From: Treponemataceae bacterium
GTDB lineage: Bacteria > Spirochaetota > Spirochaetia > Treponematales > Rectinemataceae
Reading direction: 5' to 3'
Length of the DNA: 64,000 nucleotides
Assembly (NCBI GenBank): GCA_963667725.2
Contig: CAXXHO010000006.1
Span: forward strand, 1-64,000
Both the position numbers and the translations under genes were made by a program. Of the stretch, positions 1 to 64,000 are shown piece after piece (position 1 is the stretch's first letter; the number at the start of each line of letters is the position of its first letter). Under the pieces are notes generated by a model. It was not told the origin of the DNA. It was given only the letters and a program-made list of their open reading frames with translations, and made no database searches.

Positions 1-1
1 G

Positions 2-787
2 AACCCGACCTTCGGGTACCGCGGCCTCCTCTTCGGCGACCTCGGCCGCTCCTACGTTTCCAACAGGAACGTCTTCGAGCTCATCCTGAGCTCGTTTCCC
101 AATACCCTCATCCTGGCGGCGGGCGCCCTCTTCCTGGCCTTGGCCGTCGGCGTGCCGATCGGCATCCTCTCGGCCACCCATCCCTATTCCGCCGTCGACA
201 TGATCTTCACCGTCTTCGCCCTCTTCGGCGCCTCGATCCCCGTCTTCTGGGCGGCCATGGTCCTGATCTACACCTTCGCCAACAACCTGCGGATTTTCCC
301 CGCCATGTCCAACCCGGGCGACTTCCTCTCCCTGGTCCTGCCCATCATCACCCTGAGCATGTACTCCATGGCCGTGATCATGCGCATGACCCGCTCCTCG
401 ATGCTCGAGGTCATGCAGCAGGACTACATCAGGACCGCGCGCGTCAAAGGCATGGACGAGAAGGTCGTCGTGTTCAAGCACGCCCTGCGCAACGCCCTCA
501 TCCCCGTGGTCACCGTGGCCGGCCTGCAGTTCGGCCAGCTTCTGGGCGGCGCCGTGCTCACCGAGAAGATATTCTCCTACCCCGGCCTCGGCACCATCAT
601 GGTGGACGCCATCTACCAGAAGGACACGCCCCAGATCCTGGGCTCGGTGTGCTTCGTGGCCCTCACCTTCACCATCATGAACCTCATCGTGGACATCCTC
701 TATGGTTTCATCGACCCGAGGATCAAGACCACCTTCGCCCGGAAAAAGCGCAGGCCCGCCGCCGCGCCTGCAAGGAGCCAGGCATGA
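2..787 (+). CDS. Peptide/nickel ABC transporter permease (OppB/DppB family), 5'-partial
   Basis: Frame is open from the window start (GDLGRSY motif); EAA-like loop DYIRTARVKG, HALRNALIPVVT, NLIVDILYGFIDPRI. Confidence 0.93.
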   Translation, partial: NPTFGYRGLLFGDLGRSYVSNRNVFELILSSFPNTLILAAGALFLALAVGVPIGILSATHPYSAVDMIFTVFALFGASIPVFWAAMVLIYTFANNLRIFPAMSNPGDFLSLVLPIITLSMYSMAVIMRMTRSSMLEVMQQDYIRTARVKGMDEKVVVFKHALRNALIPVVTVAGLQFGQLLGGAVLTEKIFSYPGLGTIMVDAIYQKDTPQILGSVCFVALTFTIMNLIVDILYGFIDPRIKTTFARKKRRPAAAPARSQA

Positions 788-1740
788 GCGCCGCAACCAC
801 CACCACCGCCATCGCCGCCGGCCGCGGCTCGAACTTCGCGCGCGCGCTGCGCCGCTCGGGCAGGAACTTCGCCCAGTTCTGGCGCCAGCTCGCGCGCAAC
901 AAGCTCGCCGTGATCAGCCTCGTCATCGTCGTCGGATTCGCCGGCGTCGCCATCTTCGCCGACCTCCTCTACGAGTACGACTTCGTCACCTCCAACTCCC
1001 TGGAGAACGCCCTCCTCAAGCCGGGCGAGTCGGGTACGGTCTACTACCACGACAAGGAGATCGAGCACACCTTCATCCTGGGCTCGGACAACTACGGCCG
1101 CGACATCCTGGGCCGCCTGGTGCACGGCGCCCGCGTTTCCATGATCATCGGCTTCGCCGCCGTGGCCATCTCCCTCTGCGCGGGCGGCATCCTGGGCTCG
1201 ATCGCCGGCTACAAGGGCGGGCTTTTCGACACCCTGATCATGCGCACCACGGACGTCCTGCTCTCGATCCCGACAATCCTGCTGGCCATCGCCATCGTCG
1301 CCGCCCTGGGCAACAGCTTCTTCAACCTCCTGATCGCCATCGCCTCGTCGATGATCCCGGGCTACATCCGCATCGTGCGGGCCTCGATCATCCAGGTGAA
1401 GGACCAGGAATTCGTGGAAGCCGCCCACTGCATCGGCGCGGGCGATTTCCGCATCGTGCTGCGGCACATCCTGCCCAACATCACCTCGCCCATCATCGTC
1501 CAGTCCACCCTGAACGTCGGCTCGGCCATCAACTGGGCGGCCTCGCTGTCCTTCCTCGGCCTGGGAATCCTCCCTCCCAAGCCCGAGTGGGGCAACATGC
1601 TCTCCGAGGCCAGGGAGTTCATCCAGTACGCGCCGCACCTCCTCTTCGCCCCCGGCCTCACCATCCTGATCACGGTGCTGGCCTACAATCTCATCGGCGA
1701 CGGCCTGCGCGACGCCCTCGACCCCAAATTAAAGCGATAG
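784..1740 (+). CDS. Peptide ABC transporter permease (OppC/DppC family)
   Basis: ATG at 784 overlaps the upstream stop (ATGA); LGSDNYGRDILGRLVHGAR, RHILPN, GDGLRDALDP motifs. Confidence 0.93.
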   Translation: MSAATTTTAIAAGRGSNFARALRRSGRNFAQFWRQLARNKLAVISLVIVVGFAGVAIFADLLYEYDFVTSNSLENALLKPGESGTVYYHDKEIEHTFILGSDNYGRDILGRLVHGARVSMIIGFAAVAISLCAGGILGSIAGYKGGLFDTLIMRTTDVLLSIPTILLAIAIVAALGNSFFNLLIAIASSMIPGYIRIVRASIIQVKDQEFVEAAHCIGAGDFRIVLRHILPNITSPIIVQSTLNVGSAINWAASLSFLGLGILPPKPEWGNMLSEAREFIQYAPHLLFAPGLTILITVLAYNLIGDGLRDALDPKLKR

Positions 1741-1749
1741 GCGGATCCC

Positions 1750-2775
1750 ATGGAAAACATACTTGAGATAAGCGACCTTAGGGTCCACTACTACTCCAAC
1801 CGCAAGACCGTGCGGGCAGTGAACGGCCTCTCGATGGGCATGGAGGCGGGCAAGGTTCTCGGCCTGGTCGGCGAGACCGGCGCCGGCAAGACCACCCTGG
1901 CCCTCTCGATCCTGAACATGGTCCGCGCCCCCCAGGGCAAGATCGTGGAAGGCTCAATCCGCTTCGCGGGAGCCGACGTCCTGGCCATGGGCAAGCGCGA
2001 ACTGCGCGACATGCGCGGCAAGGACGTGGCCATGATCTTCCAGGACCCGATGACGGCCCTGAACCCCGTGCTCACCGTGGGCGAGCAGATCGCCGAGACC
2101 GTGCAGAAGCATGAGGGCCTGACCCCGGTCGAGGCCTGGAAGAAAGCCCAGGCCATGCTCGAGACGGTGGGCATCCCCGCCGACCGCGCCAAGGAATACC
2201 CCCACCAGTTCTCCGGCGGCATGAAGCAGCGCGTCGTGATCGCGCTGGCCCTGGCCTGCAACCCCAAGCTGCTCCTGGCCGACGAGCCCACCACGGCCCT
2301 GGACGTCACCATCCAGGCCCAGGTTCTCGACCTCATGCGCACGCTCATCAGGGAGAACGGCACCTCGGTGCTCTTCATCACCCACTCCCTGGGCCTGGTG
2401 GCCGAAAACTGCGACGAGGTGGCCACCATGTACTCGGGCGAGATCGTCGAGTACGGCACCGTGGAGCAGGTCTTCGGAAAAGCCCTCCACCCCTACACCC
2501 AGGGCCTCTTCGGCTCCCTGCCCGACCTCTCGACGGCCACGGACCGGCTCAAGCCCATCCCCGGCCTGATGCCCGACCCGACCGCCCTGCCCGAGGGCTG
2601 CTTCTTCTGCCCGCGCTGCCCCCACGCCATGGACATCTGCGCGGCCGAGCACCCCGCGGACGTGGACCTTGGCGGCCACCGCGTAAAGTGCCACCTCTAC
2701 GCGGCCGCCGGCGCGGCGAAGGGCGCGGCGAAAACCGGCTCCGCGGCTGTCGCCACCGAAGGGAGGGCCAAATGA
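1750..2775 (+). CDS. Peptide ABC transporter ATP-binding protein (OppD/DppD family)
   Basis: Walker [31 protein letters not shown]-terminal Cys-rich oligopeptide domain. Confidence 0.95.
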
Positions 2776-3773
2776 GCAGCGCCAAAACACCAGCTTCCGC
2801 CCCGGCCTCCGGCGCCGCGGCGCCCATCCTGCGCGTGAACGGCCTCAAGAAATATTTCCAGTCCGCCCACGGCAAGCTCCACGCGGTGGACGACGTCAGC
2901 TTCGACATCGCCAAGGGCAGAACCCTCGGCATGGTCGGCGAGTCCGGCTGCGGCAAGTCCACCACCGGCCGCCTCCTCGTGCGCCTGCACGAGTCGACCG
3001 CGGGCTCCATCCTCTACGACGGCCAGGAAGTCACCGCCGCCTCGGACCGCGAGCTCCAGAAGCTCCGCACCCGTATGCAGATGATCTTCCAGGATCCCTA
3101 CTCCTCCATCAACCCGCGCCACACCGTGGCTACCATCATCGGCGAGCCCCTCAAGATCCACAAAAAGGTGAGGGGCGTGGCCGAGTACGAGGACAGGGTG
3201 CGGAGCCTCATGGCCACCGTCGGCCTGGCCGACCGCCTCTACGACGCCTATCCCCACGAGCTGGACGGCGGCCGCCGCCAGCGGATCGGCATCGCGCGCG
3301 CCTTGGCCCTCGATCCCGAGTTCATCGTCTGCGACGAGCCCGTCTCCGCGCTCGACGTGTCGATCCAGGCCCAGATCCTCAACCTCCTGATGGACCTCCA
3401 GGACAAGCTGGGCCTGACCTACCTCTTCATCACCCACGACCTCTCGGTGGTCAAGCACATCTCCGACGATATCGTCATCATGTACATGGGGCAGATCGTC
3501 GAGCGCGGACCCACCGAGGAACTCTTCGCGCGGCCCATCCACCCCTACGGGCAGGCCCTCCTGTCGGCCATACCCGTGCCCAAGCTGAACGCGCGCAAGG
3601 AACGCATCATCCTGAAGAGCGAGGTCAGCTCGCCCATCGACCCCAAGCCCGGCTGCCGCTTCGCCCCGCGATGCGCCTACGCCTCGCCCGAATGCTCGGC
3701 CGCCGACCCGGCCCTGCGCGAAGTCAGACCCGGCCGTTTTGTCGCGTGCCGCCTGGCCGAACAATTCGCCTGA
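2772..3773 (+). CDS. Peptide ABC transporter ATP-binding protein (OppF/DppF family)
   Basis: ATGA overlap at 2772; [38 protein letters not shown]. Confidence 0.95.
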
Positions 3774-3791
3774 TACCCAGGAGGAAACGAT

Positions 3792-4886
3792 ATGGTACCC
3801 AACGAGAAACAGATGGAGCGTTTCCGGACGCTTACGCAAATCCCCGGCATCTCGGCCCATGAAATGCGCGTGCGCGACTACATGAAGCGGGAGCTTTCGC
3901 GCTTCTGCCCCGAACTCGTCTACGACAACCTGGGCTCGGTGTTCGGCGTCAAGAAATCCAGGCGCCCCAACGCCCCGAAATTGATGATGGGTGGCCACAT
4001 GGACGAAGTCGGCTTCATCGTCAAGCAGATCACGCCCAAGGGCCTCATCAAGTTCTTCCCCATCGGCAGGACCTGGGAGCATGTGATCATGGCCCAGCGC
4101 GTCACCGTCTATTCCAGCATCACCGGCCAGGGCTATCCCGGCTGCGTGGCCTCGATCCCGCCCCACCTTCTGCCCGAGGATTCGGCCAAAAAGCTCCTCT
4201 CCATCGACCAGATGCTGGTGGACATCGGCGCCGCCTCGCGCGAGGACGTGCTCGCCGCGGGCATCAGGCCGGGCGACATGATCGTCATCGACGGACCCTT
4301 CGTGCCGCTTTTCGGCGGCGCCAAGCTCCTCGCCAAGGCCTGGGACAACCGCTTCGGCTGCTGCCTCGCCCTGGACGTGCTCGAGGAAGTGGCGAACGAG
4401 GACCTGGGCGTCGACCTCTACATCGGCGCCACCGTGCAGGAAGAGTCGGGCCTGCGCGGCGCCAGGACCGCCGCCTTCACCATCGATCCCGACCTCTCGA
4501 TCGTGTTCGAGTCCTCGGCCGCCAACGACAACATGGGCGATCCCGAGGAGCTGGGCCAGCAGGGCAAGGGCGTCCTTTTGCGCTACATCGACCGCACCTC
4601 GATCACGCATCGCGGCATTTTCATGTACTCGACCAGACTGGCCGAGGACAAGGGCATCCCCTTCCAGCATTTCATGGCGTTGGGCGGCACCGATTCGGGC
4701 GAGATCCACACGACGCGCTCGGGCTGCCCCTCGATCACGGTGGGCGTGCCGTCGCGCTACATCCACACCAATTCCAGCATGATGACCTACGACGACTACG
4801 CCGCCGCCAAGGCTTTCGCCCTGGCCTTCCTGCGCTCGATGGACCGCGCGGCGTACGAGCGCGATATCCTGAGCTACAGCCGCTGA
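3792..4886 (+). CDS. M42 family metallo-aminopeptidase
   Basis: GHMDEVG, KAWDNR, TVQEESG, GGTDSG, SRYIH motifs; GAGG RBS. Confidence 0.92.
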   Translation: MVPNEKQMERFRTLTQIPGISAHEMRVRDYMKRELSRFCPELVYDNLGSVFGVKKSRRPNAPKLMMGGHMDEVGFIVKQITPKGLIKFFPIGRTWEHVIMAQRVTVYSSITGQGYPGCVASIPPHLLPEDSAKKLLSIDQMLVDIGAASREDVLAAGIRPGDMIVIDGPFVPLFGGAKLLAKAWDNRFGCCLALDVLEEVANEDLGVDLYIGATVQEESGLRGARTAAFTIDPDLSIVFESSAANDNMGDPEELGQQGKGVLLRYIDRTSITHRGIFMYSTRLAEDKGIPFQHFMALGGTDSGEIHTTRSGCPSITVGVPSRYIHTNSSMMTYDDYAAAKAFALAFLRSMDRAAYERDILSYSR

Positions 4887-4894
4887 GGGGGGTT

Positions 4895-5059
4895 GGACAG
4901 GATAACGGGATGAGCAGGACTGGCAGGAAAGAGTTTTTGGTTGAGAGAAGAGAAGAAAGAGAGAAGAAGAAAGACGCGATAACAGGATGCGAAGAAAACG
5001 CTATCCTAACCAAAGTCCTTTTCCTGTAAATCCTGTCCTCTTATCCTGTCATCCTGTCC
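4895..5059 (+). repeat. GACAGGA/TCCTGTC palindromic element, copy 1
   Basis: GGACAGGAT...CAGGAAAGAGTTTTTGGTT...CCTAACCAAAG...GTAAATCCTGTC...ATCCTGTCATCCTGTCC. Confidence 0.9.
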
Positions 5060-5067
5060 TATTAGCC

Positions 5068-6033
5068 ATGGTGCCGATATTTGACTTGCACGCCGACGTG
5101 TTCATGGACTTGACGCGCCGGCATGAATCGCATAACGCCGCGCCCGAGCTCGAGGAGCGCCACCTGCGCCGCATGCGCGCCGGAGGCGTCGCGGGAGCGG
5201 CCCTTATAGACTGCCGCATGGCCGGCGAGGCGGCCGGTCCCGAGCACCTCGAGCGCTTCATCGCGGCGGCGCGGCGCGAGCTCGCCGCCGCGTGGCCTGG
5301 CGCCGTGACCGTGCTCCGCGCCGCCGATCTCCGCGCCGCCATGGAATCCGGCGCCTTCGCGGCCGTCGTCGGCTACGAGGGACTCTCCGCAACGTTGGGC
5401 GATATTGATTGGCTGTGGCGCCTCTACGGCGAGGCCGGCCTGCGCGTCGCCTCGCTCACGCACAACGATGACAACTGCTTCGGCGGCGGGGCGCTCGGCT
5501 CCGGCGGCGGCCTCACCGAAAAAGGCCGCGAAGCTTTGGCCGCCATGAACAGGCTCGGCATCCTCGTCGACATGGCTCACGCGAGCCCCGCCGCGAGGCG
5601 CGACATCCTCGCCGCGTCGGCCAGGCCTGTCATGCTCTCGCACACCTCGTGCAAGGCGGTGTACGACACCGGCCGCAACCTCTCCGATGAAGCGTTGCGC
5701 GATATCGCCGACTCTGGCGGCCTCGTCGGCTGCATGACCAGCCCCGCGGCCCTCGCGCCAATCGCCGACCGCGCCCGCCACACGCTCGAACGCTACATGG
5801 AGCACTTGAACCACATGATCGGCGCCGCGGGCGTCGACCACGTCGGCCTCGGCCTCCATTTCTGCGAATACCTCTACACGCGCGAGGAATACCCCCTCGT
5901 CTCCGGCCTCGAGGACGCCTCGCGCGCCCAGGCCATCATCGACGCCCTCCTCGCCTCCGGTTATTCCGAGGGCGAGGTCGAGAAGATCGCCTGGCGCAAC
6001 TTCGCGCGCGTGTTCGAGGAAGCGACGGGGTAA
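5068..6033 (+). CDS. Membrane dipeptidase (peptidase M19, amidohydrolase fold)
   Basis: IFDLHAD, SLTHN, GLTEKG, ILVDMAH, SHTS, RNLSDE, VDHVGLG, NFARV motifs; the track extension from 4987 is translation of the repeat. Confidence 0.85.
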   Translation: MVPIFDLHADVFMDLTRRHESHNAAPELEERHLRRMRAGGVAGAALIDCRMAGEAAGPEHLERFIAAARRELAAAWPGAVTVLRAADLRAAMESGAFAAVVGYEGLSATLGDIDWLWRLYGEAGLRVASLTHNDDNCFGGGALGSGGGLTEKGREALAAMNRLGILVDMAHASPAARRDILAASARPVMLSHTSCKAVYDTGRNLSDEALRDIADSGGLVGCMTSPAALAPIADRARHTLERYMEHLNHMIGAAGVDHVGLGLHFCEYLYTREEYPLVSGLEDASRAQAIIDALLASGYSEGEVEKIAWRNFARVFEEATG

Positions 6034-6041
6034 GCATCGGA

Positions 6042-7292
6042 TTATCCCAGGAAATAGGCGGCGTGAAGCGCCATTATGTCCTCGGAAATCGGTTTAGTCT
6101 CCGGATCGTTCGAAAGAATGAAGCTGTGCAAAAGCGGCTTGTCGAGGAAATCGGCCAATCCGCGCAGATGCCTCGCATCGCCGGTTGAAATCTTTTCGGC
6201 TATTTTTATCTCGAAAGCAAAATAACCTTCCGCCACCTCAACGAGGACATCCACTTCGCGCCCGTCAACGGTCCTGAAATAGAAGAAATTCGCATCGACG
6301 GCAAGGCATCGAGCCTGCTTGTAAAGTTCCGCCACGACGAGACTTTCGAATTCCTCCCCAGTCATGCCGCCGCGCTTTTGCATGACCGCCTGAAGCACGC
6401 CGTTGTCCAGGAAATGAAGCTTTGGTGATTTGATAAGCCGCTTACCCTCGTTCCTGTGCCATGCGGGAAGCGTGAGCGCCTGATAACTGAGTTCGAGATA
6501 GCGCACGTAACGTTGCGCGGTCTTCGCCGAGACGCCCACCTGGCCGGCCAGCGTGGCCACATTGAGAATCTCCGCCGTGTGCAAGGCAACATAGCGCTGC
6601 AGCCTCACGAAAGGATCGAGATCCCTGAGCGCGGCAAGGTCGCGCACATCGCGCTCAAGGTAGGTTCGCACATAATTCTTGAGCCAGGAGAATCGGTCTT
6701 CTTCGGACAGCTCGGCTGCGCTGAGCGCGGGATAGCCGCCAAAACGTGTGTAATGATCCCATGCTCTCTGCTTTATCGCCTGCCGCTGATCCAAGAGGAA
6801 GCTGGGCAACAGTTTCGGCGATTCCATAGGCTGCCTGAGAAGGCATTGGAAAATCGAATCCTCGACGGCGTCGTCCCACCGCTCGGTTTCGAGTTCCGGA
6901 ACCGTTAAAGGAAAGAGATCGATGATCGTGCAGCGGCCTGCCAGGCTCTCGCGCACTTTTTCCAAAAGCAAAAGCTGGCTCGAACCGAGCAGGACATAGC
7001 GAGGCTCGGGCCATTGGTCATAGACTGATTTTATGCTTTCGATGAGCGAAGGTTCTTTCTGCACTTCGTCGAGTATCGCGGTGGGGTAGAGGTCCTTCCA
7101 TTGCGGGGCGGATAATCGCTTATACTGACCCCGCAGGACGGGATCTTCAATGGAGAGATAAGTGTAGCCGGGGAAACAGTTGCGCGCGAGCGTGGTCTTG
7201 CCTGTCTGCCGGGCACCCGTAAAGACGAGAATCCTCCCGGTGGGCTTCGAAGCGTATTCCTGCACGAGCGCTGTAATCTTTCGGCTTTTCAT
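6042..7292 (-). CDS. AAA+ ATPase, AAA_14/DUF4143 family, with C-terminal PD-(D/E)xK-like segment
   Basis: Walker A GARQTGKTT, Walker B ILDEVQ, GSS, ESLAGR, GGYP, YLERDV, EVDVL...FEIK; start placed at the ATG 6 nt after TATACT. Confidence 0.9.
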   Translation of the reverse strand: MKSRKITALVQEYASKPTGRILVFTGARQTGKTTLARNCFPGYTYLSIEDPVLRGQYKRLSAPQWKDLYPTAILDEVQKEPSLIESIKSVYDQWPEPRYVLLGSSQLLLLEKVRESLAGRCTIIDLFPLTVPELETERWDDAVEDSIFQCLLRQPMESPKLLPSFLLDQRQAIKQRAWDHYTRFGGYPALSAAELSEEDRFSWLKNYVRTYLERDVRDLAALRDLDPFVRLQRYVALHTAEILNVATLAGQVGVSAKTAQRYVRYLELSYQALTLPAWHRNEGKRLIKSPKLHFLDNGVLQAVMQKRGGMTGEEFESLVVAELYKQARCLAVDANFFYFRTVDGREVDVLVEVAEGYFAFEIKIAEKISTGDARHLRGLADFLDKPLLHSFILSNDPETKPISEDIMALHAAYFLG

Positions 7293-7319
7293 AAGGACAG
7301 TATAGCGTAAAAACACTAT

Positions 7320-7382
7320 AAGTCCAGATATTGGCGTAATATTTGGACTTTAATGCCTTAAATACGCGTAATATCTGGACTT
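7320..7382. promoter_or_regulatory. Operator-like inverted/direct repeats upstream of the AAA+ gene
   Basis: AAGTCCAGATATT (7320-7332) is a perfect inverted repeat of AATATCTGGACTT (7370-7382) and a 12/13 match to AATATTTGGACTT (7338-7350). Confidence 0.6.
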
Positions 7383-7395
7383 CAGTAATAACGGT

Positions 7396-8127
7396 TTATG
7401 AGATCGGGTCCGTGTACTCGCCCCGGCGCAGCCTGCCGATGTACTCCAGGTTCTTTTCGAGCAGCATGGCGTAGAGCTTTTCGCCCTTCTCTCGGGTGGC
7501 GGCGGTGGCGTCGCCGTTCATCGCGTTAGGGTAGCGCGCCTTGGTCTGCGTCGGGCCTGAGAGCGGCGCGCAGAATGCCTTGCGCGGGTGGACGCTCCGC
7601 GCGGAATCGTCGACAAGCGAGGCATCGATCGCGAGCACCGTCGAGGTCTCGTCCTCGCCCGCGTGGCCCTGCGTGCCGCAGATCTTCAGGATCTCCGCCG
7701 AGTAGGTCGCCCACCAGCTGATCACGAGGGCCGTGCCGCCCGCCGCCGCGATCTTGTCGCAGGCCAGCGTGAGCGCCGCGATATTCCCGCCGTGCCCGTT
7801 CATGAACACGATGTTCTTGGCGCCCCAGCGCACGAAGCAGGAGCCGATCTCGGCGTAGAGGCTTATGAGCGTTTCGGCGGGGATCGTCACCGTGCCGGGG
7901 AAACCGGCAAGGGTGGGCGTGTAGCCGTAGTTCACCGCCGGCGCGATGAGGAAATCGCCGCCCGCGGCCGCCTCCAAGTCGCGGCACATGCGCTCGGGAA
8001 TCATAATGTCGGTGCCCAGCGGGCAGTGCATCCCGTGGGCCTCGAAGCTGCCGACGGGGATTATGACCGTGTCGATTTTTCCGGCCAGTTCCGCATAACG
8101 TTTTGACGTCAGGTTGATCGCGTACAA
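7396..8127 (-). CDS. Creatininase / creatinine amidohydrolase family protein
   Basis: IPVGSFEAHGMHCPLGTD, NGHGGN, HAGEDETS, GDATAATREKG; TTG start with GGGAGG RBS. Confidence 0.92.
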   Translation of the reverse strand: MYAINLTSKRYAELAGKIDTVIIPVGSFEAHGMHCPLGTDIMIPERMCRDLEAAAGGDFLIAPAVNYGYTPTLAGFPGTVTIPAETLISLYAEIGSCFVRWGAKNIVFMNGHGGNIAALTLACDKIAAAGGTALVISWWATYSAEILKICGTQGHAGEDETSTVLAIDASLVDDSARSVHPRKAFCAPLSGPTQTKARYPNAMNGDATAATREKGEKLYAMLLEKNLEYIGRLRRGEYTDPIS

Positions 8128-8299
8128 GAGAAGCCTCCCGGCATCGAGCGCACAACGTCATTCCCGGCGGCGCGGCTTCGACGCTGAGTCAGTATAAAAT
8201 GAGCCGGCGCGGCGGTAAAGCCAGGCGGCGGTTTTGCTAGTAGGTTGCTTTCGTCAGGTCCGTGAAGGTGACGCCGTCGAGCGGACCCGCGCCGCAATT

Positions 8300-8345
8300 A
8301 AAAAAAACGCGGCCCGGCGCCGCGCATCGCGAGGATGCGGGCCGC
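8300..8345 (-). terminator. Likely rho-independent terminator of the DEAD-box helicase gene
   Basis: Minus strand GCGGCCCG...CGGGCCGC stem followed by a run of T. Confidence 0.6.
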
Positions 8346-8373
8346 CGAACCGCGCTCTTTCGCGGGAGAGCGC

Positions 8374-9510
8374 TTACTCCCCCACCGCCGGCAGGGACAT
8401 CCGCTCGATCGGAGCGCCGATAAAGCGCTCGATCTGGCGCAGCACGGACGAATCCTCGGGAGTCACGAAGGTCAGGGCCACGCCCTTGCGCTCCATGCGC
8501 CCCGTTCGGCCGATGCGGTGCGTGTAGGCCTCGGGGGTGTCGGGAATATCGAAGTTGATCACGCGGGAAATCTTGGTGATATCGATGCCGCGGGCGGCGA
8601 TGTCGGTCGCCACCATGATCGCGGCGCGGCCGGAGCGGAAATTCGCCATGGCCTTCTCGCGCTGGCCCTGTGAAAGATTGCCCTGAAGGGACGTGGCCGC
8701 GAAGCCCGAATTGGCGAGCTGCTGCGCGAGCCGCTTGGCCCGGTGCTTCGTGCGCGTGAAGACCAGCGTCTGCCCGCCGGGACCGTTCGAACCCCAGTCG
8801 TCCACCAGCACGGAGCGCAAGGCCTCGTACTTGTCGTTCTGGCCCATCGAGCTCACATAGTGGCTCACCGTCTCAACCGGCCTGGAATTGCCGATCTCGA
8901 CGCGGACCGGATCGCGCTGGTACTGCTTGGCCAGCGTGCGGATCTCCTGGGGGAGGGTGGCGGAGAAGAGCAGGGTCTGATGCGCGCGGGGCAGGGCGGC
9001 GATGATCTTCTTGATCGAAGGCATGAAGCCCATGTCGAACATCTGGTCGGCCTCGTCCAGTACCAGCGTCTCGACCGAGCGCAGGTCGACATAACCCTGG
9101 CCCATCAGGTCCAGGAGGCGGCCCGGGCAGGCCACGATGATCTCGGGCATGCGCCCCTTGAGCGTCTTAACCTGCGACTTGACCGTAACGCCGCCGTACA
9201 TGCTCATGCTGCGGAAGCCCGTGTCCTTGCCCAGCATCTCGAAAGCCTGGTGCGTCTGCTCGGCCAGCTCCCGGGTCGGGGAAATGACGAGGGCGCGGAT
9301 CACGCAGCGCTCGCCGCCCAGAAGCCGCTGGAAGATCGGCAGCGCGAAGGCCGCTGTCTTGCCGGTGCCCGTCTGGGCCAGGCCCAGCACGTCCTTGCCC
9401 GCCAGCGTGGCGGGAATCGTCTTTTCCTGGATGGGCGTGGGGGTTTCGTAGCCAGCCGCGGCGATGGCGGCGGCGATCCGCTGGTCGAATCCGAATGAGG
9501 AGAAATTCAA
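8374..9510 (-). CDS. DEAD-box ATP-dependent RNA helicase (RhlE-like)
   Basis: Q motif PTPIQ, AQTGTGKT, PTRELA, LDEAD, SAT, ARGID, HRIGRTGR. Confidence 0.95.
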   Translation of the reverse strand: MNFSSFGFDQRIAAAIAAAGYETPTPIQEKTIPATLAGKDVLGLAQTGTGKTAAFALPIFQRLLGGERCVIRALVISPTRELAEQTHQAFEMLGKDTGFRSMSMYGGVTVKSQVKTLKGRMPEIIVACPGRLLDLMGQGYVDLRSVETLVLDEADQMFDMGFMPSIKKIIAALPRAHQTLLFSATLPQEIRTLAKQYQRDPVRVEIGNSRPVETVSHYVSSMGQNDKYEALRSVLVDDWGSNGPGGQTLVFTRTKHRAKRLAQQLANSGFAATSLQGNLSQGQREKAMANFRSGRAAIMVATDIAARGIDITKISRVINFDIPDTPEAYTHRIGRTGRMERKGVALTFVTPEDSSVLRQIERFIGAPIERMSLPAVGE

Positions 9511-9694
9511 GTGAGAATCCTAGTGGTTTGCTTGAACAGCATGAATCTGGTCAATCAAGGCTGAGGCCGCACGGTGGCGGCGGAGGGCTAGCTCAGTAAA
9601 ACGGCGTTCGAAAATGTTACAAATTCGATTCATGCAGCGCCGTTCGATGAATTTATTGTAATATAGCGCATTGGCTGCAAAGGATCAAGCCATA

Positions 9695-9853
9695 GACAGG
9701 ACGACAGGACTATCAGGACTGACGGGAAAGAGCTTTTGGTTAAGAAAGAGAAGAGAGGAGAAGGAAAGATTAAGAAGGGCCAAGAGAAGAGCCGGGCGTT
9801 CTCTAAACCAAAAACCGTTTCCGGTAAATCCTGTCCCCTCCTGTCGTCCTGTC
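9695..9853 (+). repeat. GACAGGA/TCCTGTC palindromic element, copy 2
   Basis: Perfect 15-bp terminal IR GACAGGACGACAGGA / TCCTGTCGTCCTGTC; inner TTTTGGTT/AACCAAAA; extra degenerate units to about 9870. Confidence 0.92.
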
Positions 9854-9878
9854 CTTCTGTCCTCCTGACCTTCTCAAC

Positions 9879-10670
9879 CTATTCGTTCAGCCCCTTCTTC
9901 GAGCCGTTCCCCTTGCCGGTTTCCTTATCCTTCTTTTCTTTTTCCTTGTCGGCATTGTTCGACTTTTCGGCGTTGACGTTGGAGGACTTGCCCTTGGTGA
10001 CCTTGGCCAGGGAATCGTCGATCGCCTGGGATACCGAAAGACCCTTCTTGACCGCGGACTTGATCGCGGCCACCAGGGAATTGAGCTTGCCGTTGGAGAG
10101 ATCGCAGTCGACCAGCCCCGTCGCCAAGGCGAGAACCTCAGCGTCGGAAAGGCGGTACTCGGCCTGAATGGTGGCGACCACGGAAAGGGCGGCCAGCGCC
10201 CGGTCTACGGCGGCCTGGTTCGCGCCGAGCTTGTCCGCGGCGGCCGCCAGGGCGGCCCTGAGGGCTTGCTCCGATATGCCCGCGCGGAGGAGGAGGGAGG
10301 CCTGCTCGACGGACGCCGAGGCCTTTTTCGGATCCGAGGGCAGGAGCCCGAGGCTTCTGAGCGAGGCGGCCACCGCCAGGCAGCGCTGGGTGTCCTCGCG
10401 CAAGGTGGCGGCCAGCGTCGCCGGAGCTACGCGTTTCTTGGCCGCTTCGACGAGGCGGTCGGCCAGGAGGCTGTCCGAGAGTCCGGCCTGGGAGAGGGCG
10501 GCCGCCAGCTGCTGGGCCTCAGCGGCCAGGGCCCCGTACGCGGCCTGGTTCGCCGGCGCGGCGAACCAGGCCGCCAGATTCTGGGCCGCGACGAACGAAG
10601 GGAAGGCCGCCGCCAACAACAGCGCCGCCGCGAGGCGGAAGGCCGCCCTGCTCAGCATAGTGGCGCGCAT
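9879..10670 (-). CDS. Hypothetical exported protein, Ala-rich with Lys/Glu-rich C-terminal tail
   Basis: Signal-peptide-like N-terminus (RLAAALLLAAAFPSFVAA); follows the anti-sigma gene by 2 nt. Confidence 0.7.
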   Translation of the reverse strand: MRATMLSRAAFRLAAALLLAAAFPSFVAAQNLAAWFAAPANQAAYGALAAEAQQLAAALSQAGLSDSLLADRLVEAAKKRVAPATLAATLREDTQRCLAVAASLRSLGLLPSDPKKASASVEQASLLLRAGISEQALRAALAAAADKLGANQAAVDRALAALSVVATIQAEYRLSDAEVLALATGLVDCDLSNGKLNSLVAAIKSAVKKGLSVSQAIDDSLAKVTKGKSSNVNAEKSNNADKEKEKKDKETGKGNGSKKGLNE

Positions 10671-10672
10671 GG

Positions 10673-11314
10673 CTAGAGCCTCAGGAGGCTGCCGGAGCCT
10701 CCGAAACCGTCGTCAATCTTGGCCGGCACGGCAGGGTCGGCGATCCATACTTTGCCGTCGATCACGAAATTGTACACATAGGCCTTGCCCCGCTTGAGCG
10801 GCACCTTGATCTCCCATGTGCCCGACTTGCCCACGCGGCGCAGCTGATAGCCCTCGCCCGACCAGCCGTTGAAGTCGCCCGCCAGCGAGACCGTCGATGC
10901 CTGGGGCGCCTGCAGCGCGAAACACACCGTCACCGTGCCGCTCCCCTGCCGGGCGAAATAGATGCCCAGGCTCAAGCCCAGGACGAAGATCGCCGCGGCG
11001 GCCGCCGCCAGGAGATGCGTGGATAGGGCGTGGACCCGCGCCGCGGGCGCGAAGAGCGAAAGCCTACGCCTCGGCGCCTCGAGCGAAGCCATGACCGCGT
11101 CGCCAAGACAGGGGTCGGCCCCCGGGCACTCGCTGGGCTCGAACCCCATCGCTTCGCGGCAATCGCGCTCCACAAAGGGCAGAAGAGCGCCAAAGCGCTC
11201 ATCGCAGTCGGCGCAGGAAGCGAGGTGGGCCGCCAATTCCTCCGGGCTTCGGGAGGGCGCCGCGCCGGCCTCCCATTCGTCGACCAGGGCGCGCGTATCG
11301 TTGCAGTTCATCAT
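10673..11314 (-). CDS. Zinc-finger anti-sigma factor with TM helix and C-terminal glycogen-binding (CBM48/AMPK-beta-like) domain
   Basis: HLASCADC (HxxxCxxC), TM segment, VSLAGDFNGW...YVYNFVIDGKVWIADP. Confidence 0.85.
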   Translation of the reverse strand: MMNCNDTRALVDEWEAGAAPSRSPEELAAHLASCADCDERFGALLPFVERDCREAMGFEPSECPGADPCLGDAVMASLEAPRRRLSLFAPAARVHALSTHLLAAAAAAIFVLGLSLGIYFARQGSGTVTVCFALQAPQASTVSLAGDFNGWSGEGYQLRRVGKSGTWEIKVPLKRGKAYVYNFVIDGKVWIADPAVPAKIDDGFGGSGSLLRL

Positions 11315-11892
11315 TTGTGTATACCTCGGGAACCCTCGCGGGGTTGCTTTCCTTCCAACGCGATCCGCAGCGCCTTGCGCGCGCGGAACAGCCGCGTCTT
11401 CACCGCTTCCTCGCCCAGGCCCAGGGCGCGGGCGACCTCGGCCACCGACAGCTCGCCGAAATAGTAGAGCTCAACCGGCAGGCGCTGGTCGCGAGGCAGG
11501 GCGGCCACCGCCCTCCTGAGCGCCTGCGCCCTGATGGCGTCGGCCGCCTCCTCGGCGGGATCGGCTGACGCCGCCGCCGCGGCCTCCGATCCCGCCGCTT
11601 CCACCTTGTGCCGGTCTGAGGCGAAGACGCGGAACCGCGTGCGGAGCTGATTGGCGGCGATGGCGAAAAGCCAGGCGGGGAAACTCTCGCCCCGGCGAAA
11701 CGTGCCGAGCGAACGGTAGGCGCGCACGAAGACTTCCTGCGCGGCATCGCGCGCCTCGTCCTCCGAGCGCAAGCGCGAGCCGCAGAAAGCGGCGATCCGC
11801 TGCCCGTAGCGGTCCACGAGCGAACGGAATGCGTCCCGGTCCCCCGAGAGCACCCGCGCCACCGCGTCGTCGTCAGCCTGATCGCCCTTCAT
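11311..11892 (-). CDS. ECF sigma-70 family RNA polymerase sigma factor
   Basis: GDRDAF, DAAQEVFVRAY, FPAWLFAIAAN, region 4 LSVAEVARALGLGEEAVKTRLFRAR. Confidence 0.93.
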   Translation of the reverse strand: MKGDQADDDAVARVLSGDRDAFRSLVDRYGQRIAAFCGSRLRSEDEARDAAQEVFVRAYRSLGTFRRGESFPAWLFAIAANQLRTRFRVFASDRHKVEAAGSEAAAAASADPAEEAADAIRAQALRRAVAALPRDQRLPVELYYFGELSVAEVARALGLGEEAVKTRLFRARKALRIALEGKQPREGSRGIHK

Positions 11893-11930
11893 TCCTGAAA
11901 TATATCAGGCGCCCGGCGCTTTGGCCACCC

Positions 11931-11958
11931 TGCAACCGATCGCCGGACCGCGGCGTAT
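11931..11958 (+). promoter_or_regulatory. Putative ECF-dependent promoter for the 12003 gene
   Basis: TGCAAC-N17-CGTAT, matched by AGCAAC-N17-GGTAT on the minus strand at 11348-11321. Confidence 0.55.
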
Positions 11959-12002
11959 CCCTGGGCGTAGCTTCCCGGAAAGGGGAGCAACGGAGGTACC
12001 AG

Positions 12003-12536
12003 ATGAACACAATCAAAAAATGGATCGTGACGCTCGCGGCGATCGCCCTGCTCTTCGGCGCGGCGCAGGCTGCCATGGCGCAAGCCCAGCAAACCGACGA
12101 GGATCTCAAGCAGACCCTCCAGGAGCTCGACGAGGCCGCCGAAGGCGATCCCGCGGCAGTCCTGGCGATGCTCGCCGAGGAGTTCGCCGTCGATCAGGCG
12201 GTGCTCCAGGCTTATTACGACGCGGGCGCCACGCCCGGAGAGCTCTGGCTGGCCCTCGAGATCTCGGCGAAAACCGCCATGCCCCTCGCCGACGCGGTCG
12301 CCCTCGCCGAAGGCACCGAAGGCCACGGCTGGGGTGTCCTCGCCCAGGTTCTCGGCGTGAAGCCCGGCTCCGACGAGTTCTTCGCCCTGAAAGGCAAGAT
12401 CCTGAACCGCGGCGGCAAGCTCGGCAAGGAAGTCCGCGAGGAAAGGGAAGAGCGCGAGCGCAAGGAAAAAGAAGAAAAGGAAGCCCGCGGCGGGAAGTCC
12501 GAGAACGATGGCGGCAAAGGCCAGGGCGGCAAATAA
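12003..12536 (+). CDS. Hypothetical exported protein (GHGWGVLAQVLGVKPGS motif, charged C-terminal tail)
   Basis: GGAGGT RBS before ATG 12003; signal peptide MNTIKKWIVTLAAIALLFGAAQAAMA. Confidence 0.8.
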   Translation: MNTIKKWIVTLAAIALLFGAAQAAMAQAQQTDEDLKQTLQELDEAAEGDPAAVLAMLAEEFAVDQAVLQAYYDAGATPGELWLALEISAKTAMPLADAVALAEGTEGHGWGVLAQVLGVKPGSDEFFALKGKILNRGGKLGKEVREEREERERKEKEEKEARGGKSENDGGKGQGGK

Positions 12537-12540
12537 TTAC

Positions 12541-12719
12541 GACAGGACGACAGGACTTTCCGACAGGATCACAGGACTTTCAGGACTGACAGGAAGGAGC
12601 TTTTGATTAAGAAAGAGAAGAGAAGAATAGCAAAAATAAAAAGGGCTAAGAGATGCGCCGAGCGTTCTCTTAACCCAAGGTTTTTTCCTGTGAATCCTGT
12701 CTAGTCCTGTCGTCCTGTC
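12541..12719 (+). repeat. GACAGGA/TCCTGTC palindromic element, copy 3
   Basis: Perfect 17-bp terminal IR GACAGGACGACAGGACT / AGTCCTGTCGTCCTGTC; extra left-arm units. Confidence 0.92.
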
Positions 12720-13994
12720 CTATCGCGCGTGCTTCCGGCGCTTCTCGTCCAGCATGAGGGCGTCGGCCTCGCGATAGAGGGCTTCCAGCGTGGCGTCCGG
12801 ACCGCCGCGCCGCGACACCCAGGCGAGCGAGAGGCCCAGGGCCGCGCGGCGCGGGGAATCGCGCCATGCCGCGGCGCGGCTGCGAAGTCTGGCCTCGGCG
12901 TCCGCGGCCCAGGCTGCGCCGCCCTTGGCGAGCACCACGAATTCGTCCCCGCCGTAACGGGCGATAAGGGGGCCATCGCCCAGCGCTTTTGTGAGGATGG
13001 AGGCGAACTCCCTGAGCGCCACATCGCCCTCCGGGTGGCCGAAGTCGTCGTTCACCTGTTTGAAATCATCCAAATCCATGGCAAAAAGCGAGAACTCCGT
13101 CTCTCTGGCGTCCTTGGCGGTTAGCGCCGCCTCCGCGTCGCGGTCGAAACCGGCGCGGTTGTAGAGCCCCGTCAGGGTATCACGGGTGGAACGCTCGTAG
13201 ATCTCGCGGAACATGTGCTCGTAGGGCCGGTCCAGCCCCTCCTCGATCACGATCGACCAGAAGAAGGCGAAAGAGACGAGGCTCAGCAGGTGGGCGAGCG
13301 TGTCGAACGTCCCATGGGGCTCGACCCTGAAGGCTAAAAGCAGCCCCGAGAGGCCTAAGGCGGCGACGCCTCCCATGCTCCTCGGGGACACTTTGTTCCC
13401 GACTTTGCCGGGGATGCGCTTCATCATCACCAGGCTGAACGCGGCGGCGGCGGCGATCGCGATTTCCGCCCAGCGCTTGAAAGGCGTGTAGCCAGAACCC
13501 TCGACCAGGCAGACCGGGAAGATCCCCGAGAGGATCGAGGCGCACAGGAAAGCGAATGCCGCGAAAAAGCCGATGTGCAGCTGCCAGCGCGAGGGCTTTC
13601 GCTTGAGGGTCAGGGGCACCGCGCAGATCGCCCCGATCTCCAGCGCGCGCGAGGCGATCCAGAACTGGACGGCGCGGTTGGCGGAGGCGCCCGGCAGCAG
13701 GCCAACGCCGTCGAAGTAGAAGAGGTGCAGCACTTCGAGGCTTCCCACGTAGAAGAAGGCAACGCTGATGTAGAGGAGCATGACGCTGTTCGAGAAGCGA
13801 TAGGTGCGGGTCCCGATGACGTAGATGGTGAGGGCCGCGATGAGGCACATGCCCTCCAGCGCCACATGGAACGCGGGGAATCCCCCCGCCTGGTAGGCGA
13901 GCGCGGAAATGGCGAGCAGCATGCCCAGCTTGCCGAGTTTTCGTAGGTCCACGAGGCAAGGATACAACGATTCGCGCGCGGCAACAATCATCAT
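12720..13994 (-). CDS. Diguanylate cyclase with N-terminal MASE3-like membrane domain
   Basis: Multiple TM helices, FWIASRALE, then DTLTGLYNR, DLDDFKQVNDDFGHPEGD, RYGGDEF; exact start uncertain. Confidence 0.88.
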   Translation of the reverse strand: MMIVAARESLYPCLVDLRKLGKLGMLLAISALAYQAGGFPAFHVALEGMCLIAALTIYVIGTRTYRFSNSVMLLYISVAFFYVGSLEVLHLFYFDGVGLLPGASANRAVQFWIASRALEIGAICAVPLTLKRKPSRWQLHIGFFAAFAFLCASILSGIFPVCLVEGSGYTPFKRWAEIAIAAAAAFSLVMMKRIPGKVGNKVSPRSMGGVAALGLSGLLLAFRVEPHGTFDTLAHLLSLVSFAFFWSIVIEEGLDRPYEHMFREIYERSTRDTLTGLYNRAGFDRDAEAALTAKDARETEFSLFAMDLDDFKQVNDDFGHPEGDVALREFASILTKALGDGPLIARYGGDEFVVLAKGGAAWAADAEARLRSRAAAWRDSPRRAALGLSLAWVSRRGGPDATLEALYREADALMLDEKRRKHAR

Positions 13995-14005
13995 TGCCAA
14001 AAGAG

Positions 14006-14173
14006 GACAGGATGACAGGACTCCGCGACAGGATCCCAGGAACCGCAGGACTGACAGGAAGGAGCTTTTGGTTAGGAAAGAGAAGAAAAGATAAAAAGGT
14101 TAGGAGAAGAGCCGAGCGTTCTCTTAACCCAAAACCATTTCCTGTAAATCCTGTTCTGTCCTGTCGTCCTGTC
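14006..14173 (+). repeat. GACAGGA/TCCTGTC palindromic element, copy 4
   Basis: GACAGGATGACAGGAC...GCTTTTGGTTAGGAAAGAGAA...GCGTTCTCTTAACCCAAAA...GTCCTGTCGTCCTGTC. Confidence 0.92.
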
Positions 14174-14212
14174 ATATGGAAAAGGCGCCTCGTTCGGGCT
14201 ACCATCGTCACC

Positions 14213-17200
14213 ATGACGACCATGCGCGGACTTCACCCACCCCTTTCGCGGCTAAAGTCCGCCGCATGCGCGCTGGCCCTCCTGGCGCTGGCCATCGCGC
14301 CAGCCTGGGCAGCCGACCCCGCGGCCATAGCCTGGCGCGCCCTCGGCCGGGACCAGGGTTTCGCGGGCGGCGCCGTCCATTCGATCGCCCAGGACTCAAG
14401 GGGCCTGATCTGGATCGGCGCCGGCGACGGCCTCTACCGTTACGACGGCCAGGGCTTCGCCTCGTTCAGGCCCGAAACCTGGGGAGGGGTGCTCGGCATA
14501 CCCTCGATCAATAAAATCCTGGCCGACGGCCGAAACGGAATCTGGATCGCCGCCTCCGACGGTGTGCTGCGGTACGACACGCTCTCAGGCGAGTTCCGGC
14601 GTGCCCAGCTGGCTGACCCGCCCAGCGAGCGCTCCCTGCGGATCGCGGCTCTGGCCGTCGACCTGCGGGGCAGGGTGTTCGCGGGGGCGAATGACGGCAC
14701 GGTCTGGGCGATCGATTCCGAAACCCTGGAGGGCGGGGTGTTCGCGGGGGCGAATGAAACGGGAGCAGCGGTGACGTGCATTGTCGCCGACGCCAGGGAA
14801 CGCGTCTGGGTCGGCACCGATGGGGCAGGCGTCGGGCTCTTCGACGGCGGGGGAGGCCTCCTCGCGCGCTACGCGAAAGGCGCGGGCGGCCCGGCCTCCG
14901 ATCGCGTCAGCGTCATAATGGAAGATTCGCTCGGCTTTTTATGGGTGGGTTACGCGGACGGCGGCGTCGACCTTTTCGAAAGCGGGAAATTCAGGCATGC
15001 CCGCCTGGCGGCGGGCGCGGCCATAGCCGTTTCCGCCATCGCCGAGGACCAGCAGGGCCAAATCTGGGTGGGCCTGCGCGAGGGCGGGGTGGGCATCCTC
15101 GATCCCTCGAGCATGGAGCTTGCGGCTTACCCCTTCGGCCAGGGGCGCGAAGTCTCGGCCATGCTGCGCGACCGCCGCGGACTGCTCTGGGCGGGCATGC
15201 GGTCGGGCGGCCTCGTCACCGGCGATTTCCGCTCGGCCAACTTTCAGCGCTTTTCGGCGGTCGCGGGCGGCGGAACGATCGGCGCGGTTACCGCTATGGC
15301 CAAGACCCCCTTGGGGCGGCTTTTGGCGGCGGGTACCAATTCCGGGCTCGTTGCGTTCGATGCGGTGGCCGGCGCGTTCGCGCCGGCCACGCCGCTGCCG
15401 CCGGCCGCCCGCGGAAAGGCGCAGGCAATCCTGGCCCTCGCCGACGGCTCGCTCTGGCTGGGCATGGGCGGGGAAGGCTTAATCGGGCGCAGACCGGACG
15501 GCCGCATCGTCAGGATCGCTTCCCCCTACGTCCTGAGCCTCCTCGACGCCGAAAACGGCAAAATCTGGGTGGGCACGGAAGGCGGCGGCCTCGACCTCGT
15601 CGATCCGCGCACGGGCAAAGCCGAGCACTGGGGCTACGCGGCGGGGCAGGGGCTGCAGGCTTCGCAAGCATCGCAAACGCTTCCGCAACCACTCCCTCCG
15701 CGCCTGCCCGCCTCCACGATTTCCTGCCTCTACCGCGACTCGTCGGGCAGAACCTGGGCGGGCACGGCCGACGCCGGCCTCTTTGTCCGCGAACCCGGCG
15801 GAGCGCGCTTCAGACCCTTCGGCAGGGGCGGCCGCAGCCGTGAAGGCCTGGGCAGCCTGCGCGTCAACGCCGTCCTGGAAGACTCGCGCGGCCGGCTCTG
15901 GGTCGGCATGGGCGGCGGCGGCCTCGCCGCCATCGACCCCAAAACCGAAACCATAGGCGCGCGCGCCGCCGCCTCGGGCCTGGACGACGAAACCATCTAC
16001 GGCCTAGCCGAGGATGGCCAGGGCATTCTCTGGGTGGCCGGTTCCCGCGGCTTCTACGCCTACGACCCCCAGCGCGGCGACCTCTTCCGCTTCGGCCCCG
16101 AGGACGGGCTCGCCCCCGGCGGCTATAGCGCAGGCATGGTCCTGGCGGACTCTGACGGCCATATCTGGCTGGGAGGCGAGGGCGGCATCACCCGCTTCGA
16201 CCCCGCCAAAGTCTCGCGCTACGGCCTTCCTCCCGACGTCATCATCGCCGACGTCGAGACTACCGGCGGCTCGGGCGCGGCCAGGCGCTCCCCCGAGCGC
16301 GACGAGATCAGCCTCGGCTACGGCAACGCCGGCCTGCGCTTCACCATCGCCGCCATCGACTTCTCCTCCTCGGGCAGGAACCGTTACGCCATGATGCTCG
16401 AAGGCCGGCAATCGGCCTGGTCCGACATGGGCTCGATGAACTCGGGCTACATCGCGCCCCTCGCACCCGGGCGCTACATGCTCCGCGTGCGCGCCGCCAA
16501 CGGCAACGGCGTCTGGAACCGCTACGGCGCCTCACTTGCCATCGTCGTCAGCCCGCCCTGGTGGGGCGCCTGGTGGTTCCGCGCCGCCTCCGCCGCCGGC
16601 CTCGCCCTCCTCGTGGTGGCGGGCGTCATGGCGGCCCTGCGAAGCCTCAAACGCCGCAACGAACTCCTCGCGCGCTTCGCCCGCCACATCGAGGACGCCA
16701 GGGAGGAGGAGCGCACCATCGCCGCCAGGGACGTCCACGACGAGATCGGCCAGCACCTTATGGTCCTCAATTTCCACGCCTATTGGCTCGCCCGGCACCC
16801 CGAGGCCGAGGCCTCCGAGCGCCTGCCCGTGGTGGCCCAGCTGCAGAAAGGCATCCTGGACGCCATGGCCGCGGTCAAGGTCGTGGCCACCCGCCTGCGC
16901 CCCGTCGGCCTGGACACGCTGGACTTCCCCGACGTCCTGAAGTATTACGTGAGGAGCTTCGACCGCATGAGCGGCATCAGGACGAGCTTGGACATCGGTC
17001 CCGGCTGGAAGGACATGCCGGCGGACACCGCCAAGGCCTTTTTCCGCCTCCTTCAGGAGATGCTCAGCAACGTGGCCAGGCACGCCAAGGCAAAGACCGC
17101 CGCCGTGCGCTTCCGCCTCGAAGGAGAAACATACCTCCTCGAAGTCCAGGACGACGGCGTCGGCATCGGGGCGGCCAAGATCGCGGCGCGCGACTCGTTC

Positions 17201-17335
17201 GGCATCATCGGCATGCGGGAGGCCTGCGCCGCCCGAAAAGGCGCCTTGAGCTTCGCGTCGCCGCCGGGCGGCGGCTGTACGGTAACCGCGCGCTTTCCCG
17301 GGGCCGGACCCCGCCATACCTCGGAGGAACCATGA
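14213..17335 (+). CDS. Sensor histidine kinase with periplasmic beta-propeller repeats, Y_Y_Y domain and HisKA_3/HATPase
   Basis: Repeated D-x-x-G-x-LWVG motifs, LAPGRYMLRVRAANGNGVW, PPWW-TM, EEERTIAARDVHDEIGQ, VQDDGVG; start at the ATG 7 nt after TACCAT. Confidence 0.9.
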   Translation: MTTMRGLHPPLSRLKSAACALALLALAIAPAWAADPAAIAWRALGRDQGFAGGAVHSIAQDSRGLIWIGAGDGLYRYDGQGFASFRPETWGGVLGIPSINKILADGRNGIWIAASDGVLRYDTLSGEFRRAQLADPPSERSLRIAALAVDLRGRVFAGANDGTVWAIDSETLEGGVFAGANETGAAVTCIVADARERVWVGTDGAGVGLFDGGGGLLARYAKGAGGPASDRVSVIMEDSLGFLWVGYADGGVDLFESGKFRHARLAAGAAIAVSAIAEDQQGQIWVGLREGGVGILDPSSMELAAYPFGQGREVSAMLRDRRGLLWAGMRSGGLVTGDFRSANFQRFSAVAGGGTIGAVTAMAKTPLGRLLAAGTNSGLVAFDAVAGAFAPATPLPPAARGKAQAILALADGSLWLGMGGEGLIGRRPDGRIVRIASPYVLSLLDAENGKIWVGTEGGGLDLVDPRTGKAEHWGYAAGQGLQASQASQTLPQPLPPRLPASTISCLYRDSSGRTWAGTADAGLFVREPGGARFRPFGRGGRSREGLGSLRVNAVLEDSRGRLWVGMGGGGLAAIDPKTETIGARAAASGLDDETIYGLAEDGQGILWVAGSRGFYAYDPQRGDLFRFGPEDGLAPGGYSAGMVLADSDGHIWLGGEGGITRFDPAKVSRYGLPPDVIIADVETTGGSGAARRSPERDEISLGYGNAGLRFTIAAIDFSSSGRNRYAMMLEGRQSAWSDMGSMNSGYIAPLAPGRYMLRVRAANGNGVWNRYGASLAIVVSPPWWGAWWFRAASAAGLALLVVAGVMAALRSLKRRNELLARFARHIEDAREEERTIAARDVHDEIGQHLMVLNFHAYWLARHPEAEASERLPVVAQLQKGILDAMAAVKVVATRLRPVGLDTLDFPDVLKYYVRSFDRMSGIRTSLDIGPGWKDMPADTAKAFFRLLQEMLSNVARHAKAKTAAVRFRLEGETYLLEVQDDGVGIGAAKIAARDSFGIIGMREACAARKGALSFASPPGGGCTVTARFPGAGPRHTSEEP

Positions 17336-17970
17336 AACGCATCCTCGTGGCCGACGACCACTTCCTCGTGCGCAAAGGCCTGCGCCAGCTCCTTGAATCC
17401 ACCCTGCCCGACTGCGCCGTTGACGAGGCCGAGGACGGCCACGCCGTCCTCGGCCTGGCGCGCGCCGCCGGCTACGACCTCGTCATCCTGGACTTCTCCA
17501 TGCCCGGCATGGACGGCCTGGACCTCATCCGCGACCTCAAGGACCTCGACCCCGCCACCCACATCCTCGTCCTGACCATCCTGCCCGAGGAGCAGTACGC
17601 CCTGCGCGCCTTCAGGCTCGGCGCCTCTGGCTGCGCCAACAAGGCCATCGACCCCGGCGAGCTGGTCGAGGCCGTAAAAACCGTGCTGGCGGGCAGGCGC
17701 TACCTCAGCCCCAAGGCCGGCGAACTCCTCCTGGACGAACTCTCCGGCGGCGAGGACAGCCCCCACCTCCGCCTCTCCGACCGCGAATTCCAGATCCTCA
17801 AGTTCCTCGCCGGCGGCAGGAGCGTGGGCGAGATCGCCGCCGCCCTCAACCTCTCGGTCAAGACGGTCAGCACCTACCGCACGCGGCTCATGGAGAAAAT
17901 GCGCTTTGAGAACAACAGCCAGCTGATGCGCTACGCCCACCTCCACGGCTTGGCCGACTTCGGCGCCTGA
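17332..17970 (+). CDS. NarL/UvrY-type response regulator (REC + LuxR HTH)
   Basis: ILVADDH, LDFSMPGMDG, LSDREFQIL, LSVKTVSTYRTRLMEK; GGAGG RBS and ATGA overlap. Confidence 0.94.
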   Translation: MKRILVADDHFLVRKGLRQLLESTLPDCAVDEAEDGHAVLGLARAAGYDLVILDFSMPGMDGLDLIRDLKDLDPATHILVLTILPEEQYALRAFRLGASGCANKAIDPGELVEAVKTVLAGRRYLSPKAGELLLDELSGGEDSPHLRLSDREFQILKFLAGGRSVGEIAAALNLSVKTVSTYRTRLMEKMRFENNSQLMRYAHLHGLADFGA

Positions 17971-17992
17971 ACCCCCGCGGCGGTCGCGCCGC

Positions 17993-18011
17993 CGTAGGAC
18001 GCCGTCCTACG
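17993..18011. promoter_or_regulatory. Palindrome, candidate response-regulator binding site upstream of the ABC operon
   Basis: CGTAGGAC-GCC-GTCCTACG perfect 8-bp IR plus an extra TCCTAC half-site at 18028-18033. Confidence 0.45.
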
Positions 18012-18122
18012 CGAAGTTCCGCCGGGCTCCTACATACCGCGCCCAAAGGCGACCCTAGAATAGCGCTAAGGGCCCGCGGAGGCCCAATGCCCCATACCCA
18101 GGCATTTCCAGGAGGAACCATC

Positions 18123-19718
18123 ATGACGAAAGGAACCGTCGCCCGACGCCGCGCAACCCGCGCGCTCGCCGTCGCCGCCATCTTCGCGGCGCTCTTCGGC
18201 GCCTACGCGCAGACCACCCTCAAGATAGGCGTCTCCACCGAGCCCGCCTCCATCGACCCCCAGTACTCCACCACGGGCGCCACCCAGCTCGCCTCCCAGC
18301 AAATCTTCGAGACCATCGTCGGCAGGGACAAGAACCTGCGCATGATCCCCAACCTCGCCCTCTCCTGGAAGGAAGTCGACTCCCTCACCTGGGAGCTCAA
18401 GCTCAGGCCCGGCGTCAAGTTCCACGACGGCAAGCCCTTCGGCGCCGACGACATCGTCTTCAGCCTCAAGCGCATTCCCCGCGTGCCCGACTCCCCCTCC
18501 AGCTACAAGCGCAACGTGGCCGCCATCAAGGACGCCGTGGCCGTGGACAACCTCACCGTCAGGCTCCTCCTCAAGACGCCATCGCCCCAGCTGCCCATCG
18601 ACCTCACCTTCGTGTACGTCCTGCCCTCGACCACCCCGGCCGACGCCACCCAGGACGATTTCAACAAAGGCAAGTACGTCAACGGCACCGGCCCCTTCAA
18701 GTTCGTCGAATGGATCCGCGGCGACCGCCTCGTCCTGGACAGGAACCCGGCCTACTGGGGCGTCAAATCCTCCTACGACCGCGTCATCTTCAGGCCCATC
18801 ACCAACGACCCCTCCCGCGTGGCAGCCCTCCTGGCCGGCGACGTGGACATGATCGACCAAGTCTCCCCCGTGGACCAGGACAGGCTCCGCAAGGACAGCC
18901 GCGTCACCCTCCTGTCCAAGCCCGCCGCCACCATGATGTACATCCACATGGACTCCAACCGCGACAAGTCGCCCTTCGTGGCCGGCAAGGACGGCAAGCC
19001 CCTGGACAAGAACCCCCTCAAGGACCCCAAGGTCCGCGAAGCCCTCTCCCTGGCCATCAACCGCCAGGCCCTGGTCGAGCGCGTCCTATCCGGCGCGGCC
19101 GAGCCCGCCGGCCAGTTCGTCCCGGAAGGCATGGTCGGCTACGCCCCCGACCTCCTGCCCGAACCTTACGACGTCGAGAAAGCCAAGCGCCTCCTCGCCG
19201 AGGCGGGCTACCCCAACGGCTTCTCCCTCACCCTGCACGCGCCCAACGACCGCTACCTCAACGACGAGCAGGTCGCCCAGACCATCGGCCAGTTCTTCGC
19301 CCGCATCGGGCTGGACATCAAAGTCCAGGCGCTGCCCTACTCGGTCTTCAGCACGGCGGCCACCAAGCTCGAGTACAGCATCTTCCTGATGGGCTTCGGC
19401 AACACCACCGGCGACTCCGCCCGCGGCATGACCGCCGTTCTGGCCACCTACAACACCGCCGCGGGCCTGGGCGCCAACAACCGCGGCCGCTATTCCAACC
19501 CCGAGTTCGACAAGCTCATCGTGGCGGCGGCCGCGGCCTCAGACGACGACAAGCGCGAAGCCTTCCTCCAGGAAGCGGCCCGCATCGCCTTCGCCAAAGA
19601 TCACGCCATCATCCCGCTCTACTACCAGACCACCACCTGGGCGCTCAAGAAAGGACTCACCTACGAGGCGCGCATGGATGAATTCACCCTGGCCAACCAT
19701 GTCAGGCCGGTAAAGTAA
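18123..19718 (+). CDS. ABC transporter substrate-binding protein, family 5
   Basis: Signal peptide, LRPGVKFHDG, NGTGPFKF, RVAALLAGDVD, VREALSLAINR; GGAGG RBS. Confidence 0.94.
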   Translation: MTKGTVARRRATRALAVAAIFAALFGAYAQTTLKIGVSTEPASIDPQYSTTGATQLASQQIFETIVGRDKNLRMIPNLALSWKEVDSLTWELKLRPGVKFHDGKPFGADDIVFSLKRIPRVPDSPSSYKRNVAAIKDAVAVDNLTVRLLLKTPSPQLPIDLTFVYVLPSTTPADATQDDFNKGKYVNGTGPFKFVEWIRGDRLVLDRNPAYWGVKSSYDRVIFRPITNDPSRVAALLAGDVDMIDQVSPVDQDRLRKDSRVTLLSKPAATMMYIHMDSNRDKSPFVAGKDGKPLDKNPLKDPKVREALSLAINRQALVERVLSGAAEPAGQFVPEGMVGYAPDLLPEPYDVEKAKRLLAEAGYPNGFSLTLHAPNDRYLNDEQVAQTIGQFFARIGLDIKVQALPYSVFSTAATKLEYSIFLMGFGNTTGDSARGMTAVLATYNTAAGLGANNRGRYSNPEFDKLIVAAAAASDDDKREAFLQEAARIAFAKDHAIIPLYYQTTTWALKKGLTYEARMDEFTLANHVRPVK

Positions 19719-19744
19719 GCGGGCAAGGGAGCGGAGGATACACC

Positions 19745-20719
19745 GTGGTCGTCTTTATCGTTCGGCGCCTCTTCCAGAGCGTCATCCTCATCCTCGCGAT
19801 GTCGCTCCTGGTGTTCATGGGCGTCTACGCCATCGGCAACCCCGCCGACGTGCTCATATCCCCGGACGCCACCGAGGCCGAGCGCGCGGACATCGTCCGC
19901 CACTTCGGCCTCGACAAGCCCCTCTACGCCCAGTACGGCCTCTTCCTCGCCAACGCCGCCAAAGGCGACCTCGGGCGGTCGTTCAAGTACAACGAGCCGG
20001 CGCTCGGCCTCATCGCCGAGCGCGTGCCCGCCACCCTGGAGATCGCCTTCGCCGCCCTCTTCCTCACCATCCTCGTGGGCATCCCCCTGGGCCTCCTTTG
20101 CGGGCTCAAACCCGACGCCCCCTGGAGCAAAATGATCATGGGCTTCTCCGCCTTCGGATTCTCCGTCCCCTCCTTCTGGCTGGGCCTGATGATGGTCATG
20201 GTGTTTTCAGTCTTTCTGGGATGGCTCCCCGCCTCCGGCAGAGGCCAGACAAAGGACCTCTTCGGCATCCCCTTCAGCTTCCTCACCCTGGACGGCCTCA
20301 GGCACATGCTGCTGCCGGCGTTCAACCTGGCCTGCTTCAAGCTCTCGCTCGTGATTCGTCTCACGCGGGCGGGCACTCAAGAAGTCGTCCGCAGCGACTA
20401 CATCAAGTACGCCAAGGCCAAAGGCCTGCGGCCCGCCCGCGTCATCTTCGTGCACGTGCTGAAAAACACGCTCCTCCCCATCGTCACCGTCCTCGGCCTC
20501 GAATTCGGCAGAACCATCGCCTTCGCCACCGTCACCGAAACCGTCTTCGCCTGGCCCGGCATGGGCAAGCTCCTGATCGACAGCATTGGCGTCCTGGACC
20601 GCCCCGTCATCGTCGCCTACCTCATGATGATCGTCGTCATGTTCATCGCCATCAACCTGATCGTCGACCTGGTCTACACTGCCCTGGACCCCCGGGTTCG
20701 CCTGGAGGAACGCCGATGA
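19745..20719 (+). CDS. Peptide ABC transporter permease (DppB family)
   Basis: GDLGRSF, DYIKYAKAKG, HVLKN, FAWPGMG, LDPRVR. Confidence 0.94.
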   Translation: MVVFIVRRLFQSVILILAMSLLVFMGVYAIGNPADVLISPDATEAERADIVRHFGLDKPLYAQYGLFLANAAKGDLGRSFKYNEPALGLIAERVPATLEIAFAALFLTILVGIPLGLLCGLKPDAPWSKMIMGFSAFGFSVPSFWLGLMMVMVFSVFLGWLPASGRGQTKDLFGIPFSFLTLDGLRHMLLPAFNLACFKLSLVIRLTRAGTQEVVRSDYIKYAKAKGLRPARVIFVHVLKNTLLPIVTVLGLEFGRTIAFATVTETVFAWPGMGKLLIDSIGVLDRPVIVAYLMMIVVMFIAINLIVDLVYTALDPRVRLEERR

Positions 20720-21627
20720 GCCGCGCCCCCCGCCCCAAGGCCGCCGTGCCGTTCCGCGACCGCCCCCTCGGCAAGGCCCTGGCCGAGTACGCCGAAAGCC
20801 CCTCGGCCATCATCGCCGCCGTCATCGTGGCTCTCTTCGTCCTGGCCGCGGCAGCCGCCAGCATCATCGCGCCGCAAGACCCCTACGACCTCGCCAAACT
20901 CGACCTCCTGGACGGCGCCCTGCCGCCCCTCTCCAAGAGCTTCTCCGGCATGACCTACCTCCTCGGCACCGACGAACAGGGCAGGGACATGCTCTCCGCC
21001 ATCCTCTACGGCATGCGCATCAGCCTCTCGGTCGGCATCATCAGCACCATCGCCGCCTTCATCCTCGGCACCTCGCTCGGCCTCATCGCCGCCTACAAGG
21101 GCGGCCGCTTCGACACCCTCCTCATGCGCGTCGTCGACCTCCAGCTCAGCTTCCCGGCCCTGCTTATCGCGCTGGTCCTCCTCGTCGTCCTCGGCCAGGG
21201 CGTGGACAAAATCACACTCGCCCTCGTCATCGTCCACTGGGCCTACTTCGCCCGCGCCGCCCGCGGCTCCGCTCTGGCCGAGCGCAACCGCGAATACATC
21301 GAGGCCGCCCGCGCCCTGCGCCTCTCGGAGGCCCGCATCATCTTCCGCCACCTCATGCCCAACGTCATGCCCTCCATCATCGTCATCGCCACCACTATGG
21401 TGGCCAGGGCCATCTCCACGGAAGCCACCCTGAGCTTCCTCGGCATCGGCCTGCCGATCACCGAGCCCTCGCTCGGCCTCCTCATCTCCAACGGATTCCG
21501 CTACCTCCTCTCCGGAAAGTACTGGATCAGCTTCTACCCAGGCATCGCCCTGGTCGTCGTGATCGTCGCCCTCAACATGATGGGCGACCGCCTGCGCGAC
21601 GTGCTCAACCCGAGGCTCAAGCGATGA
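20716..21627 (+). CDS. Peptide ABC transporter permease (DppC family)
   Basis: ATGA overlap at 20716; LGTDEQGRD, RHLMPN, GDRLRDVLNPR. Confidence 0.93.
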   Translation: MSRAPRPKAAVPFRDRPLGKALAEYAESPSAIIAAVIVALFVLAAAAASIIAPQDPYDLAKLDLLDGALPPLSKSFSGMTYLLGTDEQGRDMLSAILYGMRISLSVGIISTIAAFILGTSLGLIAAYKGGRFDTLLMRVVDLQLSFPALLIALVLLVVLGQGVDKITLALVIVHWAYFARAARGSALAERNREYIEAARALRLSEARIIFRHLMPNVMPSIIVIATTMVARAISTEATLSFLGIGLPITEPSLGLLISNGFRYLLSGKYWISFYPGIALVVVIVALNMMGDRLRDVLNPRLKR

Positions 21628-22616
21628 CAGCCCCCACCACAGCCCCCACCCTGGACGTGCGCGATCTCCGGACCTCCTTCTTCACCAAGGCGGGCGAGGT
21701 CAAGGCCGTCAACGACATCTCCTTCACCCTGGACGCCGGGGAAGTGCTCGGCATCGTGGGCGAGTCCGGCTCCGGCAAGAGCGTCACCGGCTTCTCCATC
21801 CTCGGCCTCGTGGACAGCCCGGGGAGGATCGCCGGCGGCCATATTCTCTTCAAAGGCGAGGACATGCTCGCCATGGGCGAGGAACGCCGCCGCCAGCTGC
21901 GCGGCTCGGCCATCGCCGCGGTCTTCCAGGACCCCCTGATGACCCTGAACCCCGTCCTGCGCATCGGCACCCAGATGGTCGAGGCCGTGCGCGCCCACGC
22001 CAAAGTGAGCGAGGCCGAAGCCAGGAACCGCGCCGTAGAAGCCCTGCGCAAGGTCGGCATCCCCTCGCCGGAGGAAAGGCTCGCCGCCTACCCCCACCAG
22101 TTCTCGGGCGGCATGCGCCAGCGCGTCTGCATCGCCATCGCCCTCCTGAACCAGCCCGCCCTCATCATCGCCGACGAGCCCACTACCGCCCTGGACGTCA
22201 CCATCCAGGCCCAAATCCTGTACGAAATGCGCGCCCTCTGCGCCGAGTCGGGCACCGCCCTGATCTGGATCACCCACGACCTCTCCGTGGTGGCCGGCCT
22301 GGCCGATAAAATCTGCGTGATGTACGCCGGCAAGATCGTGGAGCGCGGCACCGTGGACCAGATCCTGGACCACCCCCGCCATCCCTACACCCGAGGCCTG
22401 ATCCGTTCCCTGCCCGCGCGCTCGGCTCGGGGCGGCGAACTCTACCAGATCCCCGGCATGACCCCCTCTCCCCTCGCCATCGGCGAGGAATGCGCCTTCC
22501 GGGCGCGCTGCCCCAGGGCCGACGCCGCTTGCGATCGCGACCCCGCCGAAACCGAGCTCGGCCCCGGCCGCGGCTGCCGCTGCCATCACCCCCACAGCGA
22601 GGAGGAACCGGTATGA
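21624..22616 (+). CDS. Peptide ABC transporter ATP-binding protein (DppD family)
   Basis: [29 protein letters not shown]. Confidence 0.95.
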
Positions 22617-23611
22617 GCGATCCCATCCTCACCGTCGAGGGCGTCTCCAAGGTTTTTTCCAAGAAACTCGACCTGCCCGCCAAGATCGTCAAACGCCTCG
22701 GCGGCCATGTCGACGAGCGCGCCGTCCGCGCCGTGGACAACGTCAGCTTCACCCTCGCCCGGGGCGAGGTCGTGGGCCTGGTCGGCGAGTCCGGCTGCGG
22801 CAAGTCCACTTTAGGGCGCATGGCCGTGGGACTCCTTCCGCCCAGCGCGGGCAAGGTCCTGTACAACGGCGTCTCCCTGGCCGACGCCCGCACCAAAGCC
22901 GAGCGCCTCAAGGCCCTGGGCGCCCAGATGATCTTCCAGGACCCCTACGCCTCCCTCAACCCCCGCCTCCGCGTGCGGGACATCGTCGGCGAGGCCCCCC
23001 TCGTCCACGGCCTCGTGGCCGCCGAAAACCTCGACGCCTGGGTGGCCGAAACCCTCGCCCGCTGCGGCCTCGACCCCGCCTACATGGACCGCTACCCCCA
23101 CCAGTTCTCCGGCGGCCAGCGCCAGCGCGTCGGCATAGCCCGCGCCCTGGCCGTGCGCCCCGAGCTGATCGTGGCCGACGAGGCCGTCGCCTCCCTGGAC
23201 GTCTCCATCCAGGCCCAGATCCTCAACCTCTTCATGAAACTGCGCGAGGAACTTTCCTTAAGCTATCTTTTCGTCAGCCACTCGATCGGCGTGGTCAAGC
23301 ACATCTCCGACCGCGTCATGGTCATGTACCTGGGCCGCCTCGTGGAAGAAGGCCCCGCAGCGGAGCTCTTCGCCGCGCCCAACCACCCCTACACCCAGGC
23401 CCTTTTAAGCCAGGTGCCCAAAATCGAGGACCGCAAGGCCGCCTACCGCCCCGTCAAGGGCGAGATTCCCTCGCCCCTGGACCCGCCGCCCGGCTGCCAT
23501 TTCCACCCCCGCTGCCCCCACGCCATGCCCCTCTGCCGCGAGGCGGCGCCGGCGCTCGCGGAGATCGCCCCAGGCAGGCGCTCCGCCTGCCACCTCAACG
23601 CAAAACGTTAA
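22613..23611 (+). CDS. Peptide ABC transporter ATP-binding protein (DppF family)
   Basis: ATGA overlap at 22613; [29 protein letters not shown]. Confidence 0.95.
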   Translation: MSDPILTVEGVSKVFSKKLDLPAKIVKRLGGHVDERAVRAVDNVSFTLARGEVVGLVGESGCGKSTLGRMAVGLLPPSAGKVLYNGVSLADARTKAERLKALGAQMIFQDPYASLNPRLRVRDIVGEAPLVHGLVAAENLDAWVAETLARCGLDPAYMDRYPHQFSGGQRQRVGIARALAVRPELIVADEAVASLDVSIQAQILNLFMKLREELSLSYLFVSHSIGVVKHISDRVMVMYLGRLVEEGPAAELFAAPNHPYTQALLSQVPKIEDRKAAYRPVKGEIPSPLDPPPGCHFHPRCPHAMPLCREAAPALAEIAPGRRSACHLNAKR

Positions 23612-23636
23612 AAAATCGGGGTCAGACCCCGTTTTT
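23611..23636. repeat. Short REP-like palindrome GGGGTCAGACCCC, copy A
   Basis: AAAAATCGGGGTCAGACCCCGTTTTT; the 16-mer ATCGGGGTCAGACCCC recurs at 29139-29154. Confidence 0.7.
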
Positions 23637-23666
23637 CAACGAGCGGCCTAAATAACGGAGGCTCCC

Positions 23667-25580
23667 ATGCCCGATGCGACGAAAACCTACGTCCTCCTCT
23701 CCAATGTCATGGTCCCGATGCGCGACGGCGTCCGCCTGGCCACCGACATCTACCTGCCCGCCGCCGGCGGGGAGAGCGGCGGCCAAGCCGCTCTCCCGGG
23801 ACCCTTCCCCGTCATCCTGGAGCGCACCCCCTACGACAAGACCACCCCCTCCCGCTCGGAGCGGAGCGTGGCCGACCCCCAGCCTCTGAGCCGCGCCCAA
23901 GTGGCGGCCTACTTCGTCGAACGCGGCTACGCCTTCGTCTACCAGGACTGCCGCGGCACCCACCACTCGGAAGGCGCCTTCACCAAATACCTCTCCGAAG
24001 GCGAGGACGGCTTCGACGCCATCGCCTGGATCGCCGCCCAGAGCTGGTGCGACGGCCATGTCGGTACCATGGGCCTCTCCTACGCGGCCCACACCCAAGT
24101 GGCGGCCGCCTGCCTGGCGCCCCCCGCCCTCAAGGCCATGTTCGTCGACTCGGGCGGCTTTCACGACGCCTACCAGGGCGGCATAAGGCAGGGCGGGGCC
24201 TTCGAGCTCAAGCAGGCCACCTGGGCCATGCGCCAGGCCATCCAGAGCCCCGAGGCCGCTGCCGACCCCCTCGTCAAGGGCGCGCTGGAATCCGAATTCG
24301 CCCACATCCGCGCCTGGTTCCGCGCCCTCCCCTGGCGCGCCGGCCAGTCCCCCCTGCGCTGGCTCCCCGACTTCGAGGACTATTTATTGGAGCAGTGGGG
24401 CCATGGCCGGTACGACGAATTCTGGCGCCGGCTCGGCATCTGCGCCGCCGCCTATATGGACGGCTTCGCGGCCATCCCCATGGTCCACATGTCCAGCTGG
24501 TACGACCCCTACCCCCGCACTGCCACCGAGAACTACCAAGACCTGAAACGACGAGGCAAAGGCCCCCTGGCCCTCATCCTCGGCCCCTGGACCCACGGCG
24601 ACCGCTGCCTCACCTATGCGGGCGACGTCGACTTCGGCCCCCGCGCCCCCCTGGAGGGGAACGTGGCCCCCGACTTCCTCCAGCTCCGCCTCGCCTGGTT
24701 CGACCGCTGGCTCAAAGCCCCCGCCCCCGGCGACCAAGCCCAAGCCCAGCCCGAGACCGACCCCCCCGTGCGCTATTTCCGCATGGGCGGCGGCTCCGGC
24801 CGCAAAAACGCCCAGGGCCGGCTCGAGCACGGCGGCGAGTGGCGAAGCGCCCCCGACTGGCCCCTGCCCGACGCCGAGCGCCGAGCCCTCCACCTCCTTC
24901 CCGGCGGGCTCCTGGGCGACACGCCGCCACAAGAGGAAACCTCGATCGCCTACCGCTACGACCCCTGCGACCCCGTCCCCTCCATCGGCGGCTCCATCAC
25001 CTCCGGCGAACCCATCATGCGCGGCGGCGCCTTCGACCAGGTCGAGGACGAGCGCTTCTTCGGCTGCGCCCACCCCGGCCTCCCCCTCGCGGCGCGCCCC
25101 GACATCCTCGTCTTCCAAACCGAGCCCCTGGCGAGCGCCCTCGAGGTGACCGGCCCCATCGAGGCCGAACTCTGGATCTCCTCCGACTGCCCGGACACCG
25201 ACTTCACCATCAAGCTGATCGACGTCTACCCGCCCTCGGCCGACTACCCCCGCGGCTTCGCCATGAACCTGACGGACGGCATCCTGCGCGCCCGCTACCG
25301 CGACTCCTGGGAATCGCCGGAACCCCTGGAGCCCGGCAGGATCTACAGGGTCACGGTGCGCGCCTTCCCCACCAGCAACCTCTTCGCCGCCGGCCACCGC
25401 ATCCGGCTGGACGTCTCCAGCTCCAACTTCCCCCACTTCGACGCCAACCCCAACTCAGGCGAGCCCGAGGGCTCCTCCCGCACCTGCCGCGCGGCGACGA
25501 ACGCCCTGCATCTGGGGCCGGAGCACCCCTCCCGCCTATTCCTTCCTTGTAGGACAGGATCACAGGAACCCCAGGACTGA
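23667..25580 (+). CDS. CocE/NonD family hydrolase (peptidase S15)
   Basis: MRDGVRLATDIY, ERTPY, QDCRG, nucleophile GLSY, GPWTHG, RIRLDVSSSNFPHFDANPN; last residues and stop lie inside repeat copy 5. Confidence 0.93.
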   Translation: MPDATKTYVLLSNVMVPMRDGVRLATDIYLPAAGGESGGQAALPGPFPVILERTPYDKTTPSRSERSVADPQPLSRAQVAAYFVERGYAFVYQDCRGTHHSEGAFTKYLSEGEDGFDAIAWIAAQSWCDGHVGTMGLSYAAHTQVAAACLAPPALKAMFVDSGGFHDAYQGGIRQGGAFELKQATWAMRQAIQSPEAAADPLVKGALESEFAHIRAWFRALPWRAGQSPLRWLPDFEDYLLEQWGHGRYDEFWRRLGICAAAYMDGFAAIPMVHMSSWYDPYPRTATENYQDLKRRGKGPLALILGPWTHGDRCLTYAGDVDFGPRAPLEGNVAPDFLQLRLAWFDRWLKAPAPGDQAQAQPETDPPVRYFRMGGGSGRKNAQGRLEHGGEWRSAPDWPLPDAERRALHLLPGGLLGDTPPQEETSIAYRYDPCDPVPSIGGSITSGEPIMRGGAFDQVEDERFFGCAHPGLPLAARPDILVFQTEPLASALEVTGPIEAELWISSDCPDTDFTIKLIDVYPPSADYPRGFAMNLTDGILRARYRDSWESPEPLEPGRIYRVTVRAFPTSNLFAAGHRIRLDVSSSNFPHFDANPNSGEPEGSSRTCRAATNALHLGPEHPSRLFLPCRTGSQEPQD

Positions 25581-25712
25581 CAGGAGAGAGCTTTTAGTTA
25601 GGAAAGAGAAGAGAAGAAAGAGAAAATTAGAAAGGTTAGGAGAAGAGCCGCGCGTTCTCCTAACCCAAAAACATTCTCTACGTAAATCCTGTCCCATCCC
25701 GTAATCCTGTCC
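25552..25712 (+). repeat. GACAGGA/TCCTGTC palindromic element, copy 5
   Basis: GGACAGGATCACAGGA...GCTTTTAGTTAGGAAAGAGAA...GCGTTCTCCTAACCCAAAAA...ATCCTGTCC. Confidence 0.92.
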
Positions 25713-25729
25713 AATATCCTATCAATTGA

Positions 25730-25773
25730 GCAACTAAAATATAGTTGCATCATTGCCATGGAGGTAGTACACT
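25730..25773 (+). promoter_or_regulatory. sigma70 promoter with overlapping operator for hicAB
   Basis: TTGCAT(25745)-N17-TACACT(25768); palindrome GCAACTA-N5-TAGTTGC (25730-25748) overlaps the -35. Confidence 0.65.
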
Positions 25774-25778
25774 TACCT

Positions 25779-26036
25779 ATGAGCCGAGATGAAAAGCTGC
25801 TAAAACGTTTTCTGGCTCGCCCGAAAGATTTCACCTACGACGAGCTGCGAAACCTGCTTTCGAGGTTTGGATATGAGGCAGACCGCCAAGGCAAGACATC
25901 CGGATCACGAGTGGGGTTTATCAATGCAAAGACAAAACACATCATACGGCTGCATAAACCTCATCCGGGAAATGAATTGAAGATGTACCAGATCGACCTG
26001 ATACGGGAAGCGCTGGAAACCAGGGGGCTGTTATGA
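25779..26036 (+). CDS. hicA: HicA family toxin
   Basis: FTYDELRNLLSRFGY, GKTSGSRV, IRLHKPHPGNELKMYQI; coupled to HicB. Confidence 0.9.
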   Translation: MSRDEKLLKRFLARPKDFTYDELRNLLSRFGYEADRQGKTSGSRVGFINAKTKHIIRLHKPHPGNELKMYQIDLIREALETRGLL

Positions 26037-26518
26037 AAGACGTTCTTACCTATAAAGACTATATGGGCTCGGTACATTACTGCGCCGAAGACGAAATCTT
26101 CTATGGCAAATTGGAAGGGATAGAAGACCTGGTGACCTTTGAGGCGAAAAACGTCGACGCCCTCAAATCCGCCTTTAAAGAATCCGTTGAAGACTATCTT
26201 GAAACCTGCAAACGAGAGGACAAGGAAACGGAAAAATCCTATAAGGGAAGCTTCAACGTGAGAATTTCACCCGAACTTCATAAAAGCGCAAAGCGAGCGG
26301 CGGTTGAGCAGGGAATCTCGCTTAACCAGCTCATGCAGAAAGCCCTTGAGAATGAACTCTTAAAGACAAAGTTGAAGAAATTTCGCATCAAGCCCGAGGG
26401 TTCGACTCCCTCCTCGGGCAAATGGCAGGGCGACAAGCCTTCCCGACAGGATGACAGGACCCCCATGACTCACAGGAAAAAGCCTTTGGTTAACAAAGAG
26501 AAGATCGGCGATAAGTAA
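26033..26518 (+). CDS. hicB: HicB family antitoxin with non-homologous C-terminal read-through extension
   Basis: LTYKDYMGSV, AFKESVEDYL, KSYKGSFNVRISPELH, GISLNQ; about 50 extra residues run into repeat copy 6. Confidence 0.9.
   Translation: MKDVLTYKDYMGSVHYCAEDEIFYGKLEGIEDLVTFEAKNVDALKSAFKESVEDYLETCKREDKETEKSYKGSFNVRISPELHKSAKRAAVEQGISLNQLMQKALENELLKTKLKKFRIKPEGSTPSSGKWQGDKPSRQDDRTPMTHRKKPLVNKEKIGDK
26392..26420 (+). other. tRNA 3'-end remnant (T-arm plus acceptor 3' strand, Leu-like), possible att scar
   Basis: GAGGG-TTCGACT-CCCTC followed by CTCGGGC-A; preceded by GCCC giving GCCCGAG. Confidence 0.5.
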
Positions 26519-26607
26519 CCGAGCCAGTCTCCGAGAAGCGCCGCGCGTTCTCCTTCCTAACCCAAAACTCTTTCCTGTTAATCCTGTCCCAATCCTGTCA
26601 TCCTGTC
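26445..26607 (+). repeat. GACAGGA/TCCTGTC palindromic element, copy 6
   Basis: Perfect 15-bp terminal IR GACAGGATGACAGGA / TCCTGTCATCCTGTC. Confidence 0.92.
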
Positions 26608-26610
26608 CAA

Positions 26611-26668
26611 CACAAAACTTGTACGACTTTTGTGCAACTAATCACAAAAGAGGCTACACTTTTGTGAT
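26611..26668. promoter_or_regulatory. Tandem operator-like palindromes upstream of the AAA+ gene
   Basis: CACAAAA-N10-TTTTGTG (26611-26634) and ATCACAAAAG-N8-CTTTTGTGAT (26641-26668). Confidence 0.6.
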
Positions 26669-26689
26669 GACCTGTAATACACTTGTAGT

Positions 26690-28033
26690 ATGGAAAGAAA
26701 AGCCCTCTCAGCCCTGCTGGCGTGGCAACGTGATCCGCGCAGAAAGCCTCTCGTCCTGAACGGTGCCCGCCAAGTCGGCAAAACATGGCTGCTCAAAGAA
26801 TTCGGCAAAAGCGCCTACCAAAACGTCGCCTACATAAATTTCGAGTCCAATGAGCGTATGACAACGCTCTTTTCCTCCAACGTGGACCCTGCGCGCCTCC
26901 TCATGGGCTTGCGCGTGGAGACGGGCGTGCCCATCGAGCCCGAAAAGACGCTCATCGTATTCGATGAAGTCCAAGCGAACCCGAAAGCCCTCACCTCGCT
27001 CAAGTATTTTTATGAGAATGCTCCCCAGTACCACCTTATCGCGGCAGGATCGCTCTTGGGGATCTCGCTGCATGCGGACACTTCCTTCCCCGTCGGCAAA
27101 GTCGACTTCTTGAATCTCTATCCGCTCTCCTTCCTAGAATTCTTGAAAGCCATCGGCGAGCCTGAGCTGGCGGACCTTGTCGCATCAGGCGACTGGTCCA
27201 TGATCGATGCGTTCAGGGAAAAGCTGACCGAATCCCTGCGCTCTTACTATTGCGTCGGCGGCATGCCAGAGAGCGTGGTCACCTTCGTGGAGACCAAGGA
27301 TCTCGACAAGGTCCGCGTCTTCCAGAAAGCGCTGCTTGAAGCCTATGAACGGGATTTTTCAAAATACGCGAAACCAGACACGGTCCCTCGGATCCGGGCG
27401 GTCTGGAATTCCCTGCCGGCCCAATTGGCCCGGGAACAGAAAAAATTCGTGTACGGCCTCGTCCGCGAGGGCGCCAGGGCGAGAGAATATGAATCCGCGA
27501 TCGAATGGCTCTGCGACGCTGGCCTGTCGCGTAAAATCTTCAGAGTCTCGAAGCCCGGGCTCCCGCTCAAGGCATATCAGGAGCTCAACGCGTTCAAGCT
27601 CTACATGCTCGATATCGGGCTGCTGGCGGCGCATGCGGGCTTGTCGATGCAGGCGGTATTGCGGGGGAACGCCCTTTTCGAAGAATTCAAGGGTGCTTTG
27701 ACCGAACAATATGTCGCGCAGGAATTGTGTCTCATGGAAGAAATGGATGCCTCATACTGGTCGAGCGACACCTCCCGGGCCGAGGTCGATTTTTTGCTTC
27801 AGGCCCAAGGTTCTGTTTACCCCCTCGAAGTAAAAGCGGCGGAAAACCTGCAAGCCAAGAGCCTCCGCGTCTATTACGACAAGTTTTCGCCCCCGTGCGC
27901 CTTTCGAACCTCGCTGTCGCCCTACCGCGAACAAAGCTGGCTGACGAACATCCCCCTCTACGCGCTCTCCCTGCTCGATAAGGCGACAGGATCACAGGAC
28001 CCCCAGGACCCACAGGAAAGCGCCTTTGGTTAA
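26690..28033 (+). CDS. AAA+ ATPase, AAA_14/DUF4143 family
   Basis: GARQVGKT, FDEVQ, AAGSLLG, FPVGKV, GGMPE, GALTEQYVAQEL, EVDF...PLEVKA; stop inside repeat copy 7. Confidence 0.92.
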   Translation: MERKALSALLAWQRDPRRKPLVLNGARQVGKTWLLKEFGKSAYQNVAYINFESNERMTTLFSSNVDPARLLMGLRVETGVPIEPEKTLIVFDEVQANPKALTSLKYFYENAPQYHLIAAGSLLGISLHADTSFPVGKVDFLNLYPLSFLEFLKAIGEPELADLVASGDWSMIDAFREKLTESLRSYYCVGGMPESVVTFVETKDLDKVRVFQKALLEAYERDFSKYAKPDTVPRIRAVWNSLPAQLAREQKKFVYGLVREGARAREYESAIEWLCDAGLSRKIFRVSKPGLPLKAYQELNAFKLYMLDIGLLAAHAGLSMQAVLRGNALFEEFKGALTEQYVAQELCLMEEMDASYWSSDTSRAEVDFLLQAQGSVYPLEVKAAENLQAKSLRVYYDKFSPPCAFRTSLSPYREQSWLTNIPLYALSLLDKATGSQDPQDPQESAFG

Positions 28034-28153
28034 GAAAGAAAGAGAAGAAAAGAAATAGGTAACCGCGCCAAGCTTCGAGAAGCGCACAGCGTCCTCTTTC
28101 CTAACCCAAAAACATTCTCTTAGTAAATCCTGTCCCATTCCTGTCATCCTGTC
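27985..28153 (+). repeat. GACAGGA/TCCTGTC palindromic element, copy 7
   Basis: GACAGGATCACAGGA...CTTTGGTTAAGAAAG...CTTTCCTAACCCAAAAA...TCCTGTCATCCTGTC. Confidence 0.92.
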
Positions 28154-28155
28154 CT

Positions 28156-29073
28156 CTAATACAAAAACCCAAACAGCCATAAAGGAATCTTCTTCCCAAA
28201 CCCATACTCCAGGTTGTCCGCCGCAATATACCCTTCGGGTATATCCTTGATCTGCCGCCGCGTTTTATTCTTGCCGCCCACCTCAATTGTCGTGAGCTCG
28301 TCCACCAGAAAGTCGCCGGCTTCGGTGTAGGCCACCGAATGATCCTTAGCGAGCTGATTCAGGAGAAAAGTTTCCCGCAGGGCTCCTGTGTCAGCCTGCT
28401 CGCCTCGGAACAGGTAGGCCAGGTTGGTATTGTCCAGGTAGAGCTTGTCGGGCTTTTGCAGGGCGCCAATTCCGTGTGTGTTTCTAAAGAGAGAGTGGGT
28501 CAGCTTGGACTCGCCGAGAAATTGGAGATAGAAGAGCAAGGTTTGCCTATGGATGAGCATCCGCTCGCTCAGCTTTGAAATATTGGGGATAAAGGGCGAG
28601 GTTTCGGCGATAATTCCCAACAGTTGCTTCAGTTTGGGCACATAAGAGATGTCGATATGGCGAAGAAGCGGCAACTCGAGCTCCAGAATCATCATAACGG
28701 TCTCTTCGAGGCGCTGATAATAGGTTTCCACGCCCTCTAAATAGTAGGGGTAATACCCAGTCTGCAGATAGGTGGAAAAGTATTTAAAGGGCTTTATCCG
28801 GGCCAGGATATCAACCGCTATGCTTTCGTGTCGTTCCAGGAGCTCTGGTAATGGAATTGGCTCAAAAGCCGATCCAGTCTGAAAATTCAAGAATTCCCGG
28901 AAAGAGAGTCCCTGCAATTCGTACATCAGCGCCCGGCGGCTCAGATCCGCCCGGGCGTCGAGGATTTCCAGAAGTGAAGAGCCTGTAAAGGCGATGTGGA
29001 GGTCTGGGTAGTCGTCGTAGAGGCTTTTTATCGTCCGCGCCCAATCGGGGTATTTATGCACTTCGTCGAGGAA
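28156..29073 (-). pseudogene. 5'-truncated AAA+ (AAA_14) ATPase lacking Walker A
   Basis: Frame begins FLDEVHKYPDW (Walker B) directly after an in-frame TAG; retains TGSS, DLSRR, GYYPY, KPDKLYLDN, GDFLVD..IEVGG. Confidence 0.8.
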
Positions 29074-29134
29074 CTAGGACTAAATTGTACAGTCTGGTAA
29101 CTAAATATTAGTGAATATGTGTGGTTATAGTGTT

Positions 29135-29160
29135 AAACATCGGGGTCAGACCCCAATTTT
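29135..29160. repeat. Short REP-like palindrome GGGGTCAGACCCC, copy B
   Basis: AAACATCGGGGTCAGACCCCAATTTT. Confidence 0.7.
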
Positions 29161-29169
29161 TAATTTTTA

Positions 29170-29274
29170 GACACGATACCAGGACTTCCAGGATCGACAA
29201 GACAAAGCCTGCTTTTTCTTTCTTAACCCAAAAACTCTTTTCTGTTAATCCTGTCCCCTTCCTGTCATCCTGTC
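29170..29274 (+). repeat. GACAGGA/TCCTGTC element, copy 8 (internally deleted)
   Basis: Degenerate left arm GACACGATACCAGGACTTCCAGGA, no purine core, intact right arm TCTTAACCCAAAAA...AATCCTGTC...TCCTGTCATCCTGTC. Confidence 0.85.
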
Positions 29275-29804
29275 TTAACCCCGACATAAAAAACCACCCC
29301 ATCGGCCAGCCCTCCCATCGCGGAACTTCCATCCCCAAAGCTCAGCTTGCCGAAGAAGCCGCCTCCAATCCGGAATCGCGCGCGGGGGCCGATGCCCAAC
29401 CAGAAGGAGAGGTCCGGAAAGAAGATCGGAGCGACGGTGACTGAAAAACCAGAATCGGCGCAGCCCGCGAGGACGCCGCCTCCAAGGCGGCCTTCGAGGA
29501 TCAGGGCGCCCATGCGCCGTTCCAGCGTAATGTTCGGCCAGGCGTAGGCGCCGAAGCTGGTTCCGACCAGGTAGCAGAGGGATCTGGCGCCCGGGTTCAA
29601 GCTCAGCGGGCCGAGGGGGAAGGCGTAGCCGAGTTCTACGTAGGCCATGGGGAGAGGGATGACGGTGTTTGCCGTGAGTTCGCCGTTCGAGGTGTAGGCG
29701 GCCGCCAGGGGCGCGCCGATGCCGAGGGAAAGGCGAGGGGTACCGTAGGCGGGGAACAGCGCCAGGATCAACAAAATGGCGCCCGTGATCGTCGCGCGTT
29801 TCAT
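29265..29804 (-). CDS. Hypothetical exported or membrane protein (Gly/aromatic-rich)
   Basis: GGAGG RBS, signal peptide MKRATITGAILLILALFPAYG; stop inside repeat copy 8. Confidence 0.7.
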   Translation of the reverse strand: MKRATITGAILLILALFPAYGTPRLSLGIGAPLAAAYTSNGELTANTVIPLPMAYVELGYAFPLGPLSLNPGARSLCYLVGTSFGAYAWPNITLERRMGALILEGRLGGGVLAGCADSGFSVTVAPIFFPDLSFWLGIGPRARFRIGGGFFGKLSFGDGSSAMGGLADGVVFYVGVKTG

Positions 29805-29883
29805 GCGAGCCTCCAGGGGTGAATCGCTTCATCCATGTCCTAAGTATAGTGCGCGCGGCGCGGCTTTTGGTTTTTGTAAAATA

Positions 29884-30044
29884 GGACAGGACGACAGAAC
29901 CGTCAGGACTGACAGGAAAGAGCTTTTGGTTAAGAAAGAGAAGAGAAGAAACGCGAATATGAAAAGTGCCACTAGAAGCGCCGCGCGTTCTCCTAACCCA
30001 AAAACATTCTCCCCGTAAATCCTGTCACGTCCCGTTATCCTGTC
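29884..30044 (+). repeat. GACAGGA/TCCTGTC palindromic element, copy 9
   Basis: GGACAGGACGACAG...GAGCTTTTGGTTAAGAAAGAGAA...GCGTTCTCCTAACCCAAAAA...TATCCTGTC. Confidence 0.92.
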
Positions 30045-30119
30045 GCAGTTAATCCTATCTAAACAAATATTGTATATAGAAATACAATGCACTATCCTTA
30101 ACAACAAAAGAGGTATGCC

Positions 30120-30959
30120 ATGAGAAAAGTGACTCTCTCGCTTCTTGTTGGATTATGCCTGCTTTTCATTTCAGGATGCGAACTGCTTGATCTTTATCTA
30201 TCGACGACCACTACCGTCACGACCATTACTAATCCGGTGATTGTTCAAATGGTGAACGTTGAAGGCGGCACCTTCCAGATGGGTGACGATTTTCTTTATA
30301 CTTCGCTTCCCATCCATACGGTTACCGTAAGCGGCTTTCAAATCGGCAAGCTTGAAATAACGCAAGGCCAGTATCGCGAAGTGATGGGGACCAATCCGTC
30401 ATACTTCATCGATGGGCCCTATCCCGACAGCCGGCCGGTCGACCAAGTGAAGTGGTACGAGGCGGTGGCGTTCTGCAATCAGCTCTCCCTGCTTCACGGA
30501 TATGAATGCTGCTACATGATTGATGGAACGAACGTTGCGCTCGACGCAAGTAAAAACGGCTATCGGCTCCCCAGCGAAGCTGAATGGGAATTCGCGGCGA
30601 AAGGCGGAACATTAGGCTATGGGTATACCTATTCCGGATCGAATAATCCTGATTTCGTCGGTTGGTACAATGCGAATTCCGGGCAAGTCTCGCATGTCGT
30701 GGGAGGGAAGGCGGCCAACGAGCTTGGCATTTATGATATGAGCGGCAACCTCCGTGAAAGGTGTTTCGATTTTTGGCTCGACAGCTATCCGGCGGAGGCG
30801 CAGATCGATCCTATGGGCCCTTCGACAGGGGAATATCGTGTGCGTAGGGGAGGCGCCTGGGACTTCAGTGAGACAATGCTGCGATGCACGGCGAGGAATT
30901 ACGGAACACCCGAAAACCGGAGGAATTTCACTGGTTTCCGCGTGGTGAGGAGACCCTGA
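30120..30959 (+). CDS. Lipoprotein with FGE-sulfatase/SUMF1 (C-type lectin-like) domain
   Basis: Lipobox-like FISGC; VEGGTFQMG, YRLPSEAEWEFAAKGG, NELGIYDMSGN, RRGGAW, GFRVVR. Confidence 0.9.
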   Translation: MRKVTLSLLVGLCLLFISGCELLDLYLSTTTTVTTITNPVIVQMVNVEGGTFQMGDDFLYTSLPIHTVTVSGFQIGKLEITQGQYREVMGTNPSYFIDGPYPDSRPVDQVKWYEAVAFCNQLSLLHGYECCYMIDGTNVALDASKNGYRLPSEAEWEFAAKGGTLGYGYTYSGSNNPDFVGWYNANSGQVSHVVGGKAANELGIYDMSGNLRERCFDFWLDSYPAEAQIDPMGPSTGEYRVRRGGAWDFSETMLRCTARNYGTPENRRNFTGFRVVRRP

Positions 30960-30968
30960 GCAAAGCGT

Positions 30969-31280
30969 TCAATATCGATTATAAAAGGTGATGACCCCGT
31001 TTCCTGAGCCAACCGGATAAACGACCAAGGCATAATTGTATCGATAGCTTATTGGATTGTTTGAGGTCGTGACTTCGTGGGAAGTGCCCGATTGAAGGAT
31101 GAAACTCTCCCATGATTGTTCGTTTGGGGAGATGGTGATGTTGTAGTAGGAATAATTGATAAACGTGAATGTATAGGTGGGAATGGCTGAATCGCAACTG
31201 AAAACGATCAGGAGCGTGATCAGCGCTACGATGGCGATTGTGATTCTTTTCTTGACTGGAGATCCTTGCGCGATCTTCAT
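30969..31280 (-). CDS. Small hypothetical lipoprotein
   Basis: GGAGG RBS; KKR + hydrophobic stretch + VFSC lipobox-like motif. Confidence 0.65.
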   Translation of the reverse strand: MKIAQGSPVKKRITIAIVALITLLIVFSCDSAIPTYTFTFINYSYYNITISPNEQSWESFILQSGTSHEVTTSNNPISYRYNYALVVYPVGSGNGVITFYNRY

Positions 31281-31513
31281 GCATCGCCTCCTGGATGGGA
31301 TGATTGATGCGGGGCGATTGCAAAGATTTCAGACGAGCAGGACGGTCAAGTTGTTTTATAATCTGTTCTTTACAGATGTACTACGACTTCAGTATGGGTT
31401 TTTTTCTGTTATTGTCAAGAAATAAAGAATGATTTGCCTATCTTGCCCATACACCGAAGCACTTCCTGTCCAAGAGAGCAAAGCGCACTTGAAGCTGTTT
31501 TCATGGTAAGGTA

Positions 31514-31678
31514 ACGACAGGATCCCAGGACCATCAGGACCAACAGGAAACAGCCTTTGGTTAAGAAAGAGAATCGCGGCTATAGGTAAACGAGCGAGGC
31601 TTAGAGAGGCGCCAAGCGTTCTCCTAACCAAAAAACATTCTCTCAGTAAATCCTGTCCCCTTCCTGTCATCCTGTCGT
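31514..31678 (+). repeat. GACAGGA/TCCTGTC palindromic element, copy 10
   Basis: ACGACAGGAT / ATCCTGTCGT termini; CTTTGGTTAAGAAAGAGAA...TTCTCCTAACCAAAA. Confidence 0.92.
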
Positions 31679-32125
31679 AGTTAATCCCATCCAAAGCCCC
31701 ATCTTTTTAACAACCTCCACCTTCAAAGGCTTTATCTCATCCCTACTCAGGTTTATCTGAATTTTTATCCCTAAGGGCTCCGCCGGATCCTCTCTGATCC
31801 CCGCCTCGGCCAGGAGGCCGGGGACTTTGACCCAGCCCTGGTGGACCGAAAGCTTGCGCGCGAAGGCGATGCGCGGGTCCAGGCCCATGAACCGGAGGCG
31901 GCGCTTGGCCGCGAAGAGCCAGCGCTCGGGCTTGTAGTCTTTCTTGTCCAGAAGGGCGAACTCGAGGCCGGCCTCGCCCTCGCTTATGAGGGCAACGGAC
32001 AGGAAGGCCTCGGCTTCATGGAAGGAGCGCAGCAGGGAAGCTTGCAGGCAACCGCGCAAGACGGCGCGCTTGGCCTCGGGATCAAGGGCGGCGGCCGCCA
32101 GCTCCAGCATCTCTTCTTTCATCAT
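31667..32125 (-). pseudogene. Degenerate/truncated AbiEii-like nucleotidyltransferase toxin
   Basis: ATGA-coupled to the AbiEi-like gene; LRGCLQASLLRSFHEAEAF resembles an AbiEii N-terminus, but the GGT...RFSEDLD motif is absent; stop inside repeat copy 10. Confidence 0.6.
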
Positions 32126-32772
32126 AAGGCCGCCCCCTTCCGCGCCGCGTAGCGGCGGAAGGCCCGCACCGCTTTGGCGAGCCGCGGCCGGCCGGCGCGA
32201 TCCGCCGCGGCCTTCAGCAGTTCCAGGCGTATGGGCGCGGGGTTGAGGCCGGCGGCGTCCATGCGGGGCTCGTCCCAGTCCCCGCCCTCGATGAGCCACC
32301 AGTCCAGGAGCGCCTTTTCTGGTCTTGCGATCCGCGCCGCGCCGCCCCCTATCGCCACCGTCTCCGCGCCGAAAAGCAGGTCCCGGGGCAGGGCGGCGTA
32401 CTCGTAGCGTCCCAGGGCGTTCTCGAAAACCTTGGCTGGCCTGGCGGTTGCCGAGGTGTAGCGGGGCGGCAGCCCCGGCGCCTGGGCGGCCCCACCCGGC
32501 AGCGCGCCGCACCTCCCCAAGGCCCAGGCGCCCGTCAAATACGAGGGCTCGTACAGCCCCCCCGCCAGCTCGGCCCCGTCCAGGGGATAGCGCCGCCAGG
32601 GCTCGGCCAGGACGAAGAATCCCCGCCGCAGCTCGACGAGCTTGCCCGCCTGCCTCCAGCGGTAGAGTTCCGTATGCACGCAAGCCGCCGCCTCGCCCGA
32701 GACAAGGTGAACCATTTCAAAGTCGAACCAGGGCTTGTCCCTAAAGGTTCGGACGATATCCTCGAATTTCAT
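32122..32772 (-). CDS. AbiEi-like type IV TA antitoxin / transcriptional regulator
   Basis: LYRWRQAGKLVELRRGFF, LYEPSYL..WAL, IARPEKALLDW; TTGAAT-N17-TACAGT promoter 7 nt before ATG. Confidence 0.8.
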   Translation of the reverse strand: MKFEDIVRTFRDKPWFDFEMVHLVSGEAAACVHTELYRWRQAGKLVELRRGFFVLAEPWRRYPLDGAELAGGLYEPSYLTGAWALGRCGALPGGAAQAPGLPPRYTSATARPAKVFENALGRYEYAALPRDLLFGAETVAIGGGAARIARPEKALLDWWLIEGGDWDEPRMDAAGLNPAPIRLELLKAAADRAGRPRLAKAVRAFRRYAARKGAAL

Positions 32773-33092
32773 CGACGATACTGTACAGGATTGTTCAGTA
32801 TCATTCAATAATATATGTTTGATGATTATATTTGATAAACCAACTATTCGATGATAATATCCTTGGACTGCATGCTGCTGTACTATCTACATAAGCGGAA
32901 ATTGATGAGCAGGGATACTTTTTCCTTCATATAGAATTTTCTGCATCCCTTGGTGAAAGCCTTTTCTATGCCATTTATTGATGTCATTATTATAATGATA
33001 CGAGGGCAAGTTTTTATAAGACAGAGGTAGTAAAAAATACCTGAAGAATAGAAAAGGAAGTTCTTCAGAATGCTCCACATAGGATTAAGTCC

Positions 33093-34793
33093 ATGCAGCC
33101 AAAAGTACCTGCTTCGAATTCTATTGCCGCTGTTCTCTTGAGGTTCTTCCGAAAAAATGAAATAGAGACAATATTTTGTGTTCCGGGCGCCCAGATTGAA
33201 GCACTCCTCGTTGCTTTCGCTTCGGAGCCGGATATTCGGATTGTCTTGGCAGCTCATGAGCAAGGCGCCGTAGCCATGGCTGATGGGTATTCCCGTCTTG
33301 GCGGCAAACCCGGAGTCGTCTTCACCATCAATGGCCCAGGCATTCTCAATGCTGTTACCATGGCAAACACGGCTCGCCATGATAATAGTCCCATACTGAT
33401 AATCTCAGGAGACGCGCCGACAAGCGTGCGCGGGAATTGGGCTTTTCAAGAATCCAACCGCGAGATCAGCGACACCTTGAGCATAATGAGGCACGCCTGT
33501 GGGTGGGCTATCGAGATCTATAATGTCGAGACCCTTCAGCAGGCCTTGGATCGTTTCGGCGAGTTGGCGCGTGTGGAGCCCCGACCCTTATACATGAATA
33601 TCCCGACAGATATAATGTTGGCTTCTCCACACGGCTGCCCGGGCGATATTGATGAGCCAGTGATAAAAGCAAATCATTCTTTGCCGATAGGACCGTTGAA
33701 GATTGGCAACGTGGTCATGCTCGTATCGAGAGATGCGGCCTCCGATTCGACAATTGAAAGAAGCATAGCCATGGCGCATAGGTATCGCATTCCGGTGGCT
33801 GTATCGGTTTCCGCAAAATCATGGCTGGATCGAATCGATCCCGCTCTACGATTGGGCCTTTATGGGTATGCGGGGCACGAGAGAGCGATCTGCGCTTTGC
33901 TCGATCAAAGCACGGCCACCATTTTAGCCATCGGTCTTTTATGGAATGAGAGGAATACGCTTGCTTGGCGATTGGAATCGGGAAAGACGATTGCCCTCGA
34001 TTGCAGTTTACCATCGAATCGCATGTTTAAGGCTATTGGGTCTGCCTCTGTCGAGGAGCTCGACCGATTAGATAGTGTATGGAGCGCGGAACTTACAGCT
34101 TCCATGGCAGAAAGAGAAGCCGTGCGTCTTCAATGGATGCGACTTCCCCTGCTTCCATCTCCCGGGCACGTTGGTCCTGGTCCTAGATTGTCCTCCGCAG
34201 AAATCATGAAGGCGCTAAATTCGGCGCTTGATATTGAGGGTGTCCTTTTTGTTGACTCGGGCGATCATAGGATAAGTGCCACGGTATATTTTGAAGCCGG
34301 TCACAGACGGCGCTTCATCACCGCCGCGCGTACCGGACCGATGGGATGGGCTCTTGGCGCGGCAATCGGAGCTTCCTTTGCTCGTTCGGGAGCTCCTTGG
34401 GTCATAACCGGGGATGGCTGCATGCTTATGAGCGGAAATGAAATAGCGGTCGCTGCCAGATATGGACGCCCCGTCAAGGTTTTAGTCTTCGATAACGGAG
34501 CTTATGCACGTGTCGCCTTGCGGCTTAAAAATAAGCCATCTCTCGTGATGGAGTCGATCGCTTTTCTGCCGAAGATTGACTGGGCTTTGTATGGGAAGAG
34601 CCTCGGAGTAGATTCGTGGTGTGTGCATTCTCAGGAAGAGCTTGAGATCGCCATTTTAAAAGCATCGGAATCGCCTCGGCCAGCGCTTATTGTTGCCAAA
34701 ATACCCATGGAGGATCCAGCTTACCCCGATGCTATCGTTTCCTGCTCGTCCGAAGGATGGATTCGGTCTCACATGGCCGAAAGGTCAATATGA
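33093..34793 (+). CDS. Thiamine diphosphate-dependent enzyme (acetolactate synthase-like family)
   Basis: FCVPG, HEQGAVAMADGYSR, GPGILN, GPMGWALGAAIG, TGDG...DNGAY ThDP motif. Confidence 0.9.
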   Translation: MQPKVPASNSIAAVLLRFFRKNEIETIFCVPGAQIEALLVAFASEPDIRIVLAAHEQGAVAMADGYSRLGGKPGVVFTINGPGILNAVTMANTARHDNSPILIISGDAPTSVRGNWAFQESNREISDTLSIMRHACGWAIEIYNVETLQQALDRFGELARVEPRPLYMNIPTDIMLASPHGCPGDIDEPVIKANHSLPIGPLKIGNVVMLVSRDAASDSTIERSIAMAHRYRIPVAVSVSAKSWLDRIDPALRLGLYGYAGHERAICALLDQSTATILAIGLLWNERNTLAWRLESGKTIALDCSLPSNRMFKAIGSASVEELDRLDSVWSAELTASMAEREAVRLQWMRLPLLPSPGHVGPGPRLSSAEIMKALNSALDIEGVLFVDSGDHRISATVYFEAGHRRRFITAARTGPMGWALGAAIGASFARSGAPWVITGDGCMLMSGNEIAVAARYGRPVKVLVFDNGAYARVALRLKNKPSLVMESIAFLPKIDWALYGKSLGVDSWCVHSQEELEIAILKASESPRPALIVAKIPMEDPAYPDAIVSCSSEGWIRSHMAERSI

Positions 34794-36790
34794 AAAGATT
34801 CCACATAATGATCCTGAGCATCGGCTCCTTGCTTGGCCAGAATATGCTCGATGCGCTTGAAGGCAGGCGTCACAACATAAGGGTCACCGGTTTGAACAGC
34901 GTGGCCGATAACCCCAGGGTCTTCCGATGCGATCATGCCTATCTTGTTCCTCCTGCTGAGAGTAAGGATTTTGAGCCTAGGTTGCTCTCTATAATTCGAG
35001 ACGAAAATCCCGATGCGATATTTCCGGGACGTGACAACGATATCCTCATACTTGCCAGGCTCAGGCGGAGTCATCCAACCTTGGCGGGAAAGATACCGCT
35101 AGGATCGTTGGCTGCGGCTAAAATAATGGATGACAAGCTGATGAGCTATCGTTTCGCTGTACGCCATGGACTGCCTTTCGTTCCTACGGTTTCCCTGCGT
35201 CAAGGAGAAAAGATAGTAGTGCGATTTGCCGACGAACATGGGTATCCCCTCATAGCCAAACCATCAGCCGGCTTTGGCTCGCAAGGGATATTGATCCTCA
35301 CCAAACCCTCCCACCTCAAGAGACTTTTTGAAGCTCGGAATTCCGATACGGTGCTCCAGCCTTTCATAGGCATCAATCCTTCTAATGAGAAGGCTATTGC
35401 GAATTTTGATGCGCTTGCAGAATCGGGTGTGCCATTCTTCTTTCATCTTCCCGACGATATGCAATACGCATCGCAGACCCTTATAGGTCCGGACGGACGA
35501 ATCGGAGATCCCTTCTGCTCAATCAGTACGATGATCCTCGGCAGATGCGAGAAGACAATGGCGTTGAATGATCCGGAGTTCAGCGGAATCTCCCTTCGGT
35601 ATGCTCGAGCGATAGCCGAGGAGGGTTGGACTGGGATGTTCAACCTGCAATGCCGGAAGACACCCGCGGGTTATTTTGGAATCGAATTGAACGGAAGGAT
35701 GAGCGGATCGACGTCAGCCAGAGCCCTGCTCGGCTATGACGAAGCAAGGATGTACCTCGATAGTTTCTACAGCTTCGATATCGGAGATACGCCTAAGCCG
35801 AGCAATCCGGATGGGATTGTATACCGCGTTCTTATGAACGCATATGTGTCCAATGCCGATTCTGCCTCCCTGCGCGATACCGGACAGTGGCGCGCCGGAA
35901 AGAAAACGGACAGGATCGTCCTTACGGGCGCAAGCGGCTATATCGGTCGGGAGTTAATGAAAATGCTCCAAGATATGGGTTTCCGCATTATTGTGCTTAC
36001 CCGATCGCCTCAGACGATCGAGAGCATGGGGCTCGATGTGGAGATAGTAGCCAGCAGCGACTATAAGGCTGTGCCTTGGCATCAAGTGGAAACCTTGATC
36101 CATTTGGGCTTCGCGCTTCCCCATCATGGCCAGAGCGCACTCAACGAGAGTATGGAGTACAGCGCTCAGCTGTTGGAGCATGCCGCCCGATCCGGCGTCC
36201 GATCGATCATTTTTATATCGTCTCGCAGTGTCTATGGGACTTCCGGCTCGCTTCCGATGTGCGAATCGACTCTTGCGAATCCCAGCTCGCCTTATGGAGT
36301 GGCCAAGCGGGCAGTGGAGTTGATAGTCGACGGATTGCGACTGCGCTATCCTGATCTTGGCGCTACCATCGTTCGGTTGGGTGCCGTGAACGGTGCCGGC
36401 GCAGGCAATGCGGGAATAGCCGCAATCTCCAAGTTCGTGAAGTCATCGATCGCCGGAGAACAGATCGTGATCGAGGGCGGTGAGCAAAAAACCGACCTTC
36501 TGGATATCCGTGATGCTGTACAAGCCTTAAGCATCCTGGTTGCGTGTCCGCCCGACCAACGAGCAAATATGTATGTTCTATCGTCGTTTGCCGCTTATAC
36601 TATCCGTGAACTCGCTCAAATATGTGTGAACTTGTCCGGAAATCCAAATGCGAGAATCCTTATGCGTCCGGACCAAGGGCGGCCTTCCTTTGCGATGGAT
36701 CCGTCACGCTTCGCCTCTCAGTTCGGATGGAGCCCGAAATACGGGCTCGATGATACAGTTCGAACGCTTATGGACCAGATTTGCCGATAA
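34790..36790 (+). CDS. Fusion: ATP-grasp domain + NAD-dependent epimerase/dehydratase (SDR)
   Basis: N-terminal DDKL, GYPLIAKP..GFGS, IELNGR; C-terminal TGASGYIG, SSRSVYG, YGVAK. Confidence 0.82.
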   Translation: MKRFHIMILSIGSLLGQNMLDALEGRRHNIRVTGLNSVADNPRVFRCDHAYLVPPAESKDFEPRLLSIIRDENPDAIFPGRDNDILILARLRRSHPTLAGKIPLGSLAAAKIMDDKLMSYRFAVRHGLPFVPTVSLRQGEKIVVRFADEHGYPLIAKPSAGFGSQGILILTKPSHLKRLFEARNSDTVLQPFIGINPSNEKAIANFDALAESGVPFFFHLPDDMQYASQTLIGPDGRIGDPFCSISTMILGRCEKTMALNDPEFSGISLRYARAIAEEGWTGMFNLQCRKTPAGYFGIELNGRMSGSTSARALLGYDEARMYLDSFYSFDIGDTPKPSNPDGIVYRVLMNAYVSNADSASLRDTGQWRAGKKTDRIVLTGASGYIGRELMKMLQDMGFRIIVLTRSPQTIESMGLDVEIVASSDYKAVPWHQVETLIHLGFALPHHGQSALNESMEYSAQLLEHAARSGVRSIIFISSRSVYGTSGSLPMCESTLANPSSPYGVAKRAVELIVDGLRLRYPDLGATIVRLGAVNGAGAGNAGIAAISKFVKSSIAGEQIVIEGGEQKTDLLDIRDAVQALSILVACPPDQRANMYVLSSFAAYTIRELAQICVNLSGNPNARILMRPDQGRPSFAMDPSRFASQFGWSPKYGLDDTVRTLMDQICR

Positions 36791-36846
36791 ATTGAATCAC
36801 AGTATGTCGTCGCCATACCGGAAACCGGCTGAACTAAACCCAAAAA

Positions 36847-37713
36847 ATGAAGGATTTTATGACCAGGGATACTTCTAGCTTTATGGACATCGACACACTC
36901 ATGACTCGACTAGGTCTTCCCGGCCGTTCGGTGCACGACATTTTCCCGGGGAAAAAGCTCGCAGTTATGCAGCCGTATCTTTTCCCCTATATGGGTTACT
37001 TCCAGCTCTTCCATGCCGCCGATAAAGTAATCCTCTATGACAATGTGCGATACATCAGGTCTGGATGGATCAACCGGAATAGAATTCTAGAAATCAACAA
37101 AGGTCCCAGGTTCATCACTGTCCCCCTTATGGCGAGAAGCGGCAGCGGCCGCATCAGGGACGCCAAGGCTACCATTTCGCAAGATTGGAAGACGGTGATC
37201 ATGAAAATGATATCGCATAACTATAAGAACGCTCCATATTTCTCCGAAGTCTTCTCCTTGGTCGATTCCGCCCTGGACGCTAAGGAAAGGGCGATTTCCG
37301 AGCTCGCCAAGTCGAGCATAAGAGCGGTGCTTTCATATCTGGATTGGGAAAAACCATTCGAATCGGATTCATCACGTTTCGATCCTCTTGAGGATGAATT
37401 GCTGCAAGTCTCCGCGGATGGGGCCTTCCCCTCCGATTCATCCAACCGGAAATCCCGTCAGTTTGCCCGAGTAAGGGCGCTCTGCATCGCGGAAGGCGCC
37501 GACGCCTACATTAATCCGATTGGGGGCACGGCGCTCTATTGCAAGGAGGAATTCTTGTCGGCGGGAATCCATCTCAATTTTCTGCAGCCGGAATTGCCGC
37601 CATACCCCCAATCATCCGCTGATTTTGTCCCGAATCTCTCGATTATCGACGTCCTCATGAATTTGGGGAAAGAGGGAACCAGGACAATGCTTTCATCGTA
37701 TCGGCTTATCTAG
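36847..37713 (+). CDS. wbqC: WbqC family protein
   Basis: MQPYLFPYMGYFQL, GWINRNRI, YKNAPYF, YINPIGG, FVPNLSIIDVLMN; start uncertain. Confidence 0.88.
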   Translation: MKDFMTRDTSSFMDIDTLMTRLGLPGRSVHDIFPGKKLAVMQPYLFPYMGYFQLFHAADKVILYDNVRYIRSGWINRNRILEINKGPRFITVPLMARSGSGRIRDAKATISQDWKTVIMKMISHNYKNAPYFSEVFSLVDSALDAKERAISELAKSSIRAVLSYLDWEKPFESDSSRFDPLEDELLQVSADGAFPSDSSNRKSRQFARVRALCIAEGADAYINPIGGTALYCKEEFLSAGIHLNFLQPELPPYPQSSADFVPNLSIIDVLMNLGKEGTRTMLSSYRLI

Positions 37714-37739
37714 ATATATTCCTAGACTAACAATTAGGC

Positions 37740-37768
37740 TTGAATTGTGCGACCCGAAATACTATCAT
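37740..37768 (+). promoter_or_regulatory. Putative sigma70 promoter
   Basis: TTGAAT-N17-TATCAT upstream of the adenylating enzyme. Confidence 0.45.
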
Positions 37769-37850
37769 TCCTGCGATTTAGCCATCTGCGGAGAGGCGAT
37801 TGGCTATTTGATGCGCTGTGTTCTAAGCCATAAAGAGAGGAACCGATGCC

Positions 37851-39407
37851 ATGCGAACGATAACACGCGCCGCGAGGCTGATCCACGATATACTCAGGGA
37901 GAGGGCGCAAGACCGTCCCGATAAGGTGGCACTGATCTGCGACGGGAAGCGCCTGACGTATAAGCAAATCGATTTAATGTCCGACCGCCTGGCCAACGCG
38001 CTGAGGGAAAGAGGCGTGGGCGACGGAGACAGGGTCTTGTTCTACCTTCTCAACGGATGTGAACAGGTCGTGGGAATTTTCGCCGCATTGAAGGCGAACG
38101 CCGTATTCGTCGGCGTGGATGCAGGCAATACGTTCGATACACTAAAGAAGATAGCGGCGAATTGCGGGGCCGCGGGAATATTCTCCTACGCGCAAAAGGC
38201 ATCGGCGCTCGTGGACCTCTTTGAGCAAGTCCCGTCTTTGCGAGTGGCCGTCCTTGCCGGGACGCCCGGCGGCGGGCTTCCTGAGCGCTTCCTTTGGTTC
38301 GACAAGATCCAGGAGGACTATTCCCCTAAACCAATACCCTGCGCCAGGATAGATGGAGATCTCGCATATCTCATCTATACTTCAGGCAGTACCGGCGAGT
38401 CCAAGGGTGTCATGGTGACGCATCGCAGCATCCTCTTCACTATCAGGAGCGGGATCGAATACTTCAGCCTGTCGGAAGACGACATACAACTCAGCCCGCT
38501 CCAATTGTCTTTCAGCCCGGGGATAAACCAGTTGCTCCAGGCATTCTTGGCGGGCGGTACCTTGATCCTTGAGAAATCGCTGGCTTTCCCGACCGCGACA
38601 CTTAAGAAGATGGAGACGGAAAAGGCCACCGGGTTTTCGGCAGTTCCGACCATGATCTCGCTTTTAATGCAGCAAGATCTCTCCCGATACGACTTGAGCC
38701 GGCTCAGGTACGTCACGAGCATCGGTGCGGCGCTTCCCCCTGCGCTTATAGAAAGGATTCGGAAAGCCCTGCCCAATGCGTCTATATACTCATATTACGG
38801 CATGGCCGAGGCGTCCTATTCTCTCGGTCTCGATCCGCAACAGATCGATTCCCGGCCGACTTCGGTCGGGAAACCCTTCCCTGGCACCCAGGCGTGGATA
38901 ATCGATGAGAATGGCAATCGCTTGCCGCCCGAGGCAGTTGGCGAGCTAATCCTTCGCGGAAGCCATGTAAGAAGCGGATATTGGAATTCTCCCGAAGCTA
39001 CCGCGAAACGTTTCTGGCCTGGACTCTTGCCGGGAGAGACAGTCTGCCACACGGGCGACATGTTCAAGACCGATGCGGAGGGATTCTTCTATTTTATCGG
39101 CCGAAGCGACGAAATCATCAAGAGCGGAGCCAAGAAGGTAGTGCCTAAGGAAATCGAGAATGCGCTCTATGCTATGGAAGGCGTCGTGGAGGCGGCGGTG
39201 ATCGGCATACCCGATCCGATATTGGGTCAGGCGATCAAAGCATTTATCGTGCCTGAGGAGAGCGCTCGTTCTTCGATGACAGCGGAGAACGTGCTTCAGC
39301 ATTGCCGCAAGAATCTCGAAGCTTACAAGGTGCCTCGGGAAGTTGAGATTTGCGAATGCCTGCCGAAGACTTCAAGCGGCAAGATAGCCAAGAAAAGCCT
39401 AGCCTAG
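37851..39407 (+). CDS. Class I adenylate-forming enzyme (acyl-CoA/acyl-ACP ligase family)
   Basis: YTSGSTGESKGV, YGMAE, HTGD, FIGRSD, LPKTSSGK. Confidence 0.93.
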   Translation: MRTITRAARLIHDILRERAQDRPDKVALICDGKRLTYKQIDLMSDRLANALRERGVGDGDRVLFYLLNGCEQVVGIFAALKANAVFVGVDAGNTFDTLKKIAANCGAAGIFSYAQKASALVDLFEQVPSLRVAVLAGTPGGGLPERFLWFDKIQEDYSPKPIPCARIDGDLAYLIYTSGSTGESKGVMVTHRSILFTIRSGIEYFSLSEDDIQLSPLQLSFSPGINQLLQAFLAGGTLILEKSLAFPTATLKKMETEKATGFSAVPTMISLLMQQDLSRYDLSRLRYVTSIGAALPPALIERIRKALPNASIYSYYGMAEASYSLGLDPQQIDSRPTSVGKPFPGTQAWIIDENGNRLPPEAVGELILRGSHVRSGYWNSPEATAKRFWPGLLPGETVCHTGDMFKTDAEGFFYFIGRSDEIIKSGAKKVVPKEIENALYAMEGVVEAAVIGIPDPILGQAIKAFIVPEESARSSMTAENVLQHCRKNLEAYKVPREVEICECLPKTSSGKIAKKSLA

Positions 39408-39418
39408 GAGGCGGCCTC

Positions 39419-40099
39419 ATGGAAAGGATTATTCTCTTTGGGGACTCGGCTGGAGCCAAGCTTGCTCACTTTGCGCTTTCCAGGGATCCGAATTATCAAG
39501 TTGTCGCTTTCACGGTAGATAGGGCTTATCTTAAGGACGCAACCTTCCTTGGGCTCCCTGTTGTCGCTTTCGACGAAGTGCAGGATGCTTTTCCCCCGCA
39601 GCAGTGCAAGATGTTCATAGCCATCTATGCGAACGGCATGAACAAGCTGCGGGCGGAGCGATGTGCTCAGGCGAAGGAGAAAGGCTATTCTCTCATCAGC
39701 TACGTGCACCCCCAGGCTATCGTAGCACAGGATCTGGAGATGGGAGAGAATTGCTACATAAGCGAGGGTGTCGTTTGCAGACCGTTCGTGAAGCTTGAGG
39801 ATGACGTTCTGTTGATGCCTGGTGTCTTTGTTGGACACGATACGGTCATCATGTCGCATTGTTTCATAGGCGCGCGGGCGGTAATCATGGGCGCGAACGT
39901 AGTCGAGCCGTTTTGCTTCGTAGGTCCTAACGCTACGGTGATGGATCAGCATAGGATTGGTTCGGAAAGCTTTATCGGTGGCGGAGTCGTACTCCAGAAA
40001 GATTCAAAGGAGAAGGAAGTCTATAGGGCGCCTGAGCCGATTTTGATGCCGCTCAGCAGCGATAAACTAGTCAAATTGGCATTCAGGAGGCGTGTATGA
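39419..40099 (+). CDS. Hexapeptide-repeat (NeuD/PglD/VioB-like) sugar acyltransferase, paralog 1
   Basis: GGAGG RBS; VVAFTVD, GLPVVAF, KEKGY, hexapeptide repeats with VGHD. Confidence 0.88.
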   Translation: MERIILFGDSAGAKLAHFALSRDPNYQVVAFTVDRAYLKDATFLGLPVVAFDEVQDAFPPQQCKMFIAIYANGMNKLRAERCAQAKEKGYSLISYVHPQAIVAQDLEMGENCYISEGVVCRPFVKLEDDVLLMPGVFVGHDTVIMSHCFIGARAVIMGANVVEPFCFVGPNATVMDQHRIGSESFIGGGVVLQKDSKEKEVYRAPEPILMPLSSDKLVKLAFRRRV

Positions 40100-40344
40100 T
40101 CGAGAAGAGCATCATCAGGGATTTCCTTGGGAATCGATCCGGCAAGAAGGACCAGTTCACCGATGATGAATCCTTGCTCGCGGCGCAGATCATTGATTCT
40201 CTGGCGATTGCGGAGCTTATTGTATTTCTGCAGGATACTTACGGAGTGGAGTTTGATGCCGATGAGCTGACGCCCGACAATTTCGAAACGGTCAATGCGA
40301 TGGCCGCTTGTCTGGAGCGCAAAGGTGTATCCAGCCTCTGCTGA
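40096..40344 (+). CDS. Acyl carrier protein
   Basis: 82 aa acidic protein; IIDSLAI phosphopantetheine Ser motif; ELTPDNFETV. Confidence 0.88.
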   Translation: MIEKSIIRDFLGNRSGKKDQFTDDESLLAAQIIDSLAIAELIVFLQDTYGVEFDADELTPDNFETVNAMAACLERKGVSSLC

Positions 40345-40372
40345 GGCGCTTCCCGATAAAAAGAAGGTGTCG

Positions 40373-41053
40373 ATGAAAAGATTGATAATCTACGGAACTT
40401 CTCCTGCGGCGATCCAGAGCCACTATGACTTTACAGCCGATTCGGATTACGAAGTCGTTGCCTTCACGGCGGAGCGGAAAGCTCTTTCAGGAGAAACGCT
40501 TCTTGGACTGCCGGTCGTAGCGTTTGAAGATATAGAACAGATATACCCTCCCGCTGAATACAATATGTTCATAGCAGTATACTTTAATAGGGTGAATGCG
40601 GTCAGGCGTCAAAAATATGAAGAAGCGAAAAGGAAAGGGTATACGTTAGCGAATTATATCAGCTCCAAGGCGATCGTCTGGCCGGAACTGATCCTCGGCG
40701 AGAACTGCATGATATGCGACGGCGCGAACGTTAGGCCCTTTACTAGAATCGGGAATGATACCTTCATCATGCCCGGTGCCGTAGTCGGTCACGACGTGGC
40801 AGTGGGGGATCACTGCTACTTGGCGATTCATGCGGTGCTCCTGGCGGGATCGGCGGTGGAATCGGGGTGTGTGATTGGAGCGAATTCCACGATCTTGAAC
40901 GGGGTAAAGGTGGCTGTCGACTGCGTTGTGAGCGCGGGAGCGGTAATAAGCAAGAATACAAAGGAAAAAGGTGTTTACACGGTAGCGGAGCCGATCCTTC
41001 AGCCTCTGGGAAGCGACAAGCTTGCGAATGTCCTCTTCAGAAACCAAGTCTGA
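40373..41053 (+). CDS. Hexapeptide-repeat sugar acyltransferase, paralog 2
   Basis: VVAFTAE, GLPVVAF, KRKGY, VGHD; colinear with 39419-40099. Confidence 0.88.
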   Translation: MKRLIIYGTSPAAIQSHYDFTADSDYEVVAFTAERKALSGETLLGLPVVAFEDIEQIYPPAEYNMFIAVYFNRVNAVRRQKYEEAKRKGYTLANYISSKAIVWPELILGENCMICDGANVRPFTRIGNDTFIMPGAVVGHDVAVGDHCYLAIHAVLLAGSAVESGCVIGANSTILNGVKVAVDCVVSAGAVISKNTKEKGVYTVAEPILQPLGSDKLANVLFRNQV

Positions 41054-41074
41054 TATGGGCAAGAGGCTTTCCTG

Positions 41075-41989
41075 ATGGCAGAAAGAGGCCATGGCGCCTC
41101 GGCGCGCTTCCTTTTAGCGGCTGGGGGTGAAATACGCCGACTGTCTACCCGATGGCTCATTAAGTGGCAGCGAAAAGCCTGTTGGGCAAAGATGGATGCA
41201 AAGCTTCTCGGAACAGCAAAGCGACTCGAAATTATCCCTTTATACGAAGCCGAGGGGAATAGGGATTACCAATGCGGGGCTGGGGTATCCTATTTGATCC
41301 GTACCGATCGATCGACTATCCTTTTCGATCTTGGCAACAACCCAAAAGCGCTGTCGCCCTCCCCGCTTGCGATGAACATGGCGGCTCTCGGCATCGCCAT
41401 GGATGATATTGATATGATCTTCCTTTCGCATCGGCATCCGGACCACGTCGGCGGATGGAAGTGGTGGAAGAAACGGACATTTTCAACCGACGGCGAGGAA
41501 CAATCTAACCTGGGCGACATGCCAGTTTACTCCAGCGATAGATTGCGGTATCCCGCTAAAGAGGTCACAGCCATCCATGCACCTCGGCGCCTTTCTGAAG
41601 GGGTGGCCAGCGTCGGACCCTTCGCATTCTTCGAGCCTTACCCTTCAATGAGCTCCCTACCCAACTATTCCGAGCAGGCTTTGGCGGTGAACGTACTTGG
41701 CCTAGGGCTCGTCCTGATCGTCGGCTGCGGACATATGGGCGTTGAGGTGTTGCTGGAACGTGCGGCTGCCGTGTTCGACATTCCTGTCAGGGGGATTGTC
41801 GGAGGGCTCCACTATATGGAGTTATCGTCAGAAGCGCTGAATCCTGATGTCGAGCGCATCGCGCGGACGCGGCCCGCAGTAATAGCGGTGTCATCCCATG
41901 ATAGCGGACCGGCCGCGGTTGGAGCTTTCGCCCATGCGTTTCCTGAAGAGTTCAGGCATGTCCGGGTTGGTGAAGCGATCCGTTTTTAA
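41075..41989 (+). CDS. MBL-fold metallo-hydrolase
   Basis: ILFDLG, SHRHPDHVGG, EQAL, GCGH, GGLH; the start may be downstream (about 41192). Confidence 0.85.
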   Translation: MAERGHGASARFLLAAGGEIRRLSTRWLIKWQRKACWAKMDAKLLGTAKRLEIIPLYEAEGNRDYQCGAGVSYLIRTDRSTILFDLGNNPKALSPSPLAMNMAALGIAMDDIDMIFLSHRHPDHVGGWKWWKKRTFSTDGEEQSNLGDMPVYSSDRLRYPAKEVTAIHAPRRLSEGVASVGPFAFFEPYPSMSSLPNYSEQALAVNVLGLGLVLIVGCGHMGVEVLLERAAAVFDIPVRGIVGGLHYMELSSEALNPDVERIARTRPAVIAVSSHDSGPAAVGAFAHAFPEEFRHVRVGEAIRF

Positions 41990-42333
41990 TCGATTGAAAC
42001 TGCCATGGCGATGACCTGCTCGCCGAGGATGCTGGTGGAGACCATGAATCGTTCATCTCCGCCTTCGACCGAAGCGATGAACTTTCCCGTACCCATATAT
42101 GCCACATTGATCCTATGGAAATCAGCCAATGAGAGCGATTGACGCGATGCCTTGATTACCGATTCCTTCGCGGCGAAAAGTTCCGAGACTATGGAATCGA
42201 CGTTTTCCGGACATAAATTCTTTAATAATTGGGCTTCCTGATAGGTGAGGACTTCCTCGATGAAGGATTGCGCGTGTTTCTCCCGTAGAATTCGCGCGAG
42301 TCTTGCTATTTCAACGATATCGATACCTATCAA
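41986..42333 (-). CDS. acpS: Holo-ACP synthase (AcpS-type 4'-phosphopantetheinyl transferase)
   Basis: IGIDIVEIARL, FAAKESVIKA; GAGGA RBS before TTG. Confidence 0.82.
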   Translation of the reverse strand: MIGIDIVEIARLARILREKHAQSFIEEVLTYQEAQLLKNLCPENVDSIVSELFAAKESVIKASRQSLSLADFHRINVAYMGTGKFIASVEGGDERFMVSTSILGEQVIAMAVSID

Positions 42334-42478
42334 TGTCCTCGATTCCTTTTTTCCAACATCCGCGGATATGCCTTTATGTGAAATTTTGCGGTGCGTGTTA
42401 TATTAGCGTAACCAGAGATGTATTGAAAAGGTATTAATGATTACAGTCCGGGTTGCACGGATAGCGCTTTGAATCTAC

Positions 42479-42499
42479 AATGTTCAATAATTGAACATT
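42479..42499. promoter_or_regulatory. Perfect palindrome, candidate regulator site
   Basis: AATGTTCAAT-A-ATTGAACATT in the divergent intergenic region. Confidence 0.5.
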
Positions 42500-42621
42500 C
42501 TTCGACCTTTTTTATAGGTCGGCTGATGTCTTTGGAGATTAGCGTGTTCCGGCCGCGATCTCTATACCCAATCGAATTCTTTTATCAAAATCGCCGATAA
42601 TTGCTTATCGGAGGGGTGGTT

Positions 42622-43851
42622 ATGAACACCGAAGAGTGCTCGGCCGAGGATTTTCTAGAGTCTCCCGCGAGAATGTTCATGCAGAGTTTTGGTATCCAGC
42701 ATCAGGGACATGTTCGTTCTCCGCTTAGGATATGTCCTCTTGGGGCGCATATTGATCATCAAGGGGGTCTTGTAACTGGGATGGCCCTTGATGTTGGTGT
42801 AGATTTGCTTTATTCGCCTGAAGATGATGGCTATGTCCGAGTGCAAAGTATGGACTTCCCTGACGAGGAGTTTTTTTCTATAGATAACGTTCCAGAAATG
42901 CTCCCGGGCTTCTGGGGAAACTATCTGCGCGGTTCTGTATTGGCGCTTTCAAGGGATTTTAAGCTAAAGAAAGGATTGCGCGGTTTGATTAGGGGTAAGT
43001 TGCCCATGGGGGGCTTATCTTCGTCCGCTGCGGTAACGACCGCCTACCTGATGGCCTTGGCGGATGTCAATCACATTGATCTTGCCAAAGAAACCCTGAT
43101 CCGATACAGCCACTGGGTCGAGAACGCTTTCATCGGCTTGAAGAACGGAATATTGGATCAATCAGCGAACATCCTAAGCCGGGATGGCTTCCTCATGAAA
43201 ATGGATTGCGCGACGGGCGAATGGGATCTCATACCGAAGAATCCTGCCATGCCAGAGTTCGTGGTTGTGATTGTCAATTCAGGGTTCACGAAAGCCCTCA
43301 TTGGCACGGATTATAACAATCGAGTGGATGAGTGCAAGATCGCAGCCTCAATTCTTGAGGAAATGGCTCGCGGAATCGCGACACCTTATAAAGATATCAG
43401 GCTTAGGGAAATTTCGCCCGATGAATGGGCAAAATTCCAGGGGGGGCTTCCTGGAAGGTATTTCCGACGCGCGAGGCATTTCTTCACGGAAAACGGAAGG
43501 GTGCTAAAAGGAATCGAAGCGTGGCGACACGGCGATATCGGAACTTTCGGAGAATGTATGAGGGAGTCGGGCGAAAGCTCTGTTTTTGACTATGAGTGTG
43601 GTTCGCCAGAACTGATAACCATTTTTAACGCGCTTAAGGATTCACCAGGCGTCTACGGGGCTCGATTCAGTGGCGCTGGATATCGCGGTTGTTGCATAGG
43701 GCTCGCAGATCCGATTTATATGGATGAGATTGAGGCTAGGGTGACTGATGCTTATTTAAGCAGACATCCAGAATACACAGAGAAGTATAAAGTCCATTTT
43801 TGCGGGACTGCGGATGGAGCCACCTACATAAATCGCTGCACTGGCGGCTGA
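42622..43851 (+). CDS. GHMP sugar-1-kinase, galactokinase/galacturonokinase-like
   Basis: SPLRICPLGAHIDHQGG, GGLSSSAA, GLKNGILDQ, YNNRVDEC, GARFSGAGYRGC; GGAGG RBS. Confidence 0.88.
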   Translation: MNTEECSAEDFLESPARMFMQSFGIQHQGHVRSPLRICPLGAHIDHQGGLVTGMALDVGVDLLYSPEDDGYVRVQSMDFPDEEFFSIDNVPEMLPGFWGNYLRGSVLALSRDFKLKKGLRGLIRGKLPMGGLSSSAAVTTAYLMALADVNHIDLAKETLIRYSHWVENAFIGLKNGILDQSANILSRDGFLMKMDCATGEWDLIPKNPAMPEFVVVIVNSGFTKALIGTDYNNRVDECKIAASILEEMARGIATPYKDIRLREISPDEWAKFQGGLPGRYFRRARHFFTENGRVLKGIEAWRHGDIGTFGECMRESGESSVFDYECGSPELITIFNALKDSPGVYGARFSGAGYRGCCIGLADPIYMDEIEARVTDAYLSRHPEYTEKYKVHFCGTADGATYINRCTGG

Positions 43852-43855
43852 ACCG

Positions 43856-44590
43856 ATGCGTTGCGTACTTCTCGCTGCTGGGTATGCCACTCGGCTATTC
43901 CCTCTGACTAAAGACTTGCCAAAGAGTCTCTTATCCATTGCAGGTAAGACAATTCTCGAACACTTGATCACGAAGATCAGGGAAGTCCGAGAGATTGACG
44001 AGATTGTATTGGTAACAAATGATCGTTTCGTCGGTCAGTTTAGGTCTTTTCTTCAGTGTCTTGACGACTCTGGGATATTGGTTGTCAATGACGGGACGAG
44101 AGACAATGAACACCGATTGGGAGCGATTGGAGATGTCGCGATCGCTGTTCGAGCTGGTAATATAAACGATGACCTTATGGTCCTGGCGGGCGATAATCTC
44201 TTTGACTTTAGCTTAGTCAATTTCGTTGACTTCTTTCATTCATCAGGCACAGACTGTGTGACAGCATATGCGGAATCCAGGGTAGATGCGCTTAGGAGGA
44301 CTGGCGTAGCTGAGATCGATGCCCTGGGAAGGGTGTTGTCTTTCGAGGAGAAGCCGATAAACCCGAGGTTCAATGATGCTGTTCCTCCTTTCTACATATA
44401 TAGGAAAGAGACAGTCGGACTCCTTGATAGATATTTGCTTGAGGGGAATGATCCGGATGCGCCGGGACGATTTATAGCCTGGCTTGTCAATAAGTATCCG
44501 GTTTCGGCATTTCGGTTTTCTGGAAGGCGATATGATATAGGCACGCTGGAAAGCTATAAGGAAGCCCAGGATGTCTATGCTCAATTATAA
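43856..44590 (+). CDS. Sugar-phosphate nucleotidyltransferase family protein
   Basis: LAAGYATRLFPLTKDLPKSLL, AGDNLF, FEEKP, YDIGT. Confidence 0.9.
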   Translation: MRCVLLAAGYATRLFPLTKDLPKSLLSIAGKTILEHLITKIREVREIDEIVLVTNDRFVGQFRSFLQCLDDSGILVVNDGTRDNEHRLGAIGDVAIAVRAGNINDDLMVLAGDNLFDFSLVNFVDFFHSSGTDCVTAYAESRVDALRRTGVAEIDALGRVLSFEEKPINPRFNDAVPPFYIYRKETVGLLDRYLLEGNDPDAPGRFIAWLVNKYPVSAFRFSGRRYDIGTLESYKEAQDVYAQL

Positions 44591-44606
44591 GGTGAAAGGG
44601 CATTAA

Positions 44607-45929
44607 ATGGCATCCATTTGCGTACTTGGCGCAGGCTATGTAGGGCTAGTCTCTGGGGCTTGCCTGGCTGATTTTGGCAATATCGTTGTATGTGTTGATA
44701 CAAATACATCGAAAATTGAGAAACTCAAGGCGGGTATTGTCCCGATATATGAACCAGGTCTTGAAGATGTGGTTCGAAGGAATGTCCAATCGGGCCGGCT
44801 TTCTTTCTCTACCGATGCGCTTCCTGCAATCCAGAAATGCGATGTTGTATTCATCGCGGTGGGTACGCCGCCGTCCGAAGATGGTTCGGCTGACCTGTCC
44901 TACGTGGAAGCTGCGGCACGCATGATTGGGCGGGCGATGTGTGGTTACAAGGTGGTAGTGGATAAAAGTACTGTCCCTATTGGCACCGCTCGGAAAGTCT
45001 CCGCCTGGATCGGTGAAGAAATAGCATTGCGAAACATATTCATTGCGTTTGATGTAGTCTCCAACCCTGAATTCCTGCGAGAAGGATCTGCTGTTTATGA
45101 TTTCATGCACCCAGATAGAGTTGTACTGGGGATCGAATCAGAACGATGCAAGGCGATCATGAAGGATGTCTATCGCTCCTTGTATCTGAATGAGACGCCA
45201 TTTGTCGAGACTAATCTCGAGACTGCGGAGATGATAAAATATGCTTCAAATTCCTTTTTAGCGGTGAAGATCACGTTTATAAACGAAATCGCTAATCTTT
45301 GCGAAGCGGTTGGCGCGGATGTCAAAGCGGTATCATTGGCGATGGGGAAAGATGGCCGGATAGGATCAAAATTCCTTCATCCCGGACCTGGCTATGGAGG
45401 TTCCTGTTTCCCGAAGGATACGCGAGCCTTGGCTGCGATCGCGAAGCGGTCAGGTGAAAGGCTTCGGATTGTTGATGCTGCCATTGAGGCGAACGAGGCG
45501 CAGAAAGCCCGAATGGCCGGCAAGATACTTCAGGCGTTGGGCGAACCGAAAGGCAAAGTCGTTGCGCTGCTCGGGCTTGCTTTTAAGCCAAACACGGATG
45601 ACATGAGAGAAGCCCCTTCATTGCACATTGTTCAGCGTCTTGTGGCGCTGGGCGTTTGTGTAAGGATCTATGATCCGGCAGCGATGCGCGAGGCTTCGTG
45701 GCGGCTCGCGGAATTTAGCCAAATGATCGTGTATTGCAGTAATGAGTATGAGGCAATGGAAGGCGCCGATGCCTTGGTGATCGCGACCGAATGGAACCAA
45801 TTCCGCAATCTTGATCTTGAGAAGGTTAAAGCTTTGCTTCGAACCTCAGTGATTCTTGATCTGCGCAATATTTATGATCGGGACATGGTCGAGAAGGCTG
45901 GATTCAGATATTTTTGTGTTGGTCGCTAG
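44607..45929 (+). CDS. ugd: UDP-glucose 6-dehydrogenase
   Basis: [48 protein letters not shown]. Confidence 0.93.
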
Positions 45930-45978
45930 GTTTTGTAATATATTTGGCAAATACATAGATAAAAGCATGGAGGTTTAT

Positions 45979-47232
45979 GTGCAGGCGGTTAAAATCGGCA
46001 TCATTGGGCTTGGATATGTTGGATTGCCCTTGGCGGTTGAGTTTGGGAAAAAATTCGCAGTTGTTGGTTTCGACCTCAAGTTGTCCAGGATTGAAGAGCT
46101 TCAATCCGGTCGTGATTCGACATTGGAGACGACCTCCGAGCAATTAGCCTCTGCGGAATATTTGCTATTTACTGCGGATCCTTCAAGGCTCTCCGAGTGC
46201 AATCGATACATTGTGACTGTGCCGACGCCGGTCGATGAGCATAATGCCCCAGACCTTACGCCCATGCTGTCAGCAAGCGCCACCGTGGGGAAAGTTCTAA
46301 AAAAGGGTGACATAGTCATCTATGAGTCCACGGTCTATCCTGGGTGTACGGAGGAAGAGTGCGTGCCGATACTGGAGAAAGAGAGCGGCTTAAAATTCAA
46401 CGTCGATTTCTTCTGCGGCTATTCGCCTGAACGCATCAATCCTGGTGATAAGGAACACACGGTCACAAAGATTCGCAAGATTACTTCCGGATCTACGCCT
46501 GAATCAGCAGAGATGGTGGATGAGCTTTACAGGAGCATAATCGCGGCTGGCACTTTCAGGGCGTCCTCTATCAAGGTAGCCGAGGCAGCCAAGGTCATCG
46601 AGAACAGCCAACGCGATATTAACATAGCGTTCGTGAATGAATTGTCTATGATCTTCCATAAGCTTGGCATCGATACCCAGGAAGTCCTCGAGGCGGCTGG
46701 CACGAAATGGAATTTCCTGCATTTTAAGCCAGGCCTGGTAGGCGGGCACTGTATCGGTGTTGACCCTTTTTACCTTACCTATAGGGCGCAGGCGGCGGGC
46801 TACTATCCGGAGATTATTTTGGCCGGACGCAGACTTAATGATGGCATGCCAACCTACGTTGCCAATCGCGTCATAAAGCTCATGATTGGAAAAGGGCAAA
46901 AAATCGACGGGGCAAGAGTGCTCGTTCTTGGCGTCACCTTCAAAGAAAACTGCCCCGATATCCGCAACTCGAAGGTGATTGGAATCATCCGCGAGTTGCA
47001 GGAGTTCGGATGCCGTGTGGAGGCATATGATCCATGGGCAGATGCTGCGGATGTTAAACGGGAGTACGGTATCGCCCTCAACAGTCCCGAAGGCGCCTAC
47101 GATGCCATCATTCTTGCGGTCGCGCATGGAAAATTTTTGTCTCTTGACCTAGAGAGTCTCAAGAACGATAAAGCTGTAATTTTCGATGTCAAAGGTGCGC
47201 TTCTGGACCGTGTTGTGGATGGGAGGCTGTGA
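45979..47232 (+). CDS. UDP-N-acetylhexosamine 6-dehydrogenase (TviB/WbpO family)
   Basis: [53 protein letters not shown] before GTG 45979. Confidence 0.92.
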
Positions 47233-48287
47233 GCATGAAGGTTCTCGTGACAGGGGCGGCAGGATTTATCGGCTTCCATCTCATCCGATCGCTTCTGGAG
47301 CGAGGCGAGGAAGTCGTTGGCTTAGATTCCATAAACGATTACTATGATGTCTGCCTAAAATTCGCGCGGCTCGCAGAATGCGGGATTGGCTCCGAAGCCA
47401 GTGAATGGACTCGTGAAATCTCATCTACTAGATACAGCAGTTACCGTTTTATTCGGATGAAGCTCGAGGACAGGGAGAACCTTGCTAAACTTTTTGAGGC
47501 TGAGCGCTTTGATGTTGTGGTAAATCTGGCTGCTCAGGCTGGAGTTCGCTACAGCCTGACAAATCCCTACGCATACATTGATAGCAATATTCTCGGATTT
47601 ATGGGAGTACTCGAGAACTGCCGCCATGCAGGAGTGAAGCATCTCGTGTACGCTTCATCTTCGAGCGTGTATGGTCTCAACGAGAGAATGCCGTTTTCGA
47701 CCAATGATTCAGTAGATCATCCAATCAGCCTCTACGCGGCAAGCAAAAAAGCTAATGAACTGATGGCGCACTCCTATAGCCATCTCTTTGGGCTTCCTAC
47801 GACGGGCCTCCGATTCTTCACTGTCTACGGTCCCTGGGGAAGGCCCGACATGGCTTTGTTCATCTTTACAAAAGCGATTTTAGAAGGGCGACAGATTGAT
47901 GTATACAATAATGGCCATATGAAAAGGGATTTTACCTATGTTGACGATATTGTCTCGGGTATACGAGGAGTGTTGGACACTCCGCCGAAAGGTGATCCTG
48001 AATGGTCCGGCCTCACTCCGAATCCGGCTGCATCAAAAGCTCCGTACCGCATATTCAATATAGGCAACAGTACTCCGGTGCCTCTGATGGATTTTATAAA
48101 AGAAATAGAAAAAAATATTGGGAAACCGGCTAGCTTGAATTTCTTGCCGATGCAAGATGGCGATGTCCCTGCGACATGGGCGGATGTATCCCCAATCAGG
48201 GCGGAAACTGGGTATTCACCTAAAACGAAGGTCCCGGAAGGTATCGCTGCATTTGTCGCTTGGTATCGCCGCTACTATAACGTCTGA
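47229..48287 (+). CDS. UDP-glucuronate 4-epimerase-like NAD-dependent epimerase
   Basis: [43 protein letters not shown]. Confidence 0.92.
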
Positions 48288-48337
48288 CTGATGCTCCCTG
48301 CCGCCATCCGGACGGTCTGCTGAAAGGAAGGATAATA

Positions 48338-49201
48338 ATGAAAGGGATTATCTTGGCTGGTGGGTCGGGCACCCGGCTCCATCCCGTGACAAAGGTCGTA
48401 TCCAAACAGCTGCTTCCAATCTATGATAAGCCAATGATCTATTATCCGCTTTCAGTGCTTATGCTGGCGGGGATCAGGGAAATATTGATTATTTCTACGC
48501 CTGAGGATACGCCCAGGTTCCATGAACTCCTCGGTGATGGTGCCCAATGGGGCATAAGGCTCGAGTATAGAGTGCAACCTCGGCCGGAGGGGCTCGCGCA
48601 AGCTTTCCTGATTGGAGAGAGCTTTATTGGCGAGGACACATGTTGCTTGATACTGGGTGACAATGTCTTCTTCGGTACTGGATTCAGCAAGATGCTTAAG
48701 CGTTCCGCAGCGTTGACAAACGGAGCAGAAGTCTATTCTTACGCGGTGAAGGATCCGGAACGATTTGGGGTCGTAGAAGTGGATAAGAATTTCAGAGCGG
48801 TCTCTATCGAGGAGAAGCCGGCTATTCCAAAATCGAATTGGGCGGTAACCGGCCTTTATTTCTACGATAATAGTGTAATCGGCTACGCGAAGGAGCAAAA
48901 GCCGTCAAAACGCGGAGAACTGGAGATAACGGATATAAACAGGCGCTATTTGATGGAGGGCAAACTGAAGGTAAACACCTTGGGCAGAGGCTTCGCATGG
49001 TTGGATACCGGCACGCACGATAGTCTGCTTGATGCTTCGGAGTTCATTGCTACCATTCAGAAGCGACAAGGATTCATGGTAGCTTGCCTTGAAGAGATCG
49101 CCTTTCACTCAGGCTGGATTGACGCGGGAAAGGTTGCCGATGCAGCTCGCGGACTCGGCAAGACCGAATATGCCCGATATCTCCGAGGGCTCCTCGCATG
49201 A
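48338..49201 (+). CDS. rmlA: Glucose-1-phosphate thymidylyltransferase
   Basis: [48 protein letters not shown]. Confidence 0.96.
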
Positions 49202-50271
49202 GCCGCTCTTTTTCTAATGTGCTCGTTACCGGAGGAGCTGGCTTCATCGGCTCCAATTTCATCAGGTATTTGCTTGGAAGACCAGAATTCATGGGCCGGA
49301 TTATAAATTACGATATTCTCACATACGCCGGCAACCTTAATAACCTCTCGGATATAGTTGCCCGATACGGGGGTGAGCGGTATAGTTTCATCCTTGGCGA
49401 CATCTGCGACCAGGCGAAGTTGGATTCTGTTTTCGATGAGTATAATATCGATGCGGTTGTGCATTTCGCTGCCGAAAGCCATGTCGATCGGTCCATCCAC
49501 GATCCTTCGTCCTTCATTCGTACGAACGTCTTAGGGACTCAAGTCCTTCTCGATGTGGCGAGACGAAAATGGACCGGAAGAAACGATGTCCTGTTCCATC
49601 ATATAAGTACCGACGAAGTATATGGATCCCTTGGAGACGAAGGTGCATTCAGGGAAGATACGCCATATGATCCTCGGAGCCCCTACTCGGCATCTAAGGC
49701 CGCCGCAGACCATCTCGTAATGGCGTACTGGCACACCTATGGCCTTCCTGTGACATTATCCAATTGCTCCAATAATTACGGTCCTTACCAATTCCCCGAG
49801 AAGCTGATACCTCTTATTATTGGCAATATTGAGAAGCGCAAACAATTGCCGATATACGGAGATGGCCTTAATGTTCGCGATTGGCTCTATGTAGGGGATC
49901 ATAACTCGGCCGTATGGATGATCATGAGGGATGGGCGGCTCGGGCAGAAATATAACATTGGCGGGGAGACGGAGTGGGAGAACCTCAGACTCGTGAAAGC
50001 CCTTTGCGAGATTTATTCTGAGGAAAGCAGCGGAGAAATACAGGATGCTTTGAAGCTCATCGCGTTCGTGAAGGATCGGCCTGGACACGATAGGCGTTAT
50101 GCGATCGATTGTACCAAGCTGAAAAGCGAGCTTGGCTGGCGGCAATCCGTAAGCATCAACGAAGGGCTTCGCGTTACGGTTCAGTGGTACCTGAACAACC
50201 GTTCCTGGACCGAGAATATCCAGAACGGAGGATATAGAGATTGGATCGAGCTAAACTACGGAAAACGATAG
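49198..50271 (+). CDS. rmlB: dTDP-glucose 4,6-dehydratase
   Basis: [52 protein letters not shown]. Confidence 0.96.
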
Positions 50272-50281
50272 GACGCTGGTT

Positions 50282-51361
50282 ATGATTAATGTTACAAAGT
50301 CGTTCCTTCCTCCTAAAGAGGAGTACGACCGGTTATTGGACCGCCTTTGGGAGAGTCATTGGCTTACCAATAATGGACCACTGCAGCAAGAACTTGAACA
50401 CCAGTTGAAAGATTATCTTGGCATTGATTTCCTTCAGATTACTTCGAATGGGACGATTGCCATCCAGATTATCCTAAAGGCGCTGGGCATCAAGGGAAAG
50501 GTCATAACGACCCCATTCTCCTATGTGGCCACGACATCGACGGTCATATGGGAAGGTTGTGAACCAGTTTTCGTCGATATCGATCCGCGCACGCTCTGCA
50601 TAGATCCTGATCTGGTGGAGGAGGCGATCGACGACGAAACGGAAGCCGTCCTCGCCACGCATGTATTCGGGTTGCCGTGCGATGTCGAACGATTGAAAGA
50701 GATAGGGATAAGAAAAGGCGTCAAAGTCATATATGACGCGGCGCATGCTTTCGGATGCAGATACCTTGGCAGATCGCTCCTTGACTGGGGTGATGCTTCG
50801 ACGTGCAGCTTTCATGCAACCAAGCTTTTCCATATGGGAGAAGGCGGTTGTGTCGTAACTCACGATCCCGTACTGGATAGAGAGGTATCGCTGAAGAAAA
50901 GCTTCGGTCATGTTGGCGATGAACATTTCACGCTCGGCATTAACGGGAAGAATTCCGAGTTGCATGCTGCCATGGGTTTGGCCGTACTTCCATACACACC
51001 GGCAAACATCGCAGAGAGGCAGAAGATCGTTGAAGCTTATGATGACGCTATAGCGGATCTCCCATTGGAGCGTCCGATGATACCCGCGGGACTTCACTAT
51101 AATTATGCTTATTATCCGGTATTATTTAAAGACGAAGCTTCGCTTTTATCAACGGTGACCGCCCTCAGAGCAAACGGCATAATACCGAGGCGCTATTTTT
51201 GGCCATCTCTTGAAACCCTTCCATATGTACGCGGTAATCCTTGCCCTCGTTCGGAAGATGTCGCCTCTCGGGTCCTGTGCCTGCCGCTGTATAATGGCTT
51301 GAGTGGCGATGAACTTGAGAAGGTAATCCAAGTATTGCAGTCTGCCATTCGGACCAGGTAG
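50282..51361 (+). CDS. DegT/DnrJ family sugar aminotransferase (VioA-like)
   Basis: WLTNNGP, NGTIA, TTPFSYVAT, YDAAHAFG, SFHATK, GINGK, PRRYF. Confidence 0.9.
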   Translation: MINVTKSFLPPKEEYDRLLDRLWESHWLTNNGPLQQELEHQLKDYLGIDFLQITSNGTIAIQIILKALGIKGKVITTPFSYVATTSTVIWEGCEPVFVDIDPRTLCIDPDLVEEAIDDETEAVLATHVFGLPCDVERLKEIGIRKGVKVIYDAAHAFGCRYLGRSLLDWGDASTCSFHATKLFHMGEGGCVVTHDPVLDREVSLKKSFGHVGDEHFTLGINGKNSELHAAMGLAVLPYTPANIAERQKIVEAYDDAIADLPLERPMIPAGLHYNYAYYPVLFKDEASLLSTVTALRANGIIPRRYFWPSLETLPYVRGNPCPRSEDVASRVLCLPLYNGLSGDELEKVIQVLQSAIRTR

Positions 51362-51651
51362 TTGGCATGATGGTTGGACAGCTATATTCTTAGGCCGTAT
51401 GATCGCTTGGCTGTGTTTGGCCGCTGTCTGCGGCCTTAGCCAAGCTTGTCCGCATAGCAATCTTCTATCGGCATGATCGCATTTATCGACTTATCCACGA
51501 GCGTAAGGATTCATGGCTTTGACGATGCGAGCCTGTCCAGAGAATCCAACACTGGCCATTGTGTTTTTGGGCTATGGCATACAAGAGCTCTTGAAGATTT
51601 CATTGGCATGCATTGCTCGCGTGCCTCCAATCGCTTAAACGGAGATCGATT

Positions 51652-52959
51652 ATGAGTGGATTCTTGAGGAGAAATCTATTTTGGCTTGGTGACATGCTTC
51701 ATGGCAGTCGAATAGGCAAGCATTTTGCTGAGTTGAGGACTAATAACCAGGATTATAATGCCGGTATCGTTTACCAAAGCGAACGACTAGAGGAGTTGTT
51801 GCATCATGCGACGGCGTACTCTCAATTTTATAATGAGTACCGAGGCAAGAGCATTCATGAATTCCCGGTTGTTAACAAGGCGTTATTGAATGAATATCGT
51901 GACCAGCTCGTTATCGACGAATCACATTTGCCATTCCAAAAAGGCGAGATGCATATACAAAGAACGAGCGGATCTACCGGAGCCCCTTTTGCGATTCCGC
52001 AAGATACGAGAAAGAGAAATCGCAGAATCGCAGAATTGAAATATTATGGCGAAACGGTGGGGTTCAGGTCGCATGAGAAACTATGCCAATGCAGAGTGTG
52101 GACGAAATGGCACTCTAAAAATAGATGGCAGTCGTATATAGAAAACATCATTCCGTTCAATGTCACGAAAATGGATGATGCGGTAATTGAGAACTTGTTA
52201 AGAATCGTCAAGGAGAAAAAAGTCAAGGCTGTCCGGGCTTATGCTAGCTGGTTCGACGCAATCATAAAATATGTGATGGACACTGGGTACGATCTGCGAA
52301 ATCTTAAAAGCCTCAAAGTTTGCTTTTCCGGCTCCGAGGCGCTTGACGCAACTACGAGAGCAAAATTTAAGGACTCGCTTGGGATAGATATTGTCGAGTG
52401 TTACGCTAATGAGGAAGGCGGAGTTATCGGTCATCAAAAGCTCTGTGACGCTAATTTCTACTTGAATCACGCCAGTTTTCTTGTGGAGGTGCTTCGTCTT
52501 GAGGATGATTCCCCGGTGCCCTACGGTGAGCTTGGCCGGGTAGTCATCACTGACCTATTCAACTATGCATTCCCCTTGATCAGGTATGACACCGGGGATA
52601 CCGCTATCATCGAGAAAGGCAATAAATCCAGCAACTATTGGCCGTACTTAAGCAAGCTGTTCGGGAGAAGGCTGGATTTGGTCTTTGATGCGTTCGGCCG
52701 GCCAATACACCCCATGAGCTTTGCAAGAATACTAAAAAACATACCCGGCATAGTTCAATGGCAGTTCGTCCAGAAGTCCGCCGATCATTATGAACTAAGG
52801 CTGAACACCAATAAAAAGATCGACAATGACGCTGTACTGGATGAGTTGAAGGATATCCTCGGTACGGGCGCCAATGTGGCGATTATACCGGTTGAGGAAA
52901 TCCCCGTCCTTGCATCGGGGAAAAGGAAATCGGTACTCTGTGAGTGGAATCATCAATGA
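51652..52959 (+). CDS. PaaK/CapK-like adenylate-forming (CoA ligase family) protein
   Basis: TSGSTG, ITDLFNYAFPLIRYDTGD, GRRLD, SGKRK; GGAG RBS. Confidence 0.88.
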   Translation: MSGFLRRNLFWLGDMLHGSRIGKHFAELRTNNQDYNAGIVYQSERLEELLHHATAYSQFYNEYRGKSIHEFPVVNKALLNEYRDQLVIDESHLPFQKGEMHIQRTSGSTGAPFAIPQDTRKRNRRIAELKYYGETVGFRSHEKLCQCRVWTKWHSKNRWQSYIENIIPFNVTKMDDAVIENLLRIVKEKKVKAVRAYASWFDAIIKYVMDTGYDLRNLKSLKVCFSGSEALDATTRAKFKDSLGIDIVECYANEEGGVIGHQKLCDANFYLNHASFLVEVLRLEDDSPVPYGELGRVVITDLFNYAFPLIRYDTGDTAIIEKGNKSSNYWPYLSKLFGRRLDLVFDAFGRPIHPMSFARILKNIPGIVQWQFVQKSADHYELRLNTNKKIDNDAVLDELKDILGTGANVAIIPVEEIPVLASGKRKSVLCEWNHQ

Positions 52960-53055
52960 TTAAGCGTGCCGGGCATCGTAGCATCAGTTGCCTTATCCCG
53001 TCGAGCTAAACCTTGTTCCTCAAGGGTCTCGGCAGGTAGCAGCAAGGGATAGCGT

Positions 53056-53688
53056 ATGAAAGAAACGTTGATTATTTTGGGGGCTGGCGGAAGCGCACAA
53101 CAAGTATTTTGGCTGATCAATAGGCTGAGGAAATACGATATCGCCGGCTTTTACGATGAAAAAATCGAGAGTGATGAAATCCTTCTTGGTTTGCCGGTGC
53201 GCAGGTCTGTCGAAGAACTGGCAAGCAGTACTAAGGGGCGCGTGCGCTTGATAAGCGCTGTTGGCGACATTTACCTGCGAGAGAGATGGCACAACGAGTA
53301 CGGATCAAGGTTTGAATATGCTACGCTGATCGATCCGAATGCGCTGATCGCACCTAACGCAGAGATTGGAAAAGATGTGGTGATTCATGCCTTTACAACA
53401 GTATCAATGAATGCAACCGTAGGGGATTCTACCTACATCAGCTGGAACTGCCTCGTAGCTCATGACGTGAAAATTGGAAAATTTTCTCAAATTTCTCCTG
53501 GGACGCAAATCACAGGGCGTTGCCAGGTTGGTGACTTCTGCCAGTTGGGAACGAATTGCTCATTATTGCCCGATAGAATTGTCGGGAGTGGCAGCATAGT
53601 CGGCGCGGGCGCCGTCGTAAATAATGACATCCCCAAAAACGCATTGGCTGTGGGTGTACCGGCCGTCGTGAAAAGGATTATCGCCTGA
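53056..53688 (+). CDS. NeuD/PglD-like hexapeptide acetyltransferase
   Basis: IILGAGG, VAHD, VGAGAVV, AVGVPA. Confidence 0.9.
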   Translation: MKETLIILGAGGSAQQVFWLINRLRKYDIAGFYDEKIESDEILLGLPVRRSVEELASSTKGRVRLISAVGDIYLRERWHNEYGSRFEYATLIDPNALIAPNAEIGKDVVIHAFTTVSMNATVGDSTYISWNCLVAHDVKIGKFSQISPGTQITGRCQVGDFCQLGTNCSLLPDRIVGSGSIVGAGAVVNNDIPKNALAVGVPAVVKRIIA

Positions 53689-53756
53689 TTTTGGCGTTGC
53701 GCCTTTTTAAACCATGCTCGGATCAAATTCGCCCAATGGCCACGATGGAGTCAAGA

Positions 53757-55043
53757 ATGGTTAAAGTATCTTTAGTCGGAGACATATTCATTTCACGCCC
53801 GTTCCCGGAAAAAGGATATGGGTTTTTAGATGATATTACGCACCTATTGAATGATCATGAAGTAAGATTTGCGAATCTAGAGACAACGGTTCATCGTCGG
53901 GAGGGCTATCCCTCAGCCTATCCTGGCGGGACTTGGAGTATGGCTGATCCTCTGTGCCTCGATAGCATTAAGCGCCTGGGCATAAATGTCGTTAATACTG
54001 CTAACAACCATGCTTTGGATTATTCGCAAAATGGACTTTTGGCAACACAGCGGTACTTGGCAAGAAGCAAAATACCCTATATGGGCACTGGCAAAAATCT
54101 GTCAGACGCAGCGGCGCCCGTGTTCATAGAGTGTTCGGGGGCCAGAGTCGCGCTGATTGGAGCGACGAGCTCTTTCCATGATTCTGACGCGGCAGGCTAT
54201 CAACGCTGCAATATGAAGGGGCGTCCCGGCGTTAATCCCCTGAGACATAAGTCAATCTGTCAAATCACCGAAGACGATTATCGTCATTTGTTGAAAATTG
54301 CAAAGGAAACAGGCATTAATGATTATCATGATCAGGCGATAAAAGAAGGCTATCTTCTCCCGAATAAGAACTTTCAGTTCGCCGGAACGGAATTTGTAAT
54401 TGGGGAAGAGAATACCCTTAAGACTTTTCCGCTGGATTCTGACATGCTTCGAATAGAGAATTCTATAAAAGAGGCAAAGAAACAGGCTGACTATGTGATC
54501 GTCAGCATTCATAATCATCAGTTCTCTAGAGGCCAAAAGAAATATCCAGCTGAATTCATCAGGAAATTCTCCAGGAACTGCATCGAAGCAGGGGCAATAA
54601 TAGTCGTCGGTCACGGTCCACATGTGCTTAGGGGAATAGAAGCATATGAGAAAGGCATTATTTTTTATGGACTGGGCAACTTCATTTTTCAAAACGAAAG
54701 CATTGCATATTTACCAGAAGATTTTTACCAAAAATATTCGATTGAACCTACTGCCGGAACGGGAACGGCGTTATCCAGAAGAAATAGAAATGGAGAAATC
54801 GGCCTGAAGAAGGAGGAAGAGTCTTGGCAAAGCGTAATTGCCAGCGTCACGATTGATGATGAGAGAGTCGCTATAAAATTGTATCCTGTCGAAATCGGAA
54901 ATGACGATCCGCATTATAGTCGCGGAATCCCAAAACTGATCAATGATTCGGTAATACTGAGAAATTTGGATGAGCTTTCAAAAGAATATGGTACTGCGAT
55001 TGACATAAAAGACGGTGTTGGTTCGCTGGAACTGATGCGTTGA
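53757..55043 (+). CDS. CapA (PGA_cap) family metallophosphoesterase-like protein
   Basis: VGD, ANLE, ANNHALDY, SIHNH, GHGPH, YGLGNF. Confidence 0.88.
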   Translation: MVKVSLVGDIFISRPFPEKGYGFLDDITHLLNDHEVRFANLETTVHRREGYPSAYPGGTWSMADPLCLDSIKRLGINVVNTANNHALDYSQNGLLATQRYLARSKIPYMGTGKNLSDAAAPVFIECSGARVALIGATSSFHDSDAAGYQRCNMKGRPGVNPLRHKSICQITEDDYRHLLKIAKETGINDYHDQAIKEGYLLPNKNFQFAGTEFVIGEENTLKTFPLDSDMLRIENSIKEAKKQADYVIVSIHNHQFSRGQKKYPAEFIRKFSRNCIEAGAIIVVGHGPHVLRGIEAYEKGIIFYGLGNFIFQNESIAYLPEDFYQKYSIEPTAGTGTALSRRNRNGEIGLKKEEESWQSVIASVTIDDERVAIKLYPVEIGNDDPHYSRGIPKLINDSVILRNLDELSKEYGTAIDIKDGVGSLELMR

Positions 55044-55100
55044 TTTTCCTGCTTACTGAGCATTCATCGATCAATTTAGGATTGGCAAAACGGGGAACTT

Positions 55101-56567
55101 ATGAATGATGAGCAACTTCTGAAAAGGACAGCTTATGGATTTGCATGGAGTGTTGTTGAGCGTTCAGGAACGCAAATATCGCAATTAATCATATCAATAT
55201 TCTTGGCCAGGATTCTATCTCCGGAATTATTTGGCTTGACTGGAATGCTGACTGTATTCATGGCGATCGGCCAGTCGATAATCGATTCTGGCTTTGGTTC
55301 CGCATTGATCCAAAAGAAGAACCATACACTTATTGATGAATGCTCGGTTTTTTATTTCAACATTTTTATTGGGATCATTCTCGCCATACTGATGTATTTC
55401 TTTGCGCCGGTTATTGCTCATTTTTTTCATCAGGAAGCGCTAACGTCACTTGCCCGAGTGCTGGCAATCAATTTTGTAATTAACTCATTCGGGATCGTTC
55501 AGACTGCATTACTTACAAAAGATGTCGATTTCAAGACACAAAGTAGAATTAGCATAATATCAAGCGTGGCCTCGGGAGCAATCGGGATAATTTGCGCTTA
55601 CTCTGGATGTGGAGTATGGAGCCTTGTCGTACAATCTATATCCGGGAATTTTTTCCGCACTGTGCTTGTTTGGTATTCCAGACCATGGAGGCCAAAGTGG
55701 CTGTTTGATATTAATAGCCTTCAGAAGCTATTTTCATTTGGATCAAGACTTCTTCTTTCTGGAATCATCGACACGCTCTACAACAATATATTTCAAATAA
55801 TCATCGGAAGAATGTTCTCGCCAGCGAATCTTGCTTTTTACAATAGAGCGAACCAATTGCAGCAAGTTCCAATACAGCTCATATCAACATCTGCAAAACG
55901 TGTTACATATCCAATATATTCAATGATCCATGACGATAAGGAAAGATTGTTATCAATATTCAGAAAAACGCTGCTAACCGTAACTGCTATTACGATTCCC
56001 GTCATGGCAGTATTGTATTTTACCGCTGAACCATTGGTAATTGTATTCTATACTACAAAATGGGCCAATAGCATAGTATACCTTAAGCTACTTGTATTTC
56101 TTGGTGTACTCTATCCCTTGCACTTGGTGAATCTCAATGTTTTGCTTGCGCAAGGACATTCGGATAAGTATTTTCGACTTGAGCTCTTAAAGAAGTTGCT
56201 TGGGCTCACCGTTTTATCATTCACGATGAAGTACAAGATCGAAGTGATGATAGTTGGACAAATAATTTCTTCTTTCTTCGTCTATTTCTTTATAAATAGC
56301 CATTATACCAAGAAGTACTTAGGATATTCCGGTTTCCGGCAAGCAAAAGACCTCCTGCCGACAATCCTTTCGACAATTTTAGCTTCGATTTCCATGTACT
56401 TGGTTAAGAGACTTTCCGGCAATGGTATGGTGGGGTTAATAGTTATCCCAAGCGTAGGCGTAATTGCCTACTTAATCGCTGCGAAGTTATTGAGAGTTGA
56501 AGCGGTAATGCAGCTTGAGGAAATACTCTTAAAACGTATGCATAAGGGGAATTATGGGAAAGATTAA
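55101..56567 (+). CDS. wzx: Polysaccharide flippase (Wzx/WzxC family)
   Basis: LARILSP..FGL, DSGFGSALIQ, many TM helices. Confidence 0.9.
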   Translation: MNDEQLLKRTAYGFAWSVVERSGTQISQLIISIFLARILSPELFGLTGMLTVFMAIGQSIIDSGFGSALIQKKNHTLIDECSVFYFNIFIGIILAILMYFFAPVIAHFFHQEALTSLARVLAINFVINSFGIVQTALLTKDVDFKTQSRISIISSVASGAIGIICAYSGCGVWSLVVQSISGNFFRTVLVWYSRPWRPKWLFDINSLQKLFSFGSRLLLSGIIDTLYNNIFQIIIGRMFSPANLAFYNRANQLQQVPIQLISTSAKRVTYPIYSMIHDDKERLLSIFRKTLLTVTAITIPVMAVLYFTAEPLVIVFYTTKWANSIVYLKLLVFLGVLYPLHLVNLNVLLAQGHSDKYFRLELLKKLLGLTVLSFTMKYKIEVMIVGQIISSFFVYFFINSHYTKKYLGYSGFRQAKDLLPTILSTILASISMYLVKRLSGNGMVGLIVIPSVGVIAYLIAAKLLRVEAVMQLEEILLKRMHKGNYGKD

Positions 56568-57474
56568 TGTGATTGGCATAAAGAGGCCAATCATCTCTGT
56601 CGTTGTCATAACTTATAACCATCTCAAATATATAAGGCAAACGCTGGATAGCGTTCTGGCGCAGAAGGTCGATGTCGAATTTGAAATAGTAATAGGTGAC
56701 GACCACTCAACTGACGGAACAACAGATATTATCGCCCAATATCGAGAAAAGTTTCCGGAACTGATTAAGCCGGTGCTTCAGGAAAAAAACCATGGTGACG
56801 GCACAAATACACGTTGTGCAGTTACTGCGTGCTTAGGTGAGTATATCGCTTTATGTGAGGGCGATGATTATTGGGTGGACTCTGGAAAGCTGCAGAAGCA
56901 ATATGATTTCCTTAAGAATAATTTAAGCTACTCCGCCTGCACTGCCCTTGCTGACGTATTATATGAGGATTCAGGCACTCTCAAGAGACATTCCCCAATG
57001 AAGAGACGGCTGTCATTGACCAGGAAGGATTTTCTTCTCGGCATTAAGCCGGATACCAGAACGTGCACAAAGATGTATCGTAAAAGTCCTTTCGTAGAAA
57101 GCTATTTCAAATATGATCTCTCATCGATATACGCCAGGGATAACATATCTCGAATAATCATTACGGAGAATCATAAAAAAATCATGGTGCTCAATGAGAC
57201 GATGGCGGTATATAGGGTCCATAGCAATGGAGCCTGGAGCATGAAAAGCAAAGATTACCAACGAGACAAGAAAGAAAATGACATCGAATGCATTAGAAAG
57301 CTTTTGCCAAAACGAGAGCAAAAATATTTGGAATTTTATACATGGGTGAAGAAATCGGAGTGGGAAAAAAACAGATTAAAAAAAATAATGCTTTACGCAA
57401 GCTTAATTAGGAGCCCGATTATACTAGGCTATTACTTGCTCAAGAAGAGCCTGGTGCGATGGAATTATTGTTAA
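56554..57474 (+). CDS. Glycosyltransferase family 2
   Basis: SVVVITYN, GDDHSTDGT, YIALCEGDDYW. Confidence 0.92.
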   Translation: MGKINVIGIKRPIISVVVITYNHLKYIRQTLDSVLAQKVDVEFEIVIGDDHSTDGTTDIIAQYREKFPELIKPVLQEKNHGDGTNTRCAVTACLGEYIALCEGDDYWVDSGKLQKQYDFLKNNLSYSACTALADVLYEDSGTLKRHSPMKRRLSLTRKDFLLGIKPDTRTCTKMYRKSPFVESYFKYDLSSIYARDNISRIIITENHKKIMVLNETMAVYRVHSNGAWSMKSKDYQRDKKENDIECIRKLLPKREQKYLEFYTWVKKSEWEKNRLKKIMLYASLIRSPIILGYYLLKKSLVRWNYC

Positions 57475-57505
57475 GCTGCCATAACCTAAAGAAGGAAAGA
57501 TCTAT

Positions 57506-58645
57506 ATGAGCTTAGGCACAAGCAGTGCGCATAGAGTGCTCCATGTGTTTCGACGTATGGATCAGGGTGGCGCTGAGTCTCGTACGATGGATATATACAG
57601 GAAGATTGATAAATCCAAGATTCAGTTCGACTTTCTTACATATTCACAGGGGTCGGGTTATTACGATGAAGAAATCAGAATGTTGGGGGGTAGAATTTTT
57701 ATTTTACCGCCGCCCGATCTGAAACATATTATAAGCCACATTGTTGCCATGTACCTTTTGCTTTCCAGGGAAAGCGGCTTTTCGGCAGTGCATTCTCACG
57801 GGGCGCATTACTCAGGGCTGGTAGTGACCGTTGCGCGGGCGGCCGGTATCAAGAGAAGGATCTGTCATGCGAGAACGGCGCCGAGAGAAGAACACTGCAG
57901 TATGTGGAGAAAGCTATATTATTTTGTTTCAAAGACACTGATGTTGTGCAATGCAACGAACCTATTGGCTTGCAGCCATGATGCGGGGGAGTATCTGTAT
58001 GGCGATTTGGGCACAAATAGCAAAAGATTTAAGATTATAAGGAACGCAGTCGATGTCGATGAGATCTTCCAAGTTGATCCAGGCGCCAGGGAGAGGCTTA
58101 GGAAATTATGGAATATTCAAGAAAATACAAAAGTTCTTGGCCATATAGGTAGATTCGCCGATGTCAAAAACCACAGTTTTCTAATTTGCATAGCAGAAAA
58201 AATGAAGAAACTTCATGTCGACTTTCTGCTCGTACTTGTTGGAGATGGGGAGAACAAGCCAAATATTGTTGACGCTGTGAAGATAAGGGAATTAAGTGAT
58301 TGCGTCATTTTTCTAGGGTCAAGAGCCGATGTCCCGGACATATTGAGCGCAATAGATTTTCTTCTATTGCCATCAAAGCATGAAGGAGTCCCCGGGGTTG
58401 TTATTGAAGCCCAGGCAGCTGGGATTCCTTGTGTTGTTTCCGATGTGGTTACCAAAGAAGTGGATATAGGATTGGGATTAATACAATATGCCGGAATTAA
58501 TAATGGTCCTGATTGTTGGGTTTCTGCAATAAGTAGCAGTAAGGATAGAATTTACGATGGGTCAATAATCGAGAAAAGTATCCTGAGGAGCGGATATGAT
58601 ATACAAAGCGTTGCTGAAGTTCTTGAAGGAATTTACCTAACGTGA
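57506..58645 (+). CDS. Glycosyltransferase family 4 (EpsF-like)
   Basis: MDQGGAE, GHIGRF..KNH, PSKHEGVPGVVIEAQAAG. Confidence 0.92.
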   Translation: MSLGTSSAHRVLHVFRRMDQGGAESRTMDIYRKIDKSKIQFDFLTYSQGSGYYDEEIRMLGGRIFILPPPDLKHIISHIVAMYLLLSRESGFSAVHSHGAHYSGLVVTVARAAGIKRRICHARTAPREEHCSMWRKLYYFVSKTLMLCNATNLLACSHDAGEYLYGDLGTNSKRFKIIRNAVDVDEIFQVDPGARERLRKLWNIQENTKVLGHIGRFADVKNHSFLICIAEKMKKLHVDFLLVLVGDGENKPNIVDAVKIRELSDCVIFLGSRADVPDILSAIDFLLLPSKHEGVPGVVIEAQAAGIPCVVSDVVTKEVDIGLGLIQYAGINNGPDCWVSAISSSKDRIYDGSIIEKSILRSGYDIQSVAEVLEGIYLT

Positions 58646-60129
58646 ATGCCTTGACAATACCTTACCCAAAGAACGATAGGCTGAGGTTCAGACTATGCCT
58701 TATCCTCATTAATATACTAGTAATCACGACGTTATATGTTATTCAAGGGAAGCGTGACTTAGGATTACTGAATATTGAAGAAAACGCGCTCTCGGCTGCT
58801 TTGGGACTGTTTGCCCAAATACTCACGTTAACCTATTATTTTTCTTGGGGAAAGATTACTGGCAATTACCTAAATCTCTTTGGCATGTTCCTAGTGTCGT
58901 TTGTCCTCTTCTGTCTTGGACAGGTTATTATCTACTCTTATGGCGTCAGGACTTTCGCGGGTGCAAACATGTTTACTCGCTTGCCTGTCCAACTAATTAA
59001 CTCTTCGGCAATTTACACACTAATTTGTCTGGCAGCCTTTTTTTCCGGGGCATTGCTCGTAATCGACAGCCCGAAAAAACCAGTTGCCATTGAGGAGGAA
59101 GAATGCAACCTGGCAGCATTCCGAAAGGTCGGGAAGCTGCTCCTTGTGTTCTCGGCAATACCTTTCCTGTATTCTAGGACAACAACATTGCTTGCCGCCA
59201 GAAGTATCGGATATGAAGCGCTCTATAATTATTCAAATTATGGTTCTTCGCGCGTGTTTAAGATAATCGAAGGATTATCAAGCTTGTTCACGGTTGGCTT
59301 AATCATGCTTCTTGTAGGCTATAAACATGATAAAAACAAGAGGAACCTAATTACGCTGTTCCTTTCCATTTCTGCTGTCATTACTCTCATGATGGGCGAG
59401 AGGACCGGAGCAGCCAGCATGCTGCTCGTGGTTTACTGGTATCGATCGTTTTGCTTGCCGACGAAAAAAGACAAAAAAAAGAATTTGCTTGGCATCATTC
59501 TCGTCAGCGTATTGCTGCTGCTTGCTTTCCCCGCAATTCAACGCTTGCGTCATGAGGGAATTGCCAATGTTGTTCAAATATCTCAGATCGTTGCCAGAAA
59601 TGGCATCGTCGAGAGCCTGATTAGCTCAATAGCCTCAGTTGGATTCAGCGTTTTCCCTTTAGCGAAAACAATGGAAATCGTTCCATTATATGAGAATTAC
59701 CGCTATGGCATCACTTACCTGATGGCATTGACAACTGTATTCCCTAATTTGTTCTTTGAGATTCATCCAGCGCAAAAATACTCGGCTTTGGCTTCTTGGC
59801 TTATGAAGAGCCTGAATATGACATATGGTCCTGGGTATTCCATGCCGGCAGAAGCCTATATCAATTTCGGATGGTTCCCGTTGCCGATCATGTTATTGGC
59901 GGGATACTTAATCGCCCGGCTGCTGTATATTACCAAAGACAATAGAAATGATCCGTTTCGAGTCTTCGTAGCGATGATGTTTTTTTTTATGAATATTACT
60001 CTCCCGAGAAGAGAATTCTTGGGCGTGGTTAGGGATATTGCGTATTATATCATACCTGCCTACCTGGTACTGAAAGGTATTAGCCGAAAGCAATGCCAGC
60101 AGGCTCAAGGAAAGAAAAGGGGAGTATAG
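58642..60129 (+). CDS. wzy: O-antigen/polysaccharide polymerase (Wzy-like)
   Basis: Multi-TM hydrophobic protein among glycosyltransferases; GER, GYSMPAEAYINFG motifs. Confidence 0.78.
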   Translation: MNALTIPYPKNDRLRFRLCLILINILVITTLYVIQGKRDLGLLNIEENALSAALGLFAQILTLTYYFSWGKITGNYLNLFGMFLVSFVLFCLGQVIIYSYGVRTFAGANMFTRLPVQLINSSAIYTLICLAAFFSGALLVIDSPKKPVAIEEEECNLAAFRKVGKLLLVFSAIPFLYSRTTTLLAARSIGYEALYNYSNYGSSRVFKIIEGLSSLFTVGLIMLLVGYKHDKNKRNLITLFLSISAVITLMMGERTGAASMLLVVYWYRSFCLPTKKDKKKNLLGIILVSVLLLLAFPAIQRLRHEGIANVVQISQIVARNGIVESLISSIASVGFSVFPLAKTMEIVPLYENYRYGITYLMALTTVFPNLFFEIHPAQKYSALASWLMKSLNMTYGPGYSMPAEAYINFGWFPLPIMLLAGYLIARLLYITKDNRNDPFRVFVAMMFFFMNITLPRREFLGVVRDIAYYIIPAYLVLKGISRKQCQQAQGKKRGV

Positions 60130-61190
60130 TGATAATTGCCTTTATCGCCCCCAGGTTTCACACGAACCAAGCGGAACTTGTTGAGCAATTGATGAGTTTT
60201 GGGAATACTGTTTTATTTTTTTCGTATGAAAGCCGTTATTCTGAAGATCATCGAACGGTTTCTCCTGTTGTCATTGGATATGCCAAGCTCTTCAATAGAT
60301 ACTGCAATGAGAGCCTAAGGCGTGAATATGGACTTCCCTCGTTAAGTGGAATTGTTTCAATATTATCTTCCCGCCCCGATGTGGCAATAATTAGGAGTTT
60401 TTCTCTATCCAGCCTCTTGCTATCCACGTTGCTTCGAATTCGAGGAAGCAAGGTGGTTTTATATTGCCAATTGCCAATTCATGGAAAGCGTATACCGGTC
60501 ATCAAGCTTGTATACTATAGGGGGTTCGCCCGGGAGGTAATAACCCCAGTAAGAGGTGTTAATGGCTCGATAGGCAATAAAATAGTGTTAGGTCAACGAT
60601 GGACTTGCATTCCATTTATCAAGAAACCAAATAAGGAGGCTTTTAGCCGAGAGTATTGTCCTAACGGGGTGGTTCGTATACTCATCGTCGGAAAATTCGT
60701 TTCAAGAAAAATGATACCTGAATGCCTTAATGTCCTTGAAAAGCTCTACCGCGGAAATTTTGCTGTGAAAGTGATTGGTACCGTTATCGAAAACAGGGTA
60801 TTGGAGGAAGTTAGGAAGATTGTAGGTCGAAATGAATATATGTCAATCGCCGTTAATATTCCGCATGAGTTGATGGACAAGGAATACTTAAGTTCTGATA
60901 TCTTTGTCTTGCCATCCATAAATGAGCCAGCATCTTATTCACAGCTTGAGGCGATGTCGTGCGGTTGCGCGGTAGTATGCAGCGATAGCAACGGTACTGC
61001 TGAATATATAGAAGATGGAGTGAATGGGATGGTCTTCAGGGCAACGGAATTTGATGCAAGCCTAAGGGAATGCCTAGTCTCGATGCTTGATGCTAATGAT
61101 GTTGTCGAGCGCATGGGGAAGGCGGGCATCGAAGCCGTGAGCAAGAACCATAATGCGAGCGCTTATGCTTCTTACCTGCGTTCAATATGA
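60129..61190 (+). CDS. Glycosyltransferase family 4
   Basis: GTG start after GGAG; DIFVLPSINEP..LEAMSCG. Confidence 0.88.
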   Translation: MIIAFIAPRFHTNQAELVEQLMSFGNTVLFFSYESRYSEDHRTVSPVVIGYAKLFNRYCNESLRREYGLPSLSGIVSILSSRPDVAIIRSFSLSSLLLSTLLRIRGSKVVLYCQLPIHGKRIPVIKLVYYRGFAREVITPVRGVNGSIGNKIVLGQRWTCIPFIKKPNKEAFSREYCPNGVVRILIVGKFVSRKMIPECLNVLEKLYRGNFAVKVIGTVIENRVLEEVRKIVGRNEYMSIAVNIPHELMDKEYLSSDIFVLPSINEPASYSQLEAMSCGCAVVCSDSNGTAEYIEDGVNGMVFRATEFDASLRECLVSMLDANDVVERMGKAGIEAVSKNHNASAYASYLRSI

Positions 61191-61224
61191 TCTTTCGTCT
61201 TTTAGATGCCAAGGAGCATAAATC

Positions 61225-62355
61225 GTGAGCCTCTTCTTCTTTCATGATCATAAGTTTTATTGCAAAGATTCATGCTTTTACTCTCCTGGCAGTTTCCCAG
61301 ATGAAATGTGGGGCAGATATACGGCCGTGTTTGGCAACACAACGGTTTTTGCGCGCGTGAGAACGCAGGAAACAGACGTTGTGGGGTTCTCTAAAATATC
61401 TAATCCTCAAGTCAGAATTGTTGATGTGTATGAAAAAGGCTTCATGCAGCTGCTAAAAGATATTTTTCACGCTGATTATGTTATCGTGCGTTTGCCGAGC
61501 TTCATTGGTATATGCGCAGTAATAGTCGCTCGGATATATATGAAGCCAAGCTTAATTGAACTTGTTGGCTGTCCATTTGACTCTCTCTGGAATCATAGCG
61601 CTAAAGGCAAGGCAGCCGCTCCCTTCATTGCATTGCTGACTAGAATTATTGTCAGGAACTCACCGTTTGTACTTTATGTTACGGAAAGATTCCTGCAACG
61701 GCGATATCCAACGAAAGGAATTACTATAAGCTGCTCCAACGTCCTGCTCAGCCAGGGTGATGAAGGAGTCGTTGAACGCAGAGCCAATAAGATAATGCTC
61801 ACAGGGCCTTTGATGAAGATTTGTACAATAGGAGCCGTCGATGTCAAATATAAGGGTCAAGTTTCAGTAATTACCGCGTTGGCAATTTTAAAGGCCAAAC
61901 ATAATAAAATCTATGAGTATCACTTGATCGGGAGCGGGAATCAAACATACTTGAGGGATTACGCAAAAAAGCTAGGAGTGGAAGGCTTGCTGGTGTTTCA
62001 TGGGATACTAAACAGGCAACAAATAAATTCCGTATTGGAAGATATTGATATCTATATCCAGCCAAGCAAAACCGAAGGGTTGCCAAGATCCTTAATCGAA
62101 GCTATGAGCATGGGGCTTCCGGCGATTGGTTCAACAGCCGGAGGCATACCAGAGCTTCTTGAGAAGTCGATGCTTTTTCGGCCACAAAAAGCGAAAGAAG
62201 AGTTGCCCGAATGTCTGCTCAGGTTGGATACTACAACTTTGCTCGTGCAGTCAAAGAGGAATTATGAAGCTGCAAAAAAATTCAGCGCTTCTATCATTGA
62301 ATCTAGAAGGCGCGAATTCTTTATGAGGTTCCACGCCGCATACTCGAAAAGGTAG
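61225..62355 (+). CDS. Glycosyltransferase family 4
   Basis: YKGQ, QPSKTEGLPRSLIEAMSMG, GGIPEL. Confidence 0.9.
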   Translation: MSLFFFHDHKFYCKDSCFYSPGSFPDEMWGRYTAVFGNTTVFARVRTQETDVVGFSKISNPQVRIVDVYEKGFMQLLKDIFHADYVIVRLPSFIGICAVIVARIYMKPSLIELVGCPFDSLWNHSAKGKAAAPFIALLTRIIVRNSPFVLYVTERFLQRRYPTKGITISCSNVLLSQGDEGVVERRANKIMLTGPLMKICTIGAVDVKYKGQVSVITALAILKAKHNKIYEYHLIGSGNQTYLRDYAKKLGVEGLLVFHGILNRQQINSVLEDIDIYIQPSKTEGLPRSLIEAMSMGLPAIGSTAGGIPELLEKSMLFRPQKAKEELPECLLRLDTTTLLVQSKRNYEAAKKFSASIIESRRREFFMRFHAAYSKR

Positions 62356-62397
62356 CGACAGCTTAGCGAAGGGGAAGCATGAAAGGCGCGAAAAGTT

Positions 62398-63537
62398 ATG
62401 CGTAATGTGAAGATCCTTATCATCAGCGGGCAGGATGTTGAAAAGCGGCTTCCAATCATTAAAATATGCCGGGGATTTGAATTTGTTGTTATGGGGTCGT
62501 CGCGAAATATCAAATGGATGTTCGACGAGCTTGGAGTAAGGTATATATATTTCCGCATGGTCAGAAAAGTTGCGCCGATTTCTCATATTCTGTCCGTAAG
62601 CCAAATGGTTCAAGCAATAAAAGCCGAGAAACCCGACATCATTCAGACTTATGACACTATACCAACCTTTCTTGCAAGAATTGCCTGGTTTTTCGACCGG
62701 AATGCCCTAGTTGTATCTACTGTGAATGGGCTTGGTGAATTGTATACTTACGATAAGAAGAAGTACCTCCTTTATCGAAAGGTTTATGAATTGGCGAATC
62801 GTATCCTCCTGCTGGGGACGCGGATGCTGATTTTCCAAAATCATGATGATCTGAGCTTCTTCCGTCAAAGAGGAATGGCGGGGAGGAAATACAGGGTAAT
62901 CCCTGGATCGGGAATCGATACAAAGTATTATGAAAGATCTTGGTATTCGGGACAAGATAGAGAAAAAATGAGGAAAAGCTTGCTAGGCTCGGAGAAGCCC
63001 TTTGTTATTACGATGATAGGTCGTGTAGTTAAGAGCAAGGGCGTCATTCCCTTTGCCCGAATGGCGGAAAAGATTGCTGCGAGTAGAGACGATGTCGAGG
63101 CCGTTCTTGTCGGGCCTGATGATAAAGACAGTGCTGATAGGCTGAATGATTATGAGATGGGGTATTTCCGCGATAAGGTGAAGTGGTTGGGAGAAAGGAA
63201 AGACATACGCGACATACTCTACGTATCGGATATATGCATCCTTCTTTCTGCTCGAGAGGGAATGCCGCGAGTAGTAATGGAAGCCGCGGCTATGGAGGTC
63301 CCTTCGGTCGTACTAGACGTTCCTGGATGCAGGGAGATTGTTATCGATGGACGAACTGGATTTGTCGTCGAAGATGAGCATCAAGCATTTGGGCGCGTCC
63401 TTGAGCTGCTTGGCAATAAAGAAATGCTTTACGCATTCGGAACCGAGGCCAGGAGAAGGATGGAGCAAGTCTTCAGTCTCGATGCTATCGCGCAAGATAT
63501 GGCAGCACTGTGGCAAAATATTATAAGGAAGGAATGA
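62398..63537 (+). CDS. Glycosyltransferase family 4 (CapM/PglA-like)
   Basis: NGLG, FQNHDD, GSGID, REGMPRVVMEAAA, DVPGCRE. Confidence 0.9.
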   Translation: MRNVKILIISGQDVEKRLPIIKICRGFEFVVMGSSRNIKWMFDELGVRYIYFRMVRKVAPISHILSVSQMVQAIKAEKPDIIQTYDTIPTFLARIAWFFDRNALVVSTVNGLGELYTYDKKKYLLYRKVYELANRILLLGTRMLIFQNHDDLSFFRQRGMAGRKYRVIPGSGIDTKYYERSWYSGQDREKMRKSLLGSEKPFVITMIGRVVKSKGVIPFARMAEKIAASRDDVEAVLVGPDDKDSADRLNDYEMGYFRDKVKWLGERKDIRDILYVSDICILLSAREGMPRVVMEAAAMEVPSVVLDVPGCREIVIDGRTGFVVEDEHQAFGRVLELLGNKEMLYAFGTEARRRMEQVFSLDAIAQDMAALWQNIIRKE

Positions 63538-63540
63538 GAT

Positions 63541-64000
63541 ATGTGGAAAGTCCAATTATTTAAGCTCAACTACGATGAACGTGAGTATTCGGCTGTAATG
63601 GATACATTGCAATCTGGCTGGATTACCATGGGCCAGAAGACCATCGATTTCGAAGCAGCTTACGCGAATGAATTGGGCGAGGGCAGCATGTGTGTCGCCG
63701 TATCTAATGGTACCGCAGCTCTTCACATCGCCGTTCTCGCCGCAGGGGTGGGACCAGGCGATGAAGTCATTGTTCCCTCTCTCACTTTCATCGCCGACCT
63801 CAATTCAGTCCGCGTGTCAGGCGGCGACGTGGTCCTGTCTGATGTGACTTCTCTCGATGATTGGTCCATGGATCCAGCCGATATTGAAGCGAAGATAACG
63901 CCCAAGACAAAAGCAGTAATGATAGTACACTATGCGGGATTCGCCTGCGATATGGACTCAATCGTCGATATCTGCAAACGCCATGGCTTAATTCTTATCG
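63541..64000 (+). CDS. DegT/DnrJ/EryC1/StrS aminotransferase, 3'-partial (absent from the ORF track)
   Basis: Manual translation MWKVQLFKLNY...SGWITMG...SNGTAALH...GDEVIVPSLTF...TKAVMIVHYAG; open to the window end. Confidence 0.9.
   Translation, partial: MWKVQLFKLNYDEREYSAVMDTLQSGWITMGQKTIDFEAAYANELGEGSMCVAVSNGTAALHIAVLAAGVGPGDEVIVPSLTFIADLNSVRVSGGDVVLSDVTSLDDWSMDPADIEAKITPKTKAVMIVHYAGFACDMDSIVDICKRHGLILI

Follow-up and report, generated by a model that had tools for sequence, protein, structure and literature searches.

Bacterial MITEs and composite transposons have terminal inverted repeats, occur as gene-less derivatives of gene-carrying units and truncate adjacent genes. REPIN-RAYT systems, in the relevant sections of two reports (Bertels and Rainey 2011, PMC3116915; Di Nocera 2013, PMC3733652), consist of non-autonomous extragenic hairpins, a family tied to one nuclease gene that is flanked by the same repeats. 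Integrons and CALINs, as portrayed in part of Cury 2016 (PMC4889954), consist of modules of one gene each that are separated by hairpins of one orientation; the cargo includes toxin-antitoxin and defence genes, and the module order differs between strains. In neisserial NIME/dRS3 arrays, according to sections of Bentley 2007 (PMC1797815), repeats at variable loci form dynamic mosaic arrays, and these repeats were proposed to promote the exchange of neighbouring genes via homologous recombination or a specific recombinase. The locus described here shares structural traits with each of these systems. How single genes of defence islands are gained, lost and reordered outside integrons and known transposons is a largely open question.

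The window, which is the whole stretch of 64,000 nucleotides that was analysed (its contig is labelled C6), contains a hairpin-type palindrome of about 160 bases in ten copies. The ends of this element are terminal inverted repeats (GACAGGAY...RTCCTGTC), and its arms are CAGGA units with a periodicity of 9 nt. The sequence-only reading had counted six copies in about 6 kb. These were confirmed as six co-oriented palindromes in a tight array (25553-31676), and four more lie further left (4896-14173). The two-arm pattern has 10 matches in the window versus 0 in 30 shuffles, which rules out a chance origin.

4896..5058, plus strand: element copy 1, M42/M19 peptidase junction; the same junction is empty in G001 and G002
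9695..9853, plus strand: element copy 2, junction of DEAD helicase and ECF module, a variable hot spot
12562..12719, plus strand: element copy 3, between ECF module and diguanylate cyclase; extra left arm from 12541
14027..14173, plus strand: element copy 4, between diguanylate cyclase and kinase; extra left arm from 14006; on C2 this junction is empty
25553..25711, plus strand: element copy 5, contains the CocE stop codon; the C4 equivalent is element-GxxExxY-element
26445..26607, plus strand: element copy 6
27985..28153, plus strand: element copy 7
29142..29154, no strand assigned: REP-type palindrome core from a second family of repeats, adjoining copy 8 on its 5' side
29170..29274, plus strand: element copy 8, short form of 105 bp without the A-rich middle
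29885..30044, plus strand: element copy 9
31516..31676, plus strand: element copy 10

In the alignment, all ten window copies have the same polarity. For every copy, a single-stranded DNA hairpin fold is predicted (z -2.0 to -5.8; -5.77 for copy 6). Between 25.5 and 31.7 kb, six of eight junctions are filled, compared with four copies in the preceding 21 kb. The copies are mosaic and share a pairwise identity of only 71-84% in the window, with exact runs that have a median of 16 nt and reach at least 25 nt in 3 of 28 pairs. Such copies are a poor RecA substrate today, a point against the explanation preferred below. Rfam gave no match in the window at gathering thresholds.

The tight array carries the following features.

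25758..26518, plus strand: hicA-hicB; hicB runs into copy 6, and only hicB is kept on C4
26608-27984: shuffled unit "AAAa", which holds the AAA_14+DUF4143 gene
26690..28033, plus strand: AAA_14+DUF4143 gene, PADLOC PDC-S01 (E 1e-181)
28156..29073, minus strand: 5'-truncated AAA_14 gene, matching residues 100-404 of a relative
29265..29804, minus strand: predicted exported protein with signal peptide, 179 aa, stop within copy 8
30120..30959, plus strand: lipoprotein with FGE-sulfatase domain
30969..31280, minus strand: predicted small lipoprotein of 103 aa without Pfam match
31667..32125, minus strand: AbiEii-like gene lacking its C-terminal part (152 of about 266 aa present); the frame ends in copy 10
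32122..32772, minus strand: AbiEi antitoxin gene

This is largely the cargo that had been proposed (HicA/HicB, AAA+/DUF4143, truncated AAA+, exported protein, FGE plus lipoprotein, AbiEi), but what had been taken for AbiEii is a fragment (152 aa, from a protein of 266 aa) that gave no match in Pfam or PADLOC. On C6, C4 and C5 alike, the AbiEii-like gene stops at an element. The cargo lies in both orientations, and the six array segments have a GC content of 47-63%. The exported protein has no Pfam match, and close homologues of its module and of the FGE module were not found among 68 family genomes. At 26690-28033, an AAA+ ATPase is fused to a DUF4143 PD-(D/E)XK domain, as is characteristic of PDC-S01, and a defence role is predicted. 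PDC-S01 ranks, according to sections of PMC12988326, fourth in frequency among prokaryotic defence candidates, and most PDCs are without validated anti-phage activity. The bracketing by the element is not clean, because the stop codons of five ORFs (CocE, hicB, AAA+, exported protein, AbiEii-like) fall within an element. Promoters of their own are not supported for the modules, since sigma-70-like matches are at chance level (6 versus 4.8 +/- 2.2 expected); a terminator scan was at chance level, too.

The element is associated with GxxExxY proteins, which belong to PF13366 and to the PD-(D/E)XK nucleases. Arms of the ACAGGAT type are found on both sides in 35 of 77 loci of GxxExxY relatives versus 1 of 149 control windows. 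The arm-linked GxxExxY genes represent one clade, and the association holds across phyla; other GxxExxY clades use other arm motifs. Repeated CAGGA may also be a CsrA-binding RNA signal, a role that we set aside because the arm motifs differ in these other clades. The arm pattern occurs in 7 of 8 family genomes with a GxxExxY that is at least 54% identical versus 13 of 60 others, a comparison in which the cut-off was picked after the data had been seen and kin genomes are not independent; arms without a close GxxExxY match occur in 13 genomes. In the arrays of C4, C5, G073 and G080, two element copies enclose a GxxExxY gene, and units of the type arm-gene-arm exist in L022, L098 and L100. Neither the window nor its contig has such a gene, which among the homologous arrays is found on C4 and C5 only. 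This and the fact that the role of GxxExxY rests on prediction likewise count against the explanation given below. D66, E76, K78, Q90 and Y94 are invariant in 64 GxxExxY sequences, leaving the PD-(D/E)XK motif intact. The best fold match is SSO0001 (Z 10.9, rmsd 3.0, 99 aligned); a PDB sequence search gave nothing significant. PF13366 is listed as "Unknown" in the pertinent part of PMC3424549. Judged from sequence, the element is likely to consist of ACAGGAT arms of the kind found around a small GxxExxY nuclease gene, but with the gene missing.

The assembly is a mixture of strains and therefore allows segments to be compared from strain to strain. Homologous tight arrays were found to differ by whole inter-element segments that are gained, lost, duplicated or reordered and that have their ends at elements. 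Between C6 and C4, the AAAa unit shows 97% identity over the stretch from one element to the next, its neighbours differ on both sides, and in the two contexts an element is flush with each end (0-1 nt). The module order is AAAa-AAA455 on C4 and AAA455-AAAa on C5. The C4 array, in which all copies are co-oriented as well, has a duplication of an element-bounded two-gene unit, and G063 has three tandem units of 1857 bp, each bounded by elements. In L059, GxxExxY-element-X are joined directly, so that three C4 units are skipped at an element. An assembly artefact is ruled out, for the window by overlapping contigs of run X5, which match the gene order from CocE to FGE, and for the C4 array by L056 (98.9% over 7,970 nt). 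It is likely that crossovers occur at the repeats. Two changes are not associated with an element: the insertion of an AAA gene at 6042-7316, and the AAA gene truncation at 29073, where the first 99 of 404 residues are lost about 100 nt away from the element.

NIME/dRS3 arrays, in the sections of PMC1797815 referred to above, have surface antigens as cargo, whereas here the cargo is of defence type, single hairpins of about 160 bp alternate with whole genes, and the order of modules changes. From MITEs and composite transposons the element differs in having no linked DDE transposase, no detected target duplication and strong local directional clustering.

With a probability of roughly 0.55, we consider that gene-less GxxExxY arms occupy gene junctions near a polysaccharide locus and that modules have been gained, lost, duplicated and reordered among related arrays, likely via recombination at the repeats. 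The best reading is that of a junction-colonising repeat which secondarily acts as a recombination accordion. Its starting point is the hairpin with GACAGGAY...RTCCTGTC ends that is tied to one GxxExxY clade. As indicated by empty sites, copies would arrive at pre-existing junctions, often at the 3' ends of genes, and would remain local and co-oriented; the predicted Cas4/RecB-like GxxExxY nuclease is the likely agent. In L100, the same arms fill successive junctions of a conserved sugar-biosynthesis operon. Insertion of the element is deduced from relatives that are 75-82% identical, because neither a target-site duplication nor a highly identical pair of empty and filled sites turned up. AAA+/DUF4143 and toxin-antitoxin genes collect at the hot spot with or without the element, consistent with established background and our data. 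Crossovers at co-oriented neighbouring copies would then remove or duplicate modules of one gene each, which changes their order, and would also shorten gene ends. This would most likely proceed through host recombination, possibly triggered by cuts at the hairpin. The outcome would be a gene accordion made from a mobile repeat, unlike a cassette system driven by an integrase. It is a small and tractable system (a 130-aa nuclease and a 160-bp hairpin), in which breakpoints are marked by repeats whose family is linked to an uncharacterised nuclease (PF13366) and mixed-strain data already display the rearrangements. Tandem arrays of PDC-S01 may be built along this route, too.

Next in rank, and in our view unlikely, is a dedicated cassette platform, where the GxxExxY nuclease would cut the element ends and would excise or insert element-bounded single genes, as an integron analogue without tyrosine recombinase. 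A tentative extension would be that spirochaetes have a second cassette system, one without an integrase, made up of the Cas4/RecB-like nuclease and its hairpin arms; it would cut element ends, excise single defence genes, multiply them and put them back into arrays that grow next to polysaccharide loci. Strict co-orientation, seen in 10 of 10 window copies and on C4, and the high density at accessory junctions also fit a dedicated system. Most intervals hold one gene, arrays of 10-11 units with an internal GxxExxY exist in at least 3 genomes or contigs, and the AAAa/AAA455 order is reversed. Cutting at the termini would also account for the fall in identity right at the element ends beside cargo that is 97-98% identical. 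However, the exact junction position varies among lineages (by 0-19 nt), truncation of genes at elements is frequent, and the arms do not accompany their cargo: those next to the AAAa unit show 89% and 81% identity, and the 81% does not exceed what random pairs show. A model with an own site for each cassette was rejected, as adjacent arms do not move with the cargo. AAAa homologues in 12 other genomes have elements on both sides in one case, REP repeats in one and an element on one side in three, with none detected in seven. GxxExxY has no fixed leader position, being first on C4, third on C5 and internal in G073 and G080, and its predicted fold is that of a nuclease without ligase or strand-transfer domain. 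These data do not demonstrate a dedicated integron-like capture system.

Doubtful, and placed behind the cassette platform, is passive colonisation only, by which repeats fill the junctions of a hot spot, genes move by other means, and boundaries coincide merely because junctions are short. Empty junctions in relatives fit this reading. The order diguanylate cyclase/kinase is kept on C2 without element, as is the M42/M19 order in G001 and G002 and the CocE end on C5, and an unchanged gene order without the elements is the outcome that had been named beforehand as speaking against a platform of this kind. The idea of gene shuffling at elements is supported for the tight array but not for the ECF, diguanylate cyclase and kinase/ABC/CocE blocks. 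Copy 3 is missing on C2 along with the preceding gene. The DEAD/ECF junction exists in four states on four contigs, the others being a half element plus AAA gene (C4), no element (C5) and a 38-kb insert (C2). The same cargo can also be found unflanked or with REP repeats around it. Colonisation alone, however, does not explain why the AAAa unit is element-flush on both sides in two contexts, nor the skipping of units in L059 and the element-bounded tandem duplications on C4 and in G063.

It is very improbable that a nearby REP/RAYT (HUH) system moves the modules, with the GACAGG element riding along. RAYT-like Y1 genes are present on C4 and C5, and several copies, copy 8 among them, have a REP core immediately on their 5' side. 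However, these genes are flanked by REPs, a different repeat, and not by the element; a REP adjoins only 1 of 10 window copies, and the element tracks GxxExxY across phyla. Compared with REPIN-RAYT as described in the cited sections (PMC3116915, PMC3733652), the linked enzyme here is a PD-(D/E)XK nuclease and not an HUH tyrosine transposase, the 9-nt periodic CAGGA arms have no GTAG or CGTC tag, and copies are local and co-oriented rather than genome-wide.

As had been noted, intI is absent from the window, and none adjoins the array, but three intI genes above the TIGR02249 cut-off exist elsewhere in the assembly (C1, C7 and C5:551 kb), each with its own canonical attC array. The statement that the sites lack attC ends was correct: RYYYAAC...GTTRRRY has 0 matches in the window at 4-33 kb, and a profile built from 86 of the attC sites that the assembly itself contains has 0 matches on C6, C4, C2 and C5 660-800 kb. 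Relative to integrons and CALINs, as far as depicted in PMC4889954, the array has no attC ends, adjacent intI or fixed crossover base, and its sites do not travel with the gene, the cargo being found in both orientations and also without sites. The least probable reading, atypical attC sites that the lineage's integron integrase uses in trans, would suit the toxin-antitoxin and defence cargo typical of cassettes and the presence of intI, but is dismissed along with any integron reading on these missing sites, the mixed orientation and the imprecise junctions.

Full-text searches, with a coverage exclusive of subscription journals and bioRxiv supplements, gave no literature on this element or these arrays. 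GC skew is too noisy to show any leading-strand bias. Copy 5 as a clean chimera of two C4 copies around GxxExxY is suggestive only, as its right third scores 0.91 and 0.89 to other copies versus 0.84 to the C4 copy. Low-depth joints on single contigs, 29163 to 29883 (X9), 31601 to 26550 (X7) and 25567 to 31511 (X10), fit element-to-element joins but may stem from repeats or relatives. A weak bias for T and A is seen 2-3 nt outside the element ends, with TA at this place in 34 of 142 arms.

Ten copies of the hairpin element were located in the window by a repeat search and a profile from 23 copies. They are 105-169 bp long, start with GACAGGAY and end with RTCCTGTC; the arms are CAGGA units at a spacing of ~9 nt, and a purine-rich middle sets the polarity. 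All ten have the same orientation, independent of flanking gene direction. The two-arm pattern matches ten times in the window and never in 30 shuffles, a DNA hairpin fold is predicted for every copy (z -2.0 to -5.8), and Rfam gave no match to the element. In the 4.2-Mb assembly, well-conserved copies are restricted to three clusters, on contigs C6 (which carries the window), C4 and C5.

Repeat positions in the window and on homologous contigs
Window 4896, 9695, 12562, 14027, 25553, 26445, 27985, 29170, 29885, 31516: starts of element copies
C6 4.9-31.7 kb: element cluster
C4 65-101 kb: element cluster
C5 677-786 kb: element cluster
Window 23618-23630 and 29142-29154: sites of the second family (REP)
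C4 22.8-29.6 kb: REP sites
C5 693-706 kb: REP sites

The assembly is a mixture of at least three related organisms (contigs C1, C2, C4, C6, C7), with homologous pairs C4/C6 and C1/C7 at ~90% identity. One region is present in homologous versions on C6, C4, C2 and part of C5: its core aligns at 92-99% between C6 and C4, and identity is roughly 70-94% for C2 and C5. An AbiE pair and then polysaccharide genes are found at the end of each tight array. Both sister arrays, on C6 and C4, are real, because four overlapping contigs of sequencing run X5, from a different study than the run best representing the window, cover the CocE-to-FGE span and the C4 array recurs on metagenome contig L056 at 98.9% identity over 7,970 nt.

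The element copies and the genes between them are as the sequence-only reading listed them, but the modules are less tidy than it supposed: five ORFs have their stop codon inside an element, and the AbiEii-like gene encodes just 152 aa of what is at full length a 266-aa protein. On C6, C4 and C5 alike, AbiEii-like genes break off at residue 152-158, and C4 has hicB without hicA; toxin genes decay at elements.

The tight-array modules have been shuffled at the elements; the reordering of segments for which the same reading proposed a comparison with relatives is seen here. The AAA_14+DUF4143 unit at 26608-27984 (AAAa) is 97% identical between C6 and C4, where it begins 1 nt past one element and ends 0 nt before the next, and its neighbours differ (AAA396 and AAA455 are other AAA+ array genes).

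Neighbours of AAAa
Window: hicB and truncated AAA gene
C4: AAA396 and AAA455
C5: AAA455 and AAA fragment

AAAa and AAA455 are in opposite order on C4 and C5; the related genome G020 matches C5 in that the end of an AAA455-like gene lies upstream of AAAa, with REP remnants instead of an element. On C4 a two-gene unit is duplicated with elements at its bounds. Related locus L059 joins GxxExxY (a small gene for a predicted PD-(D/E)XK nuclease), element and X, skipping three C4 units. Three tandem element-bounded units of 1857 bp, 86-94% identical (ungapped), occur in G063. Arrays of the same build contain an internal GxxExxY gene in G073 and G080; in that of G005 two of seven full copies are inverted, and no GxxExxY match was found.

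The most likely mechanism, to which we assign a probability of roughly 0.55, has three parts. The element would spread locally into gene junctions, probably by means of the GxxExxY nuclease; accessory genes would collect independently at a polysaccharide-linked hot spot; and co-oriented copies would act as crossover points, by a presumed chemistry, at which the observed deletion, duplication and reordering of single-gene modules took place. There are only two GxxExxY genes in the assembly, each between two element copies (C4 and C5 arrays), and that on C4 occupies the place that copy 5 fills by itself in the window. Among 80 genome loci encoding relatives, 77 had sufficient flank, and CAGGAY arms lie on both sides in 35 of these versus 1 of 149 pairs of control windows at a greater distance. 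Many loci show left arm, gene and right arm plus gene-less palindromes in neighbouring junctions, and such palindromes also separate conserved sugar-biosynthesis genes (L100, L098, L022). Other arm motifs surround more distant GxxExxY genes. The arm pattern occurs in 21 of 69 family genomes (reversed control 0): in 7 of 8 with a GxxExxY match of at least 54% identity versus 13 of 60 others, the cut-off being post hoc and kin genomes not independent.

The GxxExxY protein matches PF13366, and D66, E76, K78, Q90 and Y94 are invariant across all 64 aligned sequences. Its structure model (pLDDT 91.5) is nearest to SSO0001 (Z 10.9, rmsd 3.0, 99 aligned), which we take to be a Cas4 protein, followed by lambda-exonuclease-like and Hjc folds. 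By fold it is a predicted nuclease; fold likeness proves no function. PMC3424549 gives PF13366 and DUF4143 as function-unknown. On a contig labelled Shapirobacteria MAG (L094), the same array units recur together with a GxxExxY that shares 95% identity with the C5 protein, by misbinning or recent transfer.

Several points count against crossover at spreading elements. Exact runs shared between present copies are short (median 16 nt in the window; 3 of 28 C6 pairs and 12 of 55 C4 pairs share at least 25 nt), no target duplication of the element was found, strict co-orientation is unexplained, and the nuclease is a prediction. The recA gene lies on C3, a contig of another, related member of the mixture.

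A dedicated cassette system driven by the nuclease keeps a place, though an unlikely one, because identity drops exactly at the element ends. Against such precision, junctions at homologous genes vary by 0-19 nt among lineages, and the arms beside the 97%-identical AAAa are only 89% (right) and 81% (left) identical between C6 and C4, the latter value being reached by 70% of all 88 C6 x C4 copy pairs. Element copies are mosaics. AAAa homologues in 12 other genomes have elements on both sides in one, on one side in three and REPs only in one; neither repeat was detected beside the other seven. REP-bounded modules and toxin decay likewise argue against precise cassettes. Of the proposed gene-capture or shuffling platform, shuffling at elements in the tight array stands; variable junctions and arms that do not travel with their cargo oppose a precise cassette system.

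The left-hand blocks differ. M42 and M19 lie ~20 nt apart without an element in G001 and G002; C2 has the diguanylate cyclase and then the kinase, as in the window, without copy 4; and the CocE end is normal and element-free on C5, the last CocE codons being replaced by an element on C6, C4 and L056.

States of the DEAD/ECF junction
C6: element
C4: half element plus AAA gene
C5: nothing
C2: 38 kb

These elements are probably later arrivals at existing junctions. Relatives keep the gene order without them, which the sequence-only reading had named as evidence that would refute its platform, and for these blocks the proposal is therefore not supported. Passive colonisation as the account of the whole, tight array included, is slightly more doubtful than cassettes.

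The REP-type palindrome has a GGGGTCAGACCCC core and AT-rich arms. REPs flank a RAYT-like Y1 gene, punctuate a neighbouring array (AAA+, PIN and AbiE genes in a polysaccharide cluster) and often lie directly 5′ of the GACAGG element; the same modules have REP boundaries on C5 and element boundaries in G005. RAYT action as the cause of the arrays is very improbable.

Three intI genes, on C1, C7 and C5, exceed the TIGR02249 cut-off, and canonical attC arrays accompany all of them; these large chromosomal integrons span C7 from 37069 to 65 kb, C1 0.4-35 kb and C5 397-552 kb, and attC matches occur on C3 too. The claim that the element lacks attC ends was borne out: window 4-33 kb has no RYYYAAC...GTTRRRY site, and a profile of 86 attC sites from these integrons gave zero matches on C6, C4, C2 and C5 660-800 kb. 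Integron identity is thereby rejected, and IntI acting in trans is hardly credible.

In pairing a repeat with an enzyme, the system would resemble REPIN-RAYT (PMC3116915, PMC3733652), and in promoting exchange, Neisseria NIME arrays (PMC1797815); CALINs (PMC4889954) look alike, but the arrays here are not CALINs. A full-text search of incomplete coverage found no description of the element or such arrays, which appear new, kin in design to known repeat systems.

The C4 and C5 arrays each hold five to seven distinct AAA+ paralogues in tandem, DUF4143-type by sequence, several with palindromic operator-like sequences upstream. A further AAA+/DUF4143 (PDC-S01) gene at window 6042-7316 lacks elements; on C5 its homologue forms an array unit bounded by elements, and another gene occupies the site on C4. 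Window 33093-64000 resembles a polysaccharide locus that was acquired: it is a low-GC block (40-55%) whose first genes are TPP, epimerase, WbqC, AMP-binding and hexapeptide. Internal direct repeats with a period of about 110 bp occur at C4 104.7-107.1 kb, and a 500-bp duplication lies beyond the window at C6 68.4-70.0 kb.
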